A stretch of DNA of 64,000 nt from Minisyncoccia bacterium (GTDB lineage: Bacteria; Patescibacteriota; Minisyncoccia; 2-02-FULL-40-12; IGHO2-01-FULL-4-A): the NCBI GenBank assembly GCA_050015375.1, contig JBEKBN010000006.1, positions 454-64,453 of the forward strand. The letters are read 5' to 3'. A model generated the notes under the pieces. It made no database searches and was not told the origin of the DNA. It saw only the letters and a list, made by a program, of their open reading frames with translations. Made by a program: the position numbers and the translations under genes. Within the stretch, counting starts at the first letter, position 1, and the number at the start of each line of letters is the position of its first letter. This document shows, one piece after another, positions 1 through 64,000 of the stretch.

Positions 1-208
1 GGTCAAGGTCATTGCGCCGGCCGGAGTCAGTTTCTCGGTTGAGAAGAACGTCATCAAAGTCACGGGCATAGACAAGGAAGCCGTCGGCCATGTGGCCGCC
101 GAGATCCGGGCAGCCAAACCGACCGAACCCTACAAAGGCACGGGCATTAAATACAAAGATGAGGTCGTGATCAGAAAAGCCGGAAAGAAAGCGGTTACGG
201 GAGCATAA
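1..208 (+). CDS. rplF: 50S ribosomal protein L6, C-terminal part (partial, runs off window start)
   Basis: Frame-2 translation [61 protein letters not shown] ends at TAA 206-208. It sits directly upstream of rplR and rpsE. Confidence 0.85.
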
Positions 209-292
209 TGGCAAAAATTTTTCCCGATTTCGTTTCACGAAATCGAGGATCCTCGATTTTTCAAAGAAAAATCGGGACAATTTTCAAAAAAA

Positions 293-649
293 ATGAAACG
301 GGATAAAAATCAAAAAAGGACGAGTCGGCATAAAAGAGTGAGAGCCAAGATCTTTGGGACAAAAAATGTTCCCAGGGTTTCCGTGTTCAAAAGCAATAAA
401 AATATCTTCGTTCAATTTATTGACGACGAAAAAGGAAGGACCCTTTTGAGCGGCAAAGGGACAGTTGTTTCAAAGGACGCCGCCCAAAAAACAAAAACAG
501 AAAGATCGGCGGCCATTGGTGAGACATTGGCCAAAGAAGCCGTGAAAGCGGGAATCAAAAAGATCGTTTTTGACCGCGGCGGCTTCAAATATCAAGGTCG
601 GATAAAAGCTTTAGCCGACGGATTAAGAAAAGGCGGACTTCAGTTTTAA
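293..649 (+). CDS. rplR: 50S ribosomal protein L18
   Basis: 118-aa basic protein with L18 signatures (RVSVFKSNKNIFVQ...GFKYQGRIKALADG). Canonical position between L6 and S5. Confidence 0.9.
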   Translation: MKRDKNQKRTSRHKRVRAKIFGTKNVPRVSVFKSNKNIFVQFIDDEKGRTLLSGKGTVVSKDAAQKTKTERSAAIGETLAKEAVKAGIKKIVFDRGGFKYQGRIKALADGLRKGGLQF

Positions 650-653
650 TTTT

Positions 654-1214
654 ATGGATAATATCACACCACAACCCCAGACCCAACACAGAAATAGTTT
701 CGGCGGAAATCGCGGCGGATTTGGCGACCGCGGACCAAGACGCGACAATCGCCCGCCTCGGGAAAAATCCGAATTCGAGACGGCGGTTCTTGATATTGCC
801 CGCGTAACCCGCGTTACCAAAGGCGGTAAACGATTCAGTTTTCGGGCGACGGTGGCGCTTGGCGACGGCAAAGGCCGAGTTGGCGTCGGCGTAGCCCAGG
901 GCATCGATGTCGCCCAGTCAATGGCCAAGGCGTCTCATCAGGCCAAAAAGAACATGATCACGGTCAACATCGTCAAAGAGACCATTTCCCATGAAATAAC
1001 CTGCAAATACAACAGCGCCGTGGTCATGCTCAAACCGGCCCGTCTGGGAAATGGCGTCAAAGCCGGCGGTCCGGTCAGGGTCATTGCCAAACTTGCCGGC
1101 ATCGCCAACATCACCGCCAAATTAATTGAACGAACCGGCAACAAGATCAATATTGCCCGGGCGACGATCGAGGCCCTAAAAAATTTAAAAATCAAAAATC
1201 AAAATGCAAAATGA
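654..1214 (+). CDS. rpsE: 30S ribosomal protein S5, with a roughly 40-aa Gly/Arg-rich N-terminal extension
   Basis: Core VTKGGKRFSFRATVALGDGKGRVGVG...MLKPARLGNGVKAGGPVR is typical S5. The N-terminus carries GGNRGGFGDRGPRRDNRPPRE. Confidence 0.9.
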   Translation: MDNITPQPQTQHRNSFGGNRGGFGDRGPRRDNRPPREKSEFETAVLDIARVTRVTKGGKRFSFRATVALGDGKGRVGVGVAQGIDVAQSMAKASHQAKKNMITVNIVKETISHEITCKYNSAVVMLKPARLGNGVKAGGPVRVIAKLAGIANITAKLIERTGNKINIARATIEALKNLKIKNQNAK

Positions 1215-1237
1215 CAATGTAAAATTCAAATTCTAAT

Positions 1238-1699
1238 ATGCAAATTCATGATCTAAAGCCAACAATTAAATCGAAAAGCAGAAAAAGAGTCGGACGCGGA
1301 GGCAAGCGGGGAACTTTTTCCGGCCGTGGTTCGAAAGGCCAGAAATCGCGGGCCGGTCATCGGATCCGTCCCGGTTTTCGGGGTGGCGACAATCCGGCTT
1401 GGAAACTTTTCCCGAAACAACGCGGCGCCAGCAAAAAAGTCGGGATCAAACACGCTTTATTCCAAACCCGGAGCGTCAAACCGGCAATCTTGAATTTGGA
1501 TGTTTTGAGTGAGAATTTTAAAGACGGCGATAAAATAACCGCCAGAATTTTAGTCAAAAAAGGTTTGGTCAAGACCGCCAAAAAAGGCGTGAAGATCTTG
1601 GGCGGCGGAGTTATCAATAAAAAATTATCTTTTTCTCGCATTACCATTTCCGAACCGGCTCGGGAAAAAATATTGAAAGCCGGCGGAACGGTAGAATAA
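1238..1699 (+). CDS. rplO: 50S ribosomal protein L15
   Basis: MQIHDLKP...KRVGRGGKRGTFSGRGSKGQKSRAG is the L15 N-terminal signature. It follows rpsE directly; there is no L30 gene between them. Confidence 0.9.
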   Translation: MQIHDLKPTIKSKSRKRVGRGGKRGTFSGRGSKGQKSRAGHRIRPGFRGGDNPAWKLFPKQRGASKKVGIKHALFQTRSVKPAILNLDVLSENFKDGDKITARILVKKGLVKTAKKGVKILGGGVINKKLSFSRITISEPAREKILKAGGTVE

Positions 1700-1700
1700 T

Positions 1701-2960
1701 ATGAACCGAATCTGGAAAGTTTTCAAGATAAAAGACCTTCGCAACAAGATATTTTTCATCTTGGCGCTTTTAGTCGTCTTCCGGGTGGCGGCGGCGATCC
1801 CGATCCCGGGCGTAGACGCCGTGGCTTTGAGGAATTTTTTCCAAAACAACCAGCTTTTCGGTTTGATCTCGAGTTTCACCGGCGGCGGTTTGAATAATTT
1901 TTCGGTGGTCATGCTCGGCCTCGGTCCTTACATCACCGCATCGATCATCATGCAATTATTGACCATGATCTTTCCGTCACTGGAGCAAATGTACAAATAT
2001 GAGGGCGAAGCCGGCCGCCAGAAATTCAATCAATACTCCCGCATTTTGACTGTGCCTTTGGCGATCGTTCAAGGTTACGCTTTCATCACTCTTTTTGCCC
2101 GCCAAGGCATCATCGGCAATTTGTCCCTGACCGCCTGGGCAAGTTCGCTCATCACTATTGCCGCCGGCTCGGTGTTTTTGATGTGGCTTGGCGAACTCAT
2201 CACCGAAAAAAATATTGGCAATGGCGTTTCACTTTTGATCTTTGCCGGCATTGTCGCCCGTTTCCCGACCGAACTTGGCCAAGCGCTGGCCACCCGGACC
2301 TCGGGCGATATCATCACCGGTATTGTTTTCATTTTGATCGCCTTGGTGGTCATTGCCGGTGTCGTTTATCTGACCGAAGCTCAGCGAAATATTCCCATCA
2401 ATTACGCTCGGCGGGTCCGCGGTTCGCGGGTCTATGGCGGCGTCTCGACCTATCTGCCGATGCGGGTCAATAACGCCGGCGTCATGCCGATAATCTTCGC
2501 TTTGTCTTTGCTTTTGTTTCCAAGTATGATCGCCACTTTTTTCAGCGCATCAAGAATCGCTTTCATCGCCTCGGCCGCCAAAGCCGTGGCGGCGTTCATC
2601 CAAAACCAAACCATCTATGCCGTTCTGTATTTCATTCTGGTCGTGGCTTTCACGTATTTTTACACGGCCGTTACTTTTGACCCGAAATCAATTTCCGAAA
2701 ATGTCCAAAAACAAGGCGGCTATGTTCCGGGCATCCGGCCGGGCGAGCAGACCGCTCAATTTCTGACCCATCTTTTGAATAGAGTTACTTTGGTCGGCGC
2801 GGTTTTTCTGGGGCTCATTGCCATTCTTCCTCAAATCGTTCGTGGCGTCACCGGTGTGACGGCCTTCACCGTTGGCGGCACTTCGGTGCTGATCGTAGTG
2901 TCGGTTGTTCTTGAAGTCATCAAGGCATTGGATGCTCAATTATCCATGTATGAGTACTAG
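1701..2960 (+). CDS. secY: preprotein translocase subunit SecY
   Basis: 419-aa polytopic membrane protein with SecY motifs (GLGPYITASIIMQLL, GGVSTYLPMRVN). Canonical position after rplO. Confidence 0.92.
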   Translation: MNRIWKVFKIKDLRNKIFFILALLVVFRVAAAIPIPGVDAVALRNFFQNNQLFGLISSFTGGGLNNFSVVMLGLGPYITASIIMQLLTMIFPSLEQMYKYEGEAGRQKFNQYSRILTVPLAIVQGYAFITLFARQGIIGNLSLTAWASSLITIAAGSVFLMWLGELITEKNIGNGVSLLIFAGIVARFPTELGQALATRTSGDIITGIVFILIALVVIAGVVYLTEAQRNIPINYARRVRGSRVYGGVSTYLPMRVNNAGVMPIIFALSLLLFPSMIATFFSASRIAFIASAAKAVAAFIQNQTIYAVLYFILVVAFTYFYTAVTFDPKSISENVQKQGGYVPGIRPGEQTAQFLTHLLNRVTLVGAVFLGLIAILPQIVRGVTGVTAFTVGGTSVLIVVSVVLEVIKALDAQLSMYEY

Positions 2961-2981
2961 CTTCTAGTTAAGGGGGAGGAT

Positions 2982-3269
2982 ATGGGCAGTGTTGCGGTTT
3001 TAGCGAAAATAGCGGTAGAAATCGAGCAAACGATAAAAAGCAAAGAGTCGTTTGAACAAATTTTCGGACCTGTTTTGGGAAGCGAGGAGATGATCGTCGT
3101 TGTTGGTCGGCAGGGATTGTTTGGAAGCGAACAGCTTACAAATGAAGAGATTGCTTGCGAACTCGGTCCGGGAAGACAGAGCACGGAAGTAATTCGTATT
3201 TATTTTGGTGCTCTTGAGAAAATCAAAGCGCATATGGCGTCAACTGGGCGAGTGAGGTTGTTAGAATAA
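2982..3269 (+). CDS. small protein with a sigma-70 region-4-like helix-turn-helix
   Basis: Strong SD AGGGGGAGG precedes the ATG. The C-terminus LTNEEIACELGPGRQSTEVIRIYFGALEKIK resembles the sigma-70 region 4 HTH. The location between secY and adk is unusual. Confidence 0.45.
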   Translation: MGSVAVLAKIAVEIEQTIKSKESFEQIFGPVLGSEEMIVVVGRQGLFGSEQLTNEEIACELGPGRQSTEVIRIYFGALEKIKAHMASTGRVRLLE

Positions 3270-3360
3270 ACTGTTCTTTATCGGCGGTTCCACGGAGCCG
3301 CTTTTTCTTTTTCTCCGGGATTGGAAAAGGAAACGGCGAAATGGTATGATTTAGGCAAAT

Positions 3361-4029
3361 ATGACGAAGAAACTGGTGATTTTAATTGCCCCGCCCGGAG
3401 CCGGCAAAGGAACTCAAGCCAATCTGTTGGCCAAAAAATTTGGCTTATTTCATCTTGAAACCGCGAAAATAATAGAGGACAAATTCAAAAATGCCATACC
3501 CGAAGATCCAGTGATAAAAGCGGCTAAAGAAAAATGGCTGGACGGTGGTTTGGTCGAGCCCAAGGTCGTTGCCCAATGGTTTTTGGAAAAGATCACTAAA
3601 TTGGCCGACGAAAATAACAGCGTTATTTTGTCAGGTTCTCCCCGGACTTTGTATGAAGCCAAATTTGATATGCCGATATTAAGCCGGTTGTTCGGCAAAG
3701 AAAATATTAAAATATTCCATATCAAATTAAGCGAAACAGAATCGATAAAGAGAAATTCTGGCCGAAGAATATGCAAAGCCCATCGCCACCCAATACCGAA
3801 TTTTCCGGAATATAAAGGTCTTACCATGTGCCCCGAAGATGGCTCTGAGCTGATGAGACGCGAACTTGATAAACCTGAAGTGATCAGACAGCGTTATCTG
3901 GTCTATCTTGAAGAAACCGCGCCGATACTAAACTATTTTCACGAAAATAATTATCCGGTAACGGAGATCAACGGCGAACAACCGATAGAGAAAGTTTTTG
4001 AAGATATTCGGAAAAACTTCAATGATTAA
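3361..4029 (+). CDS. adk: adenylate kinase
   Basis: P-loop IAPPGAGKGTQA and a Cys/His lid (CKAHRH...CPEDG). Canonical secY-adk-map order. Confidence 0.9.
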   Translation: MTKKLVILIAPPGAGKGTQANLLAKKFGLFHLETAKIIEDKFKNAIPEDPVIKAAKEKWLDGGLVEPKVVAQWFLEKITKLADENNSVILSGSPRTLYEAKFDMPILSRLFGKENIKIFHIKLSETESIKRNSGRRICKAHRHPIPNFPEYKGLTMCPEDGSELMRRELDKPEVIRQRYLVYLEETAPILNYFHENNYPVTEINGEQPIEKVFEDIRKNFND

Positions 4030-4792
4030 TATCAAGTCCCCGGATGAAATTGAAATAATGGCCGAAGGCGGGAAAATCTTGGCCGAGATTTTGCAAAAAT
4101 TATCTGCCGCCGTCAAACCCGGCATCGCTACAATTGAACTTGATAAGCTCGCTCGCGAGCTTTGCTTGTCATATAAAGTCAAACCGGCGTTTTTGGGTTA
4201 CAATGATTTTCCGGCGGCGCTTTGCGTTTCGGTGAATGAGGAAGTTGTCCATGGCGTGCCCTCGGAACGGTCACTTAAGGAGGGCGACATTGTCGGACTT
4301 GATATGGGCGTTATCAATGGCGGTTTCAATACCGACAGCGCCATCACCGTGCCGGTTCTCGGAAATTTAAAATATGAAGATTGGGCGAAAAAAGATCCGA
4401 AACACGCGAAATTAATTGAGGTCACAAAACACGCACTCAATGCCGGAATAAAAAAAGCCGTTGTCGGCAATCGTATCGGCGCAATCGGTCATGAGATCCA
4501 AAAAATTGCCGAAAAGGAAAACTTTGGCGTTGTCCGAGATCTCTCCGGCCACGGCATTGGCCGGGTTTTGCACGAAGAACCGGATGTGCCTAATTTCGGC
4601 AAAACCAGCGACGGCCCTGAGCTCGCCGAGGGAATGGTCATCGCCATTGAGCCGATGATCACCACTGGTGACTGGAAAATTAAACTTGCCTCCGACCACC
4701 AGGCCTACGTCACCCAAGACGGCTCATTCTCGGCCCATTTCGAGCACACCGTGGCGGTTACTTGTAATGGTCCATGGGTATTGACAGAATAG
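4022..4792 (+). CDS. map: methionine aminopeptidase type I
   Basis: MINIKSPDEIEIM...HGIGRVLHEEP...IEPMITTG aligns with bacterial MAP. I chose the ATG at 4022; the ORF track extends to a TTG at 3998. The gene overlaps the adk stop. Confidence 0.85.
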   Translation: MINIKSPDEIEIMAEGGKILAEILQKLSAAVKPGIATIELDKLARELCLSYKVKPAFLGYNDFPAALCVSVNEEVVHGVPSERSLKEGDIVGLDMGVINGGFNTDSAITVPVLGNLKYEDWAKKDPKHAKLIEVTKHALNAGIKKAVVGNRIGAIGHEIQKIAEKENFGVVRDLSGHGIGRVLHEEPDVPNFGKTSDGPELAEGMVIAIEPMITTGDWKIKLASDHQAYVTQDGSFSAHFEHTVAVTCNGPWVLTE

Positions 4793-4872
4793 CCCAAAAA
4801 GAGTAGAAATAAAATTGTTGAAAGGGCTCACTCTCGAGCTAAAACAAGCTTTTTAACAAAGGAGAACTGACT

Positions 4873-5742
4873 ATGACTGATAATCTAGTCGGGGCGGTGC
4901 CGGATGACAATCTTGGCATCGTGGAAGATGTAGCTCGCCGTTTGCGGAAGGAGAAAGGTTTTCCAGAACGGATCAAGTTATTCTTGGCTGGAAAACTTCA
5001 GCCAGCAGAAGGTGTTAAGATCATCCCGCGTCCTTTTGCCAAACTTGATCGGATGCTCTCGCGCCGTTTCGGCGAGAGGATTTATGTGAATCCTTATCCG
5101 AAAGAATTCACGCCGGAATTTCTGGCCAATGCTGTGAAATACAATATGCGGCCGGTATTTTGGCCAGGCAAAGATATGATCCCGGACCTCCGGCTGAAAA
5201 AGTGGATTATGCCGAATGCCTGGTTTTACAACCAAGTGTTTGCCGGTAAAATCAAATCCCATGGCGATTTATCGCCAACGAAACTCCAACGCGGTTGGTA
5301 TCTCGCCGATTTCACGATTGGCGCGGACTACACCGACGGCACCCAGGTCTTTATTGACGACCCGTTCGCGCCGATAATCGCGAAACTGCGGGAGCAGAAG
5401 CTCGTTGGCAAATATGACAACACGCCGGTAGGTTCACGCTTCTCAATCGCCCGGAACGAATGGCAAGATTGCGTTTTAGCTCACATTGCCTCCGCTCTAA
5501 ATGTTACCCGATCTCAAATCCGTCTGGAGCGGGCGATTGAATTTAATGCGATTGGAAATCTCTATGATCCTAATCGTGGGAAATTCAAGATGTGGGAATG
5601 GTTTGCCGATCATTTCGGGGGCTCCGGCCGGCTTGTCGGCGGTAGCCGTGGCGTTGGCGGGCTCGCGGGTGTCTGCTGCGTTTGGTTCTGCGATTGGAAC
5701 GATGACATCGCCGCTCGTCCTCTGGTGAGTTTCGTTTCCTAG
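4873..5742 (+). CDS. hypothetical protein with a GC-rich Gly-rich C-terminal tail
   Basis: 289-aa ORF with strong SD AAAGGAGAA. No motif recognised. The last roughly 45 codons are markedly GC-rich. Confidence 0.5.
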   Translation: MTDNLVGAVPDDNLGIVEDVARRLRKEKGFPERIKLFLAGKLQPAEGVKIIPRPFAKLDRMLSRRFGERIYVNPYPKEFTPEFLANAVKYNMRPVFWPGKDMIPDLRLKKWIMPNAWFYNQVFAGKIKSHGDLSPTKLQRGWYLADFTIGADYTDGTQVFIDDPFAPIIAKLREQKLVGKYDNTPVGSRFSIARNEWQDCVLAHIASALNVTRSQIRLERAIEFNAIGNLYDPNRGKFKMWEWFADHFGGSGRLVGGSRGVGGLAGVCCVWFCDWNDDIAARPLVSFVS

Positions 5743-5778
5743 TCCCTTGGACTCTTGGTCCCTTGACCCTTGATGCCC

Positions 5779-5816
5779 CGAGGGCGTTCGCTTTGCGAAC
5801 GCCCTCGTTTTATTTT
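5779..5816 (+). terminator. Rho-independent terminator
   Basis: Perfect stem CGAGGGCGTTCGC / GCGAACGCCCTCG with loop TTTG, followed by TTTTATTTT. Confidence 0.75.
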
Positions 5817-5848
5817 GAATTTATCAGTTTTCTGATATAATAATTATT

Positions 5849-6574
5849 ATGTATTTATCCGTCATTATTCCCGCCTACAACGAAGAAAAAAGGATCGGCA
5901 AGACGCTTTTGGCGGTGGATGAATATCTATCGGGACAAAAATACGATTCTGAGATTATCGTGGTGGATAATAATTCAAAGGACAAAACGGCCGATATTGT
6001 CAATAATTTAAAATTTAAAATTTATAATTTAAAATTAATTTCCCAGCCAATTCAAGGCAAAGGCAATGCCGTAGCCAAAGGAATGCTTGAAGCATGGGGC
6101 GATTATCGGGTTTTCATGGATGCCGACAATTCCACCTCCATAGATCATATTGAAAAAATGTGGCCGTTCATTTCGACCGGTTACGATGTTGTCATAGGAT
6201 CGCTCGCGGTCAAAGGCGCAAAGATTCTCCAAGGCGGAGCCGAACCGTGGTGGCGAGTGCTTTTGGGGAAACTCGGCAACAAATGGATCCAGATCTTCGC
6301 GGTCTGGGGAATAAACGATACCCAAAGAGGTTTCAAAATGTTCACGGCCAGAGCGACGGAAAAAATATTTCCGAAATTGACAATATTTGGCTGGGGATTT
6401 GATGTCGAAGTTTTGGCTTTAGCAAAAAAATACGGATACAAAATAAAAGAAATTCCGATAATCTGGGATAACGACCCAAATTCAACGGTGAATTTCTGGG
6501 CCTATCCACAAGTTTTAATGCAAACCGTAAAAGTCAGATGGAATCTATTGATCGGGAAGTATAATAGCCATTAG
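5849..6574 (+). CDS. family 2 glycosyltransferase (dolichyl/polyprenyl-phosphate sugar transferase-like)
   Basis: N-terminus SVIIPAYNEEKRIGKTL...IVVDNNSKDKT...DADNS carries GT2 DxD-type motifs. Confidence 0.8.
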   Translation: MYLSVIIPAYNEEKRIGKTLLAVDEYLSGQKYDSEIIVVDNNSKDKTADIVNNLKFKIYNLKLISQPIQGKGNAVAKGMLEAWGDYRVFMDADNSTSIDHIEKMWPFISTGYDVVIGSLAVKGAKILQGGAEPWWRVLLGKLGNKWIQIFAVWGINDTQRGFKMFTARATEKIFPKLTIFGWGFDVEVLALAKKYGYKIKEIPIIWDNDPNSTVNFWAYPQVLMQTVKVRWNLLIGKYNSH

Positions 6575-6638
6575 TTATTAGCCATTAGTTTTTAGAAAAA
6601 TCCTAAGTTCTAATGGTTAAGTCCTAATTACTAACTTG
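6568..6638. repeat. tract of ten heptanucleotide units (CCATTAG/TTATTAG...CTAATGG/CTAATTA/CTAACTT) filling the GT2-galT intergenic region
   Basis: Strict 7-nt periodicity with TAG/TAA anchors, running from the GT2 stop to the galT TTG start. The same CTAACTTG junction occurs at ftsE. Confidence 0.6.
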
Positions 6639-7646
6639 ATAAACGAATTTAGGCAAGATCTGGTTTCGGGCGAATGGGTGCTTTTCGCGACCGGAAGAGC
6701 GAAGAGGCCGGGCGAACCAACGGCGAACGGCAACGGCATCCGCATCGGCAAAAATTTTGAGGATTGTCCTTTCGATGACCCGGAAGCGAAGGGCAATGAG
6801 GTCTTGATGACCTATAAAAACGCCGACGGCTCGGATTGGTTCGCTAAGATCATCAAAAACAAATTTCCGGCGGTTTCCGAAGGCGAAATGGCGCCCCGCC
6901 AGAAAGTTGGCCCTTTCGAGGTGACCGATGCCAAGGGTTTGCACGAAATTTTGATCTTCAAAGATCATAATAAATCTCCATATCATTTGTCGCCAAAAGA
7001 ATTTTCAGAAATTATCAGGATCTACCGCGACCGTTATTTGACTTTGGCCGGCTACAGCGGCAGCAAATATATTTTGATATTTCACAATCACGGCTTAGCC
7101 GCCGGCGCCAGCATCCCTCATCCCCATTCCCAGATAATCACCATTCCGATCTTGCCACCCGACATCAAGCGGAGCATTTTGGGTTCGGAACGCTTTTACC
7201 GCGAGAACGGAAAACGGGTCTATGACCTGATGCTTGACTGGGAAATGAACGACAAAAAGAGGATCGTGGCTGAAAATGACGATTTTGTGGCATTTTGCCC
7301 GTTCGTTTCCAAAACCCCTTATGAAGTCAGGATATTCGGCAAAGAAAGCCACGCCCATTTTGAAAGAATTCCCGACCCCAAACTTCAGACATTGGGGGAA
7401 ATTATGAGCAAAGTTATGCGGAAGGTCAGCAAGGCCTTGAATGCTCCGGATTTCAATTATTTCATCCACACCGCGCCGACCGACGGCATGAGCCAAGATG
7501 TCCATGATTTTTACGCTTGGCATATTGAAATTTTACCCAAAATGAAAATTGAAGGCGCGTTCGAACTTGGCAGTGGCGTGGAGGTGAATGTAGTTGATCC
7601 CGACGAAGCGGCGAAACTTTTACGCGAAGCTGAAGTTGAAAATTAG
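6636..7646 (+). CDS. galT: galactose-1-phosphate uridylyltransferase (HIT family)
   Basis: TTG start. N-terminus GEWVLFATGRAKRP, a CPF zinc motif and the HIT-like active site PHPHSQI. Confidence 0.8.
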   Translation: MINEFRQDLVSGEWVLFATGRAKRPGEPTANGNGIRIGKNFEDCPFDDPEAKGNEVLMTYKNADGSDWFAKIIKNKFPAVSEGEMAPRQKVGPFEVTDAKGLHEILIFKDHNKSPYHLSPKEFSEIIRIYRDRYLTLAGYSGSKYILIFHNHGLAAGASIPHPHSQIITIPILPPDIKRSILGSERFYRENGKRVYDLMLDWEMNDKKRIVAENDDFVAFCPFVSKTPYEVRIFGKESHAHFERIPDPKLQTLGEIMSKVMRKVSKALNAPDFNYFIHTAPTDGMSQDVHDFYAWHIEILPKMKIEGAFELGSGVEVNVVDPDEAAKLLREAEVEN

Positions 7647-7648
7647 AG

Positions 7649-8260
7649 ATGTCAATATTTACCGCGATCATTAACTGGGCTTTGGCGATCATCGGCGCGA
7701 CTGGATATTTGGGCTTGTTTTTGGCGATGATGTTGGAAAGCGCCGGCGTTCCGATCCCCTCAGAAGTCGTTTTGCCATTCGCCGGTTTTTTGGCGGCTTC
7801 GGGGAAATTCAGTTTGATATTGGTGATCGTAGTGGCCACTACCGCCAACTTGACCGGCGCGCTCATTTTTTTCACTATTGGATATTTTGGCGGCACGAGA
7901 TTTTTACGAAAATATGGACACTTTTTATTTATACGCGAAAAAGAAATTTCGAGAATGGAGCGTTGGCTTGACCGCCACGGCGGCAAGGTCGCTTTTTTCT
8001 CAAGGATGTTGCCCGGCGTCAGGACCTACAGCTCATTGGTGATAGGTTCGGGCAAGTCAAGATTGCGGACGTTTATCGGTTATACGCTTCTGGGCTCGGT
8101 CATCTGGAATTCCATCTGGGCCTATCTCGGATATTACACCGGAAACCGCTGGGAAATATTCGGACCCTACGTCAGAAAATTTGATTATTTAATTCTGGCA
8201 GCGATAATCATTTATATCATTGCTTTTTTTGCCAGACATTTCGGTAGAAAAAATAAATGA
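7649..8260 (+). CDS. DedA/SNARE-associated family membrane protein
   Basis: Multi-TM protein with a DedA-type motif (GLFLAMMLESAGVPIPSEVVLPFAGFLAASG). Confidence 0.75.
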   Translation: MSIFTAIINWALAIIGATGYLGLFLAMMLESAGVPIPSEVVLPFAGFLAASGKFSLILVIVVATTANLTGALIFFTIGYFGGTRFLRKYGHFLFIREKEISRMERWLDRHGGKVAFFSRMLPGVRTYSSLVIGSGKSRLRTFIGYTLLGSVIWNSIWAYLGYYTGNRWEIFGPYVRKFDYLILAAIIIYIIAFFARHFGRKNK

Positions 8261-9015
8261 AGACATTAGTAGCAAACTGGAAAATGAATCCCCAAAAATT
8301 GGCTGAAGCCGAGGAACTTTTTGAATACACCATCGCCGAATCGGCCAAATATCCGAACGTCAAAACGATAATTTGTCCGCCGTTCGTCTTTATTGAGGAA
8401 TTGTCCAAATTTCTACAAACTACAAACTACAAACTACAAACTAGCATCGGTTCCCAAAATATTTTTTGGGAATCCAAAGGAGCATATACCGGTGAGATTT
8501 CCACCGAGATGCTGAAAAATTTCGGCGTTAGCCATGTTTTGGTCGGCCATTCCGACCGGCGATATGTCATCGGCGAAACGGACGAGGAAATTAATAAAAA
8601 AATAAAAGCCGCGCTTTTGACCGATATAACCCCGGTGCTTCTAGTTGGCGAGAGAGAAGGCGAGAACCGCGAAGAAATTTTGAGGAAACAATTATCCGCT
8701 GACCTGGCCGGCGTTTCGGCGCCCCATTTGGGGAAGATCCTTTTTGCCTACGAACCGGTCTGGGCAATAAGCACAAATCCGAATGCAAAACCCGATACGC
8801 CCGAAAACACTTTGAAGGCGATCACATTTATAAATAATCTTCTTGCTATCAGCTATAAACTACCAGCCATAAGCTGTCTCTATGGCGGTTCGGTCAATGA
8901 AAAAAATATCGTTGATTTTCTCAAACATCCGGAAATCTCCGGCGCCGTCGTCGGCGGAGCCAGTTTGCGAAAAGAAGAATTTGGAAAAATGTTAAACTTA
9001 GTTTCAACAATTTAA
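8257..9015 (+). CDS. tpiA: triosephosphate isomerase
   Basis: ANWKMNP...VGHSDRRYVIGETDEEI...GGAS motifs. Overlaps the dedA stop (ATGA). Contains an in-frame heptamer-repeat insertion. Confidence 0.9.
   Translation: MKTLVANWKMNPQKLAEAEELFEYTIAESAKYPNVKTIICPPFVFIEELSKFLQTTNYKLQTSIGSQNIFWESKGAYTGEISTEMLKNFGVSHVLVGHSDRRYVIGETDEEINKKIKAALLTDITPVLLVGEREGENREEILRKQLSADLAGVSAPHLGKILFAYEPVWAISTNPNAKPDTPENTLKAITFINNLLAISYKLPAISCLYGGSVNEKNIVDFLKHPEISGAVVGGASLRKEEFGKMLNLVSTI
8413..8447. repeat. (CTACAAA)x4 heptamer tract inside tpiA, in frame, encoding LQTTNYKLQT
   Basis: Four perfect CTACAAA units plus a degenerate fifth (CTAGCAT). They map to a loop that is shorter in B. subtilis TPI. Confidence 0.7.
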
Positions 9016-9078
9016 TCCAATTTTATCATATAGATATATTTCCACGATCGTGGGAATAGGTCTATATCCAAATTTCAA

Positions 9079-10248
9079 ATGATTCGTTACATTTCCGAAT
9101 TGAATAGAGAACAGTTGAACGGCAAAAAAGTTTTATTGCGGGTTGATTTTAATGTGGCGCTATCGCAACTTCCGGCTGTCAACAACCAGCCGCCGACTTT
9201 CAAAATTGCCGAGGGTTTCAGGATAAAGTCGCACAAAGAAACAATTGATTATCTGACCGGCAATGACGCGAAAGTGATGCTGGTGGCGCACATTTCGCAG
9301 ATAAACAGTTTTTTGCCGATCGTGGAAAATATCGGAGAAATTCTCGGCCAGACGCTGACCCTAGTGCCGTTGGAGCATATTTCAGATTCTGGAAAACTTT
9401 TTAGTGCCAGTTCAGTTCTTTTACTGGACAATATCCGCCAAGATTCGGGCGAAGAAAAGAATAGCGACGAATTGGCGAATAAACTGGTTCAGGGCTTTGA
9501 CTTGTATGTCAACGACGCTTTTTCGGTCAGTCATCGCAAGCACGCTTCGGTGTCGGCGGTGGCCGGAAAACTCCCGGCTTATGGCGGATTGCTGATAAAA
9601 AAAGAGATCGAGGGATTATCAAAAGCGCTCAACGCGCCGGTTCAAGGGAAAACCGTGATTTTGGGTGGCGCCAAAATCGCCACTAAGTTGCCGGTCATTG
9701 AGAATTTTTTGGACAAAGCGGAGAAAATACTAGTCGGCGGAGCGATTGCCAACAATTTTTTCAAGGCAAATGGAATTAATGTCGGCGCGTCCTTGGTTGA
9801 CGATGGCACTTTGAGTATAAAAAACCTGGATATGAATAAAATTGTTTTGCCGGTTGACGCGTTGGTTTCCGACGATAGAACCGGAAATGGTAATGTCAGA
9901 TTTGTTGACCTGAAAAAACCCGACATCGCGGCTCAAGAATCGATACTCGACATCGGCAAAGAAAGTATAGCTAACTTCACTGAGATCATCGGCCTTTCAA
10001 AAATGGTGGTTTGGAATGGACCGATGGGTTTGAACGAGGTTGAACGATTTAAAAACGGAACCAACGCTGTGGGCGTTGCGGTTTCAAAAGTCGGCTATTC
10101 TGTCATTGGCGGCGGCGACACGGTGGCGGCGCTTTCTGAAGAGATAAGATCAAAATTCACTTTTGTTTCCACCGGCGGGGGAGCAATGCTTGATTTTCTT
10201 GCCGGCAAACCCATGCCCGGACTTGTTGCTTTGGGCTATCAGGAGTAA
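9079..10248 (+). CDS. pgk: phosphoglycerate kinase
   Basis: LLRVDFNV near the N-terminus and GGGDTVAA / STGGGA near the C-terminus. Confidence 0.9.
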   Translation: MIRYISELNREQLNGKKVLLRVDFNVALSQLPAVNNQPPTFKIAEGFRIKSHKETIDYLTGNDAKVMLVAHISQINSFLPIVENIGEILGQTLTLVPLEHISDSGKLFSASSVLLLDNIRQDSGEEKNSDELANKLVQGFDLYVNDAFSVSHRKHASVSAVAGKLPAYGGLLIKKEIEGLSKALNAPVQGKTVILGGAKIATKLPVIENFLDKAEKILVGGAIANNFFKANGINVGASLVDDGTLSIKNLDMNKIVLPVDALVSDDRTGNGNVRFVDLKKPDIAAQESILDIGKESIANFTEIIGLSKMVVWNGPMGLNEVERFKNGTNAVGVAVSKVGYSVIGGGDTVAALSEEIRSKFTFVSTGGGAMLDFLAGKPMPGLVALGYQE

Positions 10249-10259
10249 GCTGAATTACC

Positions 10260-10694
10260 ATGAAGAAACTCATTATTCATTCTGACGGCGGGTCAAGGGG
10301 AAATCCTGGAGACGCAGCGATCGGCGTGGTCATTGAAGAAATCGGCGGCACGCTCAAGAAACAATACGGCGAATATATCGGCCGGGCGACGAACAACGAA
10401 GCCGAATATCAGGCGGCGATATTCGGTTTAAAAAAATTAAAACAACTTATCGGCAAAGAAGCCATCGAAACGGCGAAAGTCGAGGTCTGGGTGGACAGCG
10501 AACTCTTAGAACGCCAGATCAACGGATTTTTCAAAATTGAAGATACCAATATCCAACCGTTATTTTTGCAATTGTGGAATCTGAGAATTGATTATGGCGA
10601 CATTAAGTTCAAACACGTTCCGCGCGAGCGAAACCGCGAAGCCGATAAGATGGTCAATGCGACACTTGACAAGGAATTAAATAAGCTGATATGA
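10260..10694 (+). CDS. rnhA: ribonuclease HI
   Basis: SDGGSRGNPG...NNEAEYQAAI...VDSELL...HVPRERNREADK are RNase H catalytic motifs. Confidence 0.8.
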   Translation: MKKLIIHSDGGSRGNPGDAAIGVVIEEIGGTLKKQYGEYIGRATNNEAEYQAAIFGLKKLKQLIGKEAIETAKVEVWVDSELLERQINGFFKIEDTNIQPLFLQLWNLRIDYGDIKFKHVPRERNREADKMVNATLDKELNKLI

Positions 10695-10739
10695 TGCGAG
10701 CGGAGTTGGATTGCGAACGTTAAAAAAAAGGAGGACCCC

Positions 10740-10994
10740 ATGAGCATTTCTGACTGGCTTGTGCTTGTCGAAATTGTTGTCTTTGTGTTGACGATCCATT
10801 TTCTTTTGTATCGAAGCAGCAAGGTTTTTAAGTATAGAGGTCGGCTGTTGGATAAGATCCTCAAAATTATTCCCGAGGATCCGGATAGAGCGCTTAGATC
10901 CGTTAAAAAATTAAACTCTACGTCCTATAGTAAAATGGTTTTCGTTTTTTGGAAACCGCTGACCAGTTTTGTGAAAGAAGAAGATTTTGTCTAG
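10740..10994 (+). CDS. small hypothetical membrane protein
   Basis: Strong SD AAGGAGGA 6 nt before the ATG. One predicted TM helix. Confidence 0.45.
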   Translation: MSISDWLVLVEIVVFVLTIHFLLYRSSKVFKYRGRLLDKILKIIPEDPDRALRSVKKLNSTSYSKMVFVFWKPLTSFVKEEDFV

Positions 10995-11102
10995 ATGGCC
11001 ATTGCGCCGTCTTTTTTTATTTCAATGAAAAAATCTTGCCGAAGTTTTTGTTTTATGCTTTCATGGCTTGAGCATCATTAACAATCTTTTATGGGGTAAA
11101 AC

Positions 11103-12254
11103 ATGAAATATCGCGATCCATTGTATGGGGAATGGGAATTACCACCGGTTATTAAAGAATTGGTCCAATCTCGAGCGATGGACAGATACCGGAAGATCAC
11201 CATGTCTTTGTTGCCAAATTCCATGGAACCGCTGGGGACAATTCCAAGCCGATTTCATCATGGAATGGGCGTCTGTTTTTTGGCCCAGGTGGTCGTTGGA
11301 AATAGCATCTCATGGCCCGAAGCAGTTTTCGATCCTTTGGTACTGTTGGTTGCTTCACTGCTTCACGATATCGGCAATCCGTCTTTTCCGCATTTGTCTG
11401 AACCATTTTTAATAGAATTTTGGGGTAAAAATGGTGAAACATTCGCCGCGGACATTATCGCCGGTACGGATATTCCGGAAATTCTCGAGAAATATGATAT
11501 TCCAATCGAAAATGTTCTTGATTTCATTGCCGGAACATTAAGGCCGTATTCAGATGTTCTGAACGGTTCGCTCGATCTCGATAATCTGGACACTCTCCGC
11601 TATGATTATTTCGCGAAATTGGGTGGAATTGACTACGACCCGGTCAAGATCGCCGGAAGTTTCCGGTTTAAAAATAACCGCTGGGTTTTGGATAAAAAAT
11701 GCCAAAGCAATGTTGCCGCATGGAAAATGAATCGGGGAATGGTCTACCGTAAGATTTACAGTTCTCAACATTTGTCTGTGGTTTCAATGGTGCATCGGGC
11801 GCTTGAACTCGCGTTTTTAAAAGGCGAGCTGAACCACGATTTTTTCTTCCTGAATGACGAAGAGGCGGTCAATTTCCTTCGAACCAAATGCAATCCAAAA
11901 ACGGCTAAACTGATGGATATGGCGACGAGATGGCAGTGGTATGATCTGGCTTACGATTATCAGACGACAAATCCCAACCAATGGTTGATTAAAGCATCAA
12001 CTGGCTGGCGAAGCAGGAGGGCCTTGGCTGATGCGATCTGTTTGGACCTGCATTTGTTGCGTGAAAACGTCTGTGTTTATATCGACCGAGGGAGAGACAC
12101 GAGAAGGATCAAAATCCCATTTAGCGACGGGAAAAACCTTGTATTCGATGATGAAGTCGAGATTCCGATTTATCGAATAAAAGTATTTATGGATCCATCC
12201 ATTGGTTACACGAGAAACGATATTAAAGAAATTATTGATGACCTCATCAACTAG
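11103..12254 (+). CDS. HD-domain phosphohydrolase-like protein
   Basis: H...LLHDIGNPSFPH...D pattern typical of the HD superfamily. Confidence 0.6.
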   Translation: MKYRDPLYGEWELPPVIKELVQSRAMDRYRKITMSLLPNSMEPLGTIPSRFHHGMGVCFLAQVVVGNSISWPEAVFDPLVLLVASLLHDIGNPSFPHLSEPFLIEFWGKNGETFAADIIAGTDIPEILEKYDIPIENVLDFIAGTLRPYSDVLNGSLDLDNLDTLRYDYFAKLGGIDYDPVKIAGSFRFKNNRWVLDKKCQSNVAAWKMNRGMVYRKIYSSQHLSVVSMVHRALELAFLKGELNHDFFFLNDEEAVNFLRTKCNPKTAKLMDMATRWQWYDLAYDYQTTNPNQWLIKASTGWRSRRALADAICLDLHLLRENVCVYIDRGRDTRRIKIPFSDGKNLVFDDEVEIPIYRIKVFMDPSIGYTRNDIKEIIDDLIN

Positions 12255-12279
12255 CGGTCTTAAACAGCCGCTTTTTTTA
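12253..12279 (+). terminator. Rho-independent terminator of the HD-domain gene
   Basis: AGCGG-TCTTAAACAG-CCGCT hairpin followed by T7. Confidence 0.6.
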
Positions 12280-12281
12280 TG

Positions 12282-12311
12282 CAAAAAATCCGCTTGAAAG
12301 CGGATTTTTTG
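12282..12311 (-). terminator. Rho-independent terminator for rnpB (minus strand)
   Basis: ATCCGC-TTGAAA-GCGGAT hairpin flanked by A6 and T6. On the minus strand it is followed by a U-run. Confidence 0.55.
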
Positions 12312-12875
12312 ATGTCTTGGCAAATCTGTAAGCCGAATTCTGTTCCCCCACTTTTTGAGTTGCCCCAAAAGTGGGGGAGGCGATCATTTATCTGGTCCCT
12401 CGGTTACCCTCGGGATCTAGCGTCTCTTCCCCCACTTTTTAAGTTGCCCTAAAAGTGGGGGACACGGACTTGCACCGGGCAGGGTTTAGCGCGCATCCAT
12501 GTCGCCATGGAGCGGTCCCGTTCGGGGCCTTTTCACCCGTGATCCGCTTGCGCGGACTCGGAATAGTTTCTGTGCCACTTTCCCTGAATTTTGATAAATA
12601 ACTTTTGTCTTAAGAACAAAAACTATCCATCTTATATTCGGTGGCCATTAGCCACTGCCCTGCTTACGCAATCACCAACTGCTAATCTCTAATCTCAAAT
12701 AAAACCATTGGCGATCTTAGTTAACAATTAATGATTGCGTAAGCGGTGTTCGGACTTTCCTCCCTAAAACATTTTGCTTTCGCAAAATGTTCGGGCGATC
12801 AATTCGCAAAGCGAATTGATTTAGCCCCAAATCCAATAAGAATTCGTAGAGTAATCACCCGATTTACCAGGACTT
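12312..12875 (-). ncRNA. rnpB: RNase P RNA (bacterial type A-like) with an extended helix and twin hairpin insertions
   Basis: Reverse complement carries GGGAGGAAAGUCCGAAC (P4 5'), CAGGGCAG, AGUGGCACAGAAAC, CGCGCAAGCGGAUCACGGGUGAAAAGG, CUAAACCCUGCCCGGUGCAAG and ACAGAAUUCGGCUUACAG (J/P4 3'). These align with E. coli M1 RNA. The 5' and 3' ends are approximate. Confidence 0.8.
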
Positions 12876-12879
12876 TACA

Positions 12880-12908
12880 ATTATACCAGTATTGTGCTAT
12901 CTTTGCAA
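12880..12908 (-). promoter_or_regulatory. sigma-70-like promoter for rnpB (TTGCAA-17 nt-TATAAT on the minus strand)
   Basis: Forward-strand ATTATA at 12880-12885 and TTGCAA at 12903-12908 with a 17-nt spacer. It lies just upstream of the RNase P RNA 5' region. Confidence 0.55.
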
Positions 12909-12947
12909 TGGTTTTTTGAAATTTGAAAAATGTAAGGAGAATTCACT

Positions 12948-13151
12948 ATGGCCACTAGGAAAACAGGAAAAGAAAGAAAGATTAGGGTAACCTTAGACCT
13001 TGGGCAGAAACATTACGAGATGCTTAACGAGTTGGAAAAGATGACAGAGGGATGCAAAGCAGACGTAGTACGAAGGGCCCTGAAAGATTATTTCATGAAA
13101 TTAGCAAGTGATAAACCAGATCTGATTTCCAGATTTCACGAGATTCTTTAG
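12948..13151 (+). CDS. ribbon-helix-helix (CopG/Arc/MetJ-like) DNA-binding protein
   Basis: KIRVTLDLGQKHYEMLNELEK...KADVVRRALKDY is an RHH beta-strand plus two helices. SD AAGGAGAA. Confidence 0.6.
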   Translation: MATRKTGKERKIRVTLDLGQKHYEMLNELEKMTEGCKADVVRRALKDYFMKLASDKPDLISRFHEIL

Positions 13152-13167
13152 TGAAACTTAAGAATCC

Positions 13168-13196
13168 GCCCGTCCCCCGCGAGGAGGGCTTTTTTC
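13168..13196 (+). terminator. putative Rho-independent terminator
   Basis: GC-rich bulged hairpin GCCCGTCCCCCGCGAGGAGGGC followed by T6. Confidence 0.5.
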
Positions 13197-13267
13197 TTGC
13201 CATTGAAATTAAATTAACCCCGGTGTATATTGTACTAGCGATATTCACTTGTTCCTTGGAGGAAAAG

Positions 13268-13465
13268 ATGGCGACAGACACAATTGAGGCAACCGAGTGT
13301 ACCTGTCCAAAAACCTGCATTTGCGAGGACCCGCCCTTGACAATTGAGGTTAATGGTAGGTTAGATTTCGTTTTTGAAGGTGGCGCGTATCAGATTGGTG
13401 ATGAGTGCCCAATTCACAATAAATCTCCACAGCCAAATCCCAAGTGTCCGGTTCACGGCGGTTAG
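13268..13465 (+). CDS. small cysteine-rich protein (65 aa; motifs CTCPKTCIC and CPIH...CPVHGG)
   Basis: SD GGAGGAAAAG before the ATG at 13268. Eight Cys/His in CxC and CxxH arrangement. A strong terminator follows. Confidence 0.5.
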   Translation: MATDTIEATECTCPKTCICEDPPLTIEVNGRLDFVFEGGAYQIGDECPIHNKSPQPNPKCPVHGG

Positions 13466-13497
13466 ATGAAAAAGTTTGCTCGTTGAATATGCGCTTT

Positions 13498-13535
13498 GCC
13501 CATCCTATCTTAAAGTGATGGGCTTTTTGTTTTTG
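13498..13535 (+). terminator. Rho-independent terminator
   Basis: GCCCATC-12 nt loop-GATGGGC followed by TTTTTGTTTTTG. Confidence 0.7.
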
Positions 13536-13589
13536 TTGAATTATATGCGGTTTTGGGGTATAGTAAACCCGACCTAAAATGACTAGATC

Positions 13590-14975
13590 ATGAAAAAATC
13601 CGAACTATTTTTCAGCGCGTTGCTTTTGCCGGTGGATTTCCTGATGCTTTTGGTGGCGGGAGTCGCGACCTATTTTTTGCGTACCCGGATACTGAACGCT
13701 TTCCGGCCGGTTTTGTTCGAGTTCAATCTGCCTTTTGAAAAATATTTTCTGTTGGTCGTTTTCGTTTCCCTGATTTTCCTAGCCGCTTACGCCCTCTCCG
13801 GCTTATACAGTTTGCAGAGCACCCGCAAAACCATTGCCGAGTTTTTCCGCGTGGTCATCGCTTCTTCGGCGGCGATAATGGTGGTCATCATTTATATCTT
13901 CTTGAGTCAATCATTGTTCAATTCCAGGTTTTTGGTTCTGGGCGCTTGGTTTTTGGCAATAGTTTTCGTGTCGTTTGGCCGTCTTGTCATGCGGTATCTT
14001 CAAAGATTTTTGGTCTCAAGATATGATTTTGGGATCCACAAGGTTATGGTCATCGGCGATGACGAACTTTCCCAAAAGATCGTTGATGACATCAGAACAA
14101 ATCCCGCCTACGGTTATCGGATCGTTAAGCATTTGGCTAACCCCGAGGTCATTGAAGTTAAATTGGCCATCGGTAATCCGGGAATTGACGAGGTCATTCT
14201 CGCCAACCCGAATTATCCCGCCGACAAAGTTACCGAGATCGTGGATTTTTGTCACGAGAATCATCTGGTTTTTAAATTTGTGCCCAATCTATTTCAAACA
14301 TTGACCGCGAATTTCGCCGTTGACACTTTTTCGGGCGCGCCGTTGATAGAATTAAAACGAACCGCTCTCGATGGCTGGGGAAGGATTATAAAAAGGATAG
14401 TTGATATCTTTGGTTCGGGTATCGGACTTGTGATATTATCACCCTTTTTTCTAATCATCGCTTTCGCCATCAAATGGGAAACCGAAGGACCGGTTTTCGT
14501 TCATCTTGAACGAATCAGCCGGAACAAGCATTTCAAATTATTGAAATTCAGATCAATGATAAAAGATGCCGAGAAATACAAAGACCAGCTCTGGCAATTC
14601 AACGAGCGAAGCGACAGTCCGCTTTTCAAAATGAAAAATGATCCGCGCATCACCGGCGTCGGCAGATTCTTGCGCCGGCTCCGGTTGGATGAATTGCCCC
14701 AGCTTTATAATGTCTGGACAGGTGATATTTCGCTCGTCGGCCCGCGACCGCATCAGCCGGACGAAATCGAAAAATATCAGAAGCATCACCGACGGCTTCT
14801 GGCCATCAAAGCCGGCGTAACCGGCATGGCCCAGATATCGGGCAGTTCCGATCTGCCGTTCGAAAAAGAAGTTGCCATTGACACGCTCTACATCGAGAAC
14901 TGGTCTTTCGGGCAGGATGTTAAAATCCTGATCCTGACAATCCTCAAACTCTTCCGAGACAAATCGGCGGTTTGA
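13590..14975 (+). CDS. polyprenyl-phosphate glycosyl-1-phosphate transferase (WbaP/bacterial sugar transferase family)
   Basis: N-terminal TM helices plus the C-terminal sugar-transferase domain (IKRIVDIFGSGIGL...KFRSM...DELPQLYNVWTGDISLVGPRP). Confidence 0.85.
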   Translation: MKKSELFFSALLLPVDFLMLLVAGVATYFLRTRILNAFRPVLFEFNLPFEKYFLLVVFVSLIFLAAYALSGLYSLQSTRKTIAEFFRVVIASSAAIMVVIIYIFLSQSLFNSRFLVLGAWFLAIVFVSFGRLVMRYLQRFLVSRYDFGIHKVMVIGDDELSQKIVDDIRTNPAYGYRIVKHLANPEVIEVKLAIGNPGIDEVILANPNYPADKVTEIVDFCHENHLVFKFVPNLFQTLTANFAVDTFSGAPLIELKRTALDGWGRIIKRIVDIFGSGIGLVILSPFFLIIAFAIKWETEGPVFVHLERISRNKHFKLLKFRSMIKDAEKYKDQLWQFNERSDSPLFKMKNDPRITGVGRFLRRLRLDELPQLYNVWTGDISLVGPRPHQPDEIEKYQKHHRRLLAIKAGVTGMAQISGSSDLPFEKEVAIDTLYIENWSFGQDVKILILTILKLFRDKSAV

Positions 14976-15036
14976 CAATGGTTTCGGGTAGTAGTAACCT
15001 CTAACTAGCAATTTCACATTTTGGGAGGGGAAAGCC

Positions 15037-15546
15037 ATGGCATGGGCAACTGTCAAATCGGTCATTAAGGGTGTTTTTCTTATGTTGTTCTTTGTCGCAA
15101 CCTTGAGCTTAGCAATATTATCGGTATGTTTGTTTGTTTTGAATCCGAAACCGGCCCTGTTTTTTAATGTCGAAATTCCTGCCGGAGAGGTTTACTTGAA
15201 CGATCCAACAATACCCGGTTTCAAAGCTGATATGGCGCTTCAGAACTTTATGAAAATGAATCCCAATTCTGCGCCAATAACTTCGATTTATGGAAAGAAC
15301 GAACCTGCCAATCCTGAAGTAATTGTTGACTATTGGCTTCGACGAGACAGCGAATCGTTTTATCATGCCAGCCAGCGATTACCGGTGAAATGGTTATTCG
15401 GATTCATCATTGACCGAGTTGACCGGAATGGCCAAGTGATCATCGCCTATCCCAAACGCGATCCCGAACTTTGTATTCTTTTCCCGGGGTTGTTTCTGAT
15501 CTGTCTGGTATGCTGGATACCTATATTATTTTATAACTATCTTTGA
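15037..15546 (+). CDS. hypothetical membrane protein
   Basis: SD GGGAGGG. N- and C-terminal TM helices. No recognised domain. Confidence 0.5.
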   Translation: MAWATVKSVIKGVFLMLFFVATLSLAILSVCLFVLNPKPALFFNVEIPAGEVYLNDPTIPGFKADMALQNFMKMNPNSAPITSIYGKNEPANPEVIVDYWLRRDSESFYHASQRLPVKWLFGFIIDRVDRNGQVIIAYPKRDPELCILFPGLFLICLVCWIPILFYNYL

Positions 15547-15551
15547 TTTAA

Positions 15552-15588
15552 AAAATACAAACCGCTACGATCAAACGCGGTTTTTTTA
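15552..15588. terminator. bidirectional Rho-independent terminator between convergent genes
   Basis: AAACCGC-loop-GCGGTTT hairpin flanked by an A-run and a T-run. Confidence 0.7.
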
Positions 15589-15591
15589 TTG

Positions 15592-16833
15592 TTATTCGTA
15601 TCGCAGCGCCTCGATCGGGCTTTTCCTTGCCGCTGTCCGGGCGGGGATGATGCCGAAGGCGAAACCGATGGCCGTTGAAACCGTCACCCCCAAGATCGCG
15701 CCGGTGTAAGAAAAAATGAACGGGAAATTGATGCCCAGAAAATTATTAACAATGAAAACGGTCGCAATATTGAAAAGCGTTCCCAAGATTATACCCACCA
15801 AACCGCCGGTGAAGGTCAGCATCACCGCCTCGATCAAAAATTGAAGAAGAATGTCGTTGTTAGTAGCGCCGACGGCTTTCCGAAGGCCGATCTCTCGCGT
15901 CCGTTCGGTCACTGAGACGAACATGATGTTCATGATGCCGACTCCGCCGACGATAAGTGAAATAGCGGCGATGGACGACAAAAGCAAAGTCAAAACGGTG
16001 GTAATCGTGCCGATAGTGTTGACCAGATCAGCTTGGGTTTGGATGTAGAAATCATCTTTAACCGGGTCGGTGATGTTGTGGTCGGCCCGAAGCACGGCCG
16101 TGGCGTCGGAGATGACATTACTGATGGTGTCGGTCGAACTGGCCTGGATCATGACCCGCTGGAAATAATTGATGCCCAAAATATATTCCTGGGCCGTGGA
16201 ATATGGCGTCAAAATGGCCTCGTCAAAATTTATAATGGATGACGAACCCTTGGGCGCGACGACACCGATGATTCGCAATGACTTGTCCTTTATTTTTATT
16301 TTCTCGCCGATGGGACTTGACAGGCCAAATAATTTTTGGGCGACGGTTTGACCGATAACGGCTACAGCATTTTTGTCGGCGACATCTTCCGCCGTGAACA
16401 TCGCTCCCTCGCCGATACTGATATTAAAAAGGGCGGCCATATTTTCATCACCGCCAAGAAGCGTTGCGCTGTAAACCTCCGGGCCGTAGCTGGCGACGCC
16501 GGGGCCGGTAACCATAGCTTCAACCATGACGGCATCGGGAACATTGCTGGTTTTTTTCAAAGCGTCGATATCCCTTTGTTTTATCGAATCGGTCAGCAAA
16601 CTTCCGGCAAAACCGGACGGGCCGCTGGGCTGGCGGCCGGGCAGAATGTAAATATTGTTCGGACCCAAGCCCTGGATCTGGCCGACGATAAGTTGCTGGG
16701 CGCTTTGGCCGATGGACATTACTAAAATTATCGAAGTGATGCCGATGACAATACCCAAAATCGTCAACGCCGAACGCGACTTGTGGCTTGAAAGCCCGAT
16801 GAAAGACATTTTGACGGTATCTCTTAGTTGCAT
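15592..16833 (-). CDS. ABC transporter permease, MacB/FtsX-type
   Basis: 413 aa with an N-terminal TM, a large periplasmic domain and a C-terminal FtsX-like 3-TM bundle. Sits in an operon with an ATPase and an HlyD adaptor. Confidence 0.85.
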   Translation of the reverse strand: MQLRDTVKMSFIGLSSHKSRSALTILGIVIGITSIILVMSIGQSAQQLIVGQIQGLGPNNIYILPGRQPSGPSGFAGSLLTDSIKQRDIDALKKTSNVPDAVMVEAMVTGPGVASYGPEVYSATLLGGDENMAALFNISIGEGAMFTAEDVADKNAVAVIGQTVAQKLFGLSSPIGEKIKIKDKSLRIIGVVAPKGSSSIINFDEAILTPYSTAQEYILGINYFQRVMIQASSTDTISNVISDATAVLRADHNITDPVKDDFYIQTQADLVNTIGTITTVLTLLLSSIAAISLIVGGVGIMNIMFVSVTERTREIGLRKAVGATNNDILLQFLIEAVMLTFTGGLVGIILGTLFNIATVFIVNNFLGINFPFIFSYTGAILGVTVSTAIGFAFGIIPARTAARKSPIEALRYE

Positions 16834-16856
16834 AATTATATTTTACGGGTCAAAGA

Positions 16857-17579
16857 TTATTTCACAAATCCGTCTTTGGAAATTATTCTTCTCTCGGTGT
16901 TTATTTCTTCTCTTTGGATGGTGCCGTCATGGATATGGATGATACGCTCGGCGCAGCCGGCGACATAAGATTCGTGAGTCACCAAAACTATGGTGTGGCC
17001 ATCGTTGTGCAATTTTTCAAAAAATTCCAGAATAACTTCGCCGGATCTTGAATCTAAACTTCCCGTCGGCTCGTCGGCGAAAATAACTTTCGGATTATTG
17101 ACCAAAGCCCGAGCGATGGCCACCCGCTGTTTCTGACCGCCGGATAATTTCGTGACTTGGAAGTCCTCGCGATCATGAAGGCCGACCAGGTCCACCAGTT
17201 TTTTGGCAATCCGAGTTCTTTCCGGCTCATCAATTCCTCCGTAGACGAGCGGAAGTTTCACGTTTTCCATGACCGATAATTTCGGCATCAAGTTGAACGA
17301 CTGAAAAACGAAGCCGATTTTTTTGTTCCTGACATCGGCCAATTCATTGTCGGAGAATTTGCTCAATTCCTTGCCGTCGAGATAATATTGGCCGCCCGAC
17401 GGCCGGTCAAGGCAACCTAAAACCTGGAGCAAAGTGGATTTGCCCGAGCCGGACGGTCCGACAATGGCCACGAATTCCCCGGAGTTTATCGTCAGGTTGG
17501 CTTTGACTATGCCGGGAGTGGCTTGGCCGTCGTCATAATATATTTTTTCGAGATTTTTGGTTTCAATTAGGATTGACAT
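16857..17579 (-). CDS. ABC transporter ATP-binding protein (MacB/LolD-like)
   Basis: Walker A GPSGSGKST, signature LSGGQKQRVAIARAL, and Walker B IFADEPT. Confidence 0.9.
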   Translation of the reverse strand: MSILIETKNLEKIYYDDGQATPGIVKANLTINSGEFVAIVGPSGSGKSTLLQVLGCLDRPSGGQYYLDGKELSKFSDNELADVRNKKIGFVFQSFNLMPKLSVMENVKLPLVYGGIDEPERTRIAKKLVDLVGLHDREDFQVTKLSGGQKQRVAIARALVNNPKVIFADEPTGSLDSRSGEVILEFFEKLHNDGHTIVLVTHESYVAGCAERIIHIHDGTIQREEINTERRIISKDGFVK

Positions 17580-19174
17580 CAGTCGGTTATTATTTTGTCG
17601 CCTTCCCGAACACCGCTAAGGATCTCCACTTTGCCATCGGAACCGTAAAGGCCGGTCTGGATCTGGACTTGAGTTGAGTGGACGCCGTCCGCCGAAAGCA
17701 ATTGGACATATTTATTCCCATTTTCACGGATGATCGTTCTTTGGGGCAAAAACAAAACATTTTGGCGGTTGTCGTTCGAGATATCAAGATTGGCGGTCAT
17801 GCCGGGTTTGATCCGGTCGTCGTTTTGGCTGAGAGTGAAAATAGTTTTGTATGTCGGCACGCCCTCGATAACCGATTCTGAAGGATAGATCTGAGAAACG
17901 ACAGCGTTCCAAGTCACATCCGGACCGTAGGCGTCGAGGGTAACCGTTGCCGGGTCGCCGACTTTGATCTTTGAAACATCAGCTTCTGGAACATTGGATT
18001 CGATCTGGTATTTGTTCATGCCGATGACAGAAACAACCGTGGCCTCGGGAGCAACAATCTCGCCGACCTGGAGATCGAAAGTAGCAATAGTGCCGGCAAT
18101 GGGCGAGCGCAAAGTATTCTTGTCGAGCTGGCTTTGGATCTGAGCCTGACTGGCTTGGGCCTGTGTCAAAGCCGCTTTGGCAATGTCGATGTCATATTGG
18201 GTCGGCGGAGCGATCTTCAAAGCCAGTTGCGACTCCAAGCTGGCGACATTATTTTGAGCGGTGATGATGGCTTGGCCTTGATCGGTAACAGCGGTGATTT
18301 GGGCTAGGACACCGGCTTTGGCCGAAACAATGACCGCTTTGTCAGCATCGGTTGCCGTGATGCCGTTTAAGCCAGTGTAGATATCATCGAGCGCGGTTTG
18401 GGTCAGGACCAAAACATTTTTTACATCCTTGATAAGCTGATTGCCATCCACCAGTGACGGATTAGTTTCATAACCGGAAATTTCAGCCACTAGCCCGCTT
18501 TGCAATACCAAGAATGCCGATGAGTTGTAGTTTCCCAAATTAGGTTTGTCATAAATAGCGAACAGAGCGTCGGCTTTATCGCCAATGATCTTTTGAAATT
18601 GGTCAAAATCAATGTTGGGATATTTTTGGGCGGAGTCGGAAACGGAAACCATTGCATTTATTGCCGTGTTCAAAGCTGTTTTTGCCACTGCCAGCGAGTC
18701 CTTGGTCAAGGTGTCGTTAAGAATGTTTTTAGCGCTGTCCAAACTTGTCTGCAAAACACTGACATCTTCCGGCCGCGGACCCTGGAGAAGCTGATCGTAT
18801 TTGGCCTGTGCCGACTGGACATTGGCCGTGGCGCCAAGAAGCTGGGCTTCCAGGTCGGACGAATCCAATTTGGCGAGAACTTGGCCGGCAGTGACTTTGT
18901 CGCCGACGGCGCCGGAGATGCTGACGACCTTTCCGCTGTGGTCGAACGACAAATTGACCTGGTCATTGGCGGAAATTTGGCCGGTCTCAGAAATAACCTG
19001 CTCAATATTTCCCTTTTGAACAGCGACGGTTTTCAGCGTTGACGGTTTAGCCCGGAACAAAAAAGCTCCGCCGGCCAAGACCAAAACGATAATTCCCGCC
19101 CAAACATATGTCCGGGGGCGTTTGAAAAAGGTCGGCTTCATAATCGGTTGATTTTCATCCATAATGTTATCCAT
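17579..19174 (-). CDS. HlyD-family periplasmic adaptor subunit (MacA-like)
   Basis: N-terminal TM, a long coiled-coil, and beta-barrel/MP domains. I placed the start at MDNIMDENQ (19174) rather than the track's 19207, which reads into the IR element. Confidence 0.75.
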   Translation of the reverse strand: MDNIMDENQPIMKPTFFKRPRTYVWAGIIVLVLAGGAFLFRAKPSTLKTVAVQKGNIEQVISETGQISANDQVNLSFDHSGKVVSISGAVGDKVTAGQVLAKLDSSDLEAQLLGATANVQSAQAKYDQLLQGPRPEDVSVLQTSLDSAKNILNDTLTKDSLAVAKTALNTAINAMVSVSDSAQKYPNIDFDQFQKIIGDKADALFAIYDKPNLGNYNSSAFLVLQSGLVAEISGYETNPSLVDGNQLIKDVKNVLVLTQTALDDIYTGLNGITATDADKAVIVSAKAGVLAQITAVTDQGQAIITAQNNVASLESQLALKIAPPTQYDIDIAKAALTQAQASQAQIQSQLDKNTLRSPIAGTIATFDLQVGEIVAPEATVVSVIGMNKYQIESNVPEADVSKIKVGDPATVTLDAYGPDVTWNAVVSQIYPSESVIEGVPTYKTIFTLSQNDDRIKPGMTANLDISNDNRQNVLFLPQRTIIRENGNKYVQLLSADGVHSTQVQIQTGLYGSDGKVEILSGVREGDKIITD

Positions 19175-19286
19175 CCCGTTAGAAGTCACTGTTGCACAGT
19201 TAATCACATAAGTTATAAAACCTGCTACAGAATGACTTTATAATTGATTCCAATTCGCGAACCCGTTAGGGTGACTTCTAACGGGA
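19174..19286. repeat. 113-bp inverted-repeat element (TCCCGTTAGAAGTCAC ... GTGACTTCTAACGGGA) abutting the macA start codon; copy A of three
   Basis: 16-bp perfect terminal IRs. The element ends exactly at the ATG of the downstream minus-strand gene. Related copies are at 52085-52197 and 58608-58685. Confidence 0.75.
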
Positions 19287-19334
19287 TCCATGATTTTGTC
19301 GTAATTCAGTAATTTTATTATAAATTATAAGAAA

Positions 19335-19766
19335 TTATCGGTCAATATTTTCGGTGATTTTTTTATTAAGAGCGGCGAACTGGGTCAGCTCGTCATCAGT
19401 TAGCGCGTCGAAAAGTTTCATCATTTTCCGCAATCCTTGTTCTTTGAACTCGTTGAACATCTTTTTCGCTTTTTCAGATAATGACAAGGCAATGACTCGG
19501 CGGTCATCGGGAGCGCCTTTGCGGATCAAATACCCGTTGTCCACTAGGCCGTCTATCAATTGTGTCGCCGCGCTACTGGAAATGTGGAGCGTTTCAGCAA
19601 TGGTCTTTACATTCGTGGAATTATTTTTAGCCACGAAAAGCAGCACAAAACCTTGAGACGGGGTAATACCCAGCTCATTTTTAGCGGTATAGCCCACCAT
19701 CAGCTTATGCTTCATGGCATGCAAATTTTGCAGGAGGTCTTCAATGATATTTTTACGATTTATCAT
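19335..19766 (-). CDS. MarR-family transcriptional regulator
   Basis: Winged-helix region GITPSQGFVLLFVAKNNSTNVKTIAETLHISSSAATQLIDGLVDNGYLIR. Confidence 0.85.
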   Translation of the reverse strand: MINRKNIIEDLLQNLHAMKHKLMVGYTAKNELGITPSQGFVLLFVAKNNSTNVKTIAETLHISSSAATQLIDGLVDNGYLIRKGAPDDRRVIALSLSEKAKKMFNEFKEQGLRKMMKLFDALTDDELTQFAALNKKITENIDR

Positions 19767-19891
19767 GAATAAACGGTTAAATTATTGAGATACTTAATAT
19801 ATTAGTACCTTACATATCCGCAGTCAATAAGCCGACAAAATATGGCCGATAAATTCTTGCTATTAATTGCTTTGATTGTTATCTTGTTAGG

Positions 19892-20983
19892 GTGAAAATC
19901 GCATTGGTTCAGGACTATCTTGTCGAATACGGCGGGGCCGAGAGGGTTCTTCAGGCGCTTTGCGAAATTTTTCCGGAGGCGCCGATCTACACTTTACTTT
20001 ATGATGAGAAAGCCAGCGGCCGGGTTTTTCGCGACCGCGAGATCCACACCTCCTTTATCCAAAAGATTCCTTTCGCCCGGCGACACCACCGATTATTCGC
20101 GGCTTTGATGCCTTTGGCCATCGAACAATTCGATCTGTCGGAATTTGATTTTGTTTTATCGAACTCGGCTTCCTTCGGCAAGGGCGTCATCACCAAACCC
20201 AAAACCACCCACATCAACTACTGCATGACCCCGACAAGATTTCTTTGGGACGACAGTCATCGTTTTATTGATGAGTTCAAATTGCCTTGGCTGATCAGAA
20301 AAATGACACCAGCCGTCATCGCTTATCTTCGGATCTGGGACAAAGAGGCCGCCTTGCGGGTGGACGAATTCGTCGCTATTTCCAACCATGTAAAAACCCG
20401 GATCGCCAAATATTATCAGCGCGACGCGAAAGTCATCACTCCGCCGATAGATGTCAGCAAATATCATATAAGCCCCGAAGTTGACGAATATTTTTTAATG
20501 GTCGGCCGCTTAGTTGCCTACAAACGCTTTGACCTGGCGATCCAGGTTTTCAACGCCATCGGCAAACCATTGAAGATCGTCGGCGATGGGCCGGAGCGAT
20601 ATCGGCTTGAAAAAATGGCCAAAAAAAATATCGAATTTCTCGGTCTTGTCTCCGATGATAAATTGCCCGGACTCTACAGCCGCGCTCAAGCGGTGATTTT
20701 CCCCCAGGAAGAGGATTTCGGTTTGGTGCCGCTGGAAGCGATGGCTTCGGGCCGGCCGGTCATCGCGTATCGCGCCGGCGGGGCGCTGGAAACGGTCATT
20801 GATGGCCGGACTGGAATATTTTTTGACGAGCAAACGGAAATCTCGATGGCTTTGGCCATCAGCAGATATTACGAAACCAAATTCAATCCCAACGTTATCC
20901 GGGCCCACGCTTTGGATTTCGACAAATCCATCTTCAAGGAGAAAATTCTCAAATTGCTTGCCCCCACACTCAATCGCGATTGA
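19892..20983 (+). CDS. family 4 (group 1) glycosyltransferase
   Basis: GTG start. GT-B fold with C-terminal motif FPQEEDFGLVPLEAMASGRPVIAYRAGG. The stop codon is supplied by a palindromic element. Confidence 0.85.
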   Translation: MKIALVQDYLVEYGGAERVLQALCEIFPEAPIYTLLYDEKASGRVFRDREIHTSFIQKIPFARRHHRLFAALMPLAIEQFDLSEFDFVLSNSASFGKGVITKPKTTHINYCMTPTRFLWDDSHRFIDEFKLPWLIRKMTPAVIAYLRIWDKEAALRVDEFVAISNHVKTRIAKYYQRDAKVITPPIDVSKYHISPEVDEYFLMVGRLVAYKRFDLAIQVFNAIGKPLKIVGDGPERYRLEKMAKKNIEFLGLVSDDKLPGLYSRAQAVIFPQEEDFGLVPLEAMASGRPVIAYRAGGALETVIDGRTGIFFDEQTEISMALAISRYYETKFNPNVIRAHALDFDKSIFKEKILKLLAPTLNRD

Positions 20984-20992
20984 GTGTGGGGG
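20961..20992. repeat. palindromic element CCCCCACACTCA-ATCGCGAT-TGAGTGTGGGGG (copy 1 of 5) at the GT4 gene 3' end
   Basis: Perfect 12-bp arms. The TGA of the right arm serves as the gene's stop codon. Family copies are at 25056, 55616, 58240 and 60021. Confidence 0.75.
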
Positions 20993-21048
20993 TTGATATG
21001 GGGATAAGCTCTTTTTTTCGCCCATCGTTTTGATGATATAATTAAAGC

Positions 21049-23559
21049 ATGCCTCCATCGCGGAATATTCTTGAGGCATTATTTGACATTCGACCGATAA
21101 CCAGATCGGGGTCTCTTGATTTTGAAAAAATCGGCAAGGTCAAAGGCCGCATTAACCTCAAGAAGAAAAAAATTGTTGAGATCGAGACAGTTTCGATCGT
21201 TAAAAAACCGCCATTAAAAAAAACATTGAGCCGCGAGGGTATTTCCAGAGAATTCGAAAGAACAATTGCCGAACCGGTGAATGTGGCCGTAGAGTTGGCC
21301 AGATTCGGCGGCAAGCTTCACGATTACGTCCGAAAAGAAAGACCGGTTGAGATCGAACCGCAGCCGGAGGAAAAGATCGTCGTCGAGAGTCGGGATCTGG
21401 AGAATTTCTGGAAAAGGGAAGACCTATTCGAACAAAGCGAAGCTGAGAGAGAAATTGAAACAGAAGCAGAACCCAAGATCGAACCCGAGATCGCTCTCGC
21501 CGTCGCCGAAAGTTACCACAGCCCAGCCGAAAGAGAGATCGAAGCCGTCCTGGATCTTTATAGAAGAAATAAAATTTCTGTCGTTTCATCGCCAAAGCCG
21601 GAAGAGGAAACTTTTCATCAAAAAAAACCGAAAACGATTCGCTACGCGATGATAGCCCTGGGATTTTTAGTGCTTTTGGGCGCGTCTTTCGCTTATCGGG
21701 GCGGAGAAGATCTGAAGAACAATGTCATGGTCAATGGCGGCAAAGCCGTCGCCAATTTGGAACAAGCCAAGGCGAATCTGGCTAATTTTAATTTTGCCAA
21801 CGCCGCCGACAATTTCGCTTCGGCCTATGACGATTTCGGCAGCGCTTCCGACAATCTCAACAGCATGGGCGCGTCGTTCTTGTCGAATTTCAGCGATCTG
21901 CCCGGACTCTCGAAGGTCAAATCAGCGAACAATTTGGTTTTGGCCGGCCAGCACATTTCCAAAGCCGGCGAGAACTTGGCTTTGGCGTTCAGCACTTTGT
22001 CGAAAACGAATTTTTTGGGCAACAACCCGCTTTCAAAATTGGTTTCCGAATTCAAACAAGTTTTGGTCAACGCCAACGCCAACATCACCGATGCTCAAAA
22101 TTTGGTCGCCGATATTGACGCCTCGGCCCTGCCGACCGACAAACAGCAGTTGTTCATTGATTTCAAAGCAAAAATTCCGGAATTTCAGCAATACATCGGC
22201 AATGCCATTGATTACTCCGATTTCCTGTCGGGCGTCATCGGGGGCGCGGGCAAGACCGAGAAAAAATATCTGATGCTTCTCCAAAACACCAGCGAGCTTC
22301 GGGCGACCGGCGGTTTTCCCGGTTCATATGCCCTGGTAACTTTTGAGAACGGTTCACTGAAAAGCGTCAGTGTTGACGATGTCTATAATATTGACGGCCA
22401 GTTAAAAGTTAATATCATTCCGCCGATCCCGCTTCAGGCGATAACGCCCAACTGGGGCATGCGGGACGCCAATTGGTTCGCTGATTTTCCGGCTTCGGCC
22501 AAAAAAGTGGAGGAATTTTACAAAATGGACACAGCCGGCGCCACCGGCACCGCCGGCGACGACGTTGATGGTGTGTTCTCCATTACGCCCCAGGTCATCG
22601 GCCAAATTCTGGATGTCATCGGCGGACTCGATATGCCCGCGTACGGAATAAAATTGGATTCAAAAAATTTCATCACCCAGATCCAGAGTCAGGTCGAATA
22701 CGGCGCCAACCGCTCCCAGCCCAAAACCATCGTCAAAGACCTTCAGCCGCTGTTATTCGCTAAACTTGCCGCCCAGGATTCCTCGAAGTGGGCCGACATT
22801 TTTAAAATTTTGGTTCAAGCCGTCGGCCAAAAACAAATTCTGGCGTATTTTAACGATGCCAAATTGGAGAACATGGCTCTTCAGAACGGTCTGGGCGGGG
22901 AGGTCAGAACAACGGCTGATGATTATTTGCAAATTGTTTTTTCGAATGTCAAAGGTTCAAAAACAGACGCCGTCATTGATAATAAATTTGATCTCAAGAC
23001 CGATTTGACGGGTGGCACGATAGCGAACACATTGACCATCACCCGGACCCACAACGGCGGCGACAGCCAGTATGGATTTTACAACAAGGTCAGTCCGACA
23101 TATGTCCGTGTCTACGCGCCGTTGGGCTCGGTTCTGGGAAGCGTGACTGGCGATTCCATCACCGATTATCGTCCTTTGATCGGCTACGCGGATTACAATT
23201 TTAAAACCGACCCGAATCTGGGCGCGGTTGAAGATACCACCATTCACCCGTTCAAAGGCGTGGATGTTTTTCAGGAATCGGGTAAAACGGTTTTTGGTTT
23301 TTGGCTGGTCTTGGATCCGAAACAAACCAAATCGGTCACTGTCAGCTACGTCTCGCCGGTTCCCGTGAATACCGGCGGTTATAGCTTGCTTTGGCAAAAA
23401 CAATCAGGCACCGGTAGTGACCCGATATCATTTCAACTGACCTTGCCCGAGGGCGAAAAGATCGCGAGCGCGTCCGACAATTCAACGATTGCCGGAAACA
23501 AATTGAATATAAATTCCGACCTCTCGGTTGACAGGGAAATAAATCTGCAAATCAAATAG
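21049..23559 (+). CDS. large membrane-anchored protein (DUF4012-like) with an acidic EPEIE-repeat N-terminal region
   Basis: 836 aa with a cytoplasmic E/P-rich repeat region, one TM (IALGFLVLLGASF) and a large extracytoplasmic domain containing the ELRATGGFPGSY motif. The family assignment is tentative. Confidence 0.6.
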   Translation: MPPSRNILEALFDIRPITRSGSLDFEKIGKVKGRINLKKKKIVEIETVSIVKKPPLKKTLSREGISREFERTIAEPVNVAVELARFGGKLHDYVRKERPVEIEPQPEEKIVVESRDLENFWKREDLFEQSEAEREIETEAEPKIEPEIALAVAESYHSPAEREIEAVLDLYRRNKISVVSSPKPEEETFHQKKPKTIRYAMIALGFLVLLGASFAYRGGEDLKNNVMVNGGKAVANLEQAKANLANFNFANAADNFASAYDDFGSASDNLNSMGASFLSNFSDLPGLSKVKSANNLVLAGQHISKAGENLALAFSTLSKTNFLGNNPLSKLVSEFKQVLVNANANITDAQNLVADIDASALPTDKQQLFIDFKAKIPEFQQYIGNAIDYSDFLSGVIGGAGKTEKKYLMLLQNTSELRATGGFPGSYALVTFENGSLKSVSVDDVYNIDGQLKVNIIPPIPLQAITPNWGMRDANWFADFPASAKKVEEFYKMDTAGATGTAGDDVDGVFSITPQVIGQILDVIGGLDMPAYGIKLDSKNFITQIQSQVEYGANRSQPKTIVKDLQPLLFAKLAAQDSSKWADIFKILVQAVGQKQILAYFNDAKLENMALQNGLGGEVRTTADDYLQIVFSNVKGSKTDAVIDNKFDLKTDLTGGTIANTLTITRTHNGGDSQYGFYNKVSPTYVRVYAPLGSVLGSVTGDSITDYRPLIGYADYNFKTDPNLGAVEDTTIHPFKGVDVFQESGKTVFGFWLVLDPKQTKSVTVSYVSPVPVNTGGYSLLWQKQSGTGSDPISFQLTLPEGEKIASASDNSTIAGNKLNINSDLSVDREINLQIK

Positions 23560-23577
23560 GCGACCCTCGGTATTTTA

Positions 23578-23603
23578 GGCGGATCTGGCAACCGCTTTTT
23601 TTA
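23578..23603 (+). terminator. putative Rho-independent terminator
   Basis: GGCGG-ATCTGGCAA-CCGC followed by T8. Confidence 0.5.
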
Positions 23604-23630
23604 TCGTTCTTATCGTGGTAGTTTTATCTC

Positions 23631-25460
23631 ATGCAAAACATCCGCAATTTTTGTATAATTGCTCACATAGACCATGGCAAAAGCACCTTAGCCGACCGGC
23701 TTTTAGAATTGACGGGCACAATTGAAAAGCGCAAAATGCACGAACAATTTCTGGACCAGATGGAATTGGAGCGTGAAAGAGGGATTACCATAAAACTCCA
23801 ACCCGTCCGCATGCAATACGGCGAATATATTTTGAATTTAATAGATACGCCGGGCCATGTGGATTTCACCTACGAAGTTTCTCGTTCGCTGGCGGCGGTG
23901 GAGGGTGCGATTTTACTTGTGGATGCCGCCAAAGGCGTTCAAGCCCAGACACTGGCCAATTTGCATTTGGCGCAAAGACAGAATTTGGTCATTATTCCGG
24001 TCATCAACAAAATTGATCTACCCAATGCCAGAGTGGCCGAAGCCGAAGAAGAAATTTCCAATTTGCTTGCCGTTGAACCGGACGAAATTATCAAGATTTC
24101 CGCCAAGACCGGTGAAGGCGTGGAGAAAGTTCTTGAAGCGGTTGTCGAAAAAATTCCCCCGCCATCTACTCACTACTCACTACCAACTACCAACTATCCT
24201 CGCGCCCTGATTTTTGATTCCGCTTTTGACGCTTACAAAGGCGTTGTCGCTTATGTCAGGATTTTTGACGGCAACTTCCGGGCCGGAGACAAAATTAAAC
24301 TTTTCGCTTCCAAAGCCGAAGCCGAGATAATCGAAGTTGGTCAGTTTAAACCCGCCTTGAGCAAAACCGATTCTATCGGCGAAGGTGAGATCGGCTATAT
24401 CGCCACCGGTTTGAAAAATCCCGGCGATGTCCGCGTTGGTGATACGGTTTTCTCTACAAACTATAAACCACAAACTACAAACTTTTCACCCCTTCCCGGC
24501 TACAAAGAACCGATGCCGGTGGTTTTCGCCAGTTTTTTTCCGGAAAAAGGGGAAGATTATGATCTGCTGAAAGACGCGCTGGGAAAACTGAAATTGACCG
24601 ATGCCTCGCTGACTTATGAACCGGAATCTTCACCAGCCCTCGGCCGGGGTTTTCGCCTTGGCTTTCTGGGTATGCTCCACACCGAGATCATCAGTGAGCG
24701 GTTGCGCCGGGAATTCAAATTGTCGCTGATAATTTCCTCGCCGTCGGTGGAATATCACATTTTGAAAAAGAACGGCCAAGAAATTCCCATCCGTTCGGCA
24801 TCAGAGATGCCCAATCCGAGTTATATTGATAAAATTTTCGAACCGACGGTTGTGCTGGAATTGTTGAGCCCATCTGAATATCTCGGTTCATTGATGAAAC
24901 TTCTTTCCGAAATGCGAAGCTCTTATCTAGCCACTGATTATTTGACCAAGGAAATCGTGATTTTAAAATACAAAGTCCCGCTGACTGAAATTGTGACCGA
25001 TTTTTATGACAAACTGAAAAGCGTCAGTTCCGGTTACGCTTCGATGAGTTATTCACCCCCACACTCATTAGATGAGTGTGGGGGCAAGCAGGATGGCTAT
25101 GAGGAATCTGATCTGGTTCGGCTGGATATTTTGGTGGCCGGGGATTTGGTTGAACCGTTTTCGAGAATGGTTCCGAGATCGCGCGTTCATGACGAAGGCA
25201 AGAGAATTGTCGAGAAGTTGAAGAAAATAATTCCGCGGCAATGGTTCGCGGTGGCGATCCAAGCGGCCATCGGCGGGAAAATAATCGCTCGGGAAACCAT
25301 CAGCGCTTTGCGAAAAGATGTTACCGGTTATCTCTACGGCGGGGATATTACCCGCAAGAAAAAATTATTGGAGAAGCAAAAGAGGGGGAAGGCGAGGATG
25401 AAAGAGGAAGGCAAGGTGAATATTCCGCAGAATGTGTTTCTGGAGATGCTGAAAAAGTAG
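23631..25460 (+). CDS. lepA: elongation factor 4 (LepA)
   Basis: IRNFCIIAHIDHGKSTLADRLL...DTPGHVDF and a C-terminus matching E. coli LepA. Contains three in-frame repeat insertions. Confidence 0.92.
   Translation: MQNIRNFCIIAHIDHGKSTLADRLLELTGTIEKRKMHEQFLDQMELERERGITIKLQPVRMQYGEYILNLIDTPGHVDFTYEVSRSLAAVEGAILLVDAAKGVQAQTLANLHLAQRQNLVIIPVINKIDLPNARVAEAEEEISNLLAVEPDEIIKISAKTGEGVEKVLEAVVEKIPPPSTHYSLPTTNYPRALIFDSAFDAYKGVVAYVRIFDGNFRAGDKIKLFASKAEAEIIEVGQFKPALSKTDSIGEGEIGYIATGLKNPGDVRVGDTVFSTNYKPQTTNFSPLPGYKEPMPVVFASFFPEKGEDYDLLKDALGKLKLTDASLTYEPESSPALGRGFRLGFLGMLHTEIISERLRREFKLSLIISSPSVEYHILKKNGQEIPIRSASEMPNPSYIDKIFEPTVVLELLSPSEYLGSLMKLLSEMRSSYLATDYLTKEIVILKYKVPLTEIVTDFYDKLKSVSSGYASMSYSPPHSLDECGGKQDGYEESDLVRLDILVAGDLVEPFSRMVPRSRVHDEGKRIVEKLKKIIPRQWFAVAIQAAIGGKIIARETISALRKDVTGYLYGGDITRKKKLLEKQKRGKARMKEEGKVNIPQNVFLEMLKK
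24166..24200. repeat. heptamer tract (CTACTCA x2, CTACCAA x2, CTATCCT) in frame inside lepA, encoding STHYSLPTTNYP
   Basis: Five 7-nt units with a CTA anchor. Absent from E. coli LepA at the equivalent PAPQGDPDAPLQ position. Confidence 0.65.
24454..24488. repeat. heptamer tract (CTACAAA/CTATAAA/CCACAAA/CTACAAA) in frame inside lepA, encoding TNYKPQTTNF
   Basis: Same unit as the tpiA tract. About 7 extra residues relative to E. coli LepA. Confidence 0.65.
25056..25084. repeat. palindromic element CCCCCACACTCA-TTAGA-TGAGTGTGGGGG (copy 2) inserted in frame in lepA, encoding SPPHSLDECGG
   Basis: Perfect 12-bp arms with a 5-nt loop. Adds about 11 residues relative to E. coli LepA between GYAS and SDLV. 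Confidence 0.75.
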
Positions 25461-25645
25461 CGAGCCCCTCACTTCCCGACCTGGGCTCACCGGATTACTT
25501 TCCGGGGACTTCGCATCGCCCAGCGAGCGATTTGCTCATCCGGTTGTCGGTTGCCGTCGCTGACTTGATCACAAGTCAGACCGTGCCGACGGCACCGACA
25601 ACGGCCCCTGAAAGCAATCCAGTTCGCAGAAAGTGAGGGGCTCGC
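25460..25645. repeat. GC-rich 186-bp element bounded by a perfect 14-bp inverted repeat (GCGAGCCCCTCACT / AGTGAGGGGCTCGC); candidate structured RNA or MITE
   Basis: Starts at the lepA stop codon. The interior has nested hairpins (CTGACTTG-ATCA-CAAGTCAG, GTGCCGACGGCAC). GC content is far above the local average. Confidence 0.5.
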
Positions 25646-25696
25646 TTCTGCTTTACATTCCGCCAATTCTTGCAGGTATTGCATAAATATGTGATT

Positions 25697-25725
25697 CGTG
25701 GTAGTATATGGAAATCGCAATGAAA
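25697..25725 (+). promoter_or_regulatory. sigma-70-like promoter (TTGCAT-17 nt-TGgTAGTAT)
   Basis: Consensus-like -35, 17-nt spacer and extended -10, located 64 nt upstream of the 25789 ORF. Confidence 0.5.
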
Positions 25726-25788
25726 GCATTCGGTTTTGAGCAATAAATGAGCCGAAAAGCTCTTTGAAAAAAGGAAGGAGAAACTCAG

Positions 25789-26322
25789 ATGGTAACATTT
25801 ATTGTCTTGGCCGTAGTTGGTGTTATGGTAGGCGTTGCTTCTCAAAAGGGCTGTGGCCGAGGAGAAAAGGTTTTATTTGGGTTTGTGGGGCTGGTGTTTG
25901 GTTTGCTACTGGCAGTGGTTACCGCTCTTAAGATTGGGGCGTTATTGCCAAATTATCACGAGACCCAAGTCATCGAAAAAACTGAGCTTGTGGCGTTAAA
26001 TAACGGAACAACTATTGAGGGAAGATTTTTTCTCGGGTCCGGCCAAATCGATTCTCAGCCTGCTTACTTTTTCTACTACAAGGTTGCTAATGGTGGAATA
26101 AAACTTGGAACCTTGTCAGCAGAAGGTGTCACAATATTTGAGGAAAAGCGAAGTGATGCCTATATGGAAAAATCGAGCGAAGAGGATTATCCTAAAATAA
26201 CCGGAATTTGGGGATATCTCACATTTCCTGGCGTAACACGTAAGTGGGAGTGCGTAAACTTTCATATCCCAGAAGGCAGTATCCAGAGAAGTTTCGACTT
26301 GGATTTGAAGAACATGAGGTGA
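25789..26322 (+). CDS. hypothetical membrane protein
   Basis: SD AAGGAAGGAG. Two N-terminal TM helices followed by a soluble domain. No known motif. Confidence 0.5.
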   Translation: MVTFIVLAVVGVMVGVASQKGCGRGEKVLFGFVGLVFGLLLAVVTALKIGALLPNYHETQVIEKTELVALNNGTTIEGRFFLGSGQIDSQPAYFFYYKVANGGIKLGTLSAEGVTIFEEKRSDAYMEKSSEEDYPKITGIWGYLTFPGVTRKWECVNFHIPEGSIQRSFDLDLKNMR

Positions 26323-26477
26323 TGTCCAACTCGGCCATCTCAAAAACCCAGCCCGGCGGGAAACCGTCAGGCTTTTTTGTTGCTGGAGTTGACGCTGTGA
26401 TGGTTGTAGTATACGATAAACGGAGTTCCTGTTGGTAGCTAACGATTTCCATTGACCCTTTTGAAAGGAGAAGCACC

Positions 26478-27107
26478 TTGAAATATCAACTGGCAATGTT
26501 TGATTTGGATGGCGTTTTGATGGAAACGAGAGATGTGGCCTATCGGGCGTGCGTCGAGATATTTGAGACATACGGCGTTCCGCCGCCTCCTCGGAATGTT
26601 TTTTTCGCGGAAGTGGACGGCGATTACATGGAGTTCTATTGGAAATACGGAATTCCCAGAACCGCCTCAAAAAAAGATCTAAACGCCATTTTCAATCGCC
26701 GATATCGGGAAGAAAAAGACAAAATTCAGGCGCGGAATGGAACCAGGTCCATGCTTTCACTTTGCCGGCTCAAAAACATGAAGACGGCTATTGTCAGCGG
26801 TTCAACTAGGTATATCTGCGATCTTTTCGCTTCGTCGGAACAATTGGATCATCAATTTGATTTCATTGCCGCCAATGCCGCCAAAGCGATCGCGATACAA
26901 GCCGTAATGGGGAAATTCAAGATTGAACCCCGTCACGCGTTTTTCGTGGATGATGCGGTCAGCGGGATCAAGGCGGCGAAATCGTGCGGAGTCTTTTCCG
27001 TCGGTATCTTCGGCGGTTTCAGCGAACGCGAAGCCATTGCCAACGCAAAGCCAAGTCTGATGATCAACGAGATGGGCGAACTCTGGCAACTCATCCGAAA
27101 GCCATAA
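26478..27107 (+). CDS. HAD-superfamily hydrolase
   Basis: Motif I FDLDGVL at the N-terminus and a C-terminal DD motif (FFVDDAVSG). Confidence 0.75.
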   Translation: MKYQLAMFDLDGVLMETRDVAYRACVEIFETYGVPPPPRNVFFAEVDGDYMEFYWKYGIPRTASKKDLNAIFNRRYREEKDKIQARNGTRSMLSLCRLKNMKTAIVSGSTRYICDLFASSEQLDHQFDFIAANAAKAIAIQAVMGKFKIEPRHAFFVDDAVSGIKAAKSCGVFSVGIFGGFSEREAIANAKPSLMINEMGELWQLIRKP

Positions 27108-27206
27108 GGTTTTGAAAACCACAAGCTCGGTTCAACCCGGGCTTTTTTGTTGCAAAAAAATCCCCCGCAAAGCGAGGGAAGTGACTGGCGATTTTGATTC
27201 GGGAAA

Positions 27207-27419
27207 TTATTGTATGCCATGGATTCGGCGGAAATGGGCGCGGTGGCTGGCTTTGCGGCGGTTGTCTCTTTCTTTTCGCCGTTGAGTCCGAGTGCGCGAT
27301 GAAGGGATTGGGCTCAGCTGGCCTTTTGTTTTTTTCAGGCCCAAGTCGGCATCATCCATATCAATGTCACCCCTTTTTCCTAAACCGAAGACTTCAATAC
27401 CTGGAAACATCGTGTTCAT
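27207..27419 (-). CDS. small hypothetical protein with an acidic N-terminus and an Arg/Lys-rich tail (70 aa)
   Basis: Strong SD AAAAAGGAGAAAT on the minus strand immediately before the ATG. A minus-strand hairpin plus U-run terminator lies downstream at about 27160-27195. Confidence 0.4.
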   Translation of the reverse strand: MNTMFPGIEVFGLGKRGDIDMDDADLGLKKTKGQLSPIPSSRTRTQRRKERDNRRKASHRAHFRRIHGIQ

Positions 27420-27448
27420 GATTTCTCCTTTTTGTGCTCGTTGAACCG

Positions 27449-27799
27449 CTAATCGCCCAAATCAATATGATGGCGTAATTTGGGCTCTGGTAAACCCAAT
27501 CTTCGGAAAATGGGCGGAACTCGTAATTGGATCTCGGTAATTTCTAAAGTTAGATCATCGTCAAAATAGTTCTCGCTGTCCAAATCTGTATTCCAGTGCA
27601 ATTCCTTTACTTCAACTCCGAAGCCAACCGACACACCACTCATAAAAATATCTCGGAAAATGACACCACCATTCTCAAGACCATCCAATTCTTCTCTGAC
27701 AGCATCAATTAATTCAACGGTTGTCTGAGGCAATTTGGAGTTGTCGATCTCGTCATTTTCAACACCAATCCACAGAACCCATCTCGCATATGTACCCAT
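27449..27799 (-). CDS. hypothetical acidic protein (116 aa)
   Basis: RBS GAGGAAAAACC before the ATG. In tandem with the 70-aa gene and divergent from the P-loop gene. Confidence 0.45.
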   Translation of the reverse strand: MGTYARWVLWIGVENDEIDNSKLPQTTVELIDAVREELDGLENGGVIFRDIFMSGVSVGFGVEVKELHWNTDLDSENYFDDDLTLEITEIQLRVPPIFRRLGLPEPKLRHHIDLGD

Positions 27800-27887
27800 G
27801 GTTTTTCCTCTTCAAGTAAGTTAAGGAACTCTTGACACATTGTATGCCATGAATTACCATATGTCAAGCACACATAGGAGGCGTGAA

Positions 27888-28820
27888 ATGCAAAAGGAAG
27901 TGGAATCTTTGACAATTAAACCGTCAGATATTGATCTATCGGTGGGTTTAGAAGGTACTTTTGGAAGTTCTGATTATGACGAAGTTGCGGAAGAGCTGGT
28001 TGAACTTGCCCAATTGCAGGGTAGTTGGAATGATTTCAGTGGAGCCAAAATACCCGAGTTTTCTCTTACCTCTCTTTATCTGGACAATGCGTTGGGGGAA
28101 AAATTTGTCATAGACAACCAAGATGGAACTTACTCATTCACTTGTGACTTCATTCGCGATTGTTACAATAAAGTCATGGAAAATAAATTTGACCGTCTAC
28201 AAAAGGAATTTCTGGATGAATTGAGTAAAACCACTCGTCTCATAACGACTTCAAAACAACCATTTGTTTTGGCTCTTATCGGCATTCCGGGTTCCGGCCG
28301 AACTACGATCGGCAGATATCTTGCTCCAAAATTGCATGCCAAATTGATTCAGGCAAATTCGGCTCGAAAAATTTTAAAAGATGCGAATTTGCCTTGGGGC
28401 GACAATGTCAGGGAGATTCTTCGGAGGGTGGGGAAAGTTGTCCTTTCCGAAGGATACAACCTTATTTTGGATGGCAACGCTCTTGAAGAAAAGGACCGGA
28501 AAAATATTGCCGAAATGGCGGGATTAAAATCCGGCGTCAAAGTTTTCTATATCCGAGTCAGAATTGGTCTGGAGAATGCCTGCCAGCGAGAGAAAGAGAA
28601 GTACAACAATCCGAAATGGATTTCGTCATTCGATGATTTTCGGGTCAGCGACGATACCGAAAAAATGGTCCAAAACGTGCGAGACAGATTTCCCGTCGAG
28701 CAAGCTCTAAAATCCGGAGACATTCCGAACTTGATCGGCGAAGTTGACAACGACGACTCGCTGGATCGGACCTACCGCCAGCTGGATGTTCTTATTTGCA
28801 AGATGAGAAATTTACGCTAG
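27888..28820 (+). CDS. P-loop NTPase/kinase-like protein (zeta-toxin/AAA_33-like) with an atypical Walker A GIPGSGRTT
   Basis: SD AGGAGG before the ATG at 27888. LALIGIPGSGRTTIGRYLA is a P-loop with Arg in place of the usual Lys. An acidic N-terminal domain of about 130 aa precedes it. Confidence 0.55.
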   Translation: MQKEVESLTIKPSDIDLSVGLEGTFGSSDYDEVAEELVELAQLQGSWNDFSGAKIPEFSLTSLYLDNALGEKFVIDNQDGTYSFTCDFIRDCYNKVMENKFDRLQKEFLDELSKTTRLITTSKQPFVLALIGIPGSGRTTIGRYLAPKLHAKLIQANSARKILKDANLPWGDNVREILRRVGKVVLSEGYNLILDGNALEEKDRKNIAEMAGLKSGVKVFYIRVRIGLENACQREKEKYNNPKWISSFDDFRVSDDTEKMVQNVRDRFPVEQALKSGDIPNLIGEVDNDDSLDRTYRQLDVLICKMRNLR

Positions 28821-28828
28821 ATGGCATC

Positions 28829-28859
28829 AGCCGAACGCTCCCGCGTCTCGGCTTTTTTC
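28829..28859 (+). terminator. Rho-independent terminator
   Basis: AGCCGAACGC-TCCC-GCGTCTCGGCT followed by T6. Confidence 0.65.
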
Positions 28860-28922
28860 TTGCAAAAATCAGCTGGCTGTGGTAAAAAAGCATATCTTTT
28901 ACAATCAGAAAAGGAGGCCGAA

Positions 28923-29399
28923 ATGGCTGAGAAAAAACGAATCGCGGAAAACATCGTGATTCCCGAGAATATTAAGTTGAGTCAGATGTGCAAAATTGAG
29001 CCGAAAAACGTGAAACTTACTGGCGTCAAAATGCCTGAAGGTGTTGCCTACTTGATTAGGGTCGGAAGGAACTCGAGATTTAATAATTATATCAATTTGG
29101 AACTGCACATCATCTCAAAAGGAAAAGTAAAAACCATTCGCATTTTAGGAATGCTTACAGTCCAGCAGTTGCCTCAAAATGTTCTCGTGCCCTTCCGATT
29201 GCTTTGCGATTTTAAGAACAGCTCATTCAGGAGCGACATGATGTCGATCGCCGCCTTTGCCATAGCCCGGACCGCCAAAATCGAATTTTGCAAACTGAAA
29301 GAACCGATTGCCTACGAAACCGAATATTACTGCAAGTTCTCGGTCGGGAGTTTCAGCTGGGCGTCTCGGATCGGTCCGTCGTATTTCCTGGAAAGATAA
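28923..29399 (+). CDS. hypothetical protein (158 aa)
   Basis: SD AAAAGGAGG before the ATG at 28923. The track's 28821 start overlaps the terminator. No recognised domain. Confidence 0.5.
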   Translation: MAEKKRIAENIVIPENIKLSQMCKIEPKNVKLTGVKMPEGVAYLIRVGRNSRFNNYINLELHIISKGKVKTIRILGMLTVQQLPQNVLVPFRLLCDFKNSSFRSDMMSIAAFAIARTAKIEFCKLKEPIAYETEYYCKFSVGSFSWASRIGPSYFLER

Positions 29400-29401
29400 C
29401 A

Positions 29402-29422
29402 GCCCCCAACGGGGCTTTTTGA
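29402..29422 (+). terminator. Rho-independent terminator
   Basis: AGCCCC-CAAC-GGGGCT followed by T5. Confidence 0.65.
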
Positions 29423-29638
29423 TTGGTGGCCTAAAATGGGCTATAATAATGAGTCAGCGAAGGAGTGGGATAAGCAAAAACATGATAGAGGAAGCTATTG
29501 TTAAAATGGCAACGGTGATGGCGATGATTCGAATGGTTTTTTTGGACATGGCGGTGAATAGCGAGTAACCAATAGCAAATAGGGAACGACCGACAGTTCA
29601 ATATTATAATATTTTGAAAACTTCGGCAATATTTTAAC

Positions 29639-30022
29639 ATGTTGAAAACTATTTTCCAATCCAAGTGGTTCACACCGGTTCTTCTGGTTTTACTTGTTGT
29701 CATCGGCGTGGGGGTATATAAAATTTTACCGACGGTCATTATTGCCCGGAAAGAAATTTCCACTCTCAACCAAAAGATCGCCGATGCCGAAAATTCCATC
29801 GCCCAACTCGAGCAAAACAAAGATTTAGCTAACACCGAATCGTATCTTGAACGCGAAGCCCGGGCGAAATTGAATTACAAAAAACCGGACGAGAAGGTTG
29901 TGTATATTTATCAAAATCAATATAATGGCGTGGCATCATCAAGCCAGCCGAGCCCGACCCCCTCAACCACGCCGAAAACCGACATCTGGGACAGGATTTT
30001 GGACTGGTTTAAAAAGGAATAA
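29639..30022 (+). CDS. septum formation initiator family protein (FtsB/DivIC-like)
   Basis: N-terminal TM, a coiled-coil, and YLEREARAKLNYKKPDEKVVYI matching the FtsB/DivIC C-terminal motif. Confidence 0.6.
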   Translation: MLKTIFQSKWFTPVLLVLLVVIGVGVYKILPTVIIARKEISTLNQKIADAENSIAQLEQNKDLANTESYLEREARAKLNYKKPDEKVVYIYQNQYNGVASSSQPSPTPSTTPKTDIWDRILDWFKKE

Positions 30023-30038
30023 AAAAATATTTAGAATT

Positions 30039-30109
30039 GCGGGATTAGTACAGTGGCAGTACAATTGCTTCCCAAGCAATGGACGCGAGTTCGATTCTCG
30101 TATCCCGCT
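30039..30109 (+). tRNA. tRNA-Gly (anticodon CCC)
   Basis: Acceptor GCGGGAT/ATCCCGC, D-arm GTACAGTGGCAGTAC, anticodon loop TTCCCAA, T-loop TTCGATT. CCA is not encoded. Confidence 0.85.
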
Positions 30110-30269
30110 CAAAAATCAAAAAATTTTTTGATTTTTGAGCGGGTAAGCGAGCAAATTTATTGCTCGCGTCAAGATGAGAACGCCGGAGCGATGTTTCGCG
30201 AGTGATTGGCGAGCGAAACCGCGAGGCGGTGGCTAGACCGAGCCGCCGGAAGGCGGCGAGAGTCGAAGC

Positions 30270-30292
30270 CGATTCTCGTATCCCGCTCAAAA
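30270..30292 (+). repeat. 23-nt direct repeat of the tRNA-Gly 3' end (CGATTCTCGTATCCCGCTCAAAA), an att-like remnant
   Basis: Identical to 30092-30114. The two copies flank a 155-bp hairpin-rich segment. Confidence 0.6.
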
Positions 30293-30300
30293 TTGACAAC

Positions 30301-30373
30301 GCCGCCTTAGCTCAGTTGGTAGAGCAGCACTTTCGTAAAGTGAAGGTCCCCAGTTCGACTCTGGGAGGCGGCT
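30301..30373 (+). tRNA. tRNA-Thr (anticodon CGT)
   Basis: Acceptor GCCGCCT/AGGCGGC, D-arm TAGCTCAGTTGGTAGAGC, anticodon loop TTCGTAA, T-arm CCCAG-TTCGACT-CTGGG. Confidence 0.8.
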
Positions 30374-30432
30374 CACAGTTTTCAATCAAGTTAAACGGTT
30401 CCGTTGCAGGTTCTTTTACAAGGAGGCGACAA

Positions 30433-30987
30433 ATGTGCGAGCGGATAAAACTTAACATTCACGAAAAGGTCGAATTGATCCGGGCCTTTTTCGAAAAGAT
30501 CGAATTGCTTCCAGTAAGAATCGTACCGGGTTCTCTTCCGGCTCAATGTAAGAATATGATCGTTGATTCCGGCTCCGAAAAAGATGTTTGTTTTAATAGC
30601 CTTTTCCTGGCCAATATTTTGATCAAAACATGGAAAAAAATTGGTCGCACAGAAACCATTAATTTAGGCCTGATCGAGCGGATTTTTTGTGATAATTTGA
30701 TGCGAGACCAAATGGGCGGAAAGTCTCCGGATCTGCTGGAAAGGTTTATTTTTTCTGATCCGAGAGAACCTGAAAGGTATAGTCGGCAATTGATTCTGGC
30801 TTTGTTTATGTTAGTTCGGAATCATTTTATCGAGATTAACGGATGCGGTAACATTAGCCGTGGTTCAAGTCCTTTTTTAGAAGCTTATGCGATATGCCTG
30901 ACGCCTCAATGTCCGCCTGACAAACTTTGGCAAGTGGACATGATGGCCGAAGAAATCGCCCGCGCTACAAGACAGGAATTATCCTAA
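30433..30987 (+). CDS. hypothetical protein (184 aa)
   Basis: SD AAGGAGG before the ATG at 30433. The track's 30202 start would run through tRNA-Thr. Confidence 0.5.
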   Translation: MCERIKLNIHEKVELIRAFFEKIELLPVRIVPGSLPAQCKNMIVDSGSEKDVCFNSLFLANILIKTWKKIGRTETINLGLIERIFCDNLMRDQMGGKSPDLLERFIFSDPREPERYSRQLILALFMLVRNHFIEINGCGNISRGSSPFLEAYAICLTPQCPPDKLWQVDMMAEEIARATRQELS

Positions 30988-31048
30988 TAAAACCAGCCAT
31001 CCCCTGCGAGATGGCTTTTTTGTTGAAATATTGATGATGACTGGTAAG

Positions 31049-31342
31049 TCAGTTCTTTATCTTCTCGATGATCTTGTTGGTTTCGAGGATCTTCGGCTGG
31101 GCCAATCGGTAAAAAACCGTGAGCCCCTGCCGGCGGGGAGCGATAATATTAGCGTGGCGCAGGAGCGACAAATGCTGGGACACATTGGCTTTCCGCAAAT
31201 TCAAACCCTTGATCAGATCGGCGACTGCCGTCTCGCCTTTTTTTAAGATATCCAAAATCTCCAGCCGTATCGGGTTGGCCAGGATCTTGTAGAGTTCGGC
31301 TTTTTGCTCGTATTTCTTTTTGTCTTCTTTCGAAACAGTCAT
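31049..31342 (-). CDS. ArsR/SmtB-family transcriptional regulator
   Basis: LANPIRLEILDILKKGETAVADLIKGLNLRKANVSQHLSLLRHANII is an ArsR HTH. Confidence 0.8.
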   Translation of the reverse strand: MTVSKEDKKKYEQKAELYKILANPIRLEILDILKKGETAVADLIKGLNLRKANVSQHLSLLRHANIIAPRRQGLTVFYRLAQPKILETNKIIEKIKN

Positions 31343-31473
31343 AATATCGGATTATTGAATGTATTTCTGAAGATCGTCTGAATACTATCTATACTATACG
31401 AAAGGTTGGTGATTTTGGTGCAACGGTTGACCGGTGATTTTTTGCTGTCGGTATAAATTACGGGGGTCTCGTC

Positions 31474-31517
31474 ATAACATGTAGATATTGACCATATGGT
31501 CAATATCTACATGTTAT
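31474..31517. promoter_or_regulatory. 44-bp perfect palindrome (ATAACATGTAGATATTGACCAT|ATGGTCAATATCTACATGTTAT), putative operator
   Basis: Perfect dyad 30 bp upstream of the PaaX-like gene, in a divergent region shared with arsR. A near-copy is at 32111-32138. Confidence 0.6.
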
Positions 31518-31546
31518 TGTTTTATAGTTTCTGTTATTATGTATTC

Positions 31547-32113
31547 ATGAAGGCGATAAGAAGAGGAACCCTAGCTTTTAAAATTTTAAAAGGCATTGGT
31601 CTAACGGGTTTGTTTTTAATAAGCATGTCGAACCCGCGTTTTGGGGTTCAGTTATTGACGGGATTTAAAGAATATAACAAAAGGGAGAAACAAAAATTCA
31701 GAGAATCGTTATATTATTTGAAAAAAAGAGGATTGGTAAAAATCATAGAAAACAGTAGCGGCGGCTTTACGGCCAAATTGTCAAAGACCGGAGAAAAAAT
31801 GTTGGAATCTATCGACATTGATTGTCTTGAATTGAAAAATAAGGAATTTGATGGAAAATGGCGCGTGGTTATCTTTGATGTTCCGGTCAGATTGAATATT
31901 AAAAGACACGCTTTTACGGAACGACTGAAAACTCTGGGTTTTATCATGGTTCAAAGAAGTGTATGGATTTGTCCGTTTAGGTGCAGAAAAGAACTGGCGA
32001 TGTTAACCCAATTTTACGAAATTGAGAAATACGTCACATATTTAGAAACATCTTTTGTGGATAACGAAGAAGCGTGGAAAAAAGAGTTTTCACTAATCAA
32101 ACTGGTGGCTTAG
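31547..32113 (+). CDS. PaaX-like regulator: N-terminal winged helix plus a C-terminal Cas2-fold domain
   Basis: SLYYLKKRGLVKIIE (wHTH), then GKWRVVIFDVPVRLNIKRHAFTERLKTLGFIMVQRSVWICPF, which resembles the Cas2/PaaX_C motif (YDV..KRR...L...G.R.Q.SV). Confidence 0.5.
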   Translation: MKAIRRGTLAFKILKGIGLTGLFLISMSNPRFGVQLLTGFKEYNKREKQKFRESLYYLKKRGLVKIIENSSGGFTAKLSKTGEKMLESIDIDCLELKNKEFDGKWRVVIFDVPVRLNIKRHAFTERLKTLGFIMVQRSVWICPFRCRKELAMLTQFYEIEKYVTYLETSFVDNEEAWKKEFSLIKLVA

Positions 32114-32138
32114 ATATTCACCATATGGTCAATATCTA
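32111..32138. promoter_or_regulatory. imperfect 28-bp palindrome (TAGATATTCACCAT|ATGGTCAATATCTA), second copy of the operator-like dyad
   Basis: One central mismatch relative to the 31474 dyad. Overlaps the stop codon of the PaaX-like gene. Confidence 0.5.
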
Positions 32139-32217
32139 CACTTGGGGGTGTTGATATTGTGAGCGGATGACATAACCATGTTTCTATAAAAAGAAACACG
32201 GTTTTATTTTCCACAAG

Positions 32218-32246
32218 TTGACGGTGAAATCCATGAACATTATAAT
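32218..32246 (+). promoter_or_regulatory. sigma-70-like promoter (TTGACG-17 nt-TATAAT) upstream of the tasA-like gene
   Basis: Near-consensus -35/-10 about 80 nt upstream of 32327. Confidence 0.5.
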
Positions 32247-32326
32247 TTCGATATAACTAAACAATTTCCGTCGGAGGCGACTTTGACTTAAAGTAAAAGC
32301 CGAGAAAAACGGGAATTTTTCACGAA

Positions 32327-33637
32327 GTGAAAAAAATAATTTTGAGTTTGGCAGTTATCGGCGCGGTTTCGGTCGGCGTCATCGGAGGGACACGCTCTTT
32401 TTTCAGCAATGTCGAAACCTCGACCGGCAATTCTTTCACCGCCGGCGGAATTGATCTGAAGGTCGGGAATGTTAGTTATTACAACGGCGTCGCTTCGGCC
32501 AGCAGTTCCTGGTCGGCCAAGGATTTGGCGGCGGGAGATTTATTTTTTAATTTTTCTAATTTAATGCCCGGCGATATCGGTGAAAATTTAGTTGACCTGA
32601 ATGTCAAAGGCAATGACGCCTATGCTTGCATGACTGTTGCCATTACCGGAACTTCCAAAAACGGCCAGACCGGCGACAACGCAGGCGAATTGCAAAATGA
32701 ATTACATTTCACTTTTTGGGCCGATAACGGCGACAATGTTCTTGAAAGCGATGAAGTGGGCAAAATTTTTGTGGATAATGAAACTCTGGCGCAAATTGCC
32801 AGCAGTCAGGCGAAGATCATCTTAGCTGATTCGACAAAAAATGTTTGGAATACTGCCATGGTTGCCGGTTCGATGACCAGCGGCCAGACATACCACATCG
32901 GCAAAGTATTTTGTTACGGATCGTTGACCCAAGCCCTGGCCGCGCCCGGCATAAACGATCCGACTAAAGTCAGCGGATTTAATTGTAACGGGACATCGGT
33001 GAGTGATGCTTCCCAAACCGACGGTGTTTTGGGAGATATCAGTTTCACGGCGATCCAGTCGAAGAACAACGGTTCCTTCCGATGCAATCCCGTGGCGACA
33101 GTGACGCCGACCCCGACCCCGATTGCAATCTGGAATGATAATTTCGGAATTGGAGATGATAGCAATATAGTTGACAGCTGGGCCAAAACAAATGGTAACA
33201 CCGCCAGTGTCAGCGCTTATGGTACCTATGCCAAAAAGCCAACCACGGGTGATAATTCGGAAAGCCCCGACAATGGGCGGTTTGCACTTATTGCCGGCAA
33301 AGAATGGATTTGCCATCAGGTTGACGCGACGGGCTTGATGGATTTAACTCTTAGTTATTATTGGCGGGGAGATATTGACGCCGGCGTTTTAGATAATGGA
33401 GTAGTTGAATATCTTATTAACGGCGCCTGTGATTCATTAACTGGCTGGACAACTTTGGCAAATCATCAGCTTATCAAAGATGATTCTGGTAAAACCTCTT
33501 GGAGTGCGCTCCAGACCTTGAACTTGCCGGGCGACTTAAATAATACCCAATTTTTGATTCGCTTTCGCAGCAACTCTTCATCTCAAACGAAAAGCTTTCG
33601 AATTGATAACGTGAGCATGACCGGAATTCCAAATTAA
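32327..33637 (+). CDS. TasA/camelysin-like secreted protein with a SipW-cognate signal peptide
   Basis: N-terminus MKKIILSLAVIGAVSVGVIGGTRSFFSNVETSTGNSFTAGGIDL is the TIGR04088-type SipW-cognate signal. SipW is encoded immediately downstream. Confidence 0.7.
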   Translation: MKKIILSLAVIGAVSVGVIGGTRSFFSNVETSTGNSFTAGGIDLKVGNVSYYNGVASASSSWSAKDLAAGDLFFNFSNLMPGDIGENLVDLNVKGNDAYACMTVAITGTSKNGQTGDNAGELQNELHFTFWADNGDNVLESDEVGKIFVDNETLAQIASSQAKIILADSTKNVWNTAMVAGSMTSGQTYHIGKVFCYGSLTQALAAPGINDPTKVSGFNCNGTSVSDASQTDGVLGDISFTAIQSKNNGSFRCNPVATVTPTPTPIAIWNDNFGIGDDSNIVDSWAKTNGNTASVSAYGTYAKKPTTGDNSESPDNGRFALIAGKEWICHQVDATGLMDLTLSYYWRGDIDAGVLDNGVVEYLINGACDSLTGWTTLANHQLIKDDSGKTSWSALQTLNLPGDLNNTQFLIRFRSNSSSQTKSFRIDNVSMTGIPN

Positions 33638-33666
33638 TTCACGGGTTAACTGATTTACCGGTTCAA

Positions 33667-34536
33667 ATGAAAATAATTTTCAGGATTCTTTATTATTTGT
33701 TTTTCACGGCGGTTATTGTCGTTGTTTTGGCGTTGCTGGTGTCATTATTTCCGATTTTCGGGGGATTGAAGTTTTTCATTGTTCGATCGGGCTCGATGGC
33801 ACCGGCGATCAAAACCGGAAGCGTAGTGATGGTCAAACCCGAAGCCGATTACAAAATCGGGGATATAATATCGTTCAGTTTGGATGAAAAAAATGAAATA
33901 CCCACGACTCACCGCATCAAGGAAATAAAAATCAAAAACGGAATTCAGAAATTTATCACTCAAGGCGACGCCAACAACGCGCCGGACATGGTTGAAATTG
34001 AAAAAGAAAATATTATCGGCAAAGTGATTCTGACCGTTCCTTTAGCCGGATATTTGGTTGCAGTCGCTCAAAAACCGAGCGGTTATCTGGCGCTGATATT
34101 GATTCCGGCGTTCGTGATAATCGGCGACGAAATCTCGAAGATCATCAGGGAAACGAGAAAAAAACGTCAAGAGAAAAGCCAATCAAGCAACAAATCAATC
34201 CCATTCTATATTTTTTGTTTGGGTCTGGGACTTGCCGAGCTTTTACTCCCATCAATTCGCGCAAATTCGTTTTTCACGGCGACTGAAACCGGTGGGTTGA
34301 TGATAGTTGCCGGTTCGTGGTCACACGCCAAGACATCGGGCATCGCTATCGTGGCTCAAGAACCGACTTCTGATTCCGAGATTGACGTTCAAATCGCGAG
34401 TGGCGCTTCGGGAATCGAGTCAAATAAGGATGAACTAGCCCCAGAGCCGGCGGCGCCTCCGGCGCCGCCGGCCCCCGAAATCCCGCCGGCCGAAACCACC
34501 GTGGCGAGTCCTTCCGCCGAAATCATTCATGATTAA
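33667..34536 (+). CDS. sipW: signal peptidase I, SipW/archaeal type (S26B), with a Pro/Ala-rich C-terminal extension
   Basis: FIVRSGSMAPAIKTGSVVMV (SGSMxP), catalytic His in PTTHRI, and a second TM. The C-terminus is PEPAAPPAPPAPEIPPAE. Confidence 0.8.
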   Translation: MKIIFRILYYLFFTAVIVVVLALLVSLFPIFGGLKFFIVRSGSMAPAIKTGSVVMVKPEADYKIGDIISFSLDEKNEIPTTHRIKEIKIKNGIQKFITQGDANNAPDMVEIEKENIIGKVILTVPLAGYLVAVAQKPSGYLALILIPAFVIIGDEISKIIRETRKKRQEKSQSSNKSIPFYIFCLGLGLAELLLPSIRANSFFTATETGGLMIVAGSWSHAKTSGIAIVAQEPTSDSEIDVQIASGASGIESNKDELAPEPAAPPAPPAPEIPPAETTVASPSAEIIHD

Positions 34537-35410
34537 AACAAAAGTAAAACCAATTTTGACGGCAATTATTCTGTTTTTCGTTTTTTCGACCATTTTTTTG
34601 TCCGTCGTCAGTGTTCAAGCCGCCGATTTTCAGGTTACCTTCCAAAATCATCCGCTTTTCAAAAACGCCAATTTCATTCCCGGCGATTCGATCACTCGTT
34701 GGATCAAGGTCGTCAACAACAGCGGCCAAAATCAAACCGTCTTGATAAAAAGCGACAATGCCAGCGACCCCAATCACATGGACGGCGCAATGAATCTGAC
34801 CATCAAACAAGGGACCGCCACGCTTTATCAGAATTCTTTCGCTGATTTTTTGAGCGGGGACTTGATCGCTCTTTCTGAACTTGATAGCGGAAAAAGCGCT
34901 CAATATAATCTGACGGTTACATTCGATTTGTCCGCTGATGATCTTTATCAAAACAAGACGCTTGGTTTTAATATTCTTGTCGGTTTTGAACCGACCGGCT
35001 ACGAACAAAGCGATACCGGCACAACTTTTCTAACTGACAATCCCGATAATAAAGTCGAGGTTGTAACAATGACGCCGACGCCTTCGATAATTTCGTCGTC
35101 GCCGACGCCGACTCCGTCGGCGTCGGCGACCCCATCTCCCCGGCTAAAACCCAGCGTGAGTCCAATTTTACTTCGATCATCGCCAGCGCCCGTAATCGTT
35201 CACAATATTTCTTCCGCTACCACGTTATCCGCCAATTCACTTGCAACCCCGAACCTCCCGCCGTCTCTGACGACCGCCAATCCCGTCCGCCAACCCCAAC
35301 TCGCCCTCATTCTCGGCGTTTCCCCGACCCGCTGGCTGATCTATATTTTCATTTCCCTATTTGTCGGTATCGTTTCTTATGTAATTTCAAAAAAGTGGTT
35401 TAAAAATTAA
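34529..35410 (+). CDS. secreted surface protein with a Pro/Thr/Ser linker and a C-terminal TM anchor
   Basis: Signal peptide, a beta-rich domain, a PTPS-rich linker and the C-terminal anchor IYIFISLFVGIVSYVISKKWFKN. The anchor-coding segment is duplicated at 36193-36262. Confidence 0.5.
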   Translation: MIKTKVKPILTAIILFFVFSTIFLSVVSVQAADFQVTFQNHPLFKNANFIPGDSITRWIKVVNNSGQNQTVLIKSDNASDPNHMDGAMNLTIKQGTATLYQNSFADFLSGDLIALSELDSGKSAQYNLTVTFDLSADDLYQNKTLGFNILVGFEPTGYEQSDTGTTFLTDNPDNKVEVVTMTPTPSIISSSPTPTPSASATPSPRLKPSVSPILLRSSPAPVIVHNISSATTLSANSLATPNLPPSLTTANPVRQPQLALILGVSPTRWLIYIFISLFVGIVSYVISKKWFKN

Positions 35411-35411
35411 A
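35343..35411 (+). repeat. direct repeat copy 1 (about 70 bp, C-terminal anchor-coding segment)
   Basis: About 92% identical to 36193-36262. Together they bracket the PEP-CTERM gene cassette. Confidence 0.7.
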
Positions 35412-35517
35412 GATCGGAAACGGCGCGCGGATTTGCTTTATTATTTATCCTATGCTAGAGTGTTCGTAAGCTCATTAAGTTTGGCATCGAACCTTCACAC
35501 GAGGAGAGGAGAAGTTT

Positions 35518-36135
35518 ATGAAAAGAATGACCGTTTTGGGTTTGTTTCTGGTGGTTTTCCTGACCGTGTTTGCCGTATCGGTGAACGCCGAGACATTGGC
35601 ATTTAACGGCTATCCGTGGGGACTGAACGACGGTTCCTTCTATGTTGGAGACGCCGCCGGCACGCTGGGGACGAATAATATTGTAATGTGGTGCGTGGAT
35701 CCACTTCACGAAATCACGTTGAGTCCCTGGGATGTTACTGTCGTGTCTCTGGCAAATCCAATCGGACTAAACGGATTGCCCTTGACTGTGGCCGACTACG
35801 AGGCAATGTTTCTCCTCGGTCAGCAGTTCACGAATACAAACCAAACGATAGATGTGGCGCTACAGCACGAGATCTGGTCGTTCGCTAACCCGTCGGCATA
35901 TCCTCTTACGGTAGCCGAGCAAGGGCAGAAAAACGACGCCATAGCAGCGATCGGCGGTTATAACTTTTTGGGCGCTGACGTTCTTGTTCCCCAGGGAGAT
36001 CCTAGCGGGTGGACAGGGCAGGTTTTCGAGACCGGCACCGCGACTATGGTCCCTGAGCCCGCGTTCATCTTACTGTTAGGCCTGGGCCTAATGGGTGTCG
36101 TTCTGGCGGCCGGAGGAAGAAAACAGAAAAACTAA
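35518..36135 (+). CDS. secreted protein with a C-terminal PEP-CTERM sorting signal
   Basis: SD GAGGAGAGGAG. Signal peptide. The C-terminus VPEPAFILLLGLGLMGVVLAAGGRKQKN is a canonical PEP motif plus TM plus basic tail. No exosortase gene is in the window. Confidence 0.65.
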   Translation: MKRMTVLGLFLVVFLTVFAVSVNAETLAFNGYPWGLNDGSFYVGDAAGTLGTNNIVMWCVDPLHEITLSPWDVTVVSLANPIGLNGLPLTVADYEAMFLLGQQFTNTNQTIDVALQHEIWSFANPSAYPLTVAEQGQKNDAIAAIGGYNFLGADVLVPQGDPSGWTGQVFETGTATMVPEPAFILLLGLGLMGVVLAAGGRKQKN

Positions 36136-36192
36136 CCACCTTTTCGTATACGGTGGCCATTCCTTGAAGGAACGGCCACCGATTTTTTTTAT

Positions 36193-36262
36193 TATATTTT
36201 TAATTTCCCTGTTTGTCGGTATCGTTTCTTATATAATTTCAAAAAAGTGGTTTAAGGATTAA
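36193..36262 (+). repeat. direct repeat copy 2 (orphan anchor-coding remnant, LFLISLFVGIVSYIISKKWFKD*)
   Basis: Noncoding copy of the 35343-35411 segment that still reads as an in-frame anchor peptide. Confidence 0.7.
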
Positions 36263-36412
36263 ATTGTCAGCAGTGGATAACCTATTGCATTGTTTCGGTA
36301 TCTGATATATAAGGTAGATAGTCACGTTTTTTTCAACTTTCTTAAATCGTCTCACCGGATGGCGCCGACTCCGAACTCTTGTTAGCCGCCAGCACTGCCC
36401 GATGGACCTGTT

Positions 36413-39400
36413 TTGTTTATGAAAATAAACAAACTTGGGGGGGGGCTTAAGTGGTCGATTTTCGCAACTCTTTTAGCAACCGCTCTAGTAGGCGGATTTT
36501 TTGTACACAATGCCAAGGCGACTGTTAGCACCTGTTCTGATATCACCCTTGGTGTGACTCAAATCACTGCTATCCAAACCTATGCCACCGCTGACAATAC
36601 TTTTGCCGACGGCTGGAAATGGGTTTTCAATGTTACCGTTCCGACTTGCCAAACACTTCTTCAAATGAGATTCGGTGACTGGGTTGGAACCGCTGGCACC
36701 ATTCCAGCCGCGACAAATATTCAATTTTATTCTAATCAATCTACAAATGCAGCCGATGAGGCGCACGCAATAATTATCAGTGCCGCTAATACATATAGTG
36801 GTTTGATGATCCTTTCTGGTGCTGATCTTGATGGGTCAACACCCGGCACCCAGATCCAAATAACAGTTGAAGCGAGAGTTCCAATTGATTCAGCTGGTGG
36901 TTCTTACTCGACAAGTTATGGCATACAATCGAATCCTGCACCGACCGTTCTATTCGTTCTCCCTATCGGTAACATCAATGTTGCTAATGGCACCGCTCTT
37001 GATGCTGTAGGTTTGCCGGCTAATGCTACCGTAGGTTTGAGCAACGGAAACACTCAATTAATGGCAGTCGTTTGGGATGGTGGTACGCCAACTTATGACG
37101 GCACAACAGCTGGCACCTATGCTTTTACAGGTGCATTGACTTTACCTGCTGGTGTTACTAATCCGGACGGCAAAACAGCCAACGTAAACGTAATTGTGGA
37201 ACCAATACCTACCCACACCATTACCTCCTCTGTTGTAGGCGCATCTGTCTTTGGTCCGAAACACGGCACGATTTCTCCTCTCGGTGCAACGACCGTGAAT
37301 GATGGCGACAGCCAGACCTACACGATTACGCCCGATACCGGCTACCAGATTCTTGAGCTTAAAGTGGACGGTGTTTCCACAACGCCGGCCGACAGTTATA
37401 CTTTCACCAATGTCACAACTGACCATACCATTGCCGTGAGCTTTGCCCCGATTACTTATACCTTAACCTATTCCGCCGGAGCCCATGGTTCCATTGTTGG
37501 AACTTCGCCCCAGGCAGTAAATTACGGCGCTGATGGAACAGCCGTGACTGCGACGCCAGCCGAGGGTTATCATTTCGTAGGTTGGAGCGATCAGTCAACA
37601 ACTAATCCGAGAACCGACAACGATGTAACCGGCAATATTGATGTCACTGCCAGTTTTGCAGTTAACCAATATACAATTACTTTTGGTTCAAATGGTGGCT
37701 CAGCCGTAGCTTCCATAACTCAGGATTATGGCTCACCGGTTACTCCACCAGACGATCCAACTCGAGCAGGTTATACCTTCGCCGGTTGGGTTCCAACAGT
37801 TCCGGCAACGATGCCATTAGGCGGAGCGAGTTTAGTTGCCCAGTGGACTGCTGTTGTTGCACCAATCACCCACACTCAAAAGGATCTGACGACTTGGGTT
37901 CCGATTCAGGGTGGAATAACTGCCGATGTAACAATTTCAACAGTAAATAATAAATTCCACGCAGACGGAGTTCCAACTGGATATACTTTGGTGTATTACC
38001 CTAATGTTGGAACTTATGATACCTACACTGGAGAAGTTTATCCTGTAGAGGGCACTAATATGGATCTTCCAATGTCAGATGATTTGAATCGCGGTAAAGA
38101 AGATTACTGCAATAATGGATTTAATCCACACGCAATTCACTGTGATGGCGCTAAGTTGTGGCTTGTTCCAACCGAAGACATATCAACAACAATTAATTCT
38201 GATGGAAGCCAGACATTGGTTGGAGATTGGAATACGATCGCTCCGAATATTTTGTTCGAGACAAATCTGATAACTTATCAAGCAACTCCGATCACTCACA
38301 CCCAAAAGGATCTGAACACCTGGGCTCCACTTCCAAATGGAATAACTGCCGATGTTACATATGACCTGACCGGAGATACTTTCCAAGCGACCGGAGTTCC
38401 ACCTGGATATACTTTGGTGTATTATCCTAAACCCGCAACTTGGACCGGATTGGTCTATTCCGTCATTGGTAATAGCATGACCCTTCCAATGCCAGGTGAT
38501 TTGAATGGTAGTCCATCATCAGATTACTGTACCGTTAGAAATAGTGAGGGGAATTTGGAAAATCCGCATGAAATAATTTGCCAAGGAGCCGCGTTGTGGC
38601 TTGTTCCAACGGGTGAATTAACAGATAACCACGATGGGACTTATACAATTAATTGGGGCACTGCTTCTGATATTTTGTTCGAGACAGACCTGATAAATTA
38701 CACAGCTCCGACTTCTACCCCAAGCGCTAATCTTATTCTCACCGCTCCAGATGCCACAACTATTAATCAATCTGCTTTAGTTCCTGAAACGAGCAACGGA
38801 ATACCCACTGGCGGAAACTCAACAGTTGATACTGCCATCAATGGCCTTAGCCCGATTGCGGTGAGGTTGCAGAATACCGGCGATGCCGCTTCTGCTAATG
38901 TTCGCATCAGCCCGATTGGCGACGCTTCTGGGCACATTCAGTTATGGGCAAAAGATACTTTAGGTAATTGGTATGACATCAATGTTACTGGCTGGGGGCC
39001 AGCCGAAGGTTTTCCAGTGCCAGCCCCATACGATGCCACTACTAATGTCTATGCGATTTCCGACGAAGTAGGATCTTATGACATGATAGCTAATTTGATT
39101 TTGGTAAGTAATTCATCACTCGTTGCGCACACAAAGGGAATAATTACCGTTGCCCCTGCCCCGACCCTTTTGTTTGATACCGGCATCACTGATGGTTCCA
39201 CTATCTTACCGGGTACACTTGCAACTCAGTTCACGATTACAACTACGGGTGTCCCGGGTACGATGCACACGCTTGGGTTAACGGGCACCACAGCAACTCC
39301 AGCTCTTGCAGATGGCAATTATGACTTTAAGCTTGTGGCAACCTCAGACGTGCAAGCCGCTTTGACTTCTTATTTTGGAGCTAAGGCAGGATGGACTTCG

Positions 39401-40051
39401 GATATGCAAATGCAAACTCAAATCAATTCTGAAATTGCTGGCAGCTCGCCATTCTTCAAACTAAACGCTGCCAGCGGCGCCTATTCCTTAGTGGATAATT
39501 TCAAACAAACACTTGGCTTGCCAGATACATCCCTGACTATTGATGATGATTATCCAACCGGCACATACGTCTATACCGGCACACTTACTGGAACAAACAG
39601 CGCGACCCTGCCGGTTACTGTAACATTGGTAGTTGAAGGACCAACTCCGCCACCAACTCCTTCTGTAACACAATTGAAAATTATTACTAATCCGCAAACT
39701 ATTCTGGTAGATACCGCTTCAGGTGTGATTAGAGTGGAATCAGAGGACGCGTTAGGGAATCCATTAAAAGTTTCAGTTGCGACAGAAGTAGATTTCACCT
39801 CCAGTCCTGGAACAGGTTTGTTTTCTTCGGCAAATTATGAAAGTAAAACGTGTAATGACGATTGGTTAAGCACGCAAAGTTTAACCATAGAGAAAGGAAC
39901 TGCACATATAAGTTTCTGTTACAAAGACAACGTGGCGGGAACGCCGACACTAACAGCTTCTTCTGATGACTTGACTCCTGGTACTCAAGTAATTACAATA
40001 ACCTCAACTGATACCAGCTCAACTGACACTAGCGACACCACGCAACAATAA
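36413..40051 (+). CDS. giant repeat-rich cell-surface protein (Listeria-Bacteroides/flg_new-type repeats, Ig-like domains)
   Basis: 1212 aa with a signal peptide, repeated modules (ITHTQKDL...GVPTGYTLVYYP twice) and GYTFAGW-type repeats. A G9 tract sits in the signal-peptide coding region. Confidence 0.75.
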   Translation: MFMKINKLGGGLKWSIFATLLATALVGGFFVHNAKATVSTCSDITLGVTQITAIQTYATADNTFADGWKWVFNVTVPTCQTLLQMRFGDWVGTAGTIPAATNIQFYSNQSTNAADEAHAIIISAANTYSGLMILSGADLDGSTPGTQIQITVEARVPIDSAGGSYSTSYGIQSNPAPTVLFVLPIGNINVANGTALDAVGLPANATVGLSNGNTQLMAVVWDGGTPTYDGTTAGTYAFTGALTLPAGVTNPDGKTANVNVIVEPIPTHTITSSVVGASVFGPKHGTISPLGATTVNDGDSQTYTITPDTGYQILELKVDGVSTTPADSYTFTNVTTDHTIAVSFAPITYTLTYSAGAHGSIVGTSPQAVNYGADGTAVTATPAEGYHFVGWSDQSTTNPRTDNDVTGNIDVTASFAVNQYTITFGSNGGSAVASITQDYGSPVTPPDDPTRAGYTFAGWVPTVPATMPLGGASLVAQWTAVVAPITHTQKDLTTWVPIQGGITADVTISTVNNKFHADGVPTGYTLVYYPNVGTYDTYTGEVYPVEGTNMDLPMSDDLNRGKEDYCNNGFNPHAIHCDGAKLWLVPTEDISTTINSDGSQTLVGDWNTIAPNILFETNLITYQATPITHTQKDLNTWAPLPNGITADVTYDLTGDTFQATGVPPGYTLVYYPKPATWTGLVYSVIGNSMTLPMPGDLNGSPSSDYCTVRNSEGNLENPHEIICQGAALWLVPTGELTDNHDGTYTINWGTASDILFETDLINYTAPTSTPSANLILTAPDATTINQSALVPETSNGIPTGGNSTVDTAINGLSPIAVRLQNTGDAASANVRISPIGDASGHIQLWAKDTLGNWYDINVTGWGPAEGFPVPAPYDATTNVYAISDEVGSYDMIANLILVSNSSLVAHTKGIITVAPAPTLLFDTGITDGSTILPGTLATQFTITTTGVPGTMHTLGLTGTTATPALADGNYDFKLVATSDVQAALTSYFGAKAGWTSDMQMQTQINSEIAGSSPFFKLNAASGAYSLVDNFKQTLGLPDTSLTIDDDYPTGTYVYTGTLTGTNSATLPVTVTLVVEGPTPPPTPSVTQLKIITNPQTILVDTASGVIRVESEDALGNPLKVSVATEVDFTSSPGTGLFSSANYESKTCNDDWLSTQSLTIEKGTAHISFCYKDNVAGTPTLTASSDDLTPGTQVITITSTDTSSTDTSDTTQQ
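36437..36445 (+). repeat. homopolymeric G9 tract within codons 9-11 of the giant surface protein gene
   Basis: AAACTTGGGGGGGGGCTTAAG. The only G/C homopolymer of 8 nt or more that I found in the window. Confidence 0.8.
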
Positions 40052-40065
40052 ACAACTAAAACCCT

Positions 40066-40749
40066 ATGAAAAAAAATATATTGATAATTTTAGTGTATGG
40101 ATTGCTGGCGGTGTCGCTGTTTGTGTTTGGTAATCGGGTGTTTGCGGACCAAGTCACCGGAACTCTGACAACAGGAATTAGCGGCAATAACGGCCAAACA
40201 ATGAATGGCGTGGTCATTGCTCCGCCGATACCTAGCCCATTGCCCGGAACCTATCCCTTAACACAGGATAACGTGGCCCTAAAAGTTGGTTTGTCTTCCG
40301 CCGGTTCGATGAGTATTCGCTATGCTACAGATGGGTCTGTACTGACATGCGCTAACGGGAATCTATACAATGCTAATGCTCTGATTCCGGTGAGTGTCAC
40401 AACGACAATTGAGGCAATCTCGTGTTATCCAAATGGAATTTCATCTGCGGTCGCTGGTTTCACTTATACAATTAATCCGGCGACTCCGACTCCAACGCCT
40501 ACCACATCTACTGGTGGCGGCGGGGGAGGCGGGGGCTCATATTATTCCTTTACCCCGACCCCAACTCCGAGTCCAGGTGTGGCCATAGTGGGCGATATAA
40601 ACGGTAATGGTAAGGTGGATATTAGTGACTTCGATATGTTGATGAACAATTGGGGGAAAACCGGAACTGGAATCCAAGGCGATTTGGACCACAACGGCGT
40701 TGTTGATATATTGGATTTTAATTTATTGATGGCTAACTGGAGTAAATAA
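40066..40749 (+). CDS. dockerin-domain secreted protein
   Basis: C-terminus GDINGNGKVDISDFDMLMNNWGK...GDLDHNGVVDILDFNLLMANWSK is two canonical dockerin type I Ca-binding repeats. Also carries a signal peptide and a Gly8 linker. Confidence 0.7.
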   Translation: MKKNILIILVYGLLAVSLFVFGNRVFADQVTGTLTTGISGNNGQTMNGVVIAPPIPSPLPGTYPLTQDNVALKVGLSSAGSMSIRYATDGSVLTCANGNLYNANALIPVSVTTTIEAISCYPNGISSAVAGFTYTINPATPTPTPTTSTGGGGGGGGSYYSFTPTPTPSPGVAIVGDINGNGKVDISDFDMLMNNWGKTGTGIQGDLDHNGVVDILDFNLLMANWSK

Positions 40750-40768
40750 TTACGACAAAATCACAAAC

Positions 40769-41518
40769 ATGAAAAAAATATTGTTCAGTTCAATACTGGT
40801 CACTGGATTCGCGGTTTTTTTTGTCGGAAATGCTCTGGCCGATTCATCAATATCGTTGTCGCCGGTTAGTATTTCTCCGAAAGCGGGAAGCACGGTCAAT
40901 GTTACCGTGACGGTCAATCCAAATAGCGTCAGTAATTCAACCGTAAAGCTTGTACTTAATTATCCCGCCGATCTTCTGCAAGCAACAGGATTCACTTTTG
41001 CCGGTAACTGGATGCCGTTGACTCAAACCGGTTACGATTCCATCGATAACACAGGAGGTACCCTGATTAAAACTGGCGGTTATCCGGGCGGATTCTCGAC
41101 AACCACGACCCTTGGCACGGTAACATTCAAAGCGAAGAGAACCGGCACCGGCGCAATCAGTATCGGAAGCGGTTCAATGGTTCTGGATTTAAGCAGTAAA
41201 AATGTTTTGACCGATATTTCTTCAACTGTGACAATTTCAATTCCGACTTTAACAGCGCCGACTCCGAAACCGTCAACAATTGTAGGCAATATTCCGGCAG
41301 TTTCGCCGGTAACTGGCGTCACTGAATCGGCGACGCCGAGCCCCATTGTCGCCGCCAATGCATTGCCAGCCAATGGCCAGCAATACGGCACTATCGCCAC
41401 GGCCCTCGGAATTCATAACGGCACGTGGTGGATTTGGCTAGTAGTTCTCTTGGTCATCATCTATCTCATCTATCGGATATTCAGGAAAAGATCCGGCCCG
41501 AGCCAGCCGACTCAATAA
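40769..41518 (+). CDS. cohesin-like domain protein with a C-terminal TM anchor
   Basis: Signal peptide and a beta-sandwich region (VKLVLNYPADLLQATGFTFAGNW...GTVTFKAKRTGTGAISIG) resembling cohesin. C-terminal anchor WWIWLVVLLVIIYLIYRIFRKR. Confidence 0.5.
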   Translation: MKKILFSSILVTGFAVFFVGNALADSSISLSPVSISPKAGSTVNVTVTVNPNSVSNSTVKLVLNYPADLLQATGFTFAGNWMPLTQTGYDSIDNTGGTLIKTGGYPGGFSTTTTLGTVTFKAKRTGTGAISIGSGSMVLDLSSKNVLTDISSTVTISIPTLTAPTPKPSTIVGNIPAVSPVTGVTESATPSPIVAANALPANGQQYGTIATALGIHNGTWWIWLVVLLVIIYLIYRIFRKRSGPSQPTQ

Positions 41519-41569
41519 GTTTCGGAGACAGTAAGCAACTCGCCTGCCCGAAGGGGTAGGAGGTGGATA

Positions 41570-41597
41570 TTGACAACAAAAACCAGCTTGATATAAT
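41570..41597 (+). promoter_or_regulatory. strong sigma-70 promoter (TTGACA-16 nt-TGaTATAAT) upstream of the panA-like gene
   Basis: Consensus -35 and an extended -10, about 110 nt upstream of 41707. Confidence 0.6.
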
Positions 41598-41706
41598 GGA
41601 GGTACTAAACGTGAAAAGCATCCTAGATGGGTGCTTTTCGGTCTATGGTGCATAACTTCATAGAGTTTGCCTGTTAAAACTGTCATAATTAATATAAAAA
41701 GAACTT

Positions 41707-42243
41707 ATGAAAATACCGCTACCAAAACTCAAGGCGATTATTAGGTATTTTGGTACCCATACTGATCCCAAATTTCTCGGCAAGGTTAAATTAATGAAAC
41801 TTTTCTACTTTCTTGATTTCATGCATGTCAAAAAATTTGGTGCACCCATAACATATGACTGTTATATCAACTTAGAACATGGTCCAATACCGTCAGCTAT
41901 TAAAAATCTAGTTGACTCGGCCGCAGATGATATTGATAATTCCGTCCTCGCTGACGCAATCAGGATTGAAAGACCGCAAAGTACCGATATGTACAGAGTG
42001 GTGCCTCTTAGGGAATTCAATAAAGCTGATGAAAATTATTTCTCTGAAACCGAGCTCGAAACATTAAAAAAAGTATGCGCAAGGTTTAGCGACAAAAATA
42101 CGAAATTCATTGAAGATGAATCTCACAAAGAAGCTCCGTGGAAAGAAACCAAGTTTTTGGATGTAATACCCTACGAACTCGCCACTAAGGACAAAGATTG
42201 TTTAATATCCGAAGAAGAAATAAAACTACTTCTTTCTATCTGA
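41707..42243 (+). CDS. Panacea-domain (DUF4065, SocA/PanA-like) antitoxin
   Basis: KVKLMKLFYFLDFMHVKKFGAPITYDCYINLEHGPIPS and ESHKEAPWKETKFLDVIPYELA match the DUF4065/Panacea consensus (KLQKLLYF..., SHxExPW). Confidence 0.75.
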   Translation: MKIPLPKLKAIIRYFGTHTDPKFLGKVKLMKLFYFLDFMHVKKFGAPITYDCYINLEHGPIPSAIKNLVDSAADDIDNSVLADAIRIERPQSTDMYRVVPLREFNKADENYFSETELETLKKVCARFSDKNTKFIEDESHKEAPWKETKFLDVIPYELATKDKDCLISEEEIKLLLSI

Positions 42244-42244
42244 A

Positions 42245-42655
42245 GTGCTTAACCTAATAAAATTTGGGGATGTTTTTGTTTATAAAGGTACTGAATGGGT
42301 TTTCTTGGCAAAAACCGAAGAACTCCTTTTCGCAGCCCAAATACTGGATAAAGAGCAAACGGCTCAAATAGATTTATTATTTAATAAGCTAGCCTCAAAG
42401 GGCAGCAAGATTGCCGACCAGATAAAAGATAAACCTCTTTATTGTTATGTTGTCCTCGAGACAGAAAAATTTAAAAGAAGAGCAGCTCATTTCAAAACAG
42501 CCATCAGCGGCAAAAGCGCAAATGATAATGAGCCTTTTTTTGATAAAATACTGGATCCTTTGATAAAAAGCGATTTGGTTAATATTAAAAAACAAATTAT
42601 AAATGGTCCGTTTAGCAAATTACTTAAGGATATAGTAAGGGATATTGATATTTAA
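42245..42655 (+). CDS. candidate PanT-type toxin of unknown family (136 aa), translationally coupled to panA
   Basis: GTG start 1 nt after the panA stop. No recognisable domain. Classified by its position in a two-gene module. Confidence 0.4.
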   Translation: MLNLIKFGDVFVYKGTEWVFLAKTEELLFAAQILDKEQTAQIDLLFNKLASKGSKIADQIKDKPLYCYVVLETEKFKRRAAHFKTAISGKSANDNEPFFDKILDPLIKSDLVNIKKQIINGPFSKLLKDIVRDIDI

Positions 42656-42667
42656 AATGAAACTACT

Positions 42668-43213
42668 ATGAACATACCGACGAAAATATTTTTTACAAAA
42701 GGGGTGGGAGCGCACAAAGACCGGCTGGCTTCTTTTGAGATGGCTTTGAGGAATGCCGGCATTGAAAAATGCAATCTGGTTTATGTCTCAAGTATTTTTC
42801 CTCCCCGGTGCAAGATCGTTACAAAAGAAGAAGGTATGAAATCGCTGGAGGCGGGCCAGATAACTTTTTGCGTCATGGCAAGGAATGAAACCAACGAACC
42901 CAACAGATTGATCTCTTCGGCGATCGGAGTCGCCGTGCCAAGAGACAATAGCACTTACGGTTATTTGTCGGAGCATCATAGTTTTGGAGAGAAAGCGGAA
43001 ATAGCCGGCGAATACGCGGAAGACCTGGCCGCCACCATGCTTGCCACCACTCTTGGAATAGAATTTGATCCGGCCACGGCCTGGGAAGAAAGAGAACAAA
43101 TTTACAAAGCAAGCGGGTACATATTTAAGACATCAAATTTTTGCCAGACGGCCGAAGGAAACAAAAACGGATTATGGACAACAGTCATCGCCGTCGCGGT
43201 AATGCTGGAATAA
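42668..43213 (+). CDS. pdaD: pyruvoyl-dependent arginine decarboxylase
   Basis: [37 protein letters not shown] matches the PdaD family, including the Ser-Ser self-cleavage site. Confidence 0.8.
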
Positions 43214-43265
43214 AACAGACCCTCCCTTTGGCATAATTGTATCAAAATGATACTATTGTGGTCAG

Positions 43266-44390
43266 ATGAAGTATAGAAATCATGAAACTGAAGTTGTTTT
43301 GTTTTTCGCCGTTTTTTTGATGGGAATTTTGGTTTTTGCGGTCGGGGCGGAAAATGCCAGGGCGAGCTATCACTTTGCCAATTATCGGGGACAACCGCCG
43401 ATCCATATTTACGGCGGGACGAGTAAAACACCCAAAGGCATGACACCGGCACAAATCAAAAAAATCTACAATTTGCCGGCAAGCGGGGGCTCGGGCACGA
43501 TCGCTATTGTCGGCGCGTACGATGACGCGACGATCGAGGCCGATCTGGCTGGTTTCGATAAACAATTCAATCTCGTGTCTTGCACGACTAAAAACGGCTG
43601 TTTTGAAAAACATAAAATGAGCTCGGCAATTTCGGCCAACAGCGGCTGGGCGTTGGAGACGACGCTTGACGTGGAATGGTCGCATGCCATTGCGCCGAAC
43701 GCCAAAATACTTCTCGTCGAAGCGACGACGCCAAGTGGAGCCAATCTTCTGAAGGCCATTGATTACGCAACGGGCCGAGCCGACGCAGTGGCAATTTCAA
43801 TGAGTTGGGGCGGAGCTGAATTTCCGGAAGAAACCACATTAGATAGTCATTTCGTCAGCAAATCAGGCGCCGTCTTTTTTGCATCCTCGGGCGATAACGG
43901 CTGGGGCGCGTCTTGGCCGGCATCGAGTCCGAATGTCATCGGCGTCGGCGGGACGACCGTTGTCATGAGCTCGAACGGAACTTTTCAAAAAGAAACTGCC
44001 TGGAGCGGCAGTGGCGGCGGTGTCAGCAAATACGAAAAACAACCCGGCTTTCAGGCGGATTATTCAATAACCAAAAGCAACGGCATGCGGGCGATCCCTG
44101 ATGTCGCTTATGATGCCGATCCGGCTTCGGGTTTCCCGATCTATCGTCTTGGCATTTGGCGAACGGTTGGGGGAACTTCCGCCGGCGCGCCTCAATGGGC
44201 AGGTATCGCCGCTTTGAACCACTCGGTTTCAAACAGCAAGATTTATCAGGACAAAGCGGCCGACAATTTCGCATCATATTTTCGCGACATCGTCAGCGGC
44301 GCGAACGGCGATTGTAAATATTATTGTCAAGCCCGAAAACATTACGACTACATCACCGGCCTGGGCAGTCCTCAGACATCATCATTCTGA
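43266..44390 (+). CDS. secreted subtilase/sedolisin-like serine peptidase (S8/S53 clan)
   Basis: Signal/TM region, then SSGDNGW and GGTSAGAPQWAGIAAL (catalytic Ser motif). The subfamily is not resolved. Confidence 0.65.
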   Translation: MKYRNHETEVVLFFAVFLMGILVFAVGAENARASYHFANYRGQPPIHIYGGTSKTPKGMTPAQIKKIYNLPASGGSGTIAIVGAYDDATIEADLAGFDKQFNLVSCTTKNGCFEKHKMSSAISANSGWALETTLDVEWSHAIAPNAKILLVEATTPSGANLLKAIDYATGRADAVAISMSWGGAEFPEETTLDSHFVSKSGAVFFASSGDNGWGASWPASSPNVIGVGGTTVVMSSNGTFQKETAWSGSGGGVSKYEKQPGFQADYSITKSNGMRAIPDVAYDADPASGFPIYRLGIWRTVGGTSAGAPQWAGIAALNHSVSNSKIYQDKAADNFASYFRDIVSGANGDCKYYCQARKHYDYITGLGSPQTSSF

Positions 44391-44431
44391 TCTTATTTGA
44401 GCCGCAGGGGATTTCAGTGTATTCTTAAACC

Positions 44432-44758
44432 GTGAAATACTCACCACAAAAAATCGGATTTTTTCAGGCGATCGGGGTCGTTTTGTATATTTGTCTTTTC
44501 GCGACGGCAGTTCAGATCGTCCAAAACTGGAGACCGAGTTTTTTCATGCAATCCGGACCGGCCAGCGGAATTATAATTTTTCTTTTGGTTTTCGTGGTTT
44601 CGGCCACGATTTGCGGGGCGATGTTTCTGGGTTATCCGGCGGTTCTGTTGTTTGAAGGCAAAAAATCCGAAGCCGTCAAAACGGTGCTTTGGTCAATTCT
44701 CTGGCTGGTCATCTTTGCTATCGTCATCGGCTCGGCTTTTCTTCTTTTGGTTTATTGA
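44432..44758 (+). CDS. hypothetical membrane protein
   Basis: Three predicted TM helices. No motif. Confidence 0.45.
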   Translation: MKYSPQKIGFFQAIGVVLYICLFATAVQIVQNWRPSFFMQSGPASGIIIFLLVFVVSATICGAMFLGYPAVLLFEGKKSEAVKTVLWSILWLVIFAIVIGSAFLLLVY

Positions 44759-44818
44759 CCGCTGGCAATTTTTCAAGCAGTTTTTTCTTCATTGACGCCA
44801 ATGATTTTTTGAGATATT

Positions 44819-45520
44819 GTGTTTTTGCGTTCTTTTAATAATCCATATCATTTTGAAAGGCGGTGGCAAGTGGAGCCAGGTGCGGTATTGACGGGCCATG
44901 CGGCCGTTCGGATCAGTGGTAGATTAAGTTTAACCGCTCAGGTAGTGAGAGTTTTGCTGGATTCAGGTTTGTTTGTCTTATTATCCGAGGACAAAAATAA
45001 GAATTGTGTTCGCAAGCTGATCTACTCTGAGATTGATGATTTGTGTTTCGTTGTCATTCAGAATTGTGTCAACGGGAATATAGTGACAATTCATGAAGCC
45101 GAACATTGCGCAGAAATTTCAACCGAGGCGATGGCGCAAGCAAAAGAACTGGTCGGGAACATAGAAATCGGGACATACTTTAATCCCGTTTTGATCCAAA
45201 ACGACCAGAAAATCAGGTTTGGAATATATTATCTGGATTCAGCTGCCAACCAAACACGAGTATTGAACATCAAAGTTACCGCGAATAAGTATCTCGGGAT
45301 TCTTGATCCTTTGGAAGCAAACGCGGAACTGGAGGATGAACTTTGCGAGATGATAAAGCGATCACTTCGTCCAAAAGATATAATTATGTCGGCATTTTTT
45401 AAAATCACTGAAAAAGATAAAGCCAGATACTTCCCAGTTAAAAACCTCCTTATCCACCTGGACTCTTTGCGAAGAAGGTCTTTGCGAAAAAAATCCTTGA
45501 CCAAAACCGCCTCTACCTAA
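44819..45520 (+). CDS. hypothetical protein
   Basis: 233-aa ORF. No motif recognised. The start is uncertain. Confidence 0.4.
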   Translation: MFLRSFNNPYHFERRWQVEPGAVLTGHAAVRISGRLSLTAQVVRVLLDSGLFVLLSEDKNKNCVRKLIYSEIDDLCFVVIQNCVNGNIVTIHEAEHCAEISTEAMAQAKELVGNIEIGTYFNPVLIQNDQKIRFGIYYLDSAANQTRVLNIKVTANKYLGILDPLEANAELEDELCEMIKRSLRPKDIIMSAFFKITEKDKARYFPVKNLLIHLDSLRRRSLRKKSLTKTAST

Positions 45521-45635
45521 GTCGGACAACATCCGGCTTTTATGTTTGACATTGTGGATAACTTCTGGTATGATGGGTAAATCAGAGTTGTTCTTTGCCA
45601 TCACGATATTTACCTAAACCTGAAAAGGAGAATCC

Positions 45636-46037
45636 GTGGAAAAAAAGAATGAATTAATTCGGTCTGCTGCTTATTTGATGATCTGCCCGACATGTCTAGT
45701 TCATGGCTGGTTCATCTCCGCTGACGGGAAAAAAAGTCGCGGATTTGCTTCAAAGGAATCCGCCAAAATCGAGCTCGAAAGAGGTTTTTCGGCCGGCGTT
45801 TATTCACTGGAGGAGAGGCAACATCTGAAGGTCGAGATTGAGTCATGTTCATTGGCTGATCTCGAGATTGAAGTTGGGTATTTCAACCATGTGCTCGATG
45901 TCTCCGAGAATTCAAGCGTGGATCTATCAGTTTTCACGCGCATACTCGCCGCCTTGTCAAACGAAGAGGTGAATCCGGCGATTTATACCGACAAAGAACT
46001 CGCCAGTTTGCCGACCGGCAGTAAGTATGCCATGTGA
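45636..46037 (+). CDS. hypothetical protein
   Basis: GTG start with SD AAAAGGAGAA. N-terminal CPTC motif. Confidence 0.45.
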   Translation: MEKKNELIRSAAYLMICPTCLVHGWFISADGKKSRGFASKESAKIELERGFSAGVYSLEERQHLKVEIESCSLADLEIEVGYFNHVLDVSENSSVDLSVFTRILAALSNEEVNPAIYTDKELASLPTGSKYAM

Positions 46038-46048
46038 AAGGAGCCGGT

Positions 46049-46264
46049 ATGAAAGATATCCTTGAATTTTATGTCGCGGTTATCTTGGTATTTTTTGCGA
46101 TTATTTTTTCGGACGATATCGCTGGTATGATTATGTATTCATTTCAGCCGTCGCGTCCGAGAATTGTCGTGAATGATCTGAAGAAGGAATTGAAAACCAT
46201 TCCATTCCTCGTACTTCCGCTATACCTTTCCAGACGCAAATCGCGCCACATCCCGCCAGAGTAA
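46049..46264 (+). CDS. small hypothetical membrane protein (71 aa)
   Basis: SD AAAGGAG before the ATG at 46049. One TM helix and a basic C-terminus. Confidence 0.4.
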   Translation: MKDILEFYVAVILVFFAIIFSDDIAGMIMYSFQPSRPRIVVNDLKKELKTIPFLVLPLYLSRRKSRHIPPE

Positions 46265-46392
46265 TCGGCGGGATTTTTTCTTTTCTTTTTTTCCAATTTT
46301 GATATAATAAAATCAATGCAAGAACTGCGAGAAATGATCGAAGAAATGCAGTTGAAAGTCCCTGTTCACCCCTCACCCAGAAAGCTAAAATT

Positions 46393-46647
46393 ATGTTCTG
46401 CGTTTATTTAATTAAAAGTTTAAAAGATGGCTCGATCTATATCGGATACACGCCTAATTTAAAAAGGAGGTTAGCAGAACATAATTCAAATCAAAGTGTG
46501 TATACAAAAAATAAAGGACCATACGAACCGATTTATTGCGAGTTTTACAAATCGAAACAGGATGCAATAAATCGAGAACAAAATTTGAAAAGATTTGCGC
46601 AAGCATATTCGCAGTTGAAAAAAAGAATTACTTTTTCTCTGGAGTAG
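46393..46647 (+). CDS. GIY-YIG nuclease-domain protein (UPF0213/Slx1-like)
   Basis: VYLIKSLKDGSIYIGYTPNLKRRLAEHN...REQNLKR is the GIY-YIG motif set. Confidence 0.7.
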   Translation: MFCVYLIKSLKDGSIYIGYTPNLKRRLAEHNSNQSVYTKNKGPYEPIYCEFYKSKQDAINREQNLKRFAQAYSQLKKRITFSLE

Positions 46648-46683
46648 CTTTCTGGGTGAGGGGCAAGTCCGGGAGTTTAACAT

Positions 46684-47758
46684 ATGACTACTTTGCGTGA
46701 AGAATTGAATAGTATGCAAGATAAGTGCCGTGCCGTGCGGCACCGTCTTTGACCTAGGCGAATCGCGAGAAAAAATCAAGCAAATTGAAACCGAAATGCA
46801 AGCGCCCGGTTTTTGGAATAACAACGAAAAAGCCGGTAAAGCGTCAAAAGAATTAAATGATCTAAAAACCGAAGTCGAATTCTGGGAAACAACGATGCTG
46901 GAACTGGACGAATTCGGAAAGATGTCCGACGAGGAAATTCAGAAAAAAGAAATCGAAATCCGAGCTTTCAAAAAGAATTTCGACAAAGAATACATAAAAA
47001 TATTTTTGTCAGGAAAATACGACAAAGGCAATGCCCTTTTGTATGTCTATTCCGGCGCCGGCGGCGTGGACGCCCAGGATTGGGCTTCAATGCTTTTGCG
47101 GATGTATCAGAAATACGCCGAGCGCGAGGGTTATGGCTGGACGCTTTTGCAACAGTCCTTTGGCGAGCAGAACGGCACCAAAAGCGCCGTCGCCGAGATC
47201 ACCGGCCGCTGGGCTTACGGAAAATTGCGGGGCGAGGCCGGTGTTCATCGTTTGGTCAGGATTTCACCCTTCTCGGCCAAGTCGTTGCGCCACACATCGT
47301 TCGCTCTCGTGGACGTGCTTCCCGAGATTGAAGATGTTAAAATTAATATTGACCCGAAAGATCTGCGAATTGATACTTTTCGGTCATCGGGACCGGGCGG
47401 ACAGAATGTCAACAAACTGGAAACGGCCGTCAGGATCACCCATATTCCGACGAATCTGACCGTTGCCGTCCAATCGGAGCGTTCTCAAGCCCAGAACAAA
47501 GCCAAAGCCATGACGCTCTTGCAATCCCGTCTGGCGCAATTGATGGAAGAGAAAAAAATTCAGGAAATTTCCGAGCTTCGGCTTGACACCAAAGACAGCG
47601 CCATTGAATGGGGTAGTCAGATCCGTTCCTATGTCATTCATCCTTACAAGATGGTCAAAGACCACCGGACCGAGGTTGAGACGACGCAGGTTGACAAGGT
47701 TCTGGAAGGGGAGTTGGATGAATTCATAGAAAAAGAGTTGGTGGTTGGTAGGTCGTAG
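46684..47758 (+). CDS. prfB: peptide chain release factor 2, with a programmed +1 frameshift: join(46684..46749,46751..47758)
   Basis: Frame 0 reads MTTLREELNSMQDKCRAVRHRL then CTT TGA C (46747-46753). The +1 frame continues DLGESREKIKQ...SGPGGQNVNK...GSQIRSYV. Confidence 0.88.
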
Positions 47759-47780
47759 TTTGTAGATTGGAACGCCAAAA

Positions 47781-47816
47781 CTACTTACTACTCACTACTT
47801 ACTACAAACTAACTTG
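47781..47816. repeat. heptamer tract (CTACTTA/CTACTCA/CTACTTA/CTACAAA/CTAACTT) abutting the ftsE TTG start
   Basis: Five 7-nt CTA-anchored units ending CTAACTTG, the same junction as at the galT TTG start. Confidence 0.6.
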
Positions 47817-48497
47817 ATCGAGTTTAAAAATCTGACAAAAATTTACGAACCAAATATCGTGGTTCTGGACAACATCAACCTTGAAATTAAAAAAGGCGAG
47901 TTTGTTTCTTTGGTCGGACTTTCCGGCGCCGGCAAATCCACGATGATGAAAATGCTGACCAAAGAAGAAAAACCGACCAAAGGCAAAGTTCTAATAGACA
48001 AAATCGATGTTGATTCGATCGAGGGTAAAGAAATTCCATATTTCCGGCGGACCATCGGCACGGTTTATCAGGATTATAAATTATTAACCGCCAAAACCGC
48101 CTACGAAAATGTCGCCTTCGCCATGGAAGTTTCCGATGCCACCAAAGACGACATCGCCAAAGACGTGCCTCAGATCTTATCTATCGTCGGTTTGGCCGAC
48201 AAGAGCGGAAATTTTCCCAGCCAGTTGTCGGGCGGCGAGAAACAGCGACTGGCCATTGCCCGGGCGCTCATCCACCGGCCGAAAATCCTTCTCGCCGACG
48301 AGCCGACCGGCAATCTGGATTTGGTCAACAGTTTTGATGTGGTAAAATTATTATTGAAGATAAACGAGCTGGGCACGACAGTCATTTTGGCCACCCATGA
48401 CACCAATATCGTCAACACCATCGGCCGGCGGGTGGTCAGCATGGACAAAGGCAAGATCGTCAAAGACCAATTAGAGAACGGAAGATACGTAATATGA
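47814..48497 (+). CDS. ftsE: cell division ATP-binding protein FtsE
   Basis: TTG start. Walker A GLSGAGKST, LSGGEKQRLAIARAL and ILLADEPTGNLD. An ftsX-like gene follows immediately. Confidence 0.88.
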   Translation: MIEFKNLTKIYEPNIVVLDNINLEIKKGEFVSLVGLSGAGKSTMMKMLTKEEKPTKGKVLIDKIDVDSIEGKEIPYFRRTIGTVYQDYKLLTAKTAYENVAFAMEVSDATKDDIAKDVPQILSIVGLADKSGNFPSQLSGGEKQRLAIARALIHRPKILLADEPTGNLDLVNSFDVVKLLLKINELGTTVILATHDTNIVNTIGRRVVSMDKGKIVKDQLENGRYVI

Positions 48498-49402
48498 TCC
48501 AAACATTCAAAAACGTTATTGGTCGCGGGTGGACGAATTTCAAGCGCAACAGATATCTTAGCTTGGCCGCCACCGGCGTGATGTCGCTTTCTTTGATATT
48601 GTTTTTGGGTCTTTTGTCTTTGCAATATGTTTCTACCGAATCCATCGCTTCTCTTGAAAACAAAGTTGATGTCAGCGTCTATTTCAAAACCGACGCTCCC
48701 GAAGACCAGATCCTCGGGGTCAAATCCGACCTCTTGGCTCAAGCCGATGTTCTGAGCGTGAATTATGTTTCCCGCGACCAGGCCTTGGCGGATTTCAAAG
48801 CCCGGCATTCCCAAGACGCCATGATCGAAGAGTCGCTGTCGCTTCTGGACGACAATCCGCTGGGCGCATCTCTGGATGTCAAAGCCAAAGAATTTTCCCA
48901 ATACGCTTCCATTGCTGATTTTTTGAATAACGATAAATACAAAAGCATCATTGAACAAGTCAACTTTGAAGAGAACAAAGGCGTCATTGACAGCATCGCC
49001 AACATTTCCAACTCCATCCGAAATTGGGGTTTGACGGCGACATTTTTGCTGGCGCTGATCGCGGTTCTGGTGACATTCAACACCGTCCGGCTGACGATCT
49101 TCAATCAAAAGCAAGAGATCGAGATCATGCGCTTGGTCGGCGCTTCCAACTGGCACATCCGCGGGCCATATCTGATGGAAGGCGGATTTTACGGACTTTT
49201 CGCGGCCATAATTTCGCTGGTCATCTTCTACCCGATCGTCTATTTGGTTTCGGGCAAGGTTTCCAACTTCGTCGAGCAGGTCAATCTCATCCAATATTTC
49301 ACCGACGGCGCCCTTGAGGTCGTTCTTCTGACCGTTTTTCTGGGCGTCGCCCTCGGCGTCATCTCCAGCTTCATCGCCATCAGGAAACATCTCAAGGTAT
49401 AA
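48494..49402 (+). CDS. ftsX: cell division permease-like protein FtsX
   Basis: N-terminal TM, a periplasmic domain and a C-terminal 3-TM FtsX bundle. Overlaps the ftsE stop. Confidence 0.8.
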   Translation: MIQTFKNVIGRGWTNFKRNRYLSLAATGVMSLSLILFLGLLSLQYVSTESIASLENKVDVSVYFKTDAPEDQILGVKSDLLAQADVLSVNYVSRDQALADFKARHSQDAMIEESLSLLDDNPLGASLDVKAKEFSQYASIADFLNNDKYKSIIEQVNFEENKGVIDSIANISNSIRNWGLTATFLLALIAVLVTFNTVRLTIFNQKQEIEIMRLVGASNWHIRGPYLMEGGFYGLFAAIISLVIFYPIVYLVSGKVSNFVEQVNLIQYFTDGALEVVLLTVFLGVALGVISSFIAIRKHLKV

Positions 49403-49443
49403 AAAGAGCTCCATAATTTGGAGCCCCCGATAACAAGTGAAAT

Positions 49444-49830
49444 TTATTTGAAGAACAAAGTGAAATTGCCGATTATATGGCTGATTTTAGAACGGTTGAT
49501 TTTTTTCAATCCTCCGTCAATGATGTTAATTTCAACTTGGGTCGTTCCATCCGCAATTACGCTGCCAATATCTCGAATCATCACTTGGCCATCGTGGCCA
49601 ACCGCAAACCCACCCGGGATATTGCACTCTGTTTTTTGCAGACGCGTGACAGTGTGATGGAAACGAAGAGCGGTCCAGCACCGATTGCCCCTGCCCTCGG
49701 CAAAGTCGAAACACAAATAACCCCCGTCATCTAGTCGGATGCCGGAAACAGTTGATGAACCGTCTGGTCCATCAATTACATCGCCTACCCGAATTTCACT
49801 TGCGCGCACAACTTCACATTTTTTGATCAT
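49444..49830 (-). CDS. hypothetical protein (128 aa)
   Basis: Last ORF of the minus-strand ABC operon. No motif. The plus-strand alternative is shorter and less plausible. Confidence 0.35.
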   Translation of the reverse strand: MIKKCEVVRASEIRVGDVIDGPDGSSTVSGIRLDDGGYLCFDFAEGRGNRCWTALRFHHTVTRLQKTECNIPGGFAVGHDGQVMIRDIGSVIADGTTQVEINIIDGGLKKINRSKISHIIGNFTLFFK

Positions 49831-49927
49831 TTCGCTCTCCTTTTCGGTTGTGACGGGACTTATTATTGTATATCAATATTATCGAATGTTGTCAATTCCT
49901 GATGGATAGCAGGGGAATATTCAGATG

Positions 49928-50674
49928 TTAAATCTGAATCTTGGAGAAGAGATAACTGCCTAGCGCCAGAAAGATGATGACGATGACCGTGAGAACGATG
50001 AGGTCTGTGGAAAGGCCGAAATTGGAAACTTGACCCGAAAGCGTCGTCCGGATGCCGTCAATGCCGTAACTTAACGGATTGAACTTGGCGATGTCGGTCA
50101 GAACGGACGGTGCGCCATTGAGAGGGAACAAAGCGCCCGACAGAAAGAACAACGGCATGACCAGGAAGTTGATGATAAGTTGAAACCCTTGCATATCGTC
50201 GAGGATAGAAGCGATAGCCGTGCCCAAGGCCGTGAAAAGCAAAGCGATAAGCAAACCGAACAGAAGCGCCAGAAGAACCAGATGAAATGCCGGAACATGC
50301 AGACCAATGAACAAAGAAATGATAAAAATGAGAACTCCTTGCATCAAAGCCACCGTCGCTCCACCCAGCGTTCGGCCGATCATTATCTCAAAACGCGAAA
50401 CTGGCGCCACCAACGTCTCTTTCAGAAAACCGAATTGTTTGTCCCAAATGATCTCAATGCCTGAGAAAACCGAAGTGAATAAAATTCCCATGGCGATGAT
50501 GCCCGGCGCCAAGAATTGGATATAATTACCACCTCCGGCTTTGGCAAAAACCGGCCCGAAGCCATAGCCCAAAGCCACCAAAAACAAGATCGGCTGGCCT
50601 AAAGAGCCGACGATTCTCGCTTTTGACCGCAGATATCTTTTTATTTGTCTCAACCAGAGAATGTAGATTACCAT
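49928..50674 (-). CDS. ABC-2 type transporter permease
   Basis: Six TM helices with the ABC-2 pattern. Adjacent to a DrrA-like ATPase. Confidence 0.75.
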   Translation of the reverse strand: MVIYILWLRQIKRYLRSKARIVGSLGQPILFLVALGYGFGPVFAKAGGGNYIQFLAPGIIAMGILFTSVFSGIEIIWDKQFGFLKETLVAPVSRFEIMIGRTLGGATVALMQGVLIFIISLFIGLHVPAFHLVLLALLFGLLIALLFTALGTAIASILDDMQGFQLIINFLVMPLFFLSGALFPLNGAPSVLTDIAKFNPLSYGIDGIRTTLSGQVSNFGLSTDLIVLTVIVIIFLALGSYLFSKIQI

Positions 50675-50730
50675 AAAAATTAAAATTTATTATCGGCGTC
50701 GCGCGAAGCGCGACGCCGATGCCAATTTTT

Positions 50731-51534
50731 TTATCGCCTCCGCCACAGACGCCCGCGCATCCGCATGTGATCCGCTGCGCCGGCTTCTTCATCGCGGATG
50801 CCATGACCCGTCAGATCAATGAAAGCGTCTTCGAGCAAGGTCTTTCCGGTCTTGGCTTTCAGTTCCTCGGCCGTTCCCTGGGCGACTATTTTTCCGTTAT
50901 CAATGACAGCCATGAGTGTCGCGTTACGGTCTGCCTCTTCCATGTAATGGGTTGTGAAAAAAACCGTCACGCCTTCTTCCTTGTTCAGATCCTTGATATA
51001 GGTCCAGATGTGATTGCGGGTTTGAGGGTCAAGGCCCTGGGTCGGCTCGTCCAAGAACAGGACTTTCGGATGATGCAAAAGCGCCCGGCCGATCTCAAGC
51101 CGGCGTTTCATGCCGCCAGAATATTTTTTGACCTGGTCGTTCCTTCTTTCCCAAAGTTCCAGCAATTTCAATAGCTGTTCAATGCGCGTTCTGCGGGTGG
51201 CTCTGGGAATGCCGTATAAAACTCCGTGAAGGTCCATATTCTCCCTTGCCGTGAGCTCGTCATCCAAACTTTGGTCTTGAAAACAGATACCAAAAGAATT
51301 TCTGACATCATTTTGCTGGCTGACCGGATCTTTGCCGTTGATGCGGATATAACCCGAAGTCGGGTGGAGAAGTGTCGTTAACATCTTGATGGTCGTGGTC
51401 TTGCCGGCGCCGTTGGGACCCAAAAAAGCAAAAACCTCGCCGTGTTTGACGTTGAACGTAATGTTATTAACGGCGGTGAAATCCTTGAATTTCTTGGTTA
51501 GATTTTTGACTTCAATGATCTGTTCGATTTCCAT
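50731..51534 (-). CDS. ABC transporter ATP-binding protein (DrrA-like)
   Basis: Walker A GPNGAGKTTTIKML, signature YSGGMKRRLEIGRAL, Walker B LFLDEPTQGLD. Confidence 0.88.
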   Translation of the reverse strand: MEIEQIIEVKNLTKKFKDFTAVNNITFNVKHGEVFAFLGPNGAGKTTTIKMLTTLLHPTSGYIRINGKDPVSQQNDVRNSFGICFQDQSLDDELTARENMDLHGVLYGIPRATRRTRIEQLLKLLELWERRNDQVKKYSGGMKRRLEIGRALLHHPKVLFLDEPTQGLDPQTRNHIWTYIKDLNKEEGVTVFFTTHYMEEADRNATLMAVIDNGKIVAQGTAEELKAKTGKTLLEDAFIDLTGHGIRDEEAGAADHMRMRGRLWRRR

Positions 51535-51569
51535 GTGTGAATATTACCTAAAACATCATGAGGTAAAAA

Positions 51570-52085
51570 TTAAGAATCCTTCGAGATCAAGCTGGCCGTG
51601 AAATATCCGACGATGATCCCGATAAGCGCGCCGCCGAGAATATCAGAAGGATAATGGACGCCGGCCATGACTCTGGCGACGCCCATCACGATACTGCCAA
51701 CAAAGAACGCCGTTCCCCAGCGTTTGTTGTAATAAAATATTATCATTGAAAGCGCGAAGAAGAAACTGGCGTGGCCGGAGGGAAAAGAATTGCCGCTCTC
51801 GGAGACGAGCTGGTGAACCTGATAAATAGCGAATGGCCGGGGATGATGGTAAAAATATCGGATGACCGTGGTCAAAATCCCGCGGGAAATGAAAACCGAA
51901 ATAATTCCGGCCCAAAAAACTTTCCAGCGAGTCGCCAAGAAAGGTTTCAACCATAAAAAGACCAAAAATAAAATTCCCAAAAGATACGCCCAGTAGATGG
52001 CGAAAAAAACCGTGAGCCAACTCAAAAAACCCGGCGAGCCGACGAGATCGTTCAAAGCAAAAAATATTTTTGTATCCAGATTCAT
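51570..52085 (-). CDS. PAP2-family phosphatase (undecaprenyl-diphosphatase-like)
   Basis: PAP2 motifs PSGHASFFFAL and GVHYPSDILGGALIG. I placed the start at MNLDTKIFF (52085), not the track's 52118, which reads into the IR element. Confidence 0.75.
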   Translation of the reverse strand: MNLDTKIFFALNDLVGSPGFLSWLTVFFAIYWAYLLGILFLVFLWLKPFLATRWKVFWAGIISVFISRGILTTVIRYFYHHPRPFAIYQVHQLVSESGNSFPSGHASFFFALSMIIFYYNKRWGTAFFVGSIVMGVARVMAGVHYPSDILGGALIGIIVGYFTASLISKDS

Positions 52086-52197
52086 CCCGTTAGAAGTCAC
52101 TGTTTCACAGCTAATCACCTAATTTATACAACTAACGACAGCTGACTTAATTAAAGTATCTATGGTTGCAAACCCGCTAGGGTGACTTCTAACGGGA
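52085..52197. repeat. 113-bp inverted-repeat element, copy B (TCCCGTTAGAAGTCAC ... GTGACTTCTAACGGGA), abutting the PAP2 start codon
   Basis: Same length and terminal 16-bp IRs as copy A. About 40 bp at each end are conserved and the centre is divergent. Confidence 0.75.
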
Positions 52198-52207
52198 TTC
52201 ATTTTAT

Positions 52208-52663
52208 TTAACGGTTTTCGGCCTTGCTGGCGTAATAGTTCTCGATCAAGCCGGTGATGATTATCGCCAGAATTATCACGCCGACCACGAGCATGAAAAT
52301 ATCAAAAGTGTCGGGAAAAGCATAAACGCATAGGCGATTCAACGTCGTGCAGTTAAGCAAAAGTCCGATCTCATCGGCGAACAAACCGATGCCGGCGCCG
52401 ATAAAAATACTGGCCACCTCCAGCGGTCGTTTGTCCCGGCTAAGCACGCCCAGCACTCCACCGACGGAAAGAAAAAGCATACCGTAGAAAAAATGGTGGA
52501 TATGAAAGCCGTGAATATATATCACGCGGGTGACATACAAGGAATATAACCTTGCTCCAACAAAAAAGATCAAGAACGAAACCAGGATAACATTCAAAAG
52601 CCGTTTTTTTTCGTCCTTAAAATTGAAGATCCATCTGAAGGACCTGATGACCAAATTGGACAT
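52208..52663 (-). CDS. hypothetical membrane protein
   Basis: Four TM helices. No motif. Confidence 0.45.
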   Translation of the reverse strand: MSNLVIRSFRWIFNFKDEKKRLLNVILVSFLIFFVGARLYSLYVTRVIYIHGFHIHHFFYGMLFLSVGGVLGVLSRDKRPLEVASIFIGAGIGLFADEIGLLLNCTTLNRLCVYAFPDTFDIFMLVVGVIILAIIITGLIENYYASKAENR

Positions 52664-52701
52664 TTCTCAATTTTACGACAAAAAATGATTCTGCGCCAGT
52701 A

Positions 52702-52965
52702 TTAATTTTTCTTGTTGACCCAATTCCAAACGGCGGCGAACAACCAGCCCACGATATACCAGGCCACGAAAGCCATGATCATCAATCCCACGAACCGCAG
52801 AATGGTCACGCCTTTGATTACGAAAGGATTGGCCAAATAATGCATCCTAAAAACCAGATCCAAGCCCCATTTTCCCAAACCGATCAAAACCACGATCGTC
52901 CACAAAAAATGAACAATGACCCCGAAAACTCCCAACGCAAGACCAGTTTTATTTTGATTTAACAT
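52702..52965 (-). CDS. small hypothetical membrane protein
   Basis: Two or three TM helices. 87 aa. Confidence 0.4.
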   Translation of the reverse strand: MLNQNKTGLALGVFGVIVHFLWTIVVLIGLGKWGLDLVFRMHYLANPFVIKGVTILRFVGLMIMAFVAWYIVGWLFAAVWNWVNKKN

Positions 52966-52996
52966 TTAACACCCCCTTTCTATATATTTATTCTGC

Positions 52997-53067
52997 TGCG
53001 GGGCCTGGACTCGAACCAGGATCTTCAGATTCAGAGTCTGACGAGACTACCAATTGCTCAACCCCGC
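52997..53067 (-). tRNA. tRNA-Gln (anticodon CTG)
   Basis: Reverse complement has acceptor GCGGGGT/GCCCCGC, anticodon stem TCAGA/TCTGA with loop CTCTGAA, and T-arm CCTGG-TTCGAGT-CCAGG. Confidence 0.8.
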
Positions 53068-53166
53068 AATATTTGCATTATGCCTTAAAATTATTATTTT
53101 TTCAAATAAAATACCCCATGTTGTGCGTGTTAAGCGACAACATGGGGTCGTCTTTTTTCGGGCGTT

Positions 53167-55140
53167 TTATGTTGTTGGAGATTCCGACTTCAGAGCCGGA
53201 ACCTGTTTGGAGAACATTCCCGTCAAGGTAGCAGCCAAGCCGTCAAGAGAACCGCCACCGCCAGCCACAAGGATCTCGGGTACGATCTTGATGCCCTTGT
53301 CGGCCAAAACAGTGGCAATGTTGACAAGCATCGTGCCGGTCTGGCCGATAGCTTCATTTTGAGCCCTGAAGCCCTCGGCCTTGGCCACGCCCTGAGCTTT
53401 AATAACAGCGGCTTGGGCAAGACCAGTTTGTTCGACATACTTGGCCTCGCCTCGCCCTTCCTGTTCCCGAGCGTCGGCATTGTTTTTCTTGATGTCAATA
53501 CCAACCGCGGACTTAGCCAGGTCCTTTTGCATGTCAGCCTTGCCCGTTGCCTGTTCGGTCTCAATTCGCTGGTCCTGGGCGGTTCTTTGCATCTTGAATG
53601 TTGCCACCTGCTGATTGGCGATCTCCCGCTCAGTCAGAACTTTTACCAGTTCTTCGGGAAGCATGACATTCTGAATGTAGACGCCCTTTGTTTCAACCAT
53701 GTACACCTCAAGTTGCCTTGAGATGTGATCAGTTGCTTCCTCCTGAACTTTCTGCCTTGTCTCGATGAAAGTGACGGCTGGCATTCCGCCGAGTTTGTCT
53801 CGGAAGAGATTACCCACGGCTGCCTGAAGAACCTCGTTGACGAGATTCAGCATACTCCCAACCATGGAAATCACATAGGGTGCTTTTGTATCCGGGACAT
53901 GGATCAAAACCTGGAGATCAATGGTGAACACAAACCCCTCACAGCTCTTGGCCACAATAGGACTGAGCTTTTCGTCAAGTTTGTGGGCACCAGTAACACC
54001 TTCCGACCAGTCAAGCTTGAGAATGGCCGTGGGAACTACCTCGGCCTGGTAGATTCGCGGGTTAATGGGATACTTGCCGGTACGAAGCGGCTCTTCCCAA
54101 ATTCCGCGATGGCCGGGCTTGACCAGCGAGCCAAACTTGAATTCGGTGCCAGAAGTGTCTTCGGTGGGCAGGCCGACGTATGCCTTAATCACCGCCACCT
54201 GACCTTGTTCCACGACGAGCATAGGAACTTTCTCGACGCGAACAAGGAACGGGTTGAGGTTGTAGGCGCCATAGAGCAGTGGATCATGCTGGAGTCCGAT
54301 TTTGCCGCCTTTATCCAGGAAGGTCTGGAAATCCTGGTAGCTATTATGCGCGACATTCTTGCTACCAAGGATCGTCTCAATTAATTTGGCGTTTGTCGCG
54401 CCGCTTGATTCGAGCCCTTTGACATCATTGAACCCATCGAGACGACTGGCAATGTCACCTTCCGAGAGTGATTCTCCTTCAAGGGCAATGACAACACCGA
54501 CCATGTCAATGACATGTCCACCTTCCGTGGCTTTTGGTTCAATCCGAGTCACATCGAGACAGTCCACGTTGTCTTTCAGTTGATCCCATGCCTTGAAGGT
54601 GAGTTCTCCGTCCTTTGCAAGACGCCGAAGCTCTTCAGAAACTGGGACGCCGAAAACTTGCAGTTTGGTAATGACCAAAAAGGCCACAGGATGGATCGGA
54701 GCCAGAGTTCCCGGAGAAAGCACTGGCCGCTGGACACCCTTCTGGCCATCTTTAGTGATGAAGATGTCCAGGTCCGTGAAATTACCGAATTCAGATTTGT
54801 AAACCGCGGACTTGACACCCATTGGCGTTGGCTTGCCAACCTGGGCGATCACCACACCGATCTGACCGGCCGGAACTTGAACCCAAGGATGTTTGGTTAC
54901 AGCGTATAGAAAACAAAGCTTGAATCGGAGACCAGGCATCAACAATTCAGCCTGATATCCTGCCTCTTTGTGAAAAGCGATCGGATTGTCACCAGGCAGT
55001 TTTTTGCCGAAACGTTTTCTCACCAATCCGACCTGCGTGGGTCCGATTGAGTAGATTGAGCAGAAAACGACTAGAAGCACAACAAGTCCAAGAAAGGCTA
55101 AAAGCCCTCCAAGAACGAAAGCATCGAGATTAGGTGCCAT
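53167..55140 (-). CDS. flotillin-family (SPFH/band 7) membrane protein
   Basis: N-terminal TM, an SPFH domain and a long Ala/Glu-rich coiled-coil (flotillin EA repeats). 657 aa. Confidence 0.8.
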   Translation of the reverse strand: MAPNLDAFVLGGLLAFLGLVVLLVVFCSIYSIGPTQVGLVRKRFGKKLPGDNPIAFHKEAGYQAELLMPGLRFKLCFLYAVTKHPWVQVPAGQIGVVIAQVGKPTPMGVKSAVYKSEFGNFTDLDIFITKDGQKGVQRPVLSPGTLAPIHPVAFLVITKLQVFGVPVSEELRRLAKDGELTFKAWDQLKDNVDCLDVTRIEPKATEGGHVIDMVGVVIALEGESLSEGDIASRLDGFNDVKGLESSGATNAKLIETILGSKNVAHNSYQDFQTFLDKGGKIGLQHDPLLYGAYNLNPFLVRVEKVPMLVVEQGQVAVIKAYVGLPTEDTSGTEFKFGSLVKPGHRGIWEEPLRTGKYPINPRIYQAEVVPTAILKLDWSEGVTGAHKLDEKLSPIVAKSCEGFVFTIDLQVLIHVPDTKAPYVISMVGSMLNLVNEVLQAAVGNLFRDKLGGMPAVTFIETRQKVQEEATDHISRQLEVYMVETKGVYIQNVMLPEELVKVLTEREIANQQVATFKMQRTAQDQRIETEQATGKADMQKDLAKSAVGIDIKKNNADAREQEGRGEAKYVEQTGLAQAAVIKAQGVAKAEGFRAQNEAIGQTGTMLVNIATVLADKGIKIVPEILVAGGGGSLDGLAATLTGMFSKQVPALKSESPTT

Positions 55141-55256
55141 AATTTTACCTCCTTTTACGTGTTTTTAAACATCAAAAAACACTAGTTAGACCATCCAACC
55201 AGTGTTCATTTATAATATACCAATAAGGTAAAGGATGTCAATAGCCACTAACTTTC

Positions 55257-56543
55257 ATGACCGTTTCTGATATAATTAAACAAATGGAGGAAAAAGAAAA
55301 TGAATTGAAATTCCCCAACGGGTTTTTGTGGGGGACGGCCACGTCAAGCTATCAGATAGAAGGTGGAATAAATAATTGCGACTGGGCCCAAGCGAATCGC
55401 GGTCCCTCGACAAGTTCAGGACATCAGATTCCTGATGCTGGGCGCGCTTGCGATAGTTACAATAAATACGAGGAGGATTTTGATATTGCCAAATCGCTTG
55501 GCCAGAACGCCCACCGTTTCTCTATAGAATGGGCGCGGATCGAGCCGGAAGAGGGAAAATTCGACGAGAAAGAAATCGAGCATTATAAAAAAGTGCTGGA
55601 CGCCTTGCGAACTCGCCCCCACACTCAAGATTTGAGTGTGGGGGGAACGGGATTGGAACCATTCGTGACCCTTTGGCATTTCACGCTTCCGGTTTGGTTC
55701 GCGAAAATGGGCGGTTTCGAAAATCCGAAATCACCGGAAATATTTTCCCGATATTGCGAATTTGTCGTTGGCAAAATGGGGGATAGAGTTCACCCTGTTA
55801 AATCCGGCGAAGCCGGTGCCGCGGAGCGGCAATTTAACAGGGTAAAATTCTGGGTAACTATAAACGAACCGATGGTTTATGCCTCGAATGGTTACCGAAA
55901 AGGTCAATGGCCGCCGTTTGAAAAAAATATTTTCAGGTTCATGAAGGTTATCAAAAATCTAATCATGTCGCACAATCTAGCATATGACAAAATCAAGAAC
56001 ATTGATCCTTCGGCTCAGATCGGCATCGCTAAAAATAATATAAATTTTGAGGCAAATTGGAACCCAATCAATCGCCTCTTGTCAAGCTTTCTGAATTTTT
56101 TCTGGAATCGCAGATTTTTGAATAAAATTTCACAGGATTTCATCGGTTTGAATTATTATTTCCACAAAAAGTTCGGGGATAGGGCGAAGTATCCGAAATC
56201 CGACATGGGTTGGGATATTTATCCGAAAGGAATTTATAATTTGCTGATGGAACTGAAAAAATATGGTAAACCGGTTTACATCACCGAAAACGGATTGGCG
56301 GACAAAGAAGACAAACAACGCGCCGATTTCATCCGTGAACATTTGAAATGGGTTTCGAGAGCGATCCGGGATGGCTCTGACTGCCGCGGATATTTTTATT
56401 GGTCGCTTCTGGATAATTTTGAGTGGGCGGAGGGTTACAAACAAAAATTCGGTTTGGTGGAAATTAATTTTGAAACAATGGAAAGAAAGATCAGGAATTC
56501 AGCGTGGGAATTTGCAAAAATTTGTAAAAATAACGAAATATGA
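55257..56543 (+). CDS. glycoside hydrolase family 1 (beta-glucosidase-like) carrying two in-frame palindromic insertions
   Basis: FLWGTATSSYQIEGG, TINEP (acid/base) and ITENGLA (nucleophile). Carries insertions RTRPHTQDLSVGG and HPVKSGEAGAAERQFNRV relative to canonical GH1. Confidence 0.88.
   Translation: MTVSDIIKQMEEKENELKFPNGFLWGTATSSYQIEGGINNCDWAQANRGPSTSSGHQIPDAGRACDSYNKYEEDFDIAKSLGQNAHRFSIEWARIEPEEGKFDEKEIEHYKKVLDALRTRPHTQDLSVGGTGLEPFVTLWHFTLPVWFAKMGGFENPKSPEIFSRYCEFVVGKMGDRVHPVKSGEAGAAERQFNRVKFWVTINEPMVYASNGYRKGQWPPFEKNIFRFMKVIKNLIMSHNLAYDKIKNIDPSAQIGIAKNNINFEANWNPINRLLSSFLNFFWNRRFLNKISQDFIGLNYYFHKKFGDRAKYPKSDMGWDIYPKGIYNLLMELKKYGKPVYITENGLADKEDKQRADFIREHLKWVSRAIRDGSDCRGYFYWSLLDNFEWAEGYKQKFGLVEINFETMERKIRNSAWEFAKICKNNEI
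55616..55644. repeat. palindromic element CCCCCACACTCA-AGATT-TGAGTGTGGGGG (copy 3), in frame in GH1
   Basis: Perfect 12-bp arms. Encodes RPHTQDLSVGG, inserted before the conserved GxEPFVTLxHxxLP block. Confidence 0.75.
55793..55842. repeat. second, distinct GC-rich palindromic insertion (CCCTGTTAAAT-28 nt-ATTTAACAGGG), in frame in GH1
   Basis: 11-bp perfect arms. The loop itself holds two hairpins (CCGGC-GAA-GCCGG and GCCGC-GGA-GCGGC). Encodes about 16 extra residues between GDRV and KFWVTINEP. Confidence 0.65.
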
Positions 56544-57427
56544 TCTGGATCCTTCTGGCAATTCTGTCCCAATTCATCTCCGCCGGCGTTTACATGGCCG
56601 ACAAGTATCTTGTTGGACCCAAAGCCATCGGCCGGCCGGTGGTTTACGCCATCTATGTCTGCTTGCTTTCGGGTTTCGTTTTGGTTTTATTGCCTTTTGG
56701 CGTGGTTTTGCCGCTGACCTGGCCGCTAATTGCGCTTTGTCTGGGGATCACGGTTGCTTTCACGACTTCCCTATTATTTCTTTATTCCGCTCTTAAAACT
56801 TCTGATGTTTCGGATGTGGCGCCGGTCATGGGCGCGATCTCGGCCGTGGCCACATTGGCTTTCGGACTGTATTTTTTGGATTCAATGCTGCCCAGATTAT
56901 TTTTCATCGGCTTTCCGCTTTTGATATTCGGGACTTTTCTGATGTCGCGTTTTCGGTTTAATAAGAAATCCTCCTTTTATGTTATCGCCGCCGGAATTCT
57001 TTTCGGACTTTCATCGATTTTAATAAAAATATTGTTCGGAGAAACCTCATTTCTTAACGCGTTTTTCTGGTCGCGGATGACGAATGTTTTCGGCGCGATA
57101 ATTTTACTTTTGTGGCCGGCGAATTTCAAAGCCGTGTTCAGCAATGTCAAAAGTTCGACCGGCGGAACGAAAATTTTGGTCGTCGGCAACAAAACGCTGG
57201 CCGGTATCGCCTATCTCTTATCGCTGGTGGCAATAAAACTCGGCAATGTTACCGTCGTCAACTCATTGGCCGGTTTTGAATTCGTTTTTATTTTGCTTCT
57301 GGCTTTTATTTTCACTTATAAATTTCCGAAATATTTTCAAGAGGCCGTTCACAACAAAAACGACCGGCTGAAAAAGATCTGGGCTTCGGGTTTGATAATA
57401 ATCGGGTTCGTGATCATGTTCCTATGA
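56540..57427 (+). CDS. hypothetical polytopic membrane protein (about 10 TM)
   Basis: 295 aa and strongly hydrophobic. No motif. Confidence 0.5.
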   Translation: MIWILLAILSQFISAGVYMADKYLVGPKAIGRPVVYAIYVCLLSGFVLVLLPFGVVLPLTWPLIALCLGITVAFTTSLLFLYSALKTSDVSDVAPVMGAISAVATLAFGLYFLDSMLPRLFFIGFPLLIFGTFLMSRFRFNKKSSFYVIAAGILFGLSSILIKILFGETSFLNAFFWSRMTNVFGAIILLLWPANFKAVFSNVKSSTGGTKILVVGNKTLAGIAYLLSLVAIKLGNVTVVNSLAGFEFVFILLLAFIFTYKFPKYFQEAVHNKNDRLKKIWASGLIIIGFVIMFL

Positions 57428-58509
57428 AGAAGCACAAAAAATATTTTTCAATTCCCATTATCCTTTTCTTGATCCTTTTGGTTTTAACCTTGGCTTGGAA
57501 TTTGCTTTCCATCAGGCCGGTTCCCGAAAAAGTAAATTACGGCGTTTCGTTCAGCGTTTTTCATTCCAACGAACTCAATCTGGATTGGAAAAAAACATAT
57601 TTGGCGATCTTAGACGATCTTAAGGTCAGGAACTTGCGGCTTACCGCTCATTGGCCGCTGACCGAGCCGGCCGACGGCAAATACGATTTCTCAGAATTGG
57701 ATTTTCAGATAAACGAAGCCGATAAACGCGGCGCGACCTATATTCTGGCCGTCGGCCGGCGCCTGCCCGGCTGGCCGGAATGCCATGTGCCGGATTGGGT
57801 TATGAATCAAGAATCACAAATCACGAATCAAGGTGAAAAAACTGATTTTGAGAACCAAAAGTTATTGGAATATATTCAGACGACCGTTGAGCGTTACAAA
57901 AATTCCCCCGGTCTGAAATATTGGCAAGTCGAGAATGAACCGTTCCTAGGATTTTTCGGCCGTTCGAGCTGCCAATTGACCGACGAGAATTTTTTCAAAC
58001 AGGAGATCGCTCTTGTCCATAAACTCGATCCGACCCATCCGGTTCTGGCGACCGACAGCGGCGAGTTCGGCTATTGGTATCAGGCCTACCGCGACGGTGA
58101 TGTTTTCGGCACCTCCTTGTATCTGTATGTTTGGTGGCGGGCGCTTGGCATCGGCCCCTTGCGTTATCCCATCGGGCCGTCGTTTTTCCGAGTGAAGCAA
58201 AATGTGGTTGATTTTATCGGTTGTGTCTTGGGCGATTCACCCTCACACTCAATTTTTGAGTGTGAGGGCAAGCCGACAATTCTCATTGAACTGGAAGCCG
58301 AGCCCTGGCTTTTAACACCGATCGTTGACGCGCCGATGGCGACTCTCCTTGACCGGATGGGGATTGATAAATTCGAAACCATGATCCAAACCGCCAAAGA
58401 AGCCGGTTTTGGCGACCAATATCTCTGGGGCGCCGAGTGGTGGTATTGGATGGAACAAAATGGCCATCCGGAATTTTGGCAGGCGGCGAAGCAACTTTTT
58501 AACCAATAA
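57424..58509 (+). CDS. glycoside hydrolase, clan GH-A (GH5/GH113-like)
   Basis: Signal/TM N-terminus, then YWQVENEPF (acid/base NEP) and LIELEAEPW (nucleophile Glu). The family is not resolved. Confidence 0.55.
   Translation: MKKHKKYFSIPIILFLILLVLTLAWNLLSIRPVPEKVNYGVSFSVFHSNELNLDWKKTYLAILDDLKVRNLRLTAHWPLTEPADGKYDFSELDFQINEADKRGATYILAVGRRLPGWPECHVPDWVMNQESQITNQGEKTDFENQKLLEYIQTTVERYKNSPGLKYWQVENEPFLGFFGRSSCQLTDENFFKQEIALVHKLDPTHPVLATDSGEFGYWYQAYRDGDVFGTSLYLYVWWRALGIGPLRYPIGPSFFRVKQNVVDFIGCVLGDSPSHSIFECEGKPTILIELEAEPWLLTPIVDAPMATLLDRMGIDKFETMIQTAKEAGFGDQYLWGAEWWYWMEQNGHPEFWQAAKQLFNQ
58240..58268. repeat. palindromic element variant CCCTCACACTCA-ATTTT-TGAGTGTGAGGG (copy 4), in frame in the GH-A hydrolase gene
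   Basis: Both arms carry a compensatory change (C to T paired with G to A), so pairing is preserved. Encodes SPSHSIFECEGKP. Confidence 0.75.
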
Positions 58510-58607
58510 TCCGTAATGTATATTAGGGGTCTTTAAACTTGCAAAAACATTTAAATATTTTCCGCTAAAGGTAGATTTGCCCGCGGCGGAAAAAATATAA
58601 ACATGAA

Positions 58608-58685
58608 TCCCGTTAGAGAGCGTGATTTAATTCAACATTTTAGACCGGTTGAATTACACGATTTTAACGGGACTCTCTAACGGGA
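58608..58685. repeat. 78-bp inverted-repeat element, copy C (TCCCGTTAGAGAG ... CTCTCTAACGGGA), abutting the htrA ATG
   Basis: 13-bp terminal IRs related to copies A and B, with an internal TTTTAACGGG half-site. Ends ...TCTAACGGG ATG. Confidence 0.7.
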
Positions 58686-59956
58686 TGAATAAAAAAGAAA
58701 TTTCCAGGTTTTTCAGAAGACATTTTATGCTGACCACGATCGTGGCTTGTCTGATCGTCTCGGCACTGGCCGGCGGAATCGTCGGCTATTACAGCGTCGA
58801 GGGCGCGCTTGGCCAGAAACCGGCTTTGCCGAATTTTGTCAAGCAACTGATCAATCCTCAAGCCGGCAATTCAACACCCGCTTTTACCAACGAACAATCT
58901 CAGGTCATCAGCGTCGTCAAAAGCGCCTCACCGGCGGTGGTCAGTATCGTGGCTTCAAAAGATCTGACCACGGTTGAGCAGAACGGCTACAATCCGTTCC
59001 AGGATTTTTGCAGCGATCCGTTCTTCAAACAATTTTTCGGCGACCAGTGCGATTCGGCAACGCCGGCGCCGAAATCCACGACCCAGAAACAACAAGTCGC
59101 GGCCGGCACCGGATTTTTGATAACTTCCGACGGTTTGATCCTGACCAACAAGCATGTCGTTGACATTTCGGGCGCCGATTTCACGGCCATCACCAGCGAC
59201 GGCAAAAGTTATCCGGCCAAGATCTTGGCCACCGATCCGGTTTTGGATGTGGCCTTGGTCAAAATTTCCGGGACTAATTTCCCAACCTTGCCTTTGGCCG
59301 ATTCGAGCCAAATTCAGATCGGTCAGACGGTCATCGCCATCGGCAACGCTTTGGGCCAATTCTCGAACACGGTTTCAAAAGGCGTAATTTCCGGCCTTTC
59401 CCGTTCGATTACCGCCGGAGACAATGCCGGTTCTTCGGAAACGCTAAACTCCGTTATCCAAACCGATGCCGCCATCAACCCGGGTAATTCCGGCGGACCG
59501 CTTTTGGATCTGAGCGGCAATGTCATTGGCATCAACACCGCCATTGCCCAAGGCGCCCAAAATATCGGTTTTGCCATTCCTATCAATCAAGCCAAAAAGG
59601 ATATCGGCCAGGTTAAAACCAGTGGCAAGATCAGCACCGCATACCTTGGCATTCGCTACATCGCCATTGACGACACGGTCAAACAGGAAAATAATCTGAC
59701 GGTGAATTACGGCGCGCTGGTAGTCAGAGGCGACACTCAGGATCAGGTGGCGGTCATGCCCGGCTCGCCGGCCGATATCGCCGGCATCAAAGAGAACGAC
59801 ATTATTCTCGAGGTTAACGGAACCAAAATAGACCAGAACAACGACCTGGCGACATTGCTTCAAAAATACAATGTCGGCCAAACGATCCAGCTGAAAGTTT
59901 TAAGCCAAGGAAAAGAAAAAACCGTTTCGGTGAAACTGGTGGAGAGACCTCAATGA
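58685..59956 (+). CDS. htrA: HtrA/DegP-family serine protease with a PDZ domain
   Basis: Trypsin-like core (TNKHVV...D...GNSGGPLLDLSGNVIGINTA) plus a C-terminal PDZ. I placed the start at the ATG at 58685, not the track's 58649, which is inside the IR element. Confidence 0.85.
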   Translation: MNKKEISRFFRRHFMLTTIVACLIVSALAGGIVGYYSVEGALGQKPALPNFVKQLINPQAGNSTPAFTNEQSQVISVVKSASPAVVSIVASKDLTTVEQNGYNPFQDFCSDPFFKQFFGDQCDSATPAPKSTTQKQQVAAGTGFLITSDGLILTNKHVVDISGADFTAITSDGKSYPAKILATDPVLDVALVKISGTNFPTLPLADSSQIQIGQTVIAIGNALGQFSNTVSKGVISGLSRSITAGDNAGSSETLNSVIQTDAAINPGNSGGPLLDLSGNVIGINTAIAQGAQNIGFAIPINQAKKDIGQVKTSGKISTAYLGIRYIAIDDTVKQENNLTVNYGALVVRGDTQDQVAVMPGSPADIAGIKENDIILEVNGTKIDQNNDLATLLQKYNVGQTIQLKVLSQGKEKTVSVKLVERPQ

Positions 59957-59963
59957 TCCATCG

Positions 59964-60001
59964 AAGAGCGGCCCGCTCGCGAGCGAGCGGGCCGCTCTTC
60001 A
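59964..60001 (+). terminator. GC-rich 17-bp perfect stem-loop after htrA (no U-tract)
   Basis: GAAGAGCGGCCCGCTCG-CGAG-CGAGCGGGCCGCTCTTC. Probably a transcript-end or processing structure. Confidence 0.4.
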
Positions 60002-60020
60002 TAACAGTATGTTGCTTTAA

Positions 60021-60049
60021 CCCCCACACTCATGCATGAGAACGGGGGC
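60021..60049. repeat. degenerate intergenic copy (copy 5) of the CCCCCACACTCA palindromic element
   Basis: CCCCCACACTCATGCATGAGAACGGGGG has a left arm identical to the family and a decayed right arm. Confidence 0.5.
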
Positions 60050-60098
60050 CAACAATTTTTTTGTTGAATAAATACTTTATTTGTTGTAGAAATGGGGA

Positions 60099-60527
60099 AT
60101 GACGGAAGGTGAGAAAAAATATTTACTGGCGCGGCTGGATGACCTGTCGGGATCGCTCGAAAAAAATATTGGCGGCGCCGATCTGAAAAATATTTTGGAA
60201 TCCGAAAAAATGGTCTTGAAAATGAAACTGGATATTTTGTCGTTGCCGGTTTCGGAAAATGTTAACATGGATTTGCTGAAAAAACCTCGAACTTCGAGTA
60301 TCGGATTTATCCACAGGTTGGGAAATAAAAAAAATCGAGAGGAGATCGAAAAAAAGATTTTGGATCTGATCGGCGATAGGTTAGAAGTTGATAGCCAAGA
60401 AATTTACGCTTTCCTTCCCGAAATTAACAAACGAAACGTCCGGAGAGTGCTAAGCCAGCTTGTCGCGTCAGGAAGGATCAGAAGAGCGGTAAAGGGTAAT
60501 TTGGCGTTCATCAGCCGAATTGAATAA
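60099..60527 (+). CDS. hypothetical protein (142 aa)
   Basis: Charged coiled-coil-like protein. No motif. Confidence 0.45.
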   Translation: MTEGEKKYLLARLDDLSGSLEKNIGGADLKNILESEKMVLKMKLDILSLPVSENVNMDLLKKPRTSSIGFIHRLGNKKNREEIEKKILDLIGDRLEVDSQEIYAFLPEINKRNVRRVLSQLVASGRIRRAVKGNLAFISRIE

Positions 60528-61278
60528 AAGTGAGGAAAATCAGTTGTGCCGCCTCGGTTGCCGCCTCTAGGTTTAGAGGCAAAAAACGGGGGCTGGCCGT
60601 CTTCCCGGCCCGGCCGAGAAGATGGCCAGCCGACCCGCCGGCAGACCTTATCCACAGCCATTTGCTTGTGGACGGCGCGCGCGGGTTCTACAATGTATTC
60701 ATAACCGTTTAATTATCCACACTTTCGGGCTTGTATGATGTGTGGCTGATAGCATAAAATAAGGTAACGGTTAGTTTCGATGACGATGGTTGACGCAGGG
60801 AAAGGGTTTTGCTAGTATTGAGTGCGAGCCGCAAACAGACGGAGTTCATTGTTTGTTGACGGATATAAACAAGGAAAATCAATGCTTTTAAGAGATCGGA
60901 AAACTGCTGTCAGAAAGTAACCGTTTTGGTTGTTTTTTGCGTTATGCGGATCAATGTCAGTGCGAACTCTAATTACTAATGGCTATTCTTCGCTCCGACA
61001 TTGGTCTACATGGAATGGACATTGAAAACCGAATATATTGTTGCTCTTGATTGAAATTCTATGTAAGTTTTCTATTGATATTGTTGAGTCTTAAATCGGT
61101 CGAGCAAACGTGTTGGCGATAAGGGTCCGTGGTCGAACCCGGATCCGAAATAGCCAGACATGGTAAATCAAGACTCTAGTTTAAGACAAGGAATTATTTC
61201 TCTATTGTTCCCGGGTCAATTGACAAGGGAGCGATAAAGATATGACCGAATAAAAAAGGTCAAAAAATAAAATTAATT

Positions 61279-64000
61279 ATGAGTATTAACTTATCCAACC
61301 GCGGTTCCTTGAAAAAGGTTCTTCCGGTTGTAGTCATTGCGGCAGCGATGCTGGCAGTGGCGGGGTATGTCTGCTTCTCGGCGATTCAAGCCAGCGCAGC
61401 CACGCCTGCACAATACGGATTAAAGGAAGGCATGACCATCAGCGCGGTCGGTTCCAACGATCCGGATGTCTATATCATCAATGACGCGGGTTACAAGAGA
61501 TTGTTCATCAACCCGATCATTTTCAATATGTATGGTCAGTTGGGTGGATTCGCTGACGTACATTCCGTCTCGGCGGCAGTCCGGGACGCTTTCCCGACAT
61601 CGGGATTGTTCCGAAACTGCGAAGCCAACACCCAAGCAGTTTACGGCCTTGAAGTTACCGGCGAAGACACCGGTGTCCTTCACTGGGTGAATGTTACCGG
61701 CGATCAGGCGGTAGCCCAGGACCCGAACTTCTTCCAGAAAGTTTTCTGCATCAACAACAATGAGTTTAATTGGTACACGAATAATGGAACGAATTTCGGA
61801 GCCAATTATTCCTCAATCAGCCAGATCCCGAATTATTCCAGAACACCGGGAGTAACTCCGACATACACTCCAATTCCCAGCGGCCCGATTTCAGTAAGCT
61901 TAGCTTACGACAATCCGCCGTCTGGCACATTAGTCAAATCACAGGCAGCCGCTGATCTCGCCCATTTCCAATTCACCGGAAATAGCGTGGTCACCAATAT
62001 CCAATTTAACAGAATTGGCATCTCGGCTGACACCGACTTGGCTAATGTCTATCTGTACGATGGCGTGAAGCGTTTGACCGATGCCGCGAGCGTCACAAAT
62101 GGCCAGATCACTTTCAACGACACAAGCCCAACCGGCTTATTCACGGTCAATGGCTCACGGGTCATTTCCGTGCGTTCAGACCTGTCATCGAGCACCGGAG
62201 AAACTGTTGGAATTCAGCTCGTCCGCGTTAATGGCAATGCCGTTAACATTTCGGGCAACTTATTTACTGTTGCCAATGCTACATTGGCTACGGTTGTCCT
62301 TTCCAATGGAACAACTCCGGCCGCGAATGATTCTCTTGATCCGGCGAGCGATGTCGTGGTTTGGCAGGATACTGCCACTATCGGCACCCGTTATGTTTGG
62401 ATGAAGAGCTTGCAGATTCGAGTTATCGGTTCTGTCTATGTCGGCGACCTTCAGAACTTCCGTCTCTTAGTTGACGGCGTTCAACAGGGCCAGGCAATTT
62501 CGCAGTCCGATGCCAACGGTTATGTCGTGTTTGATTTGTCCGGTGCTCCGGTAAAACTTGAAACCGGCGGACGCGTCTTGAAAGTTTTGGCTGATGTCAT
62601 CAATGGCTCCAGCAGGAATTTCACGGCGTCATTGCGTCAAGCTCCAGACATATTCGTAGTTGATAACCAGTATGGTCAGAATGTGTTAGCCACGGTCCTT
62701 ACCGGTTCGTTCCCGGACAGCGCCGGCGAACAGACCATCAGCTCCGGCACTTTGACCTTCACCAGAACGCAAGATTCTCCATCGGGAGATGTAGTTAAAG
62801 GCGCCTCTGGCGTGACCTTGGCCAGGTTTGAATTAAAGGCCAATGGTGAAAAGATGAAAGCCGAAAGCTTACGGGCCAATGTTACTTATGCTCCGTTAGG
62901 AGTTACCGGCGCGAAAGCCGCATTTACCCTTCGTAACGGCGCACTGTTCGTCTATGATGAAGCGGCTGGAGTTTCTACGGCTACCCAGATCGGCAGTACC
63001 GCCGCTCTCTGCGGTTCCGGCAATCACACTTGCTCGGGCTATTCAGCTGCCGCCTCGCTTTCCTACACATCATACAGCCTGGGTTCTTCTTTGATCGTTG
63101 AACCGGGCCATCCGAAGATCATTGAAATTCGTGCTGACGCGTATGATGACGGCGATGCTACCGCGTTAACTTCAACCGATACCCTTGTTGCCAACTTTGC
63201 TATCGGCTCGACCAATGTTCAGAGCTTAACCTCTCTGGCATACACAAATGGTCCTACGGCCGCTAAAGCAGGCAATATATTGACCGTAAAAACCGGTTCA
63301 TTCTCCGTTGCAAAATACACGGGTTATGCCAACCAATCAGCGGTAACGCCGTCAAATGGCGTTAAGATCGGACACTTCACATTAATCGATACATCTACCG
63401 AAGATATCAACGTCAATACGATTACCTTCGATGTTGATCAATCCGGCAATATCGGTGCTACTTCGATTACAGACGCTTATATCAAGGTCTATAATGATAC
63501 CGGCTCTGTGATTTACACTTCGCCTTCTAAGGCCAGCATTTCAGTTTCTGCGTCAAACAGCTATTCGGTAAACTTTGTCATACCGAAGAATAAGACCTAT
63601 CAGGTTGAAGTTTGGGGTAATATCGCCGCCGGCCTTACAGCTACGACTGATTACTTCGACTTGAACTTAGACGCTTCTGGAATAACCACAAGTTCTTCCA
63701 CTACCGCGACGGCCACGCAGGCCACCGGACAGGTTATTACAATCCGGTCAGGTTCGTTGAATACCGCTAATGGTGCGGTTCCAGCAGCTCGATTGATCAA
63801 CGGAGGCCAGAGAGCGAATGTCTATAGCTTCACCATTACGCCGACTTATGACGACTACACGCTTGATGAAGTTTATGTGGATATCGCAAGCGGAACCGTT
63901 GCTTCAAACAGCGGTGCGGTTGCCAACTTGTACTTAACGGACGGTTCAACAACCTTGGGTACGGCCACATTAAACAGTTTGACTGGTTCGGCCTCATTCA
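61279..64000 (+). CDS. giant repeat-rich surface (S-layer/adhesin-like) protein, 5' part (partial, runs off window end)
   Basis: ATG at 61279. Signal peptide VLPVVVIAAAMLAVAGYVCFSAIQASAA, then more than 900 codons of open frame rich in T/S/N/G beta-repeat sequence to the window end. Not listed in the ORF track because it is open-ended. Confidence 0.7.
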   Translation, partial: MSINLSNRGSLKKVLPVVVIAAAMLAVAGYVCFSAIQASAATPAQYGLKEGMTISAVGSNDPDVYIINDAGYKRLFINPIIFNMYGQLGGFADVHSVSAAVRDAFPTSGLFRNCEANTQAVYGLEVTGEDTGVLHWVNVTGDQAVAQDPNFFQKVFCINNNEFNWYTNNGTNFGANYSSISQIPNYSRTPGVTPTYTPIPSGPISVSLAYDNPPSGTLVKSQAAADLAHFQFTGNSVVTNIQFNRIGISADTDLANVYLYDGVKRLTDAASVTNGQITFNDTSPTGLFTVNGSRVISVRSDLSSSTGETVGIQLVRVNGNAVNISGNLFTVANATLATVVLSNGTTPAANDSLDPASDVVVWQDTATIGTRYVWMKSLQIRVIGSVYVGDLQNFRLLVDGVQQGQAISQSDANGYVVFDLSGAPVKLETGGRVLKVLADVINGSSRNFTASLRQAPDIFVVDNQYGQNVLATVLTGSFPDSAGEQTISSGTLTFTRTQDSPSGDVVKGASGVTLARFELKANGEKMKAESLRANVTYAPLGVTGAKAAFTLRNGALFVYDEAAGVSTATQIGSTAALCGSGNHTCSGYSAAASLSYTSYSLGSSLIVEPGHPKIIEIRADAYDDGDATALTSTDTLVANFAIGSTNVQSLTSLAYTNGPTAAKAGNILTVKTGSFSVAKYTGYANQSAVTPSNGVKIGHFTLIDTSTEDINVNTITFDVDQSGNIGATSITDAYIKVYNDTGSVIYTSPSKASISVSASNSYSVNFVIPKNKTYQVEVWGNIAAGLTATTDYFDLNLDASGITTSSSTTATATQATGQVITIRSGSLNTANGAVPAARLINGGQRANVYSFTITPTYDDYTLDEVYVDIASGTVASNSGAVANLYLTDGSTTLGTATLNSLTGSASF

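Follow-up and report, generated by a model that had tools for sequence, protein, structure and literature searches.

Palindromic heptad arrays at two gene junctions of a Minisyncoccia bacterium as recent insertions

What role is played by a run of short repeat units that occupies a complete leader, directly in front of a TTG start codon? This question is raised by the region between a gene for a GT2 glycosyltransferase and a galT-like gene in a MAG of Minisyncoccia (Patescibacteria/CPR), within a stretch of 64,000 nucleotides that was analysed as a whole and is called the window here. A first-pass annotation had described a heptad tract at this position, had pointed to the same junction in front of ftsE, and had suggested that the tract may act in translation initiation or as an insulator. 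The explanation favoured here, with about even confidence, is that the tract is a repeat insertion that is tolerated and compatible with translation and that probably has a modest effect on coupling, rather than a dedicated TTG-initiation element. Coordinates of features refer to the + strand throughout.

The tract occupies positions 6565-6635 and is built from 7-nt units with TAG or TAA anchors, which fill the spacer between GT2 and galT entirely. It had been regarded as one continuous run of ten units. The units themselves are confirmed, but they are arranged as a 71-nt imperfect palindrome of two opposed arrays with five degenerate heptads each. The 5' arm (6565-6595) consists of five TAG heptads (TAGCCAT TAGTTAT TAGCCAT TAGTTTT TAG), giving five UAG triplets at period 7 with exact 4-nt spacers, and forms base pairs with the 3' arm in the predicted RNA structure. 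The 3' arm (6603-6635) consists of CTA heptads (CTAAGTT CTAATGG TTAAGTC CTAATTA CTAACTT), constitutes the entire galT leader and contains a mini-ORF of four codons (ATG 6613 to TAA 6627). Between the arms lies a loop (AAAAATC, 6596-6602), where the heptad register is broken by a 4-nt shift; Tandem Repeats Finder limits its tandem call in this tract to 6565-6595. The TAG triplets at 6565, 6572 and 6579 fall one in each of the three frames, so that the 5' arm does carry stops in every frame, as had been noticed. The tract was also said to extend from the GT2 stop to the galT start. It does fill this spacer, but it begins 7 nt upstream of the stop: the last three codons of the GT2 gene (5849-6574, Pfam PF00535) and its stop TAG (6572-6574), which is the second TAG of the 5' arm, are encoded by the heptads. 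The galT-like gene (GalP_UDP_transf/DUF4921, 6636-7646) starts with the TTG at 6636, as 14 of 14 homologues begin with M[IL]NEFRQDLVSGEWV in that alignment column and the gene caller agrees. No length polymorphism was found, the tract being identical in the window and in two contigs of other assemblies, which possibly represent one population.

A second palindrome of this kind is located between prfB and ftsE. Its 5' arm (47736-47770; AGTTGGT GGTTGGT AGGTCGT AGTTTGT AGATTGG) encodes the C-terminal codons of prfB (…LVVGRS) and the stop TAG at 47756-47758, and presents three UAG triplets in 47749-47765. In its centre (47771-47778; AACGCCAA) a tip helix TTGG/CCAA closes a 4-nt loop. The 3' arm (47779-47813; ACTACTT ACTACTC ACTACTT ACTACAA ACTAACT) is free of G, has no stop codon apart from a final TAA and represents the entire ftsE leader. 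The ftsE gene (47814-48497, protein beginning MIEFKNLTK) starts with a TTG at 47814, directly after the heptad tract and 4 nt past the foot of the stem, and this start is upheld together with that of galT. At both genes the CTA arm ends at position -1 of the TTG and a Shine-Dalgarno (SD) site is absent. The claim that the two junctions are the same holds for the last unit followed by TTGAT, and the 11-mer ACTAACTTGAT has only two exact copies in the window, at these two starts; the penultimate units differ, with CTAATTA at galT versus CTACAAA at ftsE.

The origin of the two tracts becomes apparent from a comparison with relatives. These keep the gene order adk-map-GT2-galT-VTT-tpiA-pgk, but lack the tract, with a gap of 1 nt or an overlap of 8 nt between GT2 and galT, and the junction in the relatives reads TAA-T-ATG. 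In the alignment, …GGGAAATATAAATAAT-ATG-TTAAACGAATTT in the relatives corresponds to …GGGAAGTATAAT[AGCCATTAG...CTAAC]TTG-ATAAACGAATTT in the window; the entire tract thereby faces a single gap between …TATA and ATG in the relatives, although the breakpoints of the insertion are not resolvable in the alignment. The C-terminus of GT2 has changed from …GKYK-TAA in the relatives to …GKYNSH-TAG in the window. At the other junction, prfB and ftsE overlap by ATGA (…GAGATCTCAAAATGATAGAG) in a relative with a 93% identical FtsE and are separated by a 5-nt gap in an 87% relative. As compared with the close relative, about nine bases, including the A of ATG, have been replaced by the 79-nt palindrome. 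The close FtsE relatives were obtained from a protein search, while a metagenome scan with FtsE gave mostly distant ones (best 60%). Phased CTA tracts are absent from seven related loci (61 kb), as against seven tracts in the 64-kb window. Inspection by eye found neither target-site duplications nor a common left junction.

Since the tract is missing in relatives whose genes abut or overlap, this comparison shows both palindromes to be recent insertions at formerly abutting or overlapping stop/start junctions of co-directional, tightly packed genes. The alignments further show that each insert supplies the stop of the upstream gene, by a TAG in the 5' arm, as well as the TTG start of the downstream gene, the TTG being the last unit CTAACT joined to a retained TGAT. 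Because relatives without the tract start with ATG, the TTG is a result of the insertion and not a feature that the tract serves. Moreover, a common origin or microhomology fits ACTAACTTGAT at least as well as a function does, because both genes began with ATGAT; its occurrence at both junctions seems best explained in this way, rather than by a role as start signal.

Junctions in other members of the clade have been filled in a similar manner. A groundwater relative (FtsE 84%, GalT 62% identical) has a dispersed octamer array, [C/A]A[A/G]AGTTT, which is found at the rplN/rplX, rpsH/rplF, rplF/rplR, prfB/ftsE and ftsE/ftsX junctions, where it ends 4-12 nt before the ATG, and also once inside the GT2 coding sequence. 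In another relative, CAATTTA is repeated four times and ends one base before the ATG of the gene after ftsE. Given these octamer and CAATTTA arrays, short-unit arrays at operon junctions are a recurrent feature of the clade, with units that are lineage-specific and a turnover that is fast.

Within the window itself, the pattern CTAN4CTAN4CTA has 15 matches versus 0.04 expected from shuffles, and CTACN3CTAC has 11 versus 0.15 expected. With a period of 7/14, Tandem Repeats Finder reports 6565-6595, 8413-8443, 24166-24196, 24454-24483 and 47736-47811. Some of these arrays lie in frame within genes. In tpiA, a perfect array (100%) of 4.4 copies of CTACAAA (8413-8443) encodes LQTTNYKLQT in a hypervariable loop, and in lepA two arrays, one with CTACTCA and CTACCAA twice each (24166-24196) and one reading CTACAAA CTATAAA CCACAAA CTACAAA (24454-24483), are each situated in a loop that is 4 aa longer than in the solved EF4. 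The coding copies always have CTA on the sense strand; the reverse orientation would put TAG in every frame. A dispersed short copy, CTAATTACTAATGGCTA (60969-60985), matches the reverse complement of 6565-6581 at 16/17 positions and resides in a 740-nt non-coding region. By its sequence, the galT tract is a member of a genome-specific CTA[A/C]NNN repeat family rather than a leader motif. Two further candidates were set aside: the heptads at 12682-12700 in an insertion of the RNase P RNA are not counted in the family, as they comprise 2.7 units within an ordinary well-paired helix, and a weak period in tpiA (8846-8872) is probably due to chance and sits in a conserved SYKLP-like segment.

The arrays of this family have a nearly invariant core, CTA[A/C], followed by variable positions 5-7 (deviations per position 1,2,0,1,8,7,6), and this core is all that the units of the galT and ftsE arms have in common. 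Their size is uniform, about 30-35 nt or approximately five units. A constant core combined with a uniform size is unlike the prediction of simple slippage followed by decay; the conserved 4-nt core, variable 3-nt spacer and uniform size are rather suggestive of selection, or of a factor that templates or binds the repeats. The same observations weigh on the idea that the tracts are a neutral by-product of replication slippage or template switching, without any effect on expression, the biases merely reflecting that non-lethal insertions are seen. Such an origin would suit the lineage-specificity and rapid turnover of the arrays and the promiscuity of their sites, protein loops included, and heptanucleotide repeats are the most abundant long simple-sequence repeats in prokaryotes, which has been attributed to polymerase slippage (Mrazek 2007, via PMC4679880). 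However, degenerate units around an invariant core do not resemble fresh slippage products, the array length is uniform at about five units, three assemblies are without length polymorphism, and a predicted stem of -21 to -30 kcal/mol that covers the leader and touches the start codon would probably influence translation. Neutrality in this strict sense is therefore judged to be improbable.

The initial argument for a function was based on the combination of a TTG start with the absence of an SD site, and this argument loses its force in the genomic context. According to a crude count, about 10 of the 55 long ORFs in the window are preceded by an SD-like motif, and about 45 have neither SD nor heptads. 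Furthermore, at least one TTG-start ORF, at 26478, has a strong SD and no tract.

A broader view is offered by a scan in which species-representative genomes were searched for runs of five phased CTAs, which yielded at least 120 loci and is a sample rather than a census. The pattern required CTA, so the sample cannot show CTA as a conserved core beyond the window; arm polarity, start orientation and arm complementarity, on the other hand, are independent of the search pattern. Gene starts were derived from ORF rules instead of curated calls. The matches listed include cyanobacteria, Bacteroidota, Planctomycetota, Acidobacteriota, Firmicutes, nine Patescibacteria and others. Among them, opposed arm pairs have the order [TAG]n then [CTA]n in 33 cases versus 3, on either strand, and the three exceptions are units of the CTAG type. 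For the direct arrays in the same matches, a long ORF that starts no more than 40 nt away is in the sense orientation in 24 cases and antisense in 8 (p=0.007), while gene ends near them show the reverse preference, 14 versus 31. With ATG starts only, 17 of the 27 distances between array and start among the matches listed are between -1 and 11 nt. Complementarity at the variable positions amounts, in these matches, to 0.70 for arms of the same locus versus 0.48 for arms from different loci. CPR examples among the matches listed are found at uvrA, at rpmB and in the groES leader downstream of a CIRCE element. The bias in orientation and proximity toward start codons could reflect function, and not tolerance alone.

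It is here that the main alternative has to be considered, namely a selected cis-acting intercistronic cassette that combines a three-frame stop with a leader for SD-independent ribosome landing, as proposed for the TAACTGA arrays of Beggiatoaceae. Arrays in many phyla (at least 120 loci) point toward starts and end 0-12 nt before them, and in sister CPR lineages other arrays, with units of 7-8 nt, have independently come to occupy junctions of ribosomal-protein genes and of prfB/ftsE/ftsX, ending 1-12 nt before the starts of operon genes. As neither 7 nor 8 is divisible by 3, a stop triplet in a unit of either length hits all frames. Through the polarity [TAG]n-[CTA]n, stops come to lie by gene ends, and gene starts are adjoined by a leader in which start codons are few (galT) or absent (ftsE); the published analogue is positioned alike and is likewise without SD (PMC4679880). 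Yet close relatives that share the gene order have no such tract at these junctions and evidently manage with a tighter spacing and an ATG. The majority of genes in the window are initiated with neither SD nor array, and the same units sit within coding sequence, as in tpiA and lepA. In addition, the leader arm is sequestered in a predicted hairpin instead of being open, and the insertion has weakened the start from ATG to TTG. All in all, the cassette seems rather unlikely. The initiation or insulator role originally put forward draws partial support from the association of CTA-heptad arrays with starts beyond the window, and a dedicated role of this type is possible, whereas the relatives and the coding copies argue against it.

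In the RNA of the + strand, the galT tract is predicted to form a hairpin of -21.6 kcal/mol (z -3.85) and the prfB/ftsE tract (47736-47813) one of -30.2 kcal/mol (z -3.69), the z-scores being computed against dinucleotide shuffles. The stops of GT2 and prfB both fall within the 5' strand of the predicted stems, and in the galT TTG both T's are base-paired, as part of the basal helix of the predicted fold. The stems are interrupted every 4-5 bp, as the arms pair mainly via cores of 4-5 bp. In the ftsE palindrome, 6 of the 12 variable positions are complementary, and because this is near the null value of 0.48, the predicted hairpin may be a by-product of the opposed arrays. For both palindromes of the window the sense strand folds better than the antisense strand, with differences of 2.3 and 8.6 kcal/mol. 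Nevertheless, RNA-level selection for the hairpin was dropped as evidence, since 11 start-adjacent palindromes in other genomes display no consistent strand bias.

Stable predicted stems between co-directional genes might also suggest an element of transcription or RNA processing, acting either as a terminator or attenuator within the operon or, like REP/BIME elements, through a stem that gives stability to the mRNA segment before it. Elsewhere, arms of this kind do occur beside terminators: among the matches listed, two arms flank a terminator-like hairpin at a locus of Paceibacterota, and a palindrome lies between a stop codon and a terminator at a locus of Adlerbacteria. In the window, however, the stems are not G+C-rich, are interrupted as described and are not followed by a U-tract. 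Scans for intrinsic terminators and promoter consensus sequences were empty in either tract, with no terminator-like sites in 6400-6800 and, in the scan of 47600-48000, none inside the prfB/ftsE tract. A covariance-model search with Rfam 15 at E<=1 gave no match in 6500-6700 or 47700-47880; at the gathering threshold, the whole window contains RNase P and three tRNAs only, and it has no rRNA gene. Such an element is highly improbable in our opinion.

The regular spacing of the UAG triplets calls to mind another type of regulation, in which the tract is a binding array for an oligomeric RNA-binding protein resembling HutP, with one triplet per subunit every 7 nt, and binding to the UAG arm opens the hairpin and regulates the downstream gene. 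HutP sites in the hut terminator of Bacillus consist of UAG triplets with 4-nt spacers and a linker of 12-17 nt between the clusters, which lie on either side of a terminator stem (PMC2425495). HutP reads three XAG triplets with 4-nt spacers per face, thereby melting the stem (PMC2425495). The 5' arms in the window contain at least three UAG triplets with 4-nt spacers, five of them in the galT tract, and sites of this sort are marked by a constant core together with a free spacer. As in the hut system, these period-7 triplets are in the 5' part of a stem, and there the opening of the stem controls downstream genes (PMC2425495). The window tracts differ in having five units instead of three, a second cluster that is the complement CUA instead of UAG, and no terminator. 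Moreover, the coding copies present only CUA in the mRNA, no member of the HutP family was matched among the 28 window proteins scanned (64 kb of a genome of roughly 1 Mb), the arrays are found in many phyla without a known HutP, and there is no obvious regulatory logic common to galT and ftsE. A HutP-like system is very unlikely for these reasons.

Returning to a tolerated insertion as the preferred explanation, the insert would persist by virtue of a fixed polarity that is compatible with translation. The 5' arm would halt ribosomes in every frame, and the 3' arm could serve as a leader without SD, which is the usual situation in this SD-poor genome, and in the case of ftsE as one without G. 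In the predicted RNA hairpin, stop and start would come together at the base of a single stem. On termination within the 5' arm, the ribosome would then melt this stem and expose the start, by which the former coupling through overlap might be replaced by a structure-mediated coupling. In this way the insertion probably keeps the two genes translationally coupled. Structure-mediated translational coupling, in which pairing with the end of the upstream cistron keeps the downstream start inaccessible, is known from, for example, RNA phage operons. The likeness lies in the upstream stop in the 5' strand and the downstream leader and start in the 3' strand of a predicted stem; unlike in the classical cases, the stem would be a newly inserted repeat palindrome and not evolved coding sequence.

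Among the known repeats, the closest resemblance in placement is with the direct repeats of the heptamer TAACTGA that precede start codons in marine Beggiatoaceae, cyanobacteria and Bacteroidetes (MacGregor 2015, PMC4679880). Like the tracts of the window, these arrays have a 7-nt unit with stop triplets, which results in stops in all three frames, and they run forward and end 0 to a few nt before the start with no SD between. Some copies overlap the stop of an upstream ORF, others are inside ORFs in the sole orientation that is free of stops, and they are present in ribosomal-protein operons with a sporadic distribution across lineages, as is the family of the window. Membership in the TAACTGA family was rejected, however: the repeat TAACTGATAACTGA has no match in the window with up to 2 mismatches, and both junction tracts are opposed arm pairs instead of direct repeats, while only 1 of 170 TAACTGA sets is inverted in the reference genome (PMC4679880). 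In contrast to the exact copies of TAACTGA, the units of the window vary around a 4-nt core; the opposed arrays, moreover, make up a palindrome, and the host belongs to the Patescibacteria/CPR. A further difference is that the insertion at a known ancestral junction, with a new stop and a new start, can be demonstrated.

Tandem 7-nt repeats are also known in the form of the STRR heptamers of cyanobacteria. As to heptanucleotide LSSRs and STRRs in general, the window arrays are likewise made of head-to-tail 7-nt units beyond chance length and are likewise over-represented, lineage-specific and mostly intergenic. They depart from these repeats in being short (about five units), uniform and degenerate with an invariant core, in the fixed [TAG]n-[CTA]n pairing, and in that no copy-number polymorphism is seen in three assemblies. 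REP/BIME elements are extragenic palindromes with a GTAG head, situated between co-transcribed genes. They share with the tracts of the window the form of an imperfect palindrome between co-transcribed genes, and GTAG/CTAC is prominent in the ftsE copy. On the other hand, the core recurs every 7 nt instead of once at the head, there are only two palindromes in 64 kb, and these have no full-length consensus, with only the cores and the 11-mer ACTAACTTGAT in common. A Y1 (RAYT) transposase was not found among the 28 window proteins scanned (64 kb of a genome of roughly 1 Mb). No description of the palindromic form of heptad arrays and its polarity was found in the literature. With regard to the known heptanucleotide arrays, the tracts are new in their unit sequence, in their degeneracy around a core, in the pairing with fixed polarity and in their host phylum.

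On the basis of these differences, it is possible to speculate about a more general class. Bipartite modules of the form [UAG-N4]n-spacer-[CUA-N4]n, with fixed polarity and a CUA arm that ends a few bases before the start, might represent a widespread, as yet undescribed class of intercistronic or 5'-UTR elements in SD-poor bacteria (Patescibacteria, Bacteroidota, cyanobacteria and others). They could be either selected cassettes of a three-frame stop and an SD-independent leader, possibly with a repeat-binding factor, or the footprint of a process that writes a 4-nt core every 7 nt. This generalization is tentative and, for the present, we regard it as unlikely. If it is true, in either form, the window presents two fresh births of such modules, each of which brought a stop and a TTG start that had not existed before.

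As the ancestral state is known, these two loci illustrate how the boundary between genes can be rewritten in a streamlined CPR genome by the insertion of a short repeat. Where stop and start had overlapped, the junction has been converted into a structured spacer of 55-61 nt, by which the upstream protein gains a tail and a stop, and the downstream gene a TTG. For annotators, a word of caution is that heptad tracts may sit in frame within essential genes, as in tpiA and lepA. If the rules of polarity and orientation hold in a full census, these arrays would provide a handle on initiation and coupling in the many bacteria, among them Patescibacteria, Bacteroidota and cyanobacteria, that hardly use Shine-Dalgarno sequences.

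The opposed arrays follow a common polarity well beyond this genome. Among the matches listed in a sample of at least 120 genome loci (L008-L127), chosen for five phased CTAs from species representatives of many phyla, the arrangement [TAG]n-spacer-[CTA]n is found 33 times against 3 for the reverse, on either strand. With respect to nearby start codons, 24 of the arrays listed point towards the start and 8 away from it. No description of such a polarity or orientation rule was found in the literature searched. Two loci of this sample illustrate different settings. In a Sungiibacteriota MAG (L019, about 7560-7710, - strand), two arrays lie within the groES 5' UTR, in the order promoter, CIRCE-like element, arrays. 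In a Paceibacterota MAG (L118, 5300-5470, - strand), a hairpin resembling a terminator lies between two co-directional genes, with one of the two complementary arms on either side of it.

Related genomes carry arrays of their own. A groundwater CPR relative has a dispersed array with the 8-nt unit [C/A]A[A/G]AGTTT (locus L004, 1558-1602, 3095-3159, 3723-3795 and 8067-8145; locus L211, 2939-2981 and 3676-3732), which occupies five operon junctions, among ribosomal protein genes and at prfB/ftsE and ftsE/ftsX, with one copy in frame within the GT2 gene (SFKVSKFQSFKVSKFQ). In another relative (L128), prfB and ftsE are 3 nt apart and four CAATTTA heptads (4674-4724) occupy the spacer 3' of ftsE, stopping one base short of the next ATG. 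Insertion has occurred repeatedly at the spot next to GT2-galT within the conserved gene order; a further relative (L006, 4236-5120) carries an insert of a HicAB pair and a gene for a reverse transcriptase (RVT_1) directly 5' of this gene pair.

In the window, directly before galT, the 3' arm of the leader contains a four-codon mini-ORF (ATG GTT AAG TCC TAA, 6613-6627), which is out of frame with galT and ends 8 nt 5' of the TTG. An A-rich, heptad-like array (AAAAATC AAAAATC AAAATGC AAAATGA ..., 1178-1230) covers the end of rpsE together with the 23 nt between this gene and rplO (ATG at 1238); in one relative, this gap is called as 1 nt. The 740-nt non-coding region 5' of the gene for a large secreted protein (60540-61280) has G+C-rich palindromes at 60591-60631 and 60666-60693 and a short CTAAT heptad copy at 60969-60985, and matches no Rfam family at the gathering threshold. 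Elsewhere, dockerin and cohesin are weakly matched by small, adjoining proteins (40066-41518 and 41707-42243), after which comes a SocA/Panacea antitoxin-domain protein; known from Pfam hits only, these candidates are unusual for a CPR genome.

The type-A bacterial RNase P RNA (12313-12810, - strand) measures 498 nt against a 367-position model, and its P8/P9 region carries a 132-nt insertion. Part of the insertion is a long, well-paired hairpin (12662-12744) with arms of 24 nt, which includes 2.7 TAATCTC heptads. The same RNA has a near-identical hairpin pair, CCCCCACTTTT...AAAAGTGGGGG, at 12344-12383 and 12423-12462.

Heptads are found inside coding sequences as well. In the essential genes tpiA (8413-8443) and lepA (24166-24196 and 24454-24483), CTAC-type arrays are read in frame and encode loop segments rich in Thr, Asn, Tyr and Gln; both loops of the lepA product exceed those of solved EF4 by 4 aa each. 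Arrays with units unrelated to the CTA type occur within the GT2 gene (AATTTAA, 4.6 copies, 6005-6036) and within ORF 57424-58509 (GAATCAA, 4 copies, 57804-57832). There seems to be a general tendency towards 7-nt arrays in this genome.

Follow-up and report, generated by a model that had tools for sequence, protein, structure and literature searches.

A heptanucleotide repeat in frame in the triose-phosphate isomerase gene of a Minisyncoccia bacterium, and period-7 tracts at other CPR loci

We wanted to understand how a perfect tandem repeat of seven nucleotides comes to lie in frame inside the gene of a central metabolic enzyme, and what, if anything, it does there. Heptanucleotide repeats have been known in bacteria for decades, mostly as intergenic curiosities, and neither their origin nor their role is agreed upon. 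The repeat considered here belongs to tpiA and is found in what we call the window, that is, the whole stretch of 64,000 nucleotides analysed (contig JBEKBN010000006.1 of assembly GCA_050015375.1, a Minisyncoccia bacterium). All sequences analysed were metagenome assemblies. The tpiA open reading frame (8257-9015, + strand) encodes a triose-phosphate isomerase (TPI) of 252 residues, as judged from PF00121, which is precomputed for all homologs of the product, from solved TPIs, which match it with an E value of 4e-45, and from a 100% identical protein that carries the TPI annotation in a Minisyncoccia MAG. The AF2 model of the product has a mean pLDDT of 91.

The repeat, CTACAAACTACAAACTACAAACTACAAACTA, occupies positions 8413-8443 and begins 156 nt into the open reading frame. 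It is a perfect (CTACAAA)x4.4, scored by Tandem Repeats Finder as period 7, 4.4 copies, 100% matches and a score of 62, and the unit after the perfect run, CTAGCAT (8441-8447), matches CTACAAA at 4 of 7 positions. The four perfect units and the degenerate one announced by the original prediction for 8413-8447 (+ strand) are thus as described, and they form a true heptanucleotide repeat that encodes, in frame, residues L53-T62, LQTTNYKLQT, the next residue being S. The LQTTNYK... peptide is simply CTACAAA read out in its three frames. On the AF2 model, DSSP places helix at 43-54 and strand at 62-66, so that the peptide takes in the last residues of helix a2 together with the a2-b3 loop (loop 1), with a mean pLDDT of 77 for residues 51-60. 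An alignment with the solved bacterial TPIs 4y8f and 1b9b gives loop 1 four additional residues, in line with the 4-5 predicted, the prediction having been made for B. subtilis and the alignment for those two structures; the excess is seven residues over short-loop relatives. By TIM-barrel topology, this helix-to-strand loop presumably lies on the non-catalytic face of the enzyme. No inverted or complementary partner of the tract was found within 8000-9100. The unit itself has no G, and its complement, TTTGTAG, has isolated G's only. The reverse strand, (TTTGTAG)n, would fit the (UAG-N4)3 pattern bound by HutP, and CTA is the trinucleotide at which some bacterial primases initiate.

Several other period-7 tracts were detected on the + strand of the window, and one of them lies in tpiA itself. 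This second tract (8845-8877), absent from the original prediction, is degenerate (GCTATCA, GCTATAA, ACTACCA, GCCATAA and GCTGT, with a unit identity within the tract of 0.69) and encodes AISYKLPAISC, which falls at the end of helix a6 and in the a6-b7 loop (loop 2), so that both tpiA tracts sit at helix-to-strand loops of the model. The two CTA-anchored tracts expected in lepA (23631-25460, identified from Pfam) were both present. The first (24166-24196) consists of CTACTCA twice and then CTACCAA twice, encodes STHYSLPTTN and adds 4 residues to a loop after the IPPP motif; the second (24454-24483) reads CTACAAA, CTATAAA, CCACAAA, CTACAAA and CT, encodes STNYKPQTTN and also makes a loop 4 residues longer. 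Both are loop insertions with respect to solved EF4, as aligned with that of T. thermophilus. Two intergenic tracts had been predicted as well, and they proved to be hairpins with period-7 arms, both adjoining start codons. One (47737-47811) takes in the last part (3' end) of a release-factor gene and adjoins an ABC-transporter ATPase ORF; its G/T-rich arm (47737-47765) and A/C-rich arm (47780-47811) fold as RNA at -30.2 kcal/mol (z -3.7), with helices of 4-5 bp every 7 nt. The other (6565-6635), with TTAG/CTAA-anchored arms, has a GT2 glycosyltransferase gene on one side and a galT-like gene on the other, and folds with a z of -2.6. A further tract had been placed in a helix of RNase P RNA. 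A weak tract of 2.7 CTAATCT units is indeed present at 12682-12700, in a 132-nt insertion of the RNase P RNA gene, but that gene is on the minus strand (12313-12810), the tract reads on the opposite strand, and in the minimum-free-energy fold it is mostly unpaired, which does not bear out the predicted helix. The remaining tracts are an AATTTAA-type one inside the GT2 glycosyltransferase ORF (6005-6036, encoding NLKFKIYNLK), an AAAAATC/AAAATGC one at the 3' end of rpsE, immediately upstream of rplO (1180-1213), and a GAATCAA-type one inside a glycoside-hydrolase-like ORF (57804-57830). Another locus (L131) has a tract resembling the GT2 one, VSDLKFKIENLK, at about the same offset within a 250-aa ORF. 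When the flanks of the different tracts of the window were compared, no obvious likeness was seen.

Period 7 stands out in the window and beyond it. Depending on the threshold, 4-8 period-7 tracts were counted in the window against 0-0.2 in dinucleotide-preserving shuffles, and no other period exceeded 3, the harmonic 14 aside, against 8 for period 7. The 14-mer CTACAAACTACAAA occurs 9 times in the window with at most 2 mismatches, for 0.33 expected. In 517 kb of related Parcubacteria DNA, we found 99 period-7 tracts against 3 in shuffles (about 30x), with at most 13 tracts for any other period, again the harmonic 14 aside. Three quarters of these (75 of 99) sit well within ORFs of 120 aa or more, and the majority measure 27-33 nt. 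In loci of other CPR classes, 63 further period-7 tracts were counted, about 20 per 100 kb, with at most 10 for any other period. A chance origin of the tracts was ruled out by these shuffles and by the comparison with other periods. CTACAAA arrays occur in CPR, Bacteroidota, cyanobacteria, Ca. Parabeggiatoa and Megasphaera, and arrays with 3.4 units or more in Ca. Parabeggiatoa, Calothrix, Rivularia, Coleofasciculus, Prochloron, Chitinophagales, Saprospiraceae and CPR. Among the 46 CTACAAA tracts of CPR, 30 are deep in ORFs and the longest measures 34 nt, whereas tracts of other phyla reach 79 nt. The length distribution of perfect tracts has a second mode at 28-33 nt, beyond which it drops off like a cliff, outside genes too, and the size of about 31 nt is common to coding and non-coding contexts of CPR, including the hairpin arms.

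The tracts lie at many unrelated positions within many kinds of genes, their hosts including tpiA, pgk, lepA, rpsE and glycosyltransferase genes. In 79 intragenic tracts, an A-rich and G-poor sense strand (A 43%, G 9%) was observed. Avoidance of stop codons was ruled out as the source of this bias, since an enumeration of all stop-free heptamers gave a flat composition. Tracts from separate sites on the same contig have units in common in 19% of cases against 8% expected, the CTACAAA-seeded loci, confounded by ascertainment, being left out of this figure. Two other identities were considered for the tracts and rejected. A protein-level repeat was ruled out because the 7-nt periodicity crosses frames and periods 6 and 9 are null at the same sites, and a G-quadruplex because CTACAAA has no G-runs. 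Of the features of miniature mobile elements (REP/MITE), the tpiA tract shows no conserved ends, terminal inverted repeats or target-site duplication.

The comparison of orthologs indicated how old the loop-1 tract is. The same 31-nt tract, with the same codons and 0-2 mismatches, was found in three other lineages, L001, L002 and L003, of which the TPIs are respectively 87%, 62% and 67% identical to that of the window. The synonymous sites flanking the tract differ among the four, and the whole tpiA genes of the window and L003 are 71% identical in nucleotides. The original prediction presented the tract as inserted. Since orthologs of as little as 62% amino acid identity have it in the same place, the loop-1 tract is old and positionally fixed, and neither a private nor a recent insertion. 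Its length does not differ among the four lineages, and across it the window agrees fully with an independent ENA assembly of its own lineage. No sign was seen of slippage in steps of 7 nt or of on/off switching, and no 7-nt length variation among the orthologs compared. A shared peptide encoded by non-repetitive DNA, the outcome that would count against the prediction, was not encountered: the orthologs share the peptide and the DNA encoding it is repetitive. An assembly artefact was ruled out, as the tract is shorter than a read, in frame, and present both in the independent assembly and in orthologs from unrelated samples. One Logan contig begins 6 nt past the tract.

Length at loop 1 differs among orthologs in steps of three units. 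Its distribution is bimodal, with 15 residues in 18 orthologs and 22 residues in 22, and many orthologs, with a 15-residue loop, have no tract. L204 equals L205 minus exactly 21 nt at loop 1 with the same flanks (CTAAACC-CTG against CTAAACC, CTATACC, CCATACC, CTAAACC and CTG); this event, the sole one of which the direction can be read, was most likely a deletion. At the other TPI loop, L209 has 2 units where L210 has 5. These three observations bear out the claim that only blocks of three units keep the frame. The related expectation that intragenic copies total a multiple of 21 nt has to be reworded, as the tracts measure about 31 nt (4.4 units) and 21 nt is the difference between alleles. 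No three-unit difference was seen among the four lineages at the window's own tract, and no frameshifted TPI allele among the loci examined.

Then, we looked at TPI loop 2 and at PGK, of which the loci were taken by anchor-based extraction. At loop 2, four in-register heptamers are present in 81 orthologs. Within a tract, the units are 0.55 identical at period 7, other periods giving 0.23-0.27 and control regions 0.28-0.30, whereas between orthologs the identity is only 0.32 when units of the same position are compared and 0.30 when the positions differ. Likeness within the gene without likeness between orthologs is concerted evolution. One and the same loop spells CTACAAA, CTACCAA, GTTTCAA, GCGTCCA and others according to the lineage, and lineages that differ in their units have the register in common. 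Between the window and L001, the 33-nt tract 8845-8877 is the least conserved stretch of the gene body (45% identity vs 81% overall), and between L003 and L204 the tract is about 45-55% identical vs 80-90% elsewhere. The tract is the segment in which close relatives diverge most. About 31 nt are replaced locally, with no net change in length, between relatives 80-90% identical elsewhere. At both TPI loop 2 and PGK, tract-bearing and tract-free orthologs are equal in length, so that a simple insertion story fails there. At PGK, the difference takes the form of a mosaic block of about 150 nt, which suggests a recombinational import instead of an insertion. Some lineages have inherited heterogeneous units, as in the KTYNLKPIT of L165, L204 and L136, meaning that homogenisation is episodic and not continuous. 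PGK and the two TPI sites already show that the pattern reaches beyond one site.

We consider that the tpiA tract is probably (at roughly 60%) a frame-constrained heptanucleotide microsatellite, renewed by slippage and belonging to a clade-wide class of about 4.4 units, the peptide of which is a tolerated passenger. The class would be genome-wide and clade-wide in Parcubacteria/CPR, and mainly intragenic, in loops that tolerate extra residues. Replication slippage, or a nascent strand that is transiently misaligned, would create and renew its tracts in a 7-nt register, and selection for an intact frame would let only gains and losses of three units survive. A tract could contract from 4.4 to 1.4 units, the surviving unit mutate, and the tract expand again; alternatively, it could cycle from 4.4 to 7.4 units and back to 4.4. 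The same loop would come to carry different units in different lineages because such cycles would keep each tract homogeneous while its unit drifts. Within genes, only the stop-free orientation would survive; the reverse complement, TTTGTAG, carries TAG, and therefore every frame of a tract of at least three units meets a stop. The peptide would then be no functional module, and the tract no on/off switch of tpiA. Plain slippage falls short of several observations: it does not explain the A-rich, G-poor sense strand, the second mode at 28-33 nt and its cliff, even outside genes, the recurrence of CTACAAA across phyla, or the sharing of units within a contig. Moreover, for a tract to arise in a gene that is presumably essential, either 21 nt must be gained at once or frameshifted intermediates passed through, and neither was observed in the data examined.

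According to a rival reading, which we think unlikely, the tract is a selected cis-acting RNA or DNA element accommodated by the coding sequence and either bound by a protein that reads single strands in steps of about 7 nt or paired with G/U-rich heptamer RNAs; cold-shock proteins, S1-like proteins or similar single-strand binders would be the candidate readers. It would account for the 31 nt perfectly conserved between genes 71% identical overall, for a sense-strand bias that stop avoidance leaves unexplained, for the uniform size of about four units, and for the intergenic relatives in hairpins adjoining start codons. A post-transcriptional role has also been proposed for the heptamers of Beggiatoaceae and Nostoc (PMC4679880; bioRxiv 10.1101/2022.06.06.494920), and CspB, according to work as cited in PMC4679880, binds one heptamer per protein. 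On the other hand, the unit is not conserved between orthologs, their identity of 0.32 being about background, many orthologs do without the tract, tracts occur at so many unrelated positions and in so many kinds of genes, and the tpiA tract has no complementary partner nearby; a sequence-specific reader would need to change from lineage to lineage and from site to site.

A dedicated or templated writing of the tracts, indifferent to the unit, with a ruler of about 30 nt and overwriting patches of about 31 nt in place even in essential genes, appears doubtful to us. The writer would be either a mobile element of very small size or an enzyme (reverse transcriptase, primase or polymerase) reiterating a 7-nt template in patch synthesis, shared horizontally by CPR, cyanobacteria, Beggiatoaceae and Bacteroidota, and selection would keep only frame-preserving, stop-free and hydrophilic outcomes. 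Such writing would fit the uniform size of about 31 nt in coding and non-coding DNA, with its maximum of 34 nt for CTACAAA in CPR, the second length mode, the hairpin arms equal in size to the tracts, the same units in distant phyla and within a genome, and the local swap of about 31 nt at loop 2 without net length change; a preference for four units has been independently reported for other heptamers (PMC4692102). However, the tpiA tract has neither conserved flanks nor target-site duplications nor an inverted partner, filled and empty alleles differ by 21 nt and not by 31 nt, and in the documented case (L204/L205), a deletion between two units is the likeliest reading. The register kept across differing units fits evolution in place better than repeated re-insertion, and no candidate enzyme was identified. 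Finally, a contingency locus, in which slippage by 7 nt would switch tpiA off and on by phase variation, is very improbable, for although heptanucleotide repeats do so elsewhere (for instance the 7-bp repeats of H. influenzae hmw, PMC8262952) and a perfect tract of 4.4 units is slippage-prone in principle, the hosts are genes of central metabolism and translation (tpiA, pgk, lepA) and not of surface, virulence or restriction-modification functions, the length is equal in four lineages and in the independent assembly, no frameshifted TPI allele was met among the loci examined, and length differs only in three-unit steps.

Several known systems resemble the tracts. Heptanucleotides were reported as the most abundant class of long SSRs in most genomes examined, and polymerase slippage at a 7-nt contact was proposed as their cause (Mrazek 2007, as reported in PMC4679880 and also PMC4692102). 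Like the prokaryotic long SSRs of Mrazek, Guo and Shah (2007), as reported in these two papers, our tracts are over-represented head-to-tail 7-nt units for which slippage is proposed, and they have uninterrupted copies, an excess of period 7 and whole-unit changes of copy number between alleles. Unlike those of that survey, which predates the availability of CPR genomes, they are three quarters intragenic and orthologous, with unit turnover and three-unit steps. The TAACTGA repeats of marine Beggiatoaceae, cyanobacteria and some Bacteroidetes (MacGregor 2015, PMC4679880) are likewise direct heptamer repeats, there in 2-6 copies, and the phyla bearing them also carry (CTACAAA)n arrays. An orientation constraint from stop codons was noted for them too, and their reverse translation, LSVISYQ, resembles the LSAISYQ and AISYK of these TPI loops. 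They are, however, mostly intergenic, a few nt upstream of start codons, whereas the tpiA tract is intragenic, and a single unit dominates a genome there (PMC4679880). The GGGNATC repeats of Xanthomonas and Nostoc (Rehm et al. 2015, PMC4692102) vary in length and sequence between close relatives at conserved sites, as is the case here, but they are G-rich, form G-quadruplexes and turn up in coding regions less often than expected, in contrast to tracts with 9% G. The formation of a G4 was given as the reason why they prefer four units (PMC4692102). Contingency loci of the hmw type also have slippable short tandem repeats, but these are long, variable in length, located in or upstream of surface or virulence genes and act by altering expression, while ours are of fixed length, in housekeeping genes and with changes that all preserve the frame. 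G4-forming repeats of the GGGNATC class have at least 4 G-runs, which CTACAAA tracts lack, and as G makes up 9% of the sense strand, G4 offers no explanation for the like preference of the tracts described here. The cyanobacterial STRR heptamers were reportedly described by Mazel in 1990. Those close to start codons in Nostoc (bioRxiv 10.1101/2022.06.06.494920) are contiguous, in 3-4 copies, and include TTCAAAA-type units, which are present in our set too (L151); STRR and Nostoc heptamers are intergenic or promoter-proximal, with a regulatory role proposed but not established.

A literature search, of incomplete coverage, returned no description of heptamer repeats in CPR/Patescibacteria, and intragenic, orthologous, unit-switching heptamers in CPR housekeeping genes look undescribed. 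The preference for four units, common to these tracts and to the G-rich heptamers of Xanthomonas and Nostoc, argues against the G-quadruplex as its general cause. Extrapolation from tract density gives about 150-200 tracts per megabase genome. On a practical side, the low-complexity peptides that they encode (such as TTNYKLQ, FQFPISN and KLKIENW) can mislead alignment and homology inference, and the tracts may break short-read assemblies. The same loop replayed in dozens of lineages is a natural experiment, from which the rates of birth, homogenisation and loss are measurable in metagenomes. A mutational process, and not selection at the protein level, would write part of conserved enzymes in these reduced genomes.

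A perfect CTACAAA run of 4.4 copies (31 nt) was found at window positions 8413-8443, followed by the degenerate unit CTAGCAT, as the original prediction had described for tpiA. Its reading frame is that of a 252-aa ORF (8257-9015, + strand) encoding triose-phosphate isomerase (TPI). The product is 100% identical to a protein annotated as TPI in a Minisyncoccia MAG of the phylum Minisyncoccota, the Patescibacteria/CPR; solved TPIs match it at E 4e-45, and PF00121 is present in all its homologs. The tract codons, CTA CAA ACT ACA AAC TAC AAA CTA CAA ACT, give LQTTNYKLQT (residues 53-62), which is the CTACAAA heptamer read in three frames. Since the reverse complement TTTGTAG contains TAG, a tract of at least three units is possible in a gene in the CTACAAA orientation only. 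Downstream, a near-perfect palindrome (9028-9067; 20-nt arms, 85% complementary, no spacer) takes up most of the 63 nt that separate the tpiA stop codon from the start codon of pgk; as a hairpin, it may act on the tpiA-pgk transcript. Immediately 3' of pgk stands a small gene with an RNase H / RVT_3 domain (region 10260-10694; L206 5112-5546), which is kept in the relative L002.

The window TPI was modelled with AlphaFold2 (46 homologs, mean pLDDT 91). The model has a helix at residues 43-54 and a strand at 62-66, with a mean pLDDT of 77 for residues 51-60, so the tract is predicted to encode the last residues of helix a2 plus the a2-b3 loop (loop 1). A second, degenerate tpiA tract, absent from the original prediction (8845-8877; residues 197-206), is modelled as the last residues of helix a6 plus the a6-b7 loop (loop 2). 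Both tracts are thus placed by the model at helix-to-strand loops, which in TIM barrels are found on the non-catalytic face. Loop 1 is 4 residues longer than in solved TPIs, in line with the longer loop that had been claimed; the length of loop 2 is the usual one. Compared with T. thermophilus EF4, each of the two lepA tracts is a loop insertion of 4 residues. LepA (23631-25460) also has a third, non-periodic insertion of 11 residues at residues ~470-490 (yspphsldecggkqdgyeesdl vs ye...qagyrpgdl in EF4). In the TPIs of L209 (P0081) and P0086, an extra ~16-residue insertion unrelated to heptamers, HPVKSS.AGAKQFD, follows the TGEI motif; it extends the loop behind strand b3, which in canonical TPIs belongs to the dimer interface.

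Dinucleotide-preserving shuffles of the window gave no period-7 tract at the thresholds used, against 4 to 8 in the real sequence. The window contains seven CTA-anchored triple repeats at spacing 7 and none at spacings 5, 6 and 8-11. The two tracts predicted in lepA proved real (24166-24196 and 24454-24483), and so did the two intergenic sites, which are hairpins with period-7 tracts as arms (6565-6635, fold z -2.6; 47737-47811, fold z -3.7) and short helices at every 7 nt. The tract assigned to an RNase P helix stood only in part: 2.7 units were found, but the tract is weak, is carried by the opposite strand to the RNA and, in the predicted fold, is largely unpaired. It lies inside a 132-nt insertion of the RNase P RNA that we read as sitting at the P9 hairpin. 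This RNA (12313-12810, - strand) measures 498 nt vs a 367-nt model; the insertion forms three hairpins of its own in the fold (z -3.9), and the other extras are ~10 nt in the P3 loop and ~19 nt near the 3' end. Further tracts had not been predicted: a GT2 glycosyltransferase gene carries one at 6005-6036, rpsE has one at its 3' end (1180-1213), and a glycoside-hydrolase-like ORF contains one at 57804-57830.

An independent ENA assembly equals the window across 5.6 kb, tract included. The 31-nt tract is found at the same codons in the TPI orthologs L001, L002 and L003 (87, 62 and 67% amino-acid identity), with 2, 1 and 0 mismatches to the window, respectively. Synonymous sites flanking the tract differ among these loci and the window, and whole-gene nucleotide identity between the window and L003 is only 71%. 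On these alignments, the tpiA tract is old and no private insertion. L208 (Logan contig SRR7028199_195902), which comes from an independent short-read assembly, matches the window exactly and starts 6 nt past the tract (window 8449); this start point could reflect a 31-mer common to other loci or genomes in the sample, or a tract-length polymorphism there.

Loop-1 length, measured from CPP to GxQ, was bimodal, with 15 (n=18) or 22 residues (n=22). Loop 1 of L204 reads AAA TTA CTAAACC CTG TT, and that of its relative L205 AAA CTA CTAAACC CTATACC CCATACC CTAAACC CTG TT; between shared flanks, the difference is exactly 21 nt. The inner units are unlike the outer ones, so the event is best read as a deletion between units 1 and 4. 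At loop 2, five units are present in L210 and two in L209. These steps agree with the rule that only blocks of three units keep the frame. The slippage in 7-nt steps that had also been proposed was not seen, as none of the alleles observed differed by 7 or 14 nt.

In the protein alignment, the two TPI loops carry three-frame read-outs of differing heptamers among homologs: LQTTNYK (unit CTACAAA), FQFPISN (TTCCAAT), LSAISYQ (CTATCAG), KLKIENW/C (AAATTGA, stop mutated) and LETRNH/YK (CTAGAAA, TAG mutated). Loop-2 DNA of 81 orthologs, placed in register, confirmed differing heptamers at one site (ACTACAA, ACTACCA, AGTTTCA, GCGTCCA and AATACTC, each x4, and ACTATAA/ACTAAAA). Mean within-tract unit identity was 0.55 at period 7, against 0.23-0.27 for periods of 5, 6 and 8-10, with upstream control segments at 0.28-0.30; between orthologs it was 0.32 at the same unit position and 0.30 at different positions. 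Tracts are homogeneous within and divergent between lineages, and this combination of high within-tract and low between-ortholog unit identity is the mark of concerted evolution, or else of repeated renewal. Between close relatives, no part of tpiA diverges faster than the tract (window vs L001: loop 2 45%, overall 81%), and L003 and L204 show a background identity of 80-90% with sharp local falls at both loops. The unit-to-unit differences in KTYNLKPIT are common to L165, L204 and L136, indicating that some tracts just age like ordinary coding sequence; renewal is episodic. A PGK site at ~residue 100 behaved as the TPI loops did, with units CTACCAA, CTACAAA/CCACAAA, AACTGGA, CTGGAAC and GTCAGTT according to lineage. 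L003 and L204 keep 80-90% identity across the VTT-domain gene and tpiA and then fall to 40-57% over ~150 nt of pgk (PGK residues ~60-110), heptamer tract included; this block looks like a recombinational mosaic, the import of a tract-bearing segment between lineages.

In 517 kb of related Parcubacteria DNA (the window and 83 TPI loci), 99 period-7 tracts were counted, set against 3 in shuffles and against no more than 13 tracts of any other single period, the harmonic 14 excepted. Three quarters of them (75/99) lay deep within ORFs of at least 120 aa, and lengths clustered at 27-33 nt; perfect period-7 runs had a second length mode at 28-33 nt, then a cliff. (CTACAAA) arrays with 3.4 units or more were scanned for in one genome per species; this gave at least 120 loci, and 44 of the matches listed were spread over many CPR classes. 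Among the matches listed, 30 of 46 tracts at CPR loci were deep in ORFs and none exceeded 34 nt. The non-CPR loci among the matches listed belonged to Bacteroidota (Chitinophagales, Saprospiraceae), cyanobacteria, Ca. Parabeggiatoa, other Proteobacteria, Megasphaera and Clostridiales, with arrays mostly outside long ORFs and up to 79 nt. Around the seeded tracts, CPR loci held another ~20 tracts of period 7 per 100 kb. Intergenic period-7 tracts of related contigs were frequently paired, ~10-70 nt apart (L183 5799-5870; L124 2050-2115; L140 2609-2689; L168 2471-2596; L131 3041-3113); the L183 pair, a G/T-rich arm then an A/C-rich arm directly after tpiA, resembles the window hairpin at 47737-47811. 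Tracts at L194 560-592, L194 691-726 and L201 7082-7114 have CCCTAAA/CCCTATA units. CCCTAAA is the C-rich strand of the plant-type telomere repeat heptamer, a match that is probably a coincidence and bears on the idea of templated repeat addition.

The tpiA tract is read through in frame at a permissive location and is old, and among orthologs the TPI loops change in three-unit quanta. Most likely, such tracts would be born and renewed by slippage or transient misalignment at a 7-nt register, with frame selection letting through only three-unit changes. Each tract would be homogenised, even as its unit drifts, by rounds of contraction, mutation and re-expansion, or by rounds in which expansion is followed by contraction; its orientation would be fixed by stop codons, and the loop peptide would be a passenger. 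This mechanism extends a published proposal in which polymerase slippage favours heptanucleotide SSRs (Mrazek 2007, as summarised in PMC4679880 and PMC4692102).

Several points lie outside the slippage model. On the sense strand, intragenic tracts are 43% A, 23% C, 9% G and 25% T, and stop-free heptamers drawn from background composition are expected to be nearly flat; the model leaves this A-rich, G-poor bias unaccounted for, and selection for hydrophilic loop residues may contribute. Nor does it account for the ~four-unit size, which holds outside genes too in CPR, for one unit (CTACAAA) in distant phyla, or for orthologs with and without a tract being equal in length at TPI loop 2 and PGK. 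A first tract in a presumably essential gene would moreover need +21 nt in one step, or frameshifted intermediates, again unaccounted for. The model also leaves aside that tracts at different sites of one contig had units in common more often than did tracts on different contigs (19% vs 8%, permutation p ~0.001), to which base composition may contribute. These points keep alive two other explanations: the tract would be a selected cis-element, or it would be laid down by templated writing, a process whose ruler is ~30 nt. Phase variation is disfavoured.

Cyanobacterial STRR sequences are heptamer direct repeats, and the tpiA tract falls within the definition of a heptanucleotide SSR; CTACAAA arrays share the odd taxonomic range of known heptamer direct repeats. 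TAACTGA repeats occur in Beggiatoaceae, cyanobacteria and Bacteroidetes, mostly directly upstream of start codons (PMC4679880), and heptamer repeats lie near Nostoc start codons (bioRxiv 10.1101/2022.06.06.494920). GGGNATC heptamers of Xanthomonas and Nostoc are under-represented within coding sequences (PMC4692102). The 'clear preference for four units' of these G-rich heptamers, put down to G-quadruplexes (PMC4692102), is echoed by the ~four-unit size of the CPR tracts, whose units are incapable of G-quadruplexes. A literature search of incomplete coverage found no description of heptamer repeats in CPR. Unlike the documented repeats, the CPR tracts are predominantly intragenic, positionally orthologous and hosted by housekeeping genes, switch units and are quantised in three-unit steps. 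We rate these intragenic, orthologous, unit-switching heptamers of CPR as a variant of known heptanucleotide SSRs.

Follow-up and report, generated by a model that had tools for sequence, protein, structure and literature searches.

The window, by which we mean the whole 64-kb stretch of DNA analysed here, carries on its minus strand what is almost certainly a genuine class A RNase P RNA gene (rnpB), predicted to be functional and lengthened by lineage-specific expansions. RNase P is the enzyme that trims tRNA precursors, and its catalytic part is an RNA. The source organism is an uncultured, ultra-small Minisyncoccia bacterium (Patescibacteria, candidate phyla radiation) related to Yanofskybacteria: a protein encoded next to rnpB is listed at NCBI under the name Minisyncoccia bacterium, and its nearest named relatives are Yanofskybacteria.

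The gene and its limits

The Rfam model RF00010 (class A RNase P RNA) matches positions 12810..12313 of the minus strand over its full length (model positions 1-367) with 126 bits and an E value of 3.6e-38, the gathering score being 100 bits. Unexpanded relatives score 186-190 bits, and the lower score in the window results from the insertions. Because of these insertions the Rfam alignment also misplaces P1/P2, P8 and P9; it was therefore rejected for helix placement and an alignment of the family was used instead. The family comparison consists of an RNAalifold alignment of 17 related sequences and a table of segment lengths for 18 sequences. Most relatives measure 383-452 nt, and the tabulated family ranges from 383 to 741 nt. 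The RNA of the window, counted from the first to the last base of P1 (Table 1), exceeds the family baseline by about 165-170 nt because hairpins have been added at four outer, permissive sites, namely P3, P5-P7, P16/P17 and P19. An assembly artefact is excluded because the same sequence recurs in contigs of other assemblies: rnpB is identical over the 583 nt compared in contigs of two further assemblies (ENA, Logan), and the twin-hairpin motif described below recurs in a third (JGI) contig.

On the minus strand, transcription would begin at a consensus promoter and end at an intrinsic terminator just past P1. The promoter matches the consensus at 10 of 12 positions, and its -10 box ends 7 nt upstream of the first base of P1. 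In relatives, a -35/-10-like pair (e.g. TTGACA/TTGTCA-17-TATAAT), read by eye, lies at an equal distance from P1. The terminator, which is kept in the sister lineage L136, folds with z = -5.1; it is absent from the consensus-scan listing, and its stem is shown by an inverted-repeat search and by folding. The predicted structure is symmetrical enough that it may act in both directions.

Much of this had been anticipated by an earlier interpretation made without database searches (the sequence-only reading). Its assignment of an RNase P RNA that has the conserved cores of E. coli M1 RNA but, at about 560 nt, greatly exceeds it in length agrees with a covariance score above threshold over the full model and with the comparison to the 17 relatives. 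The limits it gave, 12312-12875, were right within 2 nt, the conserved core strings it quoted are present, and the TTGCAA-17-TATAAT promoter and the hairpin plus U-run terminator were recognised correctly. The strand has to be corrected, since rnpB and these core strings lie on the minus strand.

Table 1. Positions of the rnpB gene, its helices and its transcription signals in the window
Feature	Position	Strand	Description
Sigma-70-type promoter	12908..12880	-	-35 TTGCAA 12908-12903, 17-nt spacer, TG-extended -10 TATAAT 12885-12880
Whole rnpB, class A (predicted)	12873 to 12314	-	560 nt, P1 first to last base; limits from family alignments A1, A2
P1, 5' strand GUCCUGGUAAAUC	12873-12861	-	12 of 13 pairs with 12326-12314, one C.A mismatch
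P2, 5' strand GGUGAUU	12859-12853	-	pairs with GAUCGCC 12385-12379; seven pairs including two G.U, read from sequence
Expanded branched P3	12851-12762	-	90 nt; 5-bp base stem CUCUA/UAGGG, three hairpins
P4, 5' strand AAG(U)CCGAA	12757-12749	-	bulged U; pairs with UUCGGCUU 12337-12330
P5 CACC	12748-12745	-	
81-nt hairpin of degenerate 7-nt repeats	12743-12663	-	between P5 and P7, P5.1 position of type B; 12-bp stem CUUACGCAAUCA / UGAUUGCGUAAG at 12743-12732 and 12674-12663
P7 GGGC	12660-12657	-	
P8 GUGGCUAAUGGCCAC	12655-12641	-	family covariation, columns 256-270
Extended P9	12639-12586	-	54 nt; conserved distal stem-loop UUUUGUUCUUAAGACAAAA; folded
P12	12562-12537	-	short, GCAA loop; covariance model and family alignment
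P13	12529-12514	-	aligned by covariance model; covaries
P14	12514-12492	-	aligned by covariance model; covaries
P15 (GC/GC + GUC/GAC)	GUC 12469-12467 with GAC 12424-12422	-	
Twin A	12461-12429	-	inside P15, in place of P16/P17; stem of 15 bp with one bulged A, GCAA tetraloop, -22.1 kcal/mol
P18	12416-12395	-	GUAA tetraloop, tandem G.A pairs; covariance model and family alignment
Twin B	12377-12345	-	between P2 and P4 3' strands (P19 position); same stem and GCAA loop, -24 kcal/mol
Intrinsic terminator AAAAAAUCCGCUU-UC-AAGCGGAUUUUUU	12310-12283	-	12-14-bp stem and U-run; 14-bp perfect inverted repeat

The catalytic core

The catalytic core, made up of P1-P5, P7-P15 and P18, is complete, and the universally conserved core nucleotides are all intact in the family alignments. 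RNAalifold returned 95 pairs for the 17 family members, 49 of them with compensatory changes, and recovered the helices P1, P3, P4, P7, P8, P9, P10/11, P12, P13, P14, P15 and P18. The pairing of P1 had previously been called poor, which is refuted by the number of pairs formed and by covariation across the 17 sequences (columns 2-13 with 909-920). It looked poor because the 90-nt branched P3, which had gone unnoticed, separates P1/P2 from P4. For P2, a U21-A pair in the family becomes C21-G in L127 and L131. The P4 pseudoknot carries its bulged U, both universally conserved strands, AGGAAAGUCC and ACAGAAnnCGGCUUA, are present, and the eight P4 pairs are invariant in all 17 members (columns 154-162 with 898-905); in comparison with E. 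coli, GG/CC is exchanged for AA/UU. With a single exception, the related RNAs compared also have the extended P9, which measures 54 nt in 15 of the 18 tabulated sequences and 53 nt in one more; it shows compensatory changes (columns 314-378). P13, P14 and P18, which the sequence-only reading took to be replaced by the twin hairpins, are all present: they are aligned by the covariance model and show compensatory changes among the 17 relatives (columns 527-562 and 773-793). The sequence of P18 is unlike that of L136 and resembles that of L135.

The arm P15-P16-P17 and the P6 pseudoknot are not of the usual form. With the covariance model and the family alignment, neither a P6 partner nor a canonical P16/P17 was identified, and one 33-nt hairpin stands in place of P16/P17. 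These absences do not exclude class A because such losses are reported to be common in the radiation (PMC8172020). The GCAA loops were compared by eye with the remaining single-stranded regions for complementarity that might substitute for P6, and nothing convincing was seen. In other bacteria, the GGU of loop L15 pairs with the 3'-CCA of the tRNA. Here, GGU is missing on the 3' side of P15, where 12428-12425 read AAGA, and an encoded CCA is missing from all three tRNA genes in the window. The absence of GGU would thus fit tRNA genes without encoded CCA. In the candidate phyla radiation, the UGG/CCA-binding motif is reported to be missing in 23 of 35 genomes (PMC8172020).

Expanded P3 and the P5-P7 hairpin

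The comparison with relatives bears out that the insertions are lineage-specific. Expansions had been noticed before and are real, but two had been counted where there are four, P3 and the extended P9 having been missed. P3 measures 17-35 nt in most relatives; the 90-nt form in the window folds with -39.5 kcal/mol (z = -7.8), and the last of its three hairpins (12791-12768) ends in a GAAA tetraloop. The 81-nt element folds as a single long, almost continuous hairpin (-34.7 kcal/mol, z = -8.6) that forms a nearly perfect duplex of ~30 bp. The Tandem Repeats Finder (TRF) reports 2.7 copies of CTAATCT with period 7 at 12682-12700, which read AGAUUAG in the RNA. The lag-7 autocorrelation of the hairpin is 0.43, the highest of lags 1-12, and was reached in none of 2000 shuffles. 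This peripheral helix therefore consists of tandem 7-nt units in inverted arrays, although the repeats are degenerate. No second copy of the 81-nt sequence was found in the 64-kb window. A hairpin with a 12-bp stem and CUAAUCU heptads had been described correctly in the sequence-only reading, the heptads as written being those of the plus strand; it had been placed right after the 5' strand of P4 but follows P5 and lies between P5 and P7. In type B (Bacillus-type) RNAs, P5.1 is a 5'-side hairpin located between P5 and P7 (PMC2858038). Homology with P5.1 is unlikely because the site varies from 9 to 86 nt among the relatives. The RNA of the window also differs from type B in having P13, P14 and P18 and in being without P10.1 and P15.1.

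Twin hairpins

One of the two twin hairpins replaces P16/P17 and the other occupies the P19 position. They are 84 nt apart and belong to a 40-nt direct repeat that is 93% identical. Of their 33 positions, twins A and B differ solely at 12 and 21, which are A-U in A and G-C in B. The two positions pair together, and the difference is thus one compensatory base pair. The 11-mer of the twins occurs nowhere else in the 64-kb window. In L136, twin A is present with one substitution, twin B is absent and a different P19 hairpin is found. Near-identical hairpins 84 nt apart had also been reported before, and this part stands; the stems of 11 bp and loops of 11 nt given for them do not (Table 1). On balance we favour an origin of the twins by copying within the gene, in which the P19 twin would be a recent copy of the P16/P17 hairpin, or the reverse.

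Conservation of the expansions

Comparison with the sister lineage L136 suggests that the expansions are selected. P3 is identical at 90 of 90 positions, and the P5-P7 segment shows one change in 86 nt, from G.U to G-C. In the flanking genes, fourfold-degenerate sites differ by 19% and 46%; at the lower rate (19%), the chance of so few changes is 5e-15. It is this near-identity, despite a silent-site divergence of 19-46%, that makes selection on the expansions apparent. The 5' 450 nt of rnpB are 98.7% identical to L136, the flanks have diverged, and the identity (50-nt window) drops sharply near the transcription start and at the stop codon of the neighbouring gene. Over the P18-P19 patch, the identity between the window and L136 is only about 40%. 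Judged from these alignments, recombination appears clearly to be active at rnpB, and the near-identity with L136 could in part come from a recent exchange of an rnpB cassette. The neighbouring HD-domain gene has six homologues, and the three that were inspected lie in other contexts without rnpB.

In the segment table, the variable segments of the family are only P3, the P5-P7 hairpin, P12, P15-18 and P19. P3 of L135 matches the P5-P7 hairpin of the window exactly over 12 nt, GCUUACGCAAUC, and resembles it in heptad style (p about 0.004, shuffles), and P9 of L135 has 16 nt in common with the twin hairpin. We also considered whether P3 in L135 and the hairpin between P5 and P7 in L140 might be inverted forms of the element in the window. 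This was rejected since the orientation is not callable: the arms are near-palindromic, and sense and antisense differ by G.U versus G-C alone. The L140 element occupies the same site and is best read in the same orientation as that of the window.

Heptad repeats in the window and the origin of the P5-P7 hairpin

Heptad repeats are dispersed within the 64-kb window. Six lag-7 segments were found where 0.2 are expected, an excess above that of every other lag from 4 to 12. The period is 7 in 14 of the 48 TRF rows and 14 in three more, and heptad hairpins occur at two more places, 6565-6625 and 47735-47812. In the rnpB family, lag-7 periodicity is also significant in L136, L137, L140 and L143 and in P3 of L135; the units of the window bear no relation to those of L137 and L143. 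Because neither the twin-hairpin sequence nor that of the 81-nt hairpin has a further copy in the 64-kb window, the link to the dispersed repeats rests on the 7-nt periodicity and on similar units rather than on identical sequence.

We consider it likely that the heptad hairpin is repeat-driven, in that it would derive from a DNA-level process that scatters heptanucleotide arrays through the genome. The parallel we propose is that of the STRR repeats in P12 of cyanobacterial rnpB. Vioque is said to have described these heptanucleotide repeats in 1997 in heterocyst-forming cyanobacteria, whose genomes reportedly also have dispersed heptads, and close strains are reported to carry unrelated units at the same rnpB site. 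Both systems have tandem 7-nt units that lengthen a peripheral helix, dispersed heptads in the genome and unrelated units in relatives. They differ in phylum, in the site (P5-P7, not P12) and in the units, and the repeats of the window are near-unchanged between two diverged lineages. We take the units of the window (AGAUUAG, AGUUGGU and similar) not to be identical to the STRR1-3 consensus, so that the likeness is one of kind and not of family membership.

Comparison with known RNase P RNAs

The RNA shares with type A (E. coli M1, Thermotoga maritima) the bulged U of P4, the helices P1-P5, P7-P15 and P18, GNRA loops capping P14 and P18, and the conserved sequences of J3/4, J11/12 and J18/2. 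It differs in size (560 nt versus about 330-400 nt), in the branched P3, the long P5-P7 hairpin, the 54-nt P9 and the P19 hairpin, in the GNRA-capped single hairpin that stands for P16/P17 and P6, and in the GGU missing from L15. A published set from the same broad organism group as the window is that of Lui et al. 2021, in which diverged RNase P RNAs from the candidate phyla radiation have large helix extensions, needed manual refolding and were in some cases missed by covariance models (PMC8172020). The accessible text of that paper describes no heptad hairpins, P5-P7 hairpin, duplicated hairpins or selection on extensions. Another paper reports an extended P9 together with P16.1, P18.1 and P19 expansion elements in the RNase P RNA of Methylacidiphilum infernorum, and in that of Thermodesulfatator indicus a long P12 expansion that is excised in vivo (PMC9945441). 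Heptads, duplicated hairpins and a P5-P7 hairpin were not found in the accessible part of that paper.

Fate of the expansions and alternative explanations

We suppose that the expansions stay in the RNA as structural struts, several of them GNRA-tipped, that would be maintained by selection. There is a good chance that they are retained in the mature RNA. Taken as one statement of identity, expansion, origin and fate, this explanation seems highly probable to us.

It is unlikely, in our view, that the long hairpins are instead intervening sequences, transcribed and then excised by RNase III or RNase E, mainly the 81-nt hairpin and possibly branches of P3, with a fragmented core of ~400 nt held together by base pairing. 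The near-perfect duplex of the 81-nt hairpin is a substrate of the RNase III type, and RNase III cuts such long duplexes. The T. indicus segment is a precedent for excision (PMC9945441). On the other hand, the sequence bears no sign of processing, and the conservation of both arms relative to L136 exceeds what a cleavage duplex needs. An RNase III signature was not found in the 64-kb window, which is a small fraction of the genome; the same scope applies to a motif of the RNase P protein, of which there was none.

About equally improbable is that the twins and the CACUUU/AAAGUG stems recurring in related RNAs are functional modules and not neutral duplicates, the twins being two identical GNRA-capped arms for docking to RNA receptors or for binding of one protein, as L7Ae binds two kink-turns in archaeal RNase P RNA. 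Both twins are GCAA-capped and differ by a single compensatory pair, as would suit such modules. CACUUU...AAAGUG stems are moreover enriched in rnpB: of 13 in 1.06 Mb of compared DNA, 10 lie inside rnpB of the radiation (P9, P12, P15-17, P19), compared with 1-4 of 11-16 for four control words (Fisher p = 9e-5). Repeated protein-binding modules are known in archaeal RNase P RNA (PMC4245976, PMC5499556). However, the stems lie in different helices and carry different loops by lineage, which argues against a single fixed docking partner, and L136 is without hairpin B. Another hairpin that recurs, GCCGAUGAGGC, is found in L132 in both orientations, which fits DNA-level copying better than recognition at the RNA level.

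That the extra hairpins are a mobile miniature palindromic element (MITE/REP-like) that landed in rnpB is more doubtful still. The matches to P3 and P9 of L135 do show similar hairpins elsewhere in related RNAs, but neither hairpin has another copy in the 64-kb window or lies outside rnpB in any locus searched, as a multi-copy element would. Target-site duplications were not seen, two scans with both hairpins gave no matches to viral contigs, and the orientation of the perfect-palindrome stems is uninformative. A decaying pseudogene or a chimeric assembly, with RNase P function residing elsewhere (for example in another copy of rnpB or a protein-only enzyme), is extremely improbable: the covariance score well under those of the relatives and the C.A mismatch in P1 would suit it, but the loss of score is accounted for by the insertions, the conserved core nucleotides are intact, the 5' 450 nt are near-identical to L136 between diverged flanks, and two further assemblies agree over the 583 nt compared.

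Heptad arrays in rnpB of other phyla

RNase P RNA is a model ribozyme whose outer helices are usually regarded as minor variation. Diverged RNase P RNAs of the radiation and cyanobacterial heptads in rnpB are already published. The clade of the window reaches 383-741 nt by additions at six sites, and its largest family member falls below the standard Rfam threshold, with consequences for annotation and for completeness checks of radiation genomes. Between two diverged lineages, the added hairpins, including a compensated duplicate, are conserved like the catalytic core and so offer a natural test of how a ribozyme gains modules. The 7-nt periodicity, if general, would point to a shared mechanism at the DNA level, as yet unexplained, by which hairpins of structural RNA genes are targeted. 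To our knowledge, a comparable heptad repeat process has so far been described only in cyanobacteria. Tentatively, and with more doubt than confidence, we suggest that hairpins of inverted 7-nt arrays may be a cross-phylum route by which RNase P RNA grows, and that here they would not be junk but copied within the gene, exchanged between lineages and kept by purifying selection as GNRA-capped structural arms. Among the matches listed, 119 rnpB genes were selected for length, and lag-7 arrays occur in 22 of these; every other lag was found in 0-4 genes. The lag-7 genes among the matches listed represent at least seven bacterial phyla or candidate divisions, among them Planctomycetota, Bacteroidota, Chloroflexota, Saccharibacteria, Actinomycetota (Acidimicrobiia), Abditibacteriota and Acidobacteriota, and such hairpins are also found in the Minisyncoccia clade.

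Identity, limits and fold of the RNase P RNA

A whole-window Rfam scan gave a single ribozyme match, to bacterial RNase P class A (RF00010), on the minus strand (12810..12313; model positions 1-367; E 3.6e-38). Its score of 126 bits exceeds the gathering score of 100 and establishes the RNase P RNA identity proposed by the sequence-only reading, whose quoted core strings are all present, read on the minus strand. The promoter it described (TTGCAA, 17 nt, TATAAT) was confirmed, with a TG before the -10 box, and relatives have similar elements equally far from P1. The terminator, a 12-14 bp stem between A and U runs, was confirmed too. Over the 583 nt compared, contigs from ENA ERZ27250144 and Logan SRR7028199 carry an identical rnpB sequence; a third assembly (JGI 3300038424) also contains the twin-hairpin motif, so the gene is not an assembly artefact.

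Compared with the family alignment, P1 and P2 were wrongly placed by the Rfam alignment. The 5' strand of P1 (12873-12861) begins 7 nt downstream of the TATAAT box and pairs at 12 of 13 positions with 12326-12314, and P2 is formed by 12859-12853 and 12385-12379. RNAalifold predicted 95 pairs from 17 sequences, 49 of them with compensatory changes, and recovered P1, P3, P4, P7, P8, P9, P10/11, P12, P13, P14, P15 and P18. Together, alignment and fold set the limits of rnpB at 12873..12314, or 560 nt. At P1 pair 12870/12317, most relatives have U-A; the 5' side is altered in the window (C.A) and the 3' side in the sister lineage L136 (U.G), as if each lineage had made one half of a switch to C-G.

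The score, P4 core, P13/P14 and P18 conform to type A, while P16/P17/P6 and the GGU motif do not; passages of PMC8172020 describe these losses as known in the candidate phyla radiation (Patescibacteria). The gene has a complete type A core with its own promoter and terminator. GGU, the partner of tRNA CCA, is absent from loop L15 of the window's rnpB, and none of the three tRNA genes of the window encodes 3'-CCA. The same motif loss is given for 23 of 35 genomes of this radiation in part of Lui et al. (PMC8172020). The predicted role is that of an ordinary RNase P ribozyme whose precursor substrates lack CCA.

Relatives and location of the extra length

A length-based pattern scan of species-representative genomes yielded at least 119 long RNase P RNA genes from many phyla, and a lineage-specific 24-mer scan of metagenomes yielded 13 close relatives. 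Since the gene order triose-phosphate isomerase, phosphoglycerate kinase, RNase H, rnpB, sugar transferase is kept across much of the radiation, transferase homologues were used to reach further relatives, among them the sister lineage L136. The transferase beside rnpB carries the NCBI label Minisyncoccia bacterium, and its closest named relatives are Yanofskybacteria. Alignment A2 comprises 17 distinct family members; the more distant L122 enters only the table of segment lengths, which were taken between conserved anchors in 18 sequences.

Lengths of the RNase P RNA and its segments in 18 sequences (nt)
Segment	Family	Typical	Window
Whole RNA	383-741	about 390-450	561 (560 P1 to P1)
P3	17-127	about 20	90
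P5-P7 hairpin segment	9-86	about 20	86 (hairpin alone 81)
P9	54 in 15/18	54	54
P13-14	42-44 in 17/18	43	43
P12	26-109	27	27
P15-18	57-143	about 70	75
P19	12-88	12	42

The RNA carries four lineage-specific hairpin additions, all at permissive sites, and the insertions noticed in the sequence-only reading are among them. In the predicted folds, P3 is a four-way junction bearing three hairpins (z = -7.8) and the 81-nt P5-P7 element is a single long hairpin (z = -8.6). The sequence-only reading was wrong in having the twin hairpins replace P13/P14-P18: one stands in for P16/P17 within P15, and the other lies at the P19 position. Rfam scores drop with expansion size, from 190 and 186 bits in the unexpanded L130 and L129 to 131 in L136 and L137, 126 in the window and 108 in L135, and L143 (741 nt) has no match at the gathering threshold. 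This last RNA (L143:1522-2262; GCA_964364345.1, CAYILQ010000006.1) is expanded in P3 (127 nt), P5-P7 (80 nt, with heptads), P12 (109 nt) and P19 (88 nt).

Among the relatives compared, rnpB keeps its position between the RNase H and sugar transferase genes and its orientation flips: rnpB and the transferase gene diverge in the window, L136, L137, L130, L132 and L124-L127, and are co-directional in L123, L129, L138, L140, L143, L069 and L122. L130 has, near rnpB, a fragment 40% identical to the HD-domain gene; other homologues of that gene are few, and the three retrieved lie in unrelated contexts.

Heptad repeats in the P5-P7 hairpin and in the window

The lag-7 autocorrelation of the P5-P7 hairpin (0.43) is the highest of lags 1-12 and was reached by none of 2000 shuffles. 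The same periodicity is found in long hairpins at this site in L136, L137, L140 and L143 and in P3 of L135, and the autocorrelation test detected none in the other expansions. The heptad units vary from lineage to lineage: L140 has a recognisably homologous hairpin, and the window's is not significantly similar to the ones in L137 and L143.

Six heptad arrays were observed in the window against 0.2 expected, exceeding every other period from 4 to 12. The hairpin at 47735-47812 aligned locally with the heptad-rich P3 of L135 with a score above every shuffle. One array lies within triose-phosphate isomerase, in a variable loop that is shorter in the relatives L125 and L069.

Features of the window
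Feature	Position	Strand	Context
HD-domain gene	11103-12254	+	between RNase H gene and rnpB, in window and L136
P5-P7 heptad hairpin	12743-12663	-	between P5 and P7 of rnpB
Twin hairpin A	12461-12429	-	P16/P17 position
Twin hairpin B	12377-12345	-	P19 position
Heptad hairpin, inverted arrays, TAGCCAT/TAGTTAT type	6565-6625		at ORF end
Heptad hairpin, inverted arrays, AGTTGGT/ACTACTT type	47735-47812		at ORF end
Tandem heptad arrays CTACAAA, CTACTCA/ACTACCA, GAATCAA, AATTTAA	8413-8443, 24166-24196, 24454-24483, 57804-57832, 6005-6036		inside long ORFs
tRNA Gly-CCC	30039-30110		no encoded 3'-CCA
tRNA Thr-CGU	30301-30374		no encoded 3'-CCA
tRNA Gln-CUG	52995-53068		no encoded 3'-CCA

Twin hairpins and probable hairpin copying

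The twins are indeed a near-identical pair, as first described, but not 11-bp stems with 11-nt loops: each is predicted to fold into a stem of 15 bp, interrupted by a single bulged A and closed by a GCAA tetraloop. The 33-nt copies are identical except at positions 12 and 21, which pair with each other (A-U in A, G-C in B), and this single compensatory pair indicates that both copies are held as helices. In L136, copy A is present, changed by one substitution, and copy B is missing, a different P19 hairpin, CCGUCAGCUGACGG, standing in its place; the twin state is therefore recent and specific to the window's lineage. The simplest explanation, towards which we lean, is that the twins were made by copying within rnpB, and both A to B and B to A fit.

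Further cases come from other genes. The RNase P RNA at L132:165-548 contains three copies of a GCCGAUGAGGC hairpin (P5-P7, P12 and P15/16), one of them inverted, and this word, found 9 times in the loci as a whole, falls within rnpB in 7 cases. The 1.06 Mb of DNA retrieved contains 13 CACUUU...AAAGUG stems, ten of which belong to rnpB genes of this radiation, at P9, P12, P15-17 or P19; for control words, 1-4 of 11-16 occurrences lie in rnpB (Fisher p = 9e-5). To judge from these sequences, hairpin copying is probably not unique to the window's rnpB.

Conservation and proposed origin of the additions

Between the window and L136, the first 450 nt of the RNA, counted from its 5' end, differ by 6 substitutions; P3 (90 nt) has none and the P5-P7 segment (86 nt) has one, G.U to G-C. 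Divergence at fourfold-degenerate sites is 19% for the transferase gene and 46% for the HD-domain gene, and at the 19% rate the probability of at most one change in 176 nt is 5e-15. The transferase proteins are 97% identical and the HD-domain proteins 73%. At the stop codon of the HD gene, identity climbs from about 0.56 to 0.94, and it drops sharply again close to the transcription start, located to within 50 nt, so the conserved block coincides with the transcription unit. The L136 comparison suggests that the expansions are not junk.

The one exception is a patch of about 70 nt (12345-12420; P18, the P2 3' strand and P19), which is about 40% identical to L136 (L136:1649-2191), against about 99% for the remaining RNA. 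The window's P18 resembles that of the more distant L135, which indicates that recombination acts at rnpB too, and part of the conservation could thus reflect recent exchange. Contigs of both lineages (L003, with the window's HD gene, and L136) come from one JGI sample, 3300038424.

The additions combine heptad structure in one, compensated duplication of another and strong conservation. We suggest that they arose through DNA-level repeat expansion and hairpin copying, and they probably stay in the RNA as structural arms, of which several have GNRA loops. The main alternative, that the expansions are excised post-transcriptionally, has a direct precedent in the T. indicus P12 expansion, reported in part of PMC9945441 to be removed in vivo; we consider it unlikely here. 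RNase P RNAs with large helix extensions have been described from this radiation (passages of PMC8172020), and extended P9 and P19 elements have also been published (passages of PMC9945441). We found no description of the P5-P7 heptad hairpin, compensated twin hairpins, hairpin modules recurring at different sites, selection on expansions or the cross-phylum spread of heptad-built expansions.

Heptads in long rnpB genes across phyla

Lag-7 arrays were found in 22 genes (34 segments) among the at least 119 long rnpB genes listed, which were chosen for length, so that 22 of 119 is no estimate of prevalence; each other lag from 4 to 11 gave arrays in only 0-4 of these genes. P12 accounts for 26 of the 34 segments, often with two inverted arrays forming both helix arms. 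In the listed genes, lag-7 arrays span at least seven phyla or candidate divisions, including Planctomycetota, Bacteroidota, Chloroflexota, Saccharibacteria, Actinomycetota (Acidimicrobiia), Abditibacteriota and Acidobacteriota, and they are denser in rnpB (0.51 per kb) than in its flanks (0.072 per kb; binomial p = 2e-15). Examples among L004-L122 are L032, L056, L070, L089, L093, L099, L106, L107 and L121. Genomes with heptad arrays in rnpB also have them elsewhere.

Heptad repeats in cyanobacterial rnpB are already published (Vioque 1997): in heterocyst-forming cyanobacteria, STRR heptamers are reported to extend P12, with unrelated units in closely related strains. The likeness to the present RNAs lies in heptads lengthening an rnpB helix, with units unrelated between related lineages, here in P5-P7. 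A palindromic P12 insertion, about 130 nt long, is present in rnpB of Candidatus Rickettsia kotlanii (L012:2529-2983; AP027062.1) and may be a Rickettsia palindromic element.
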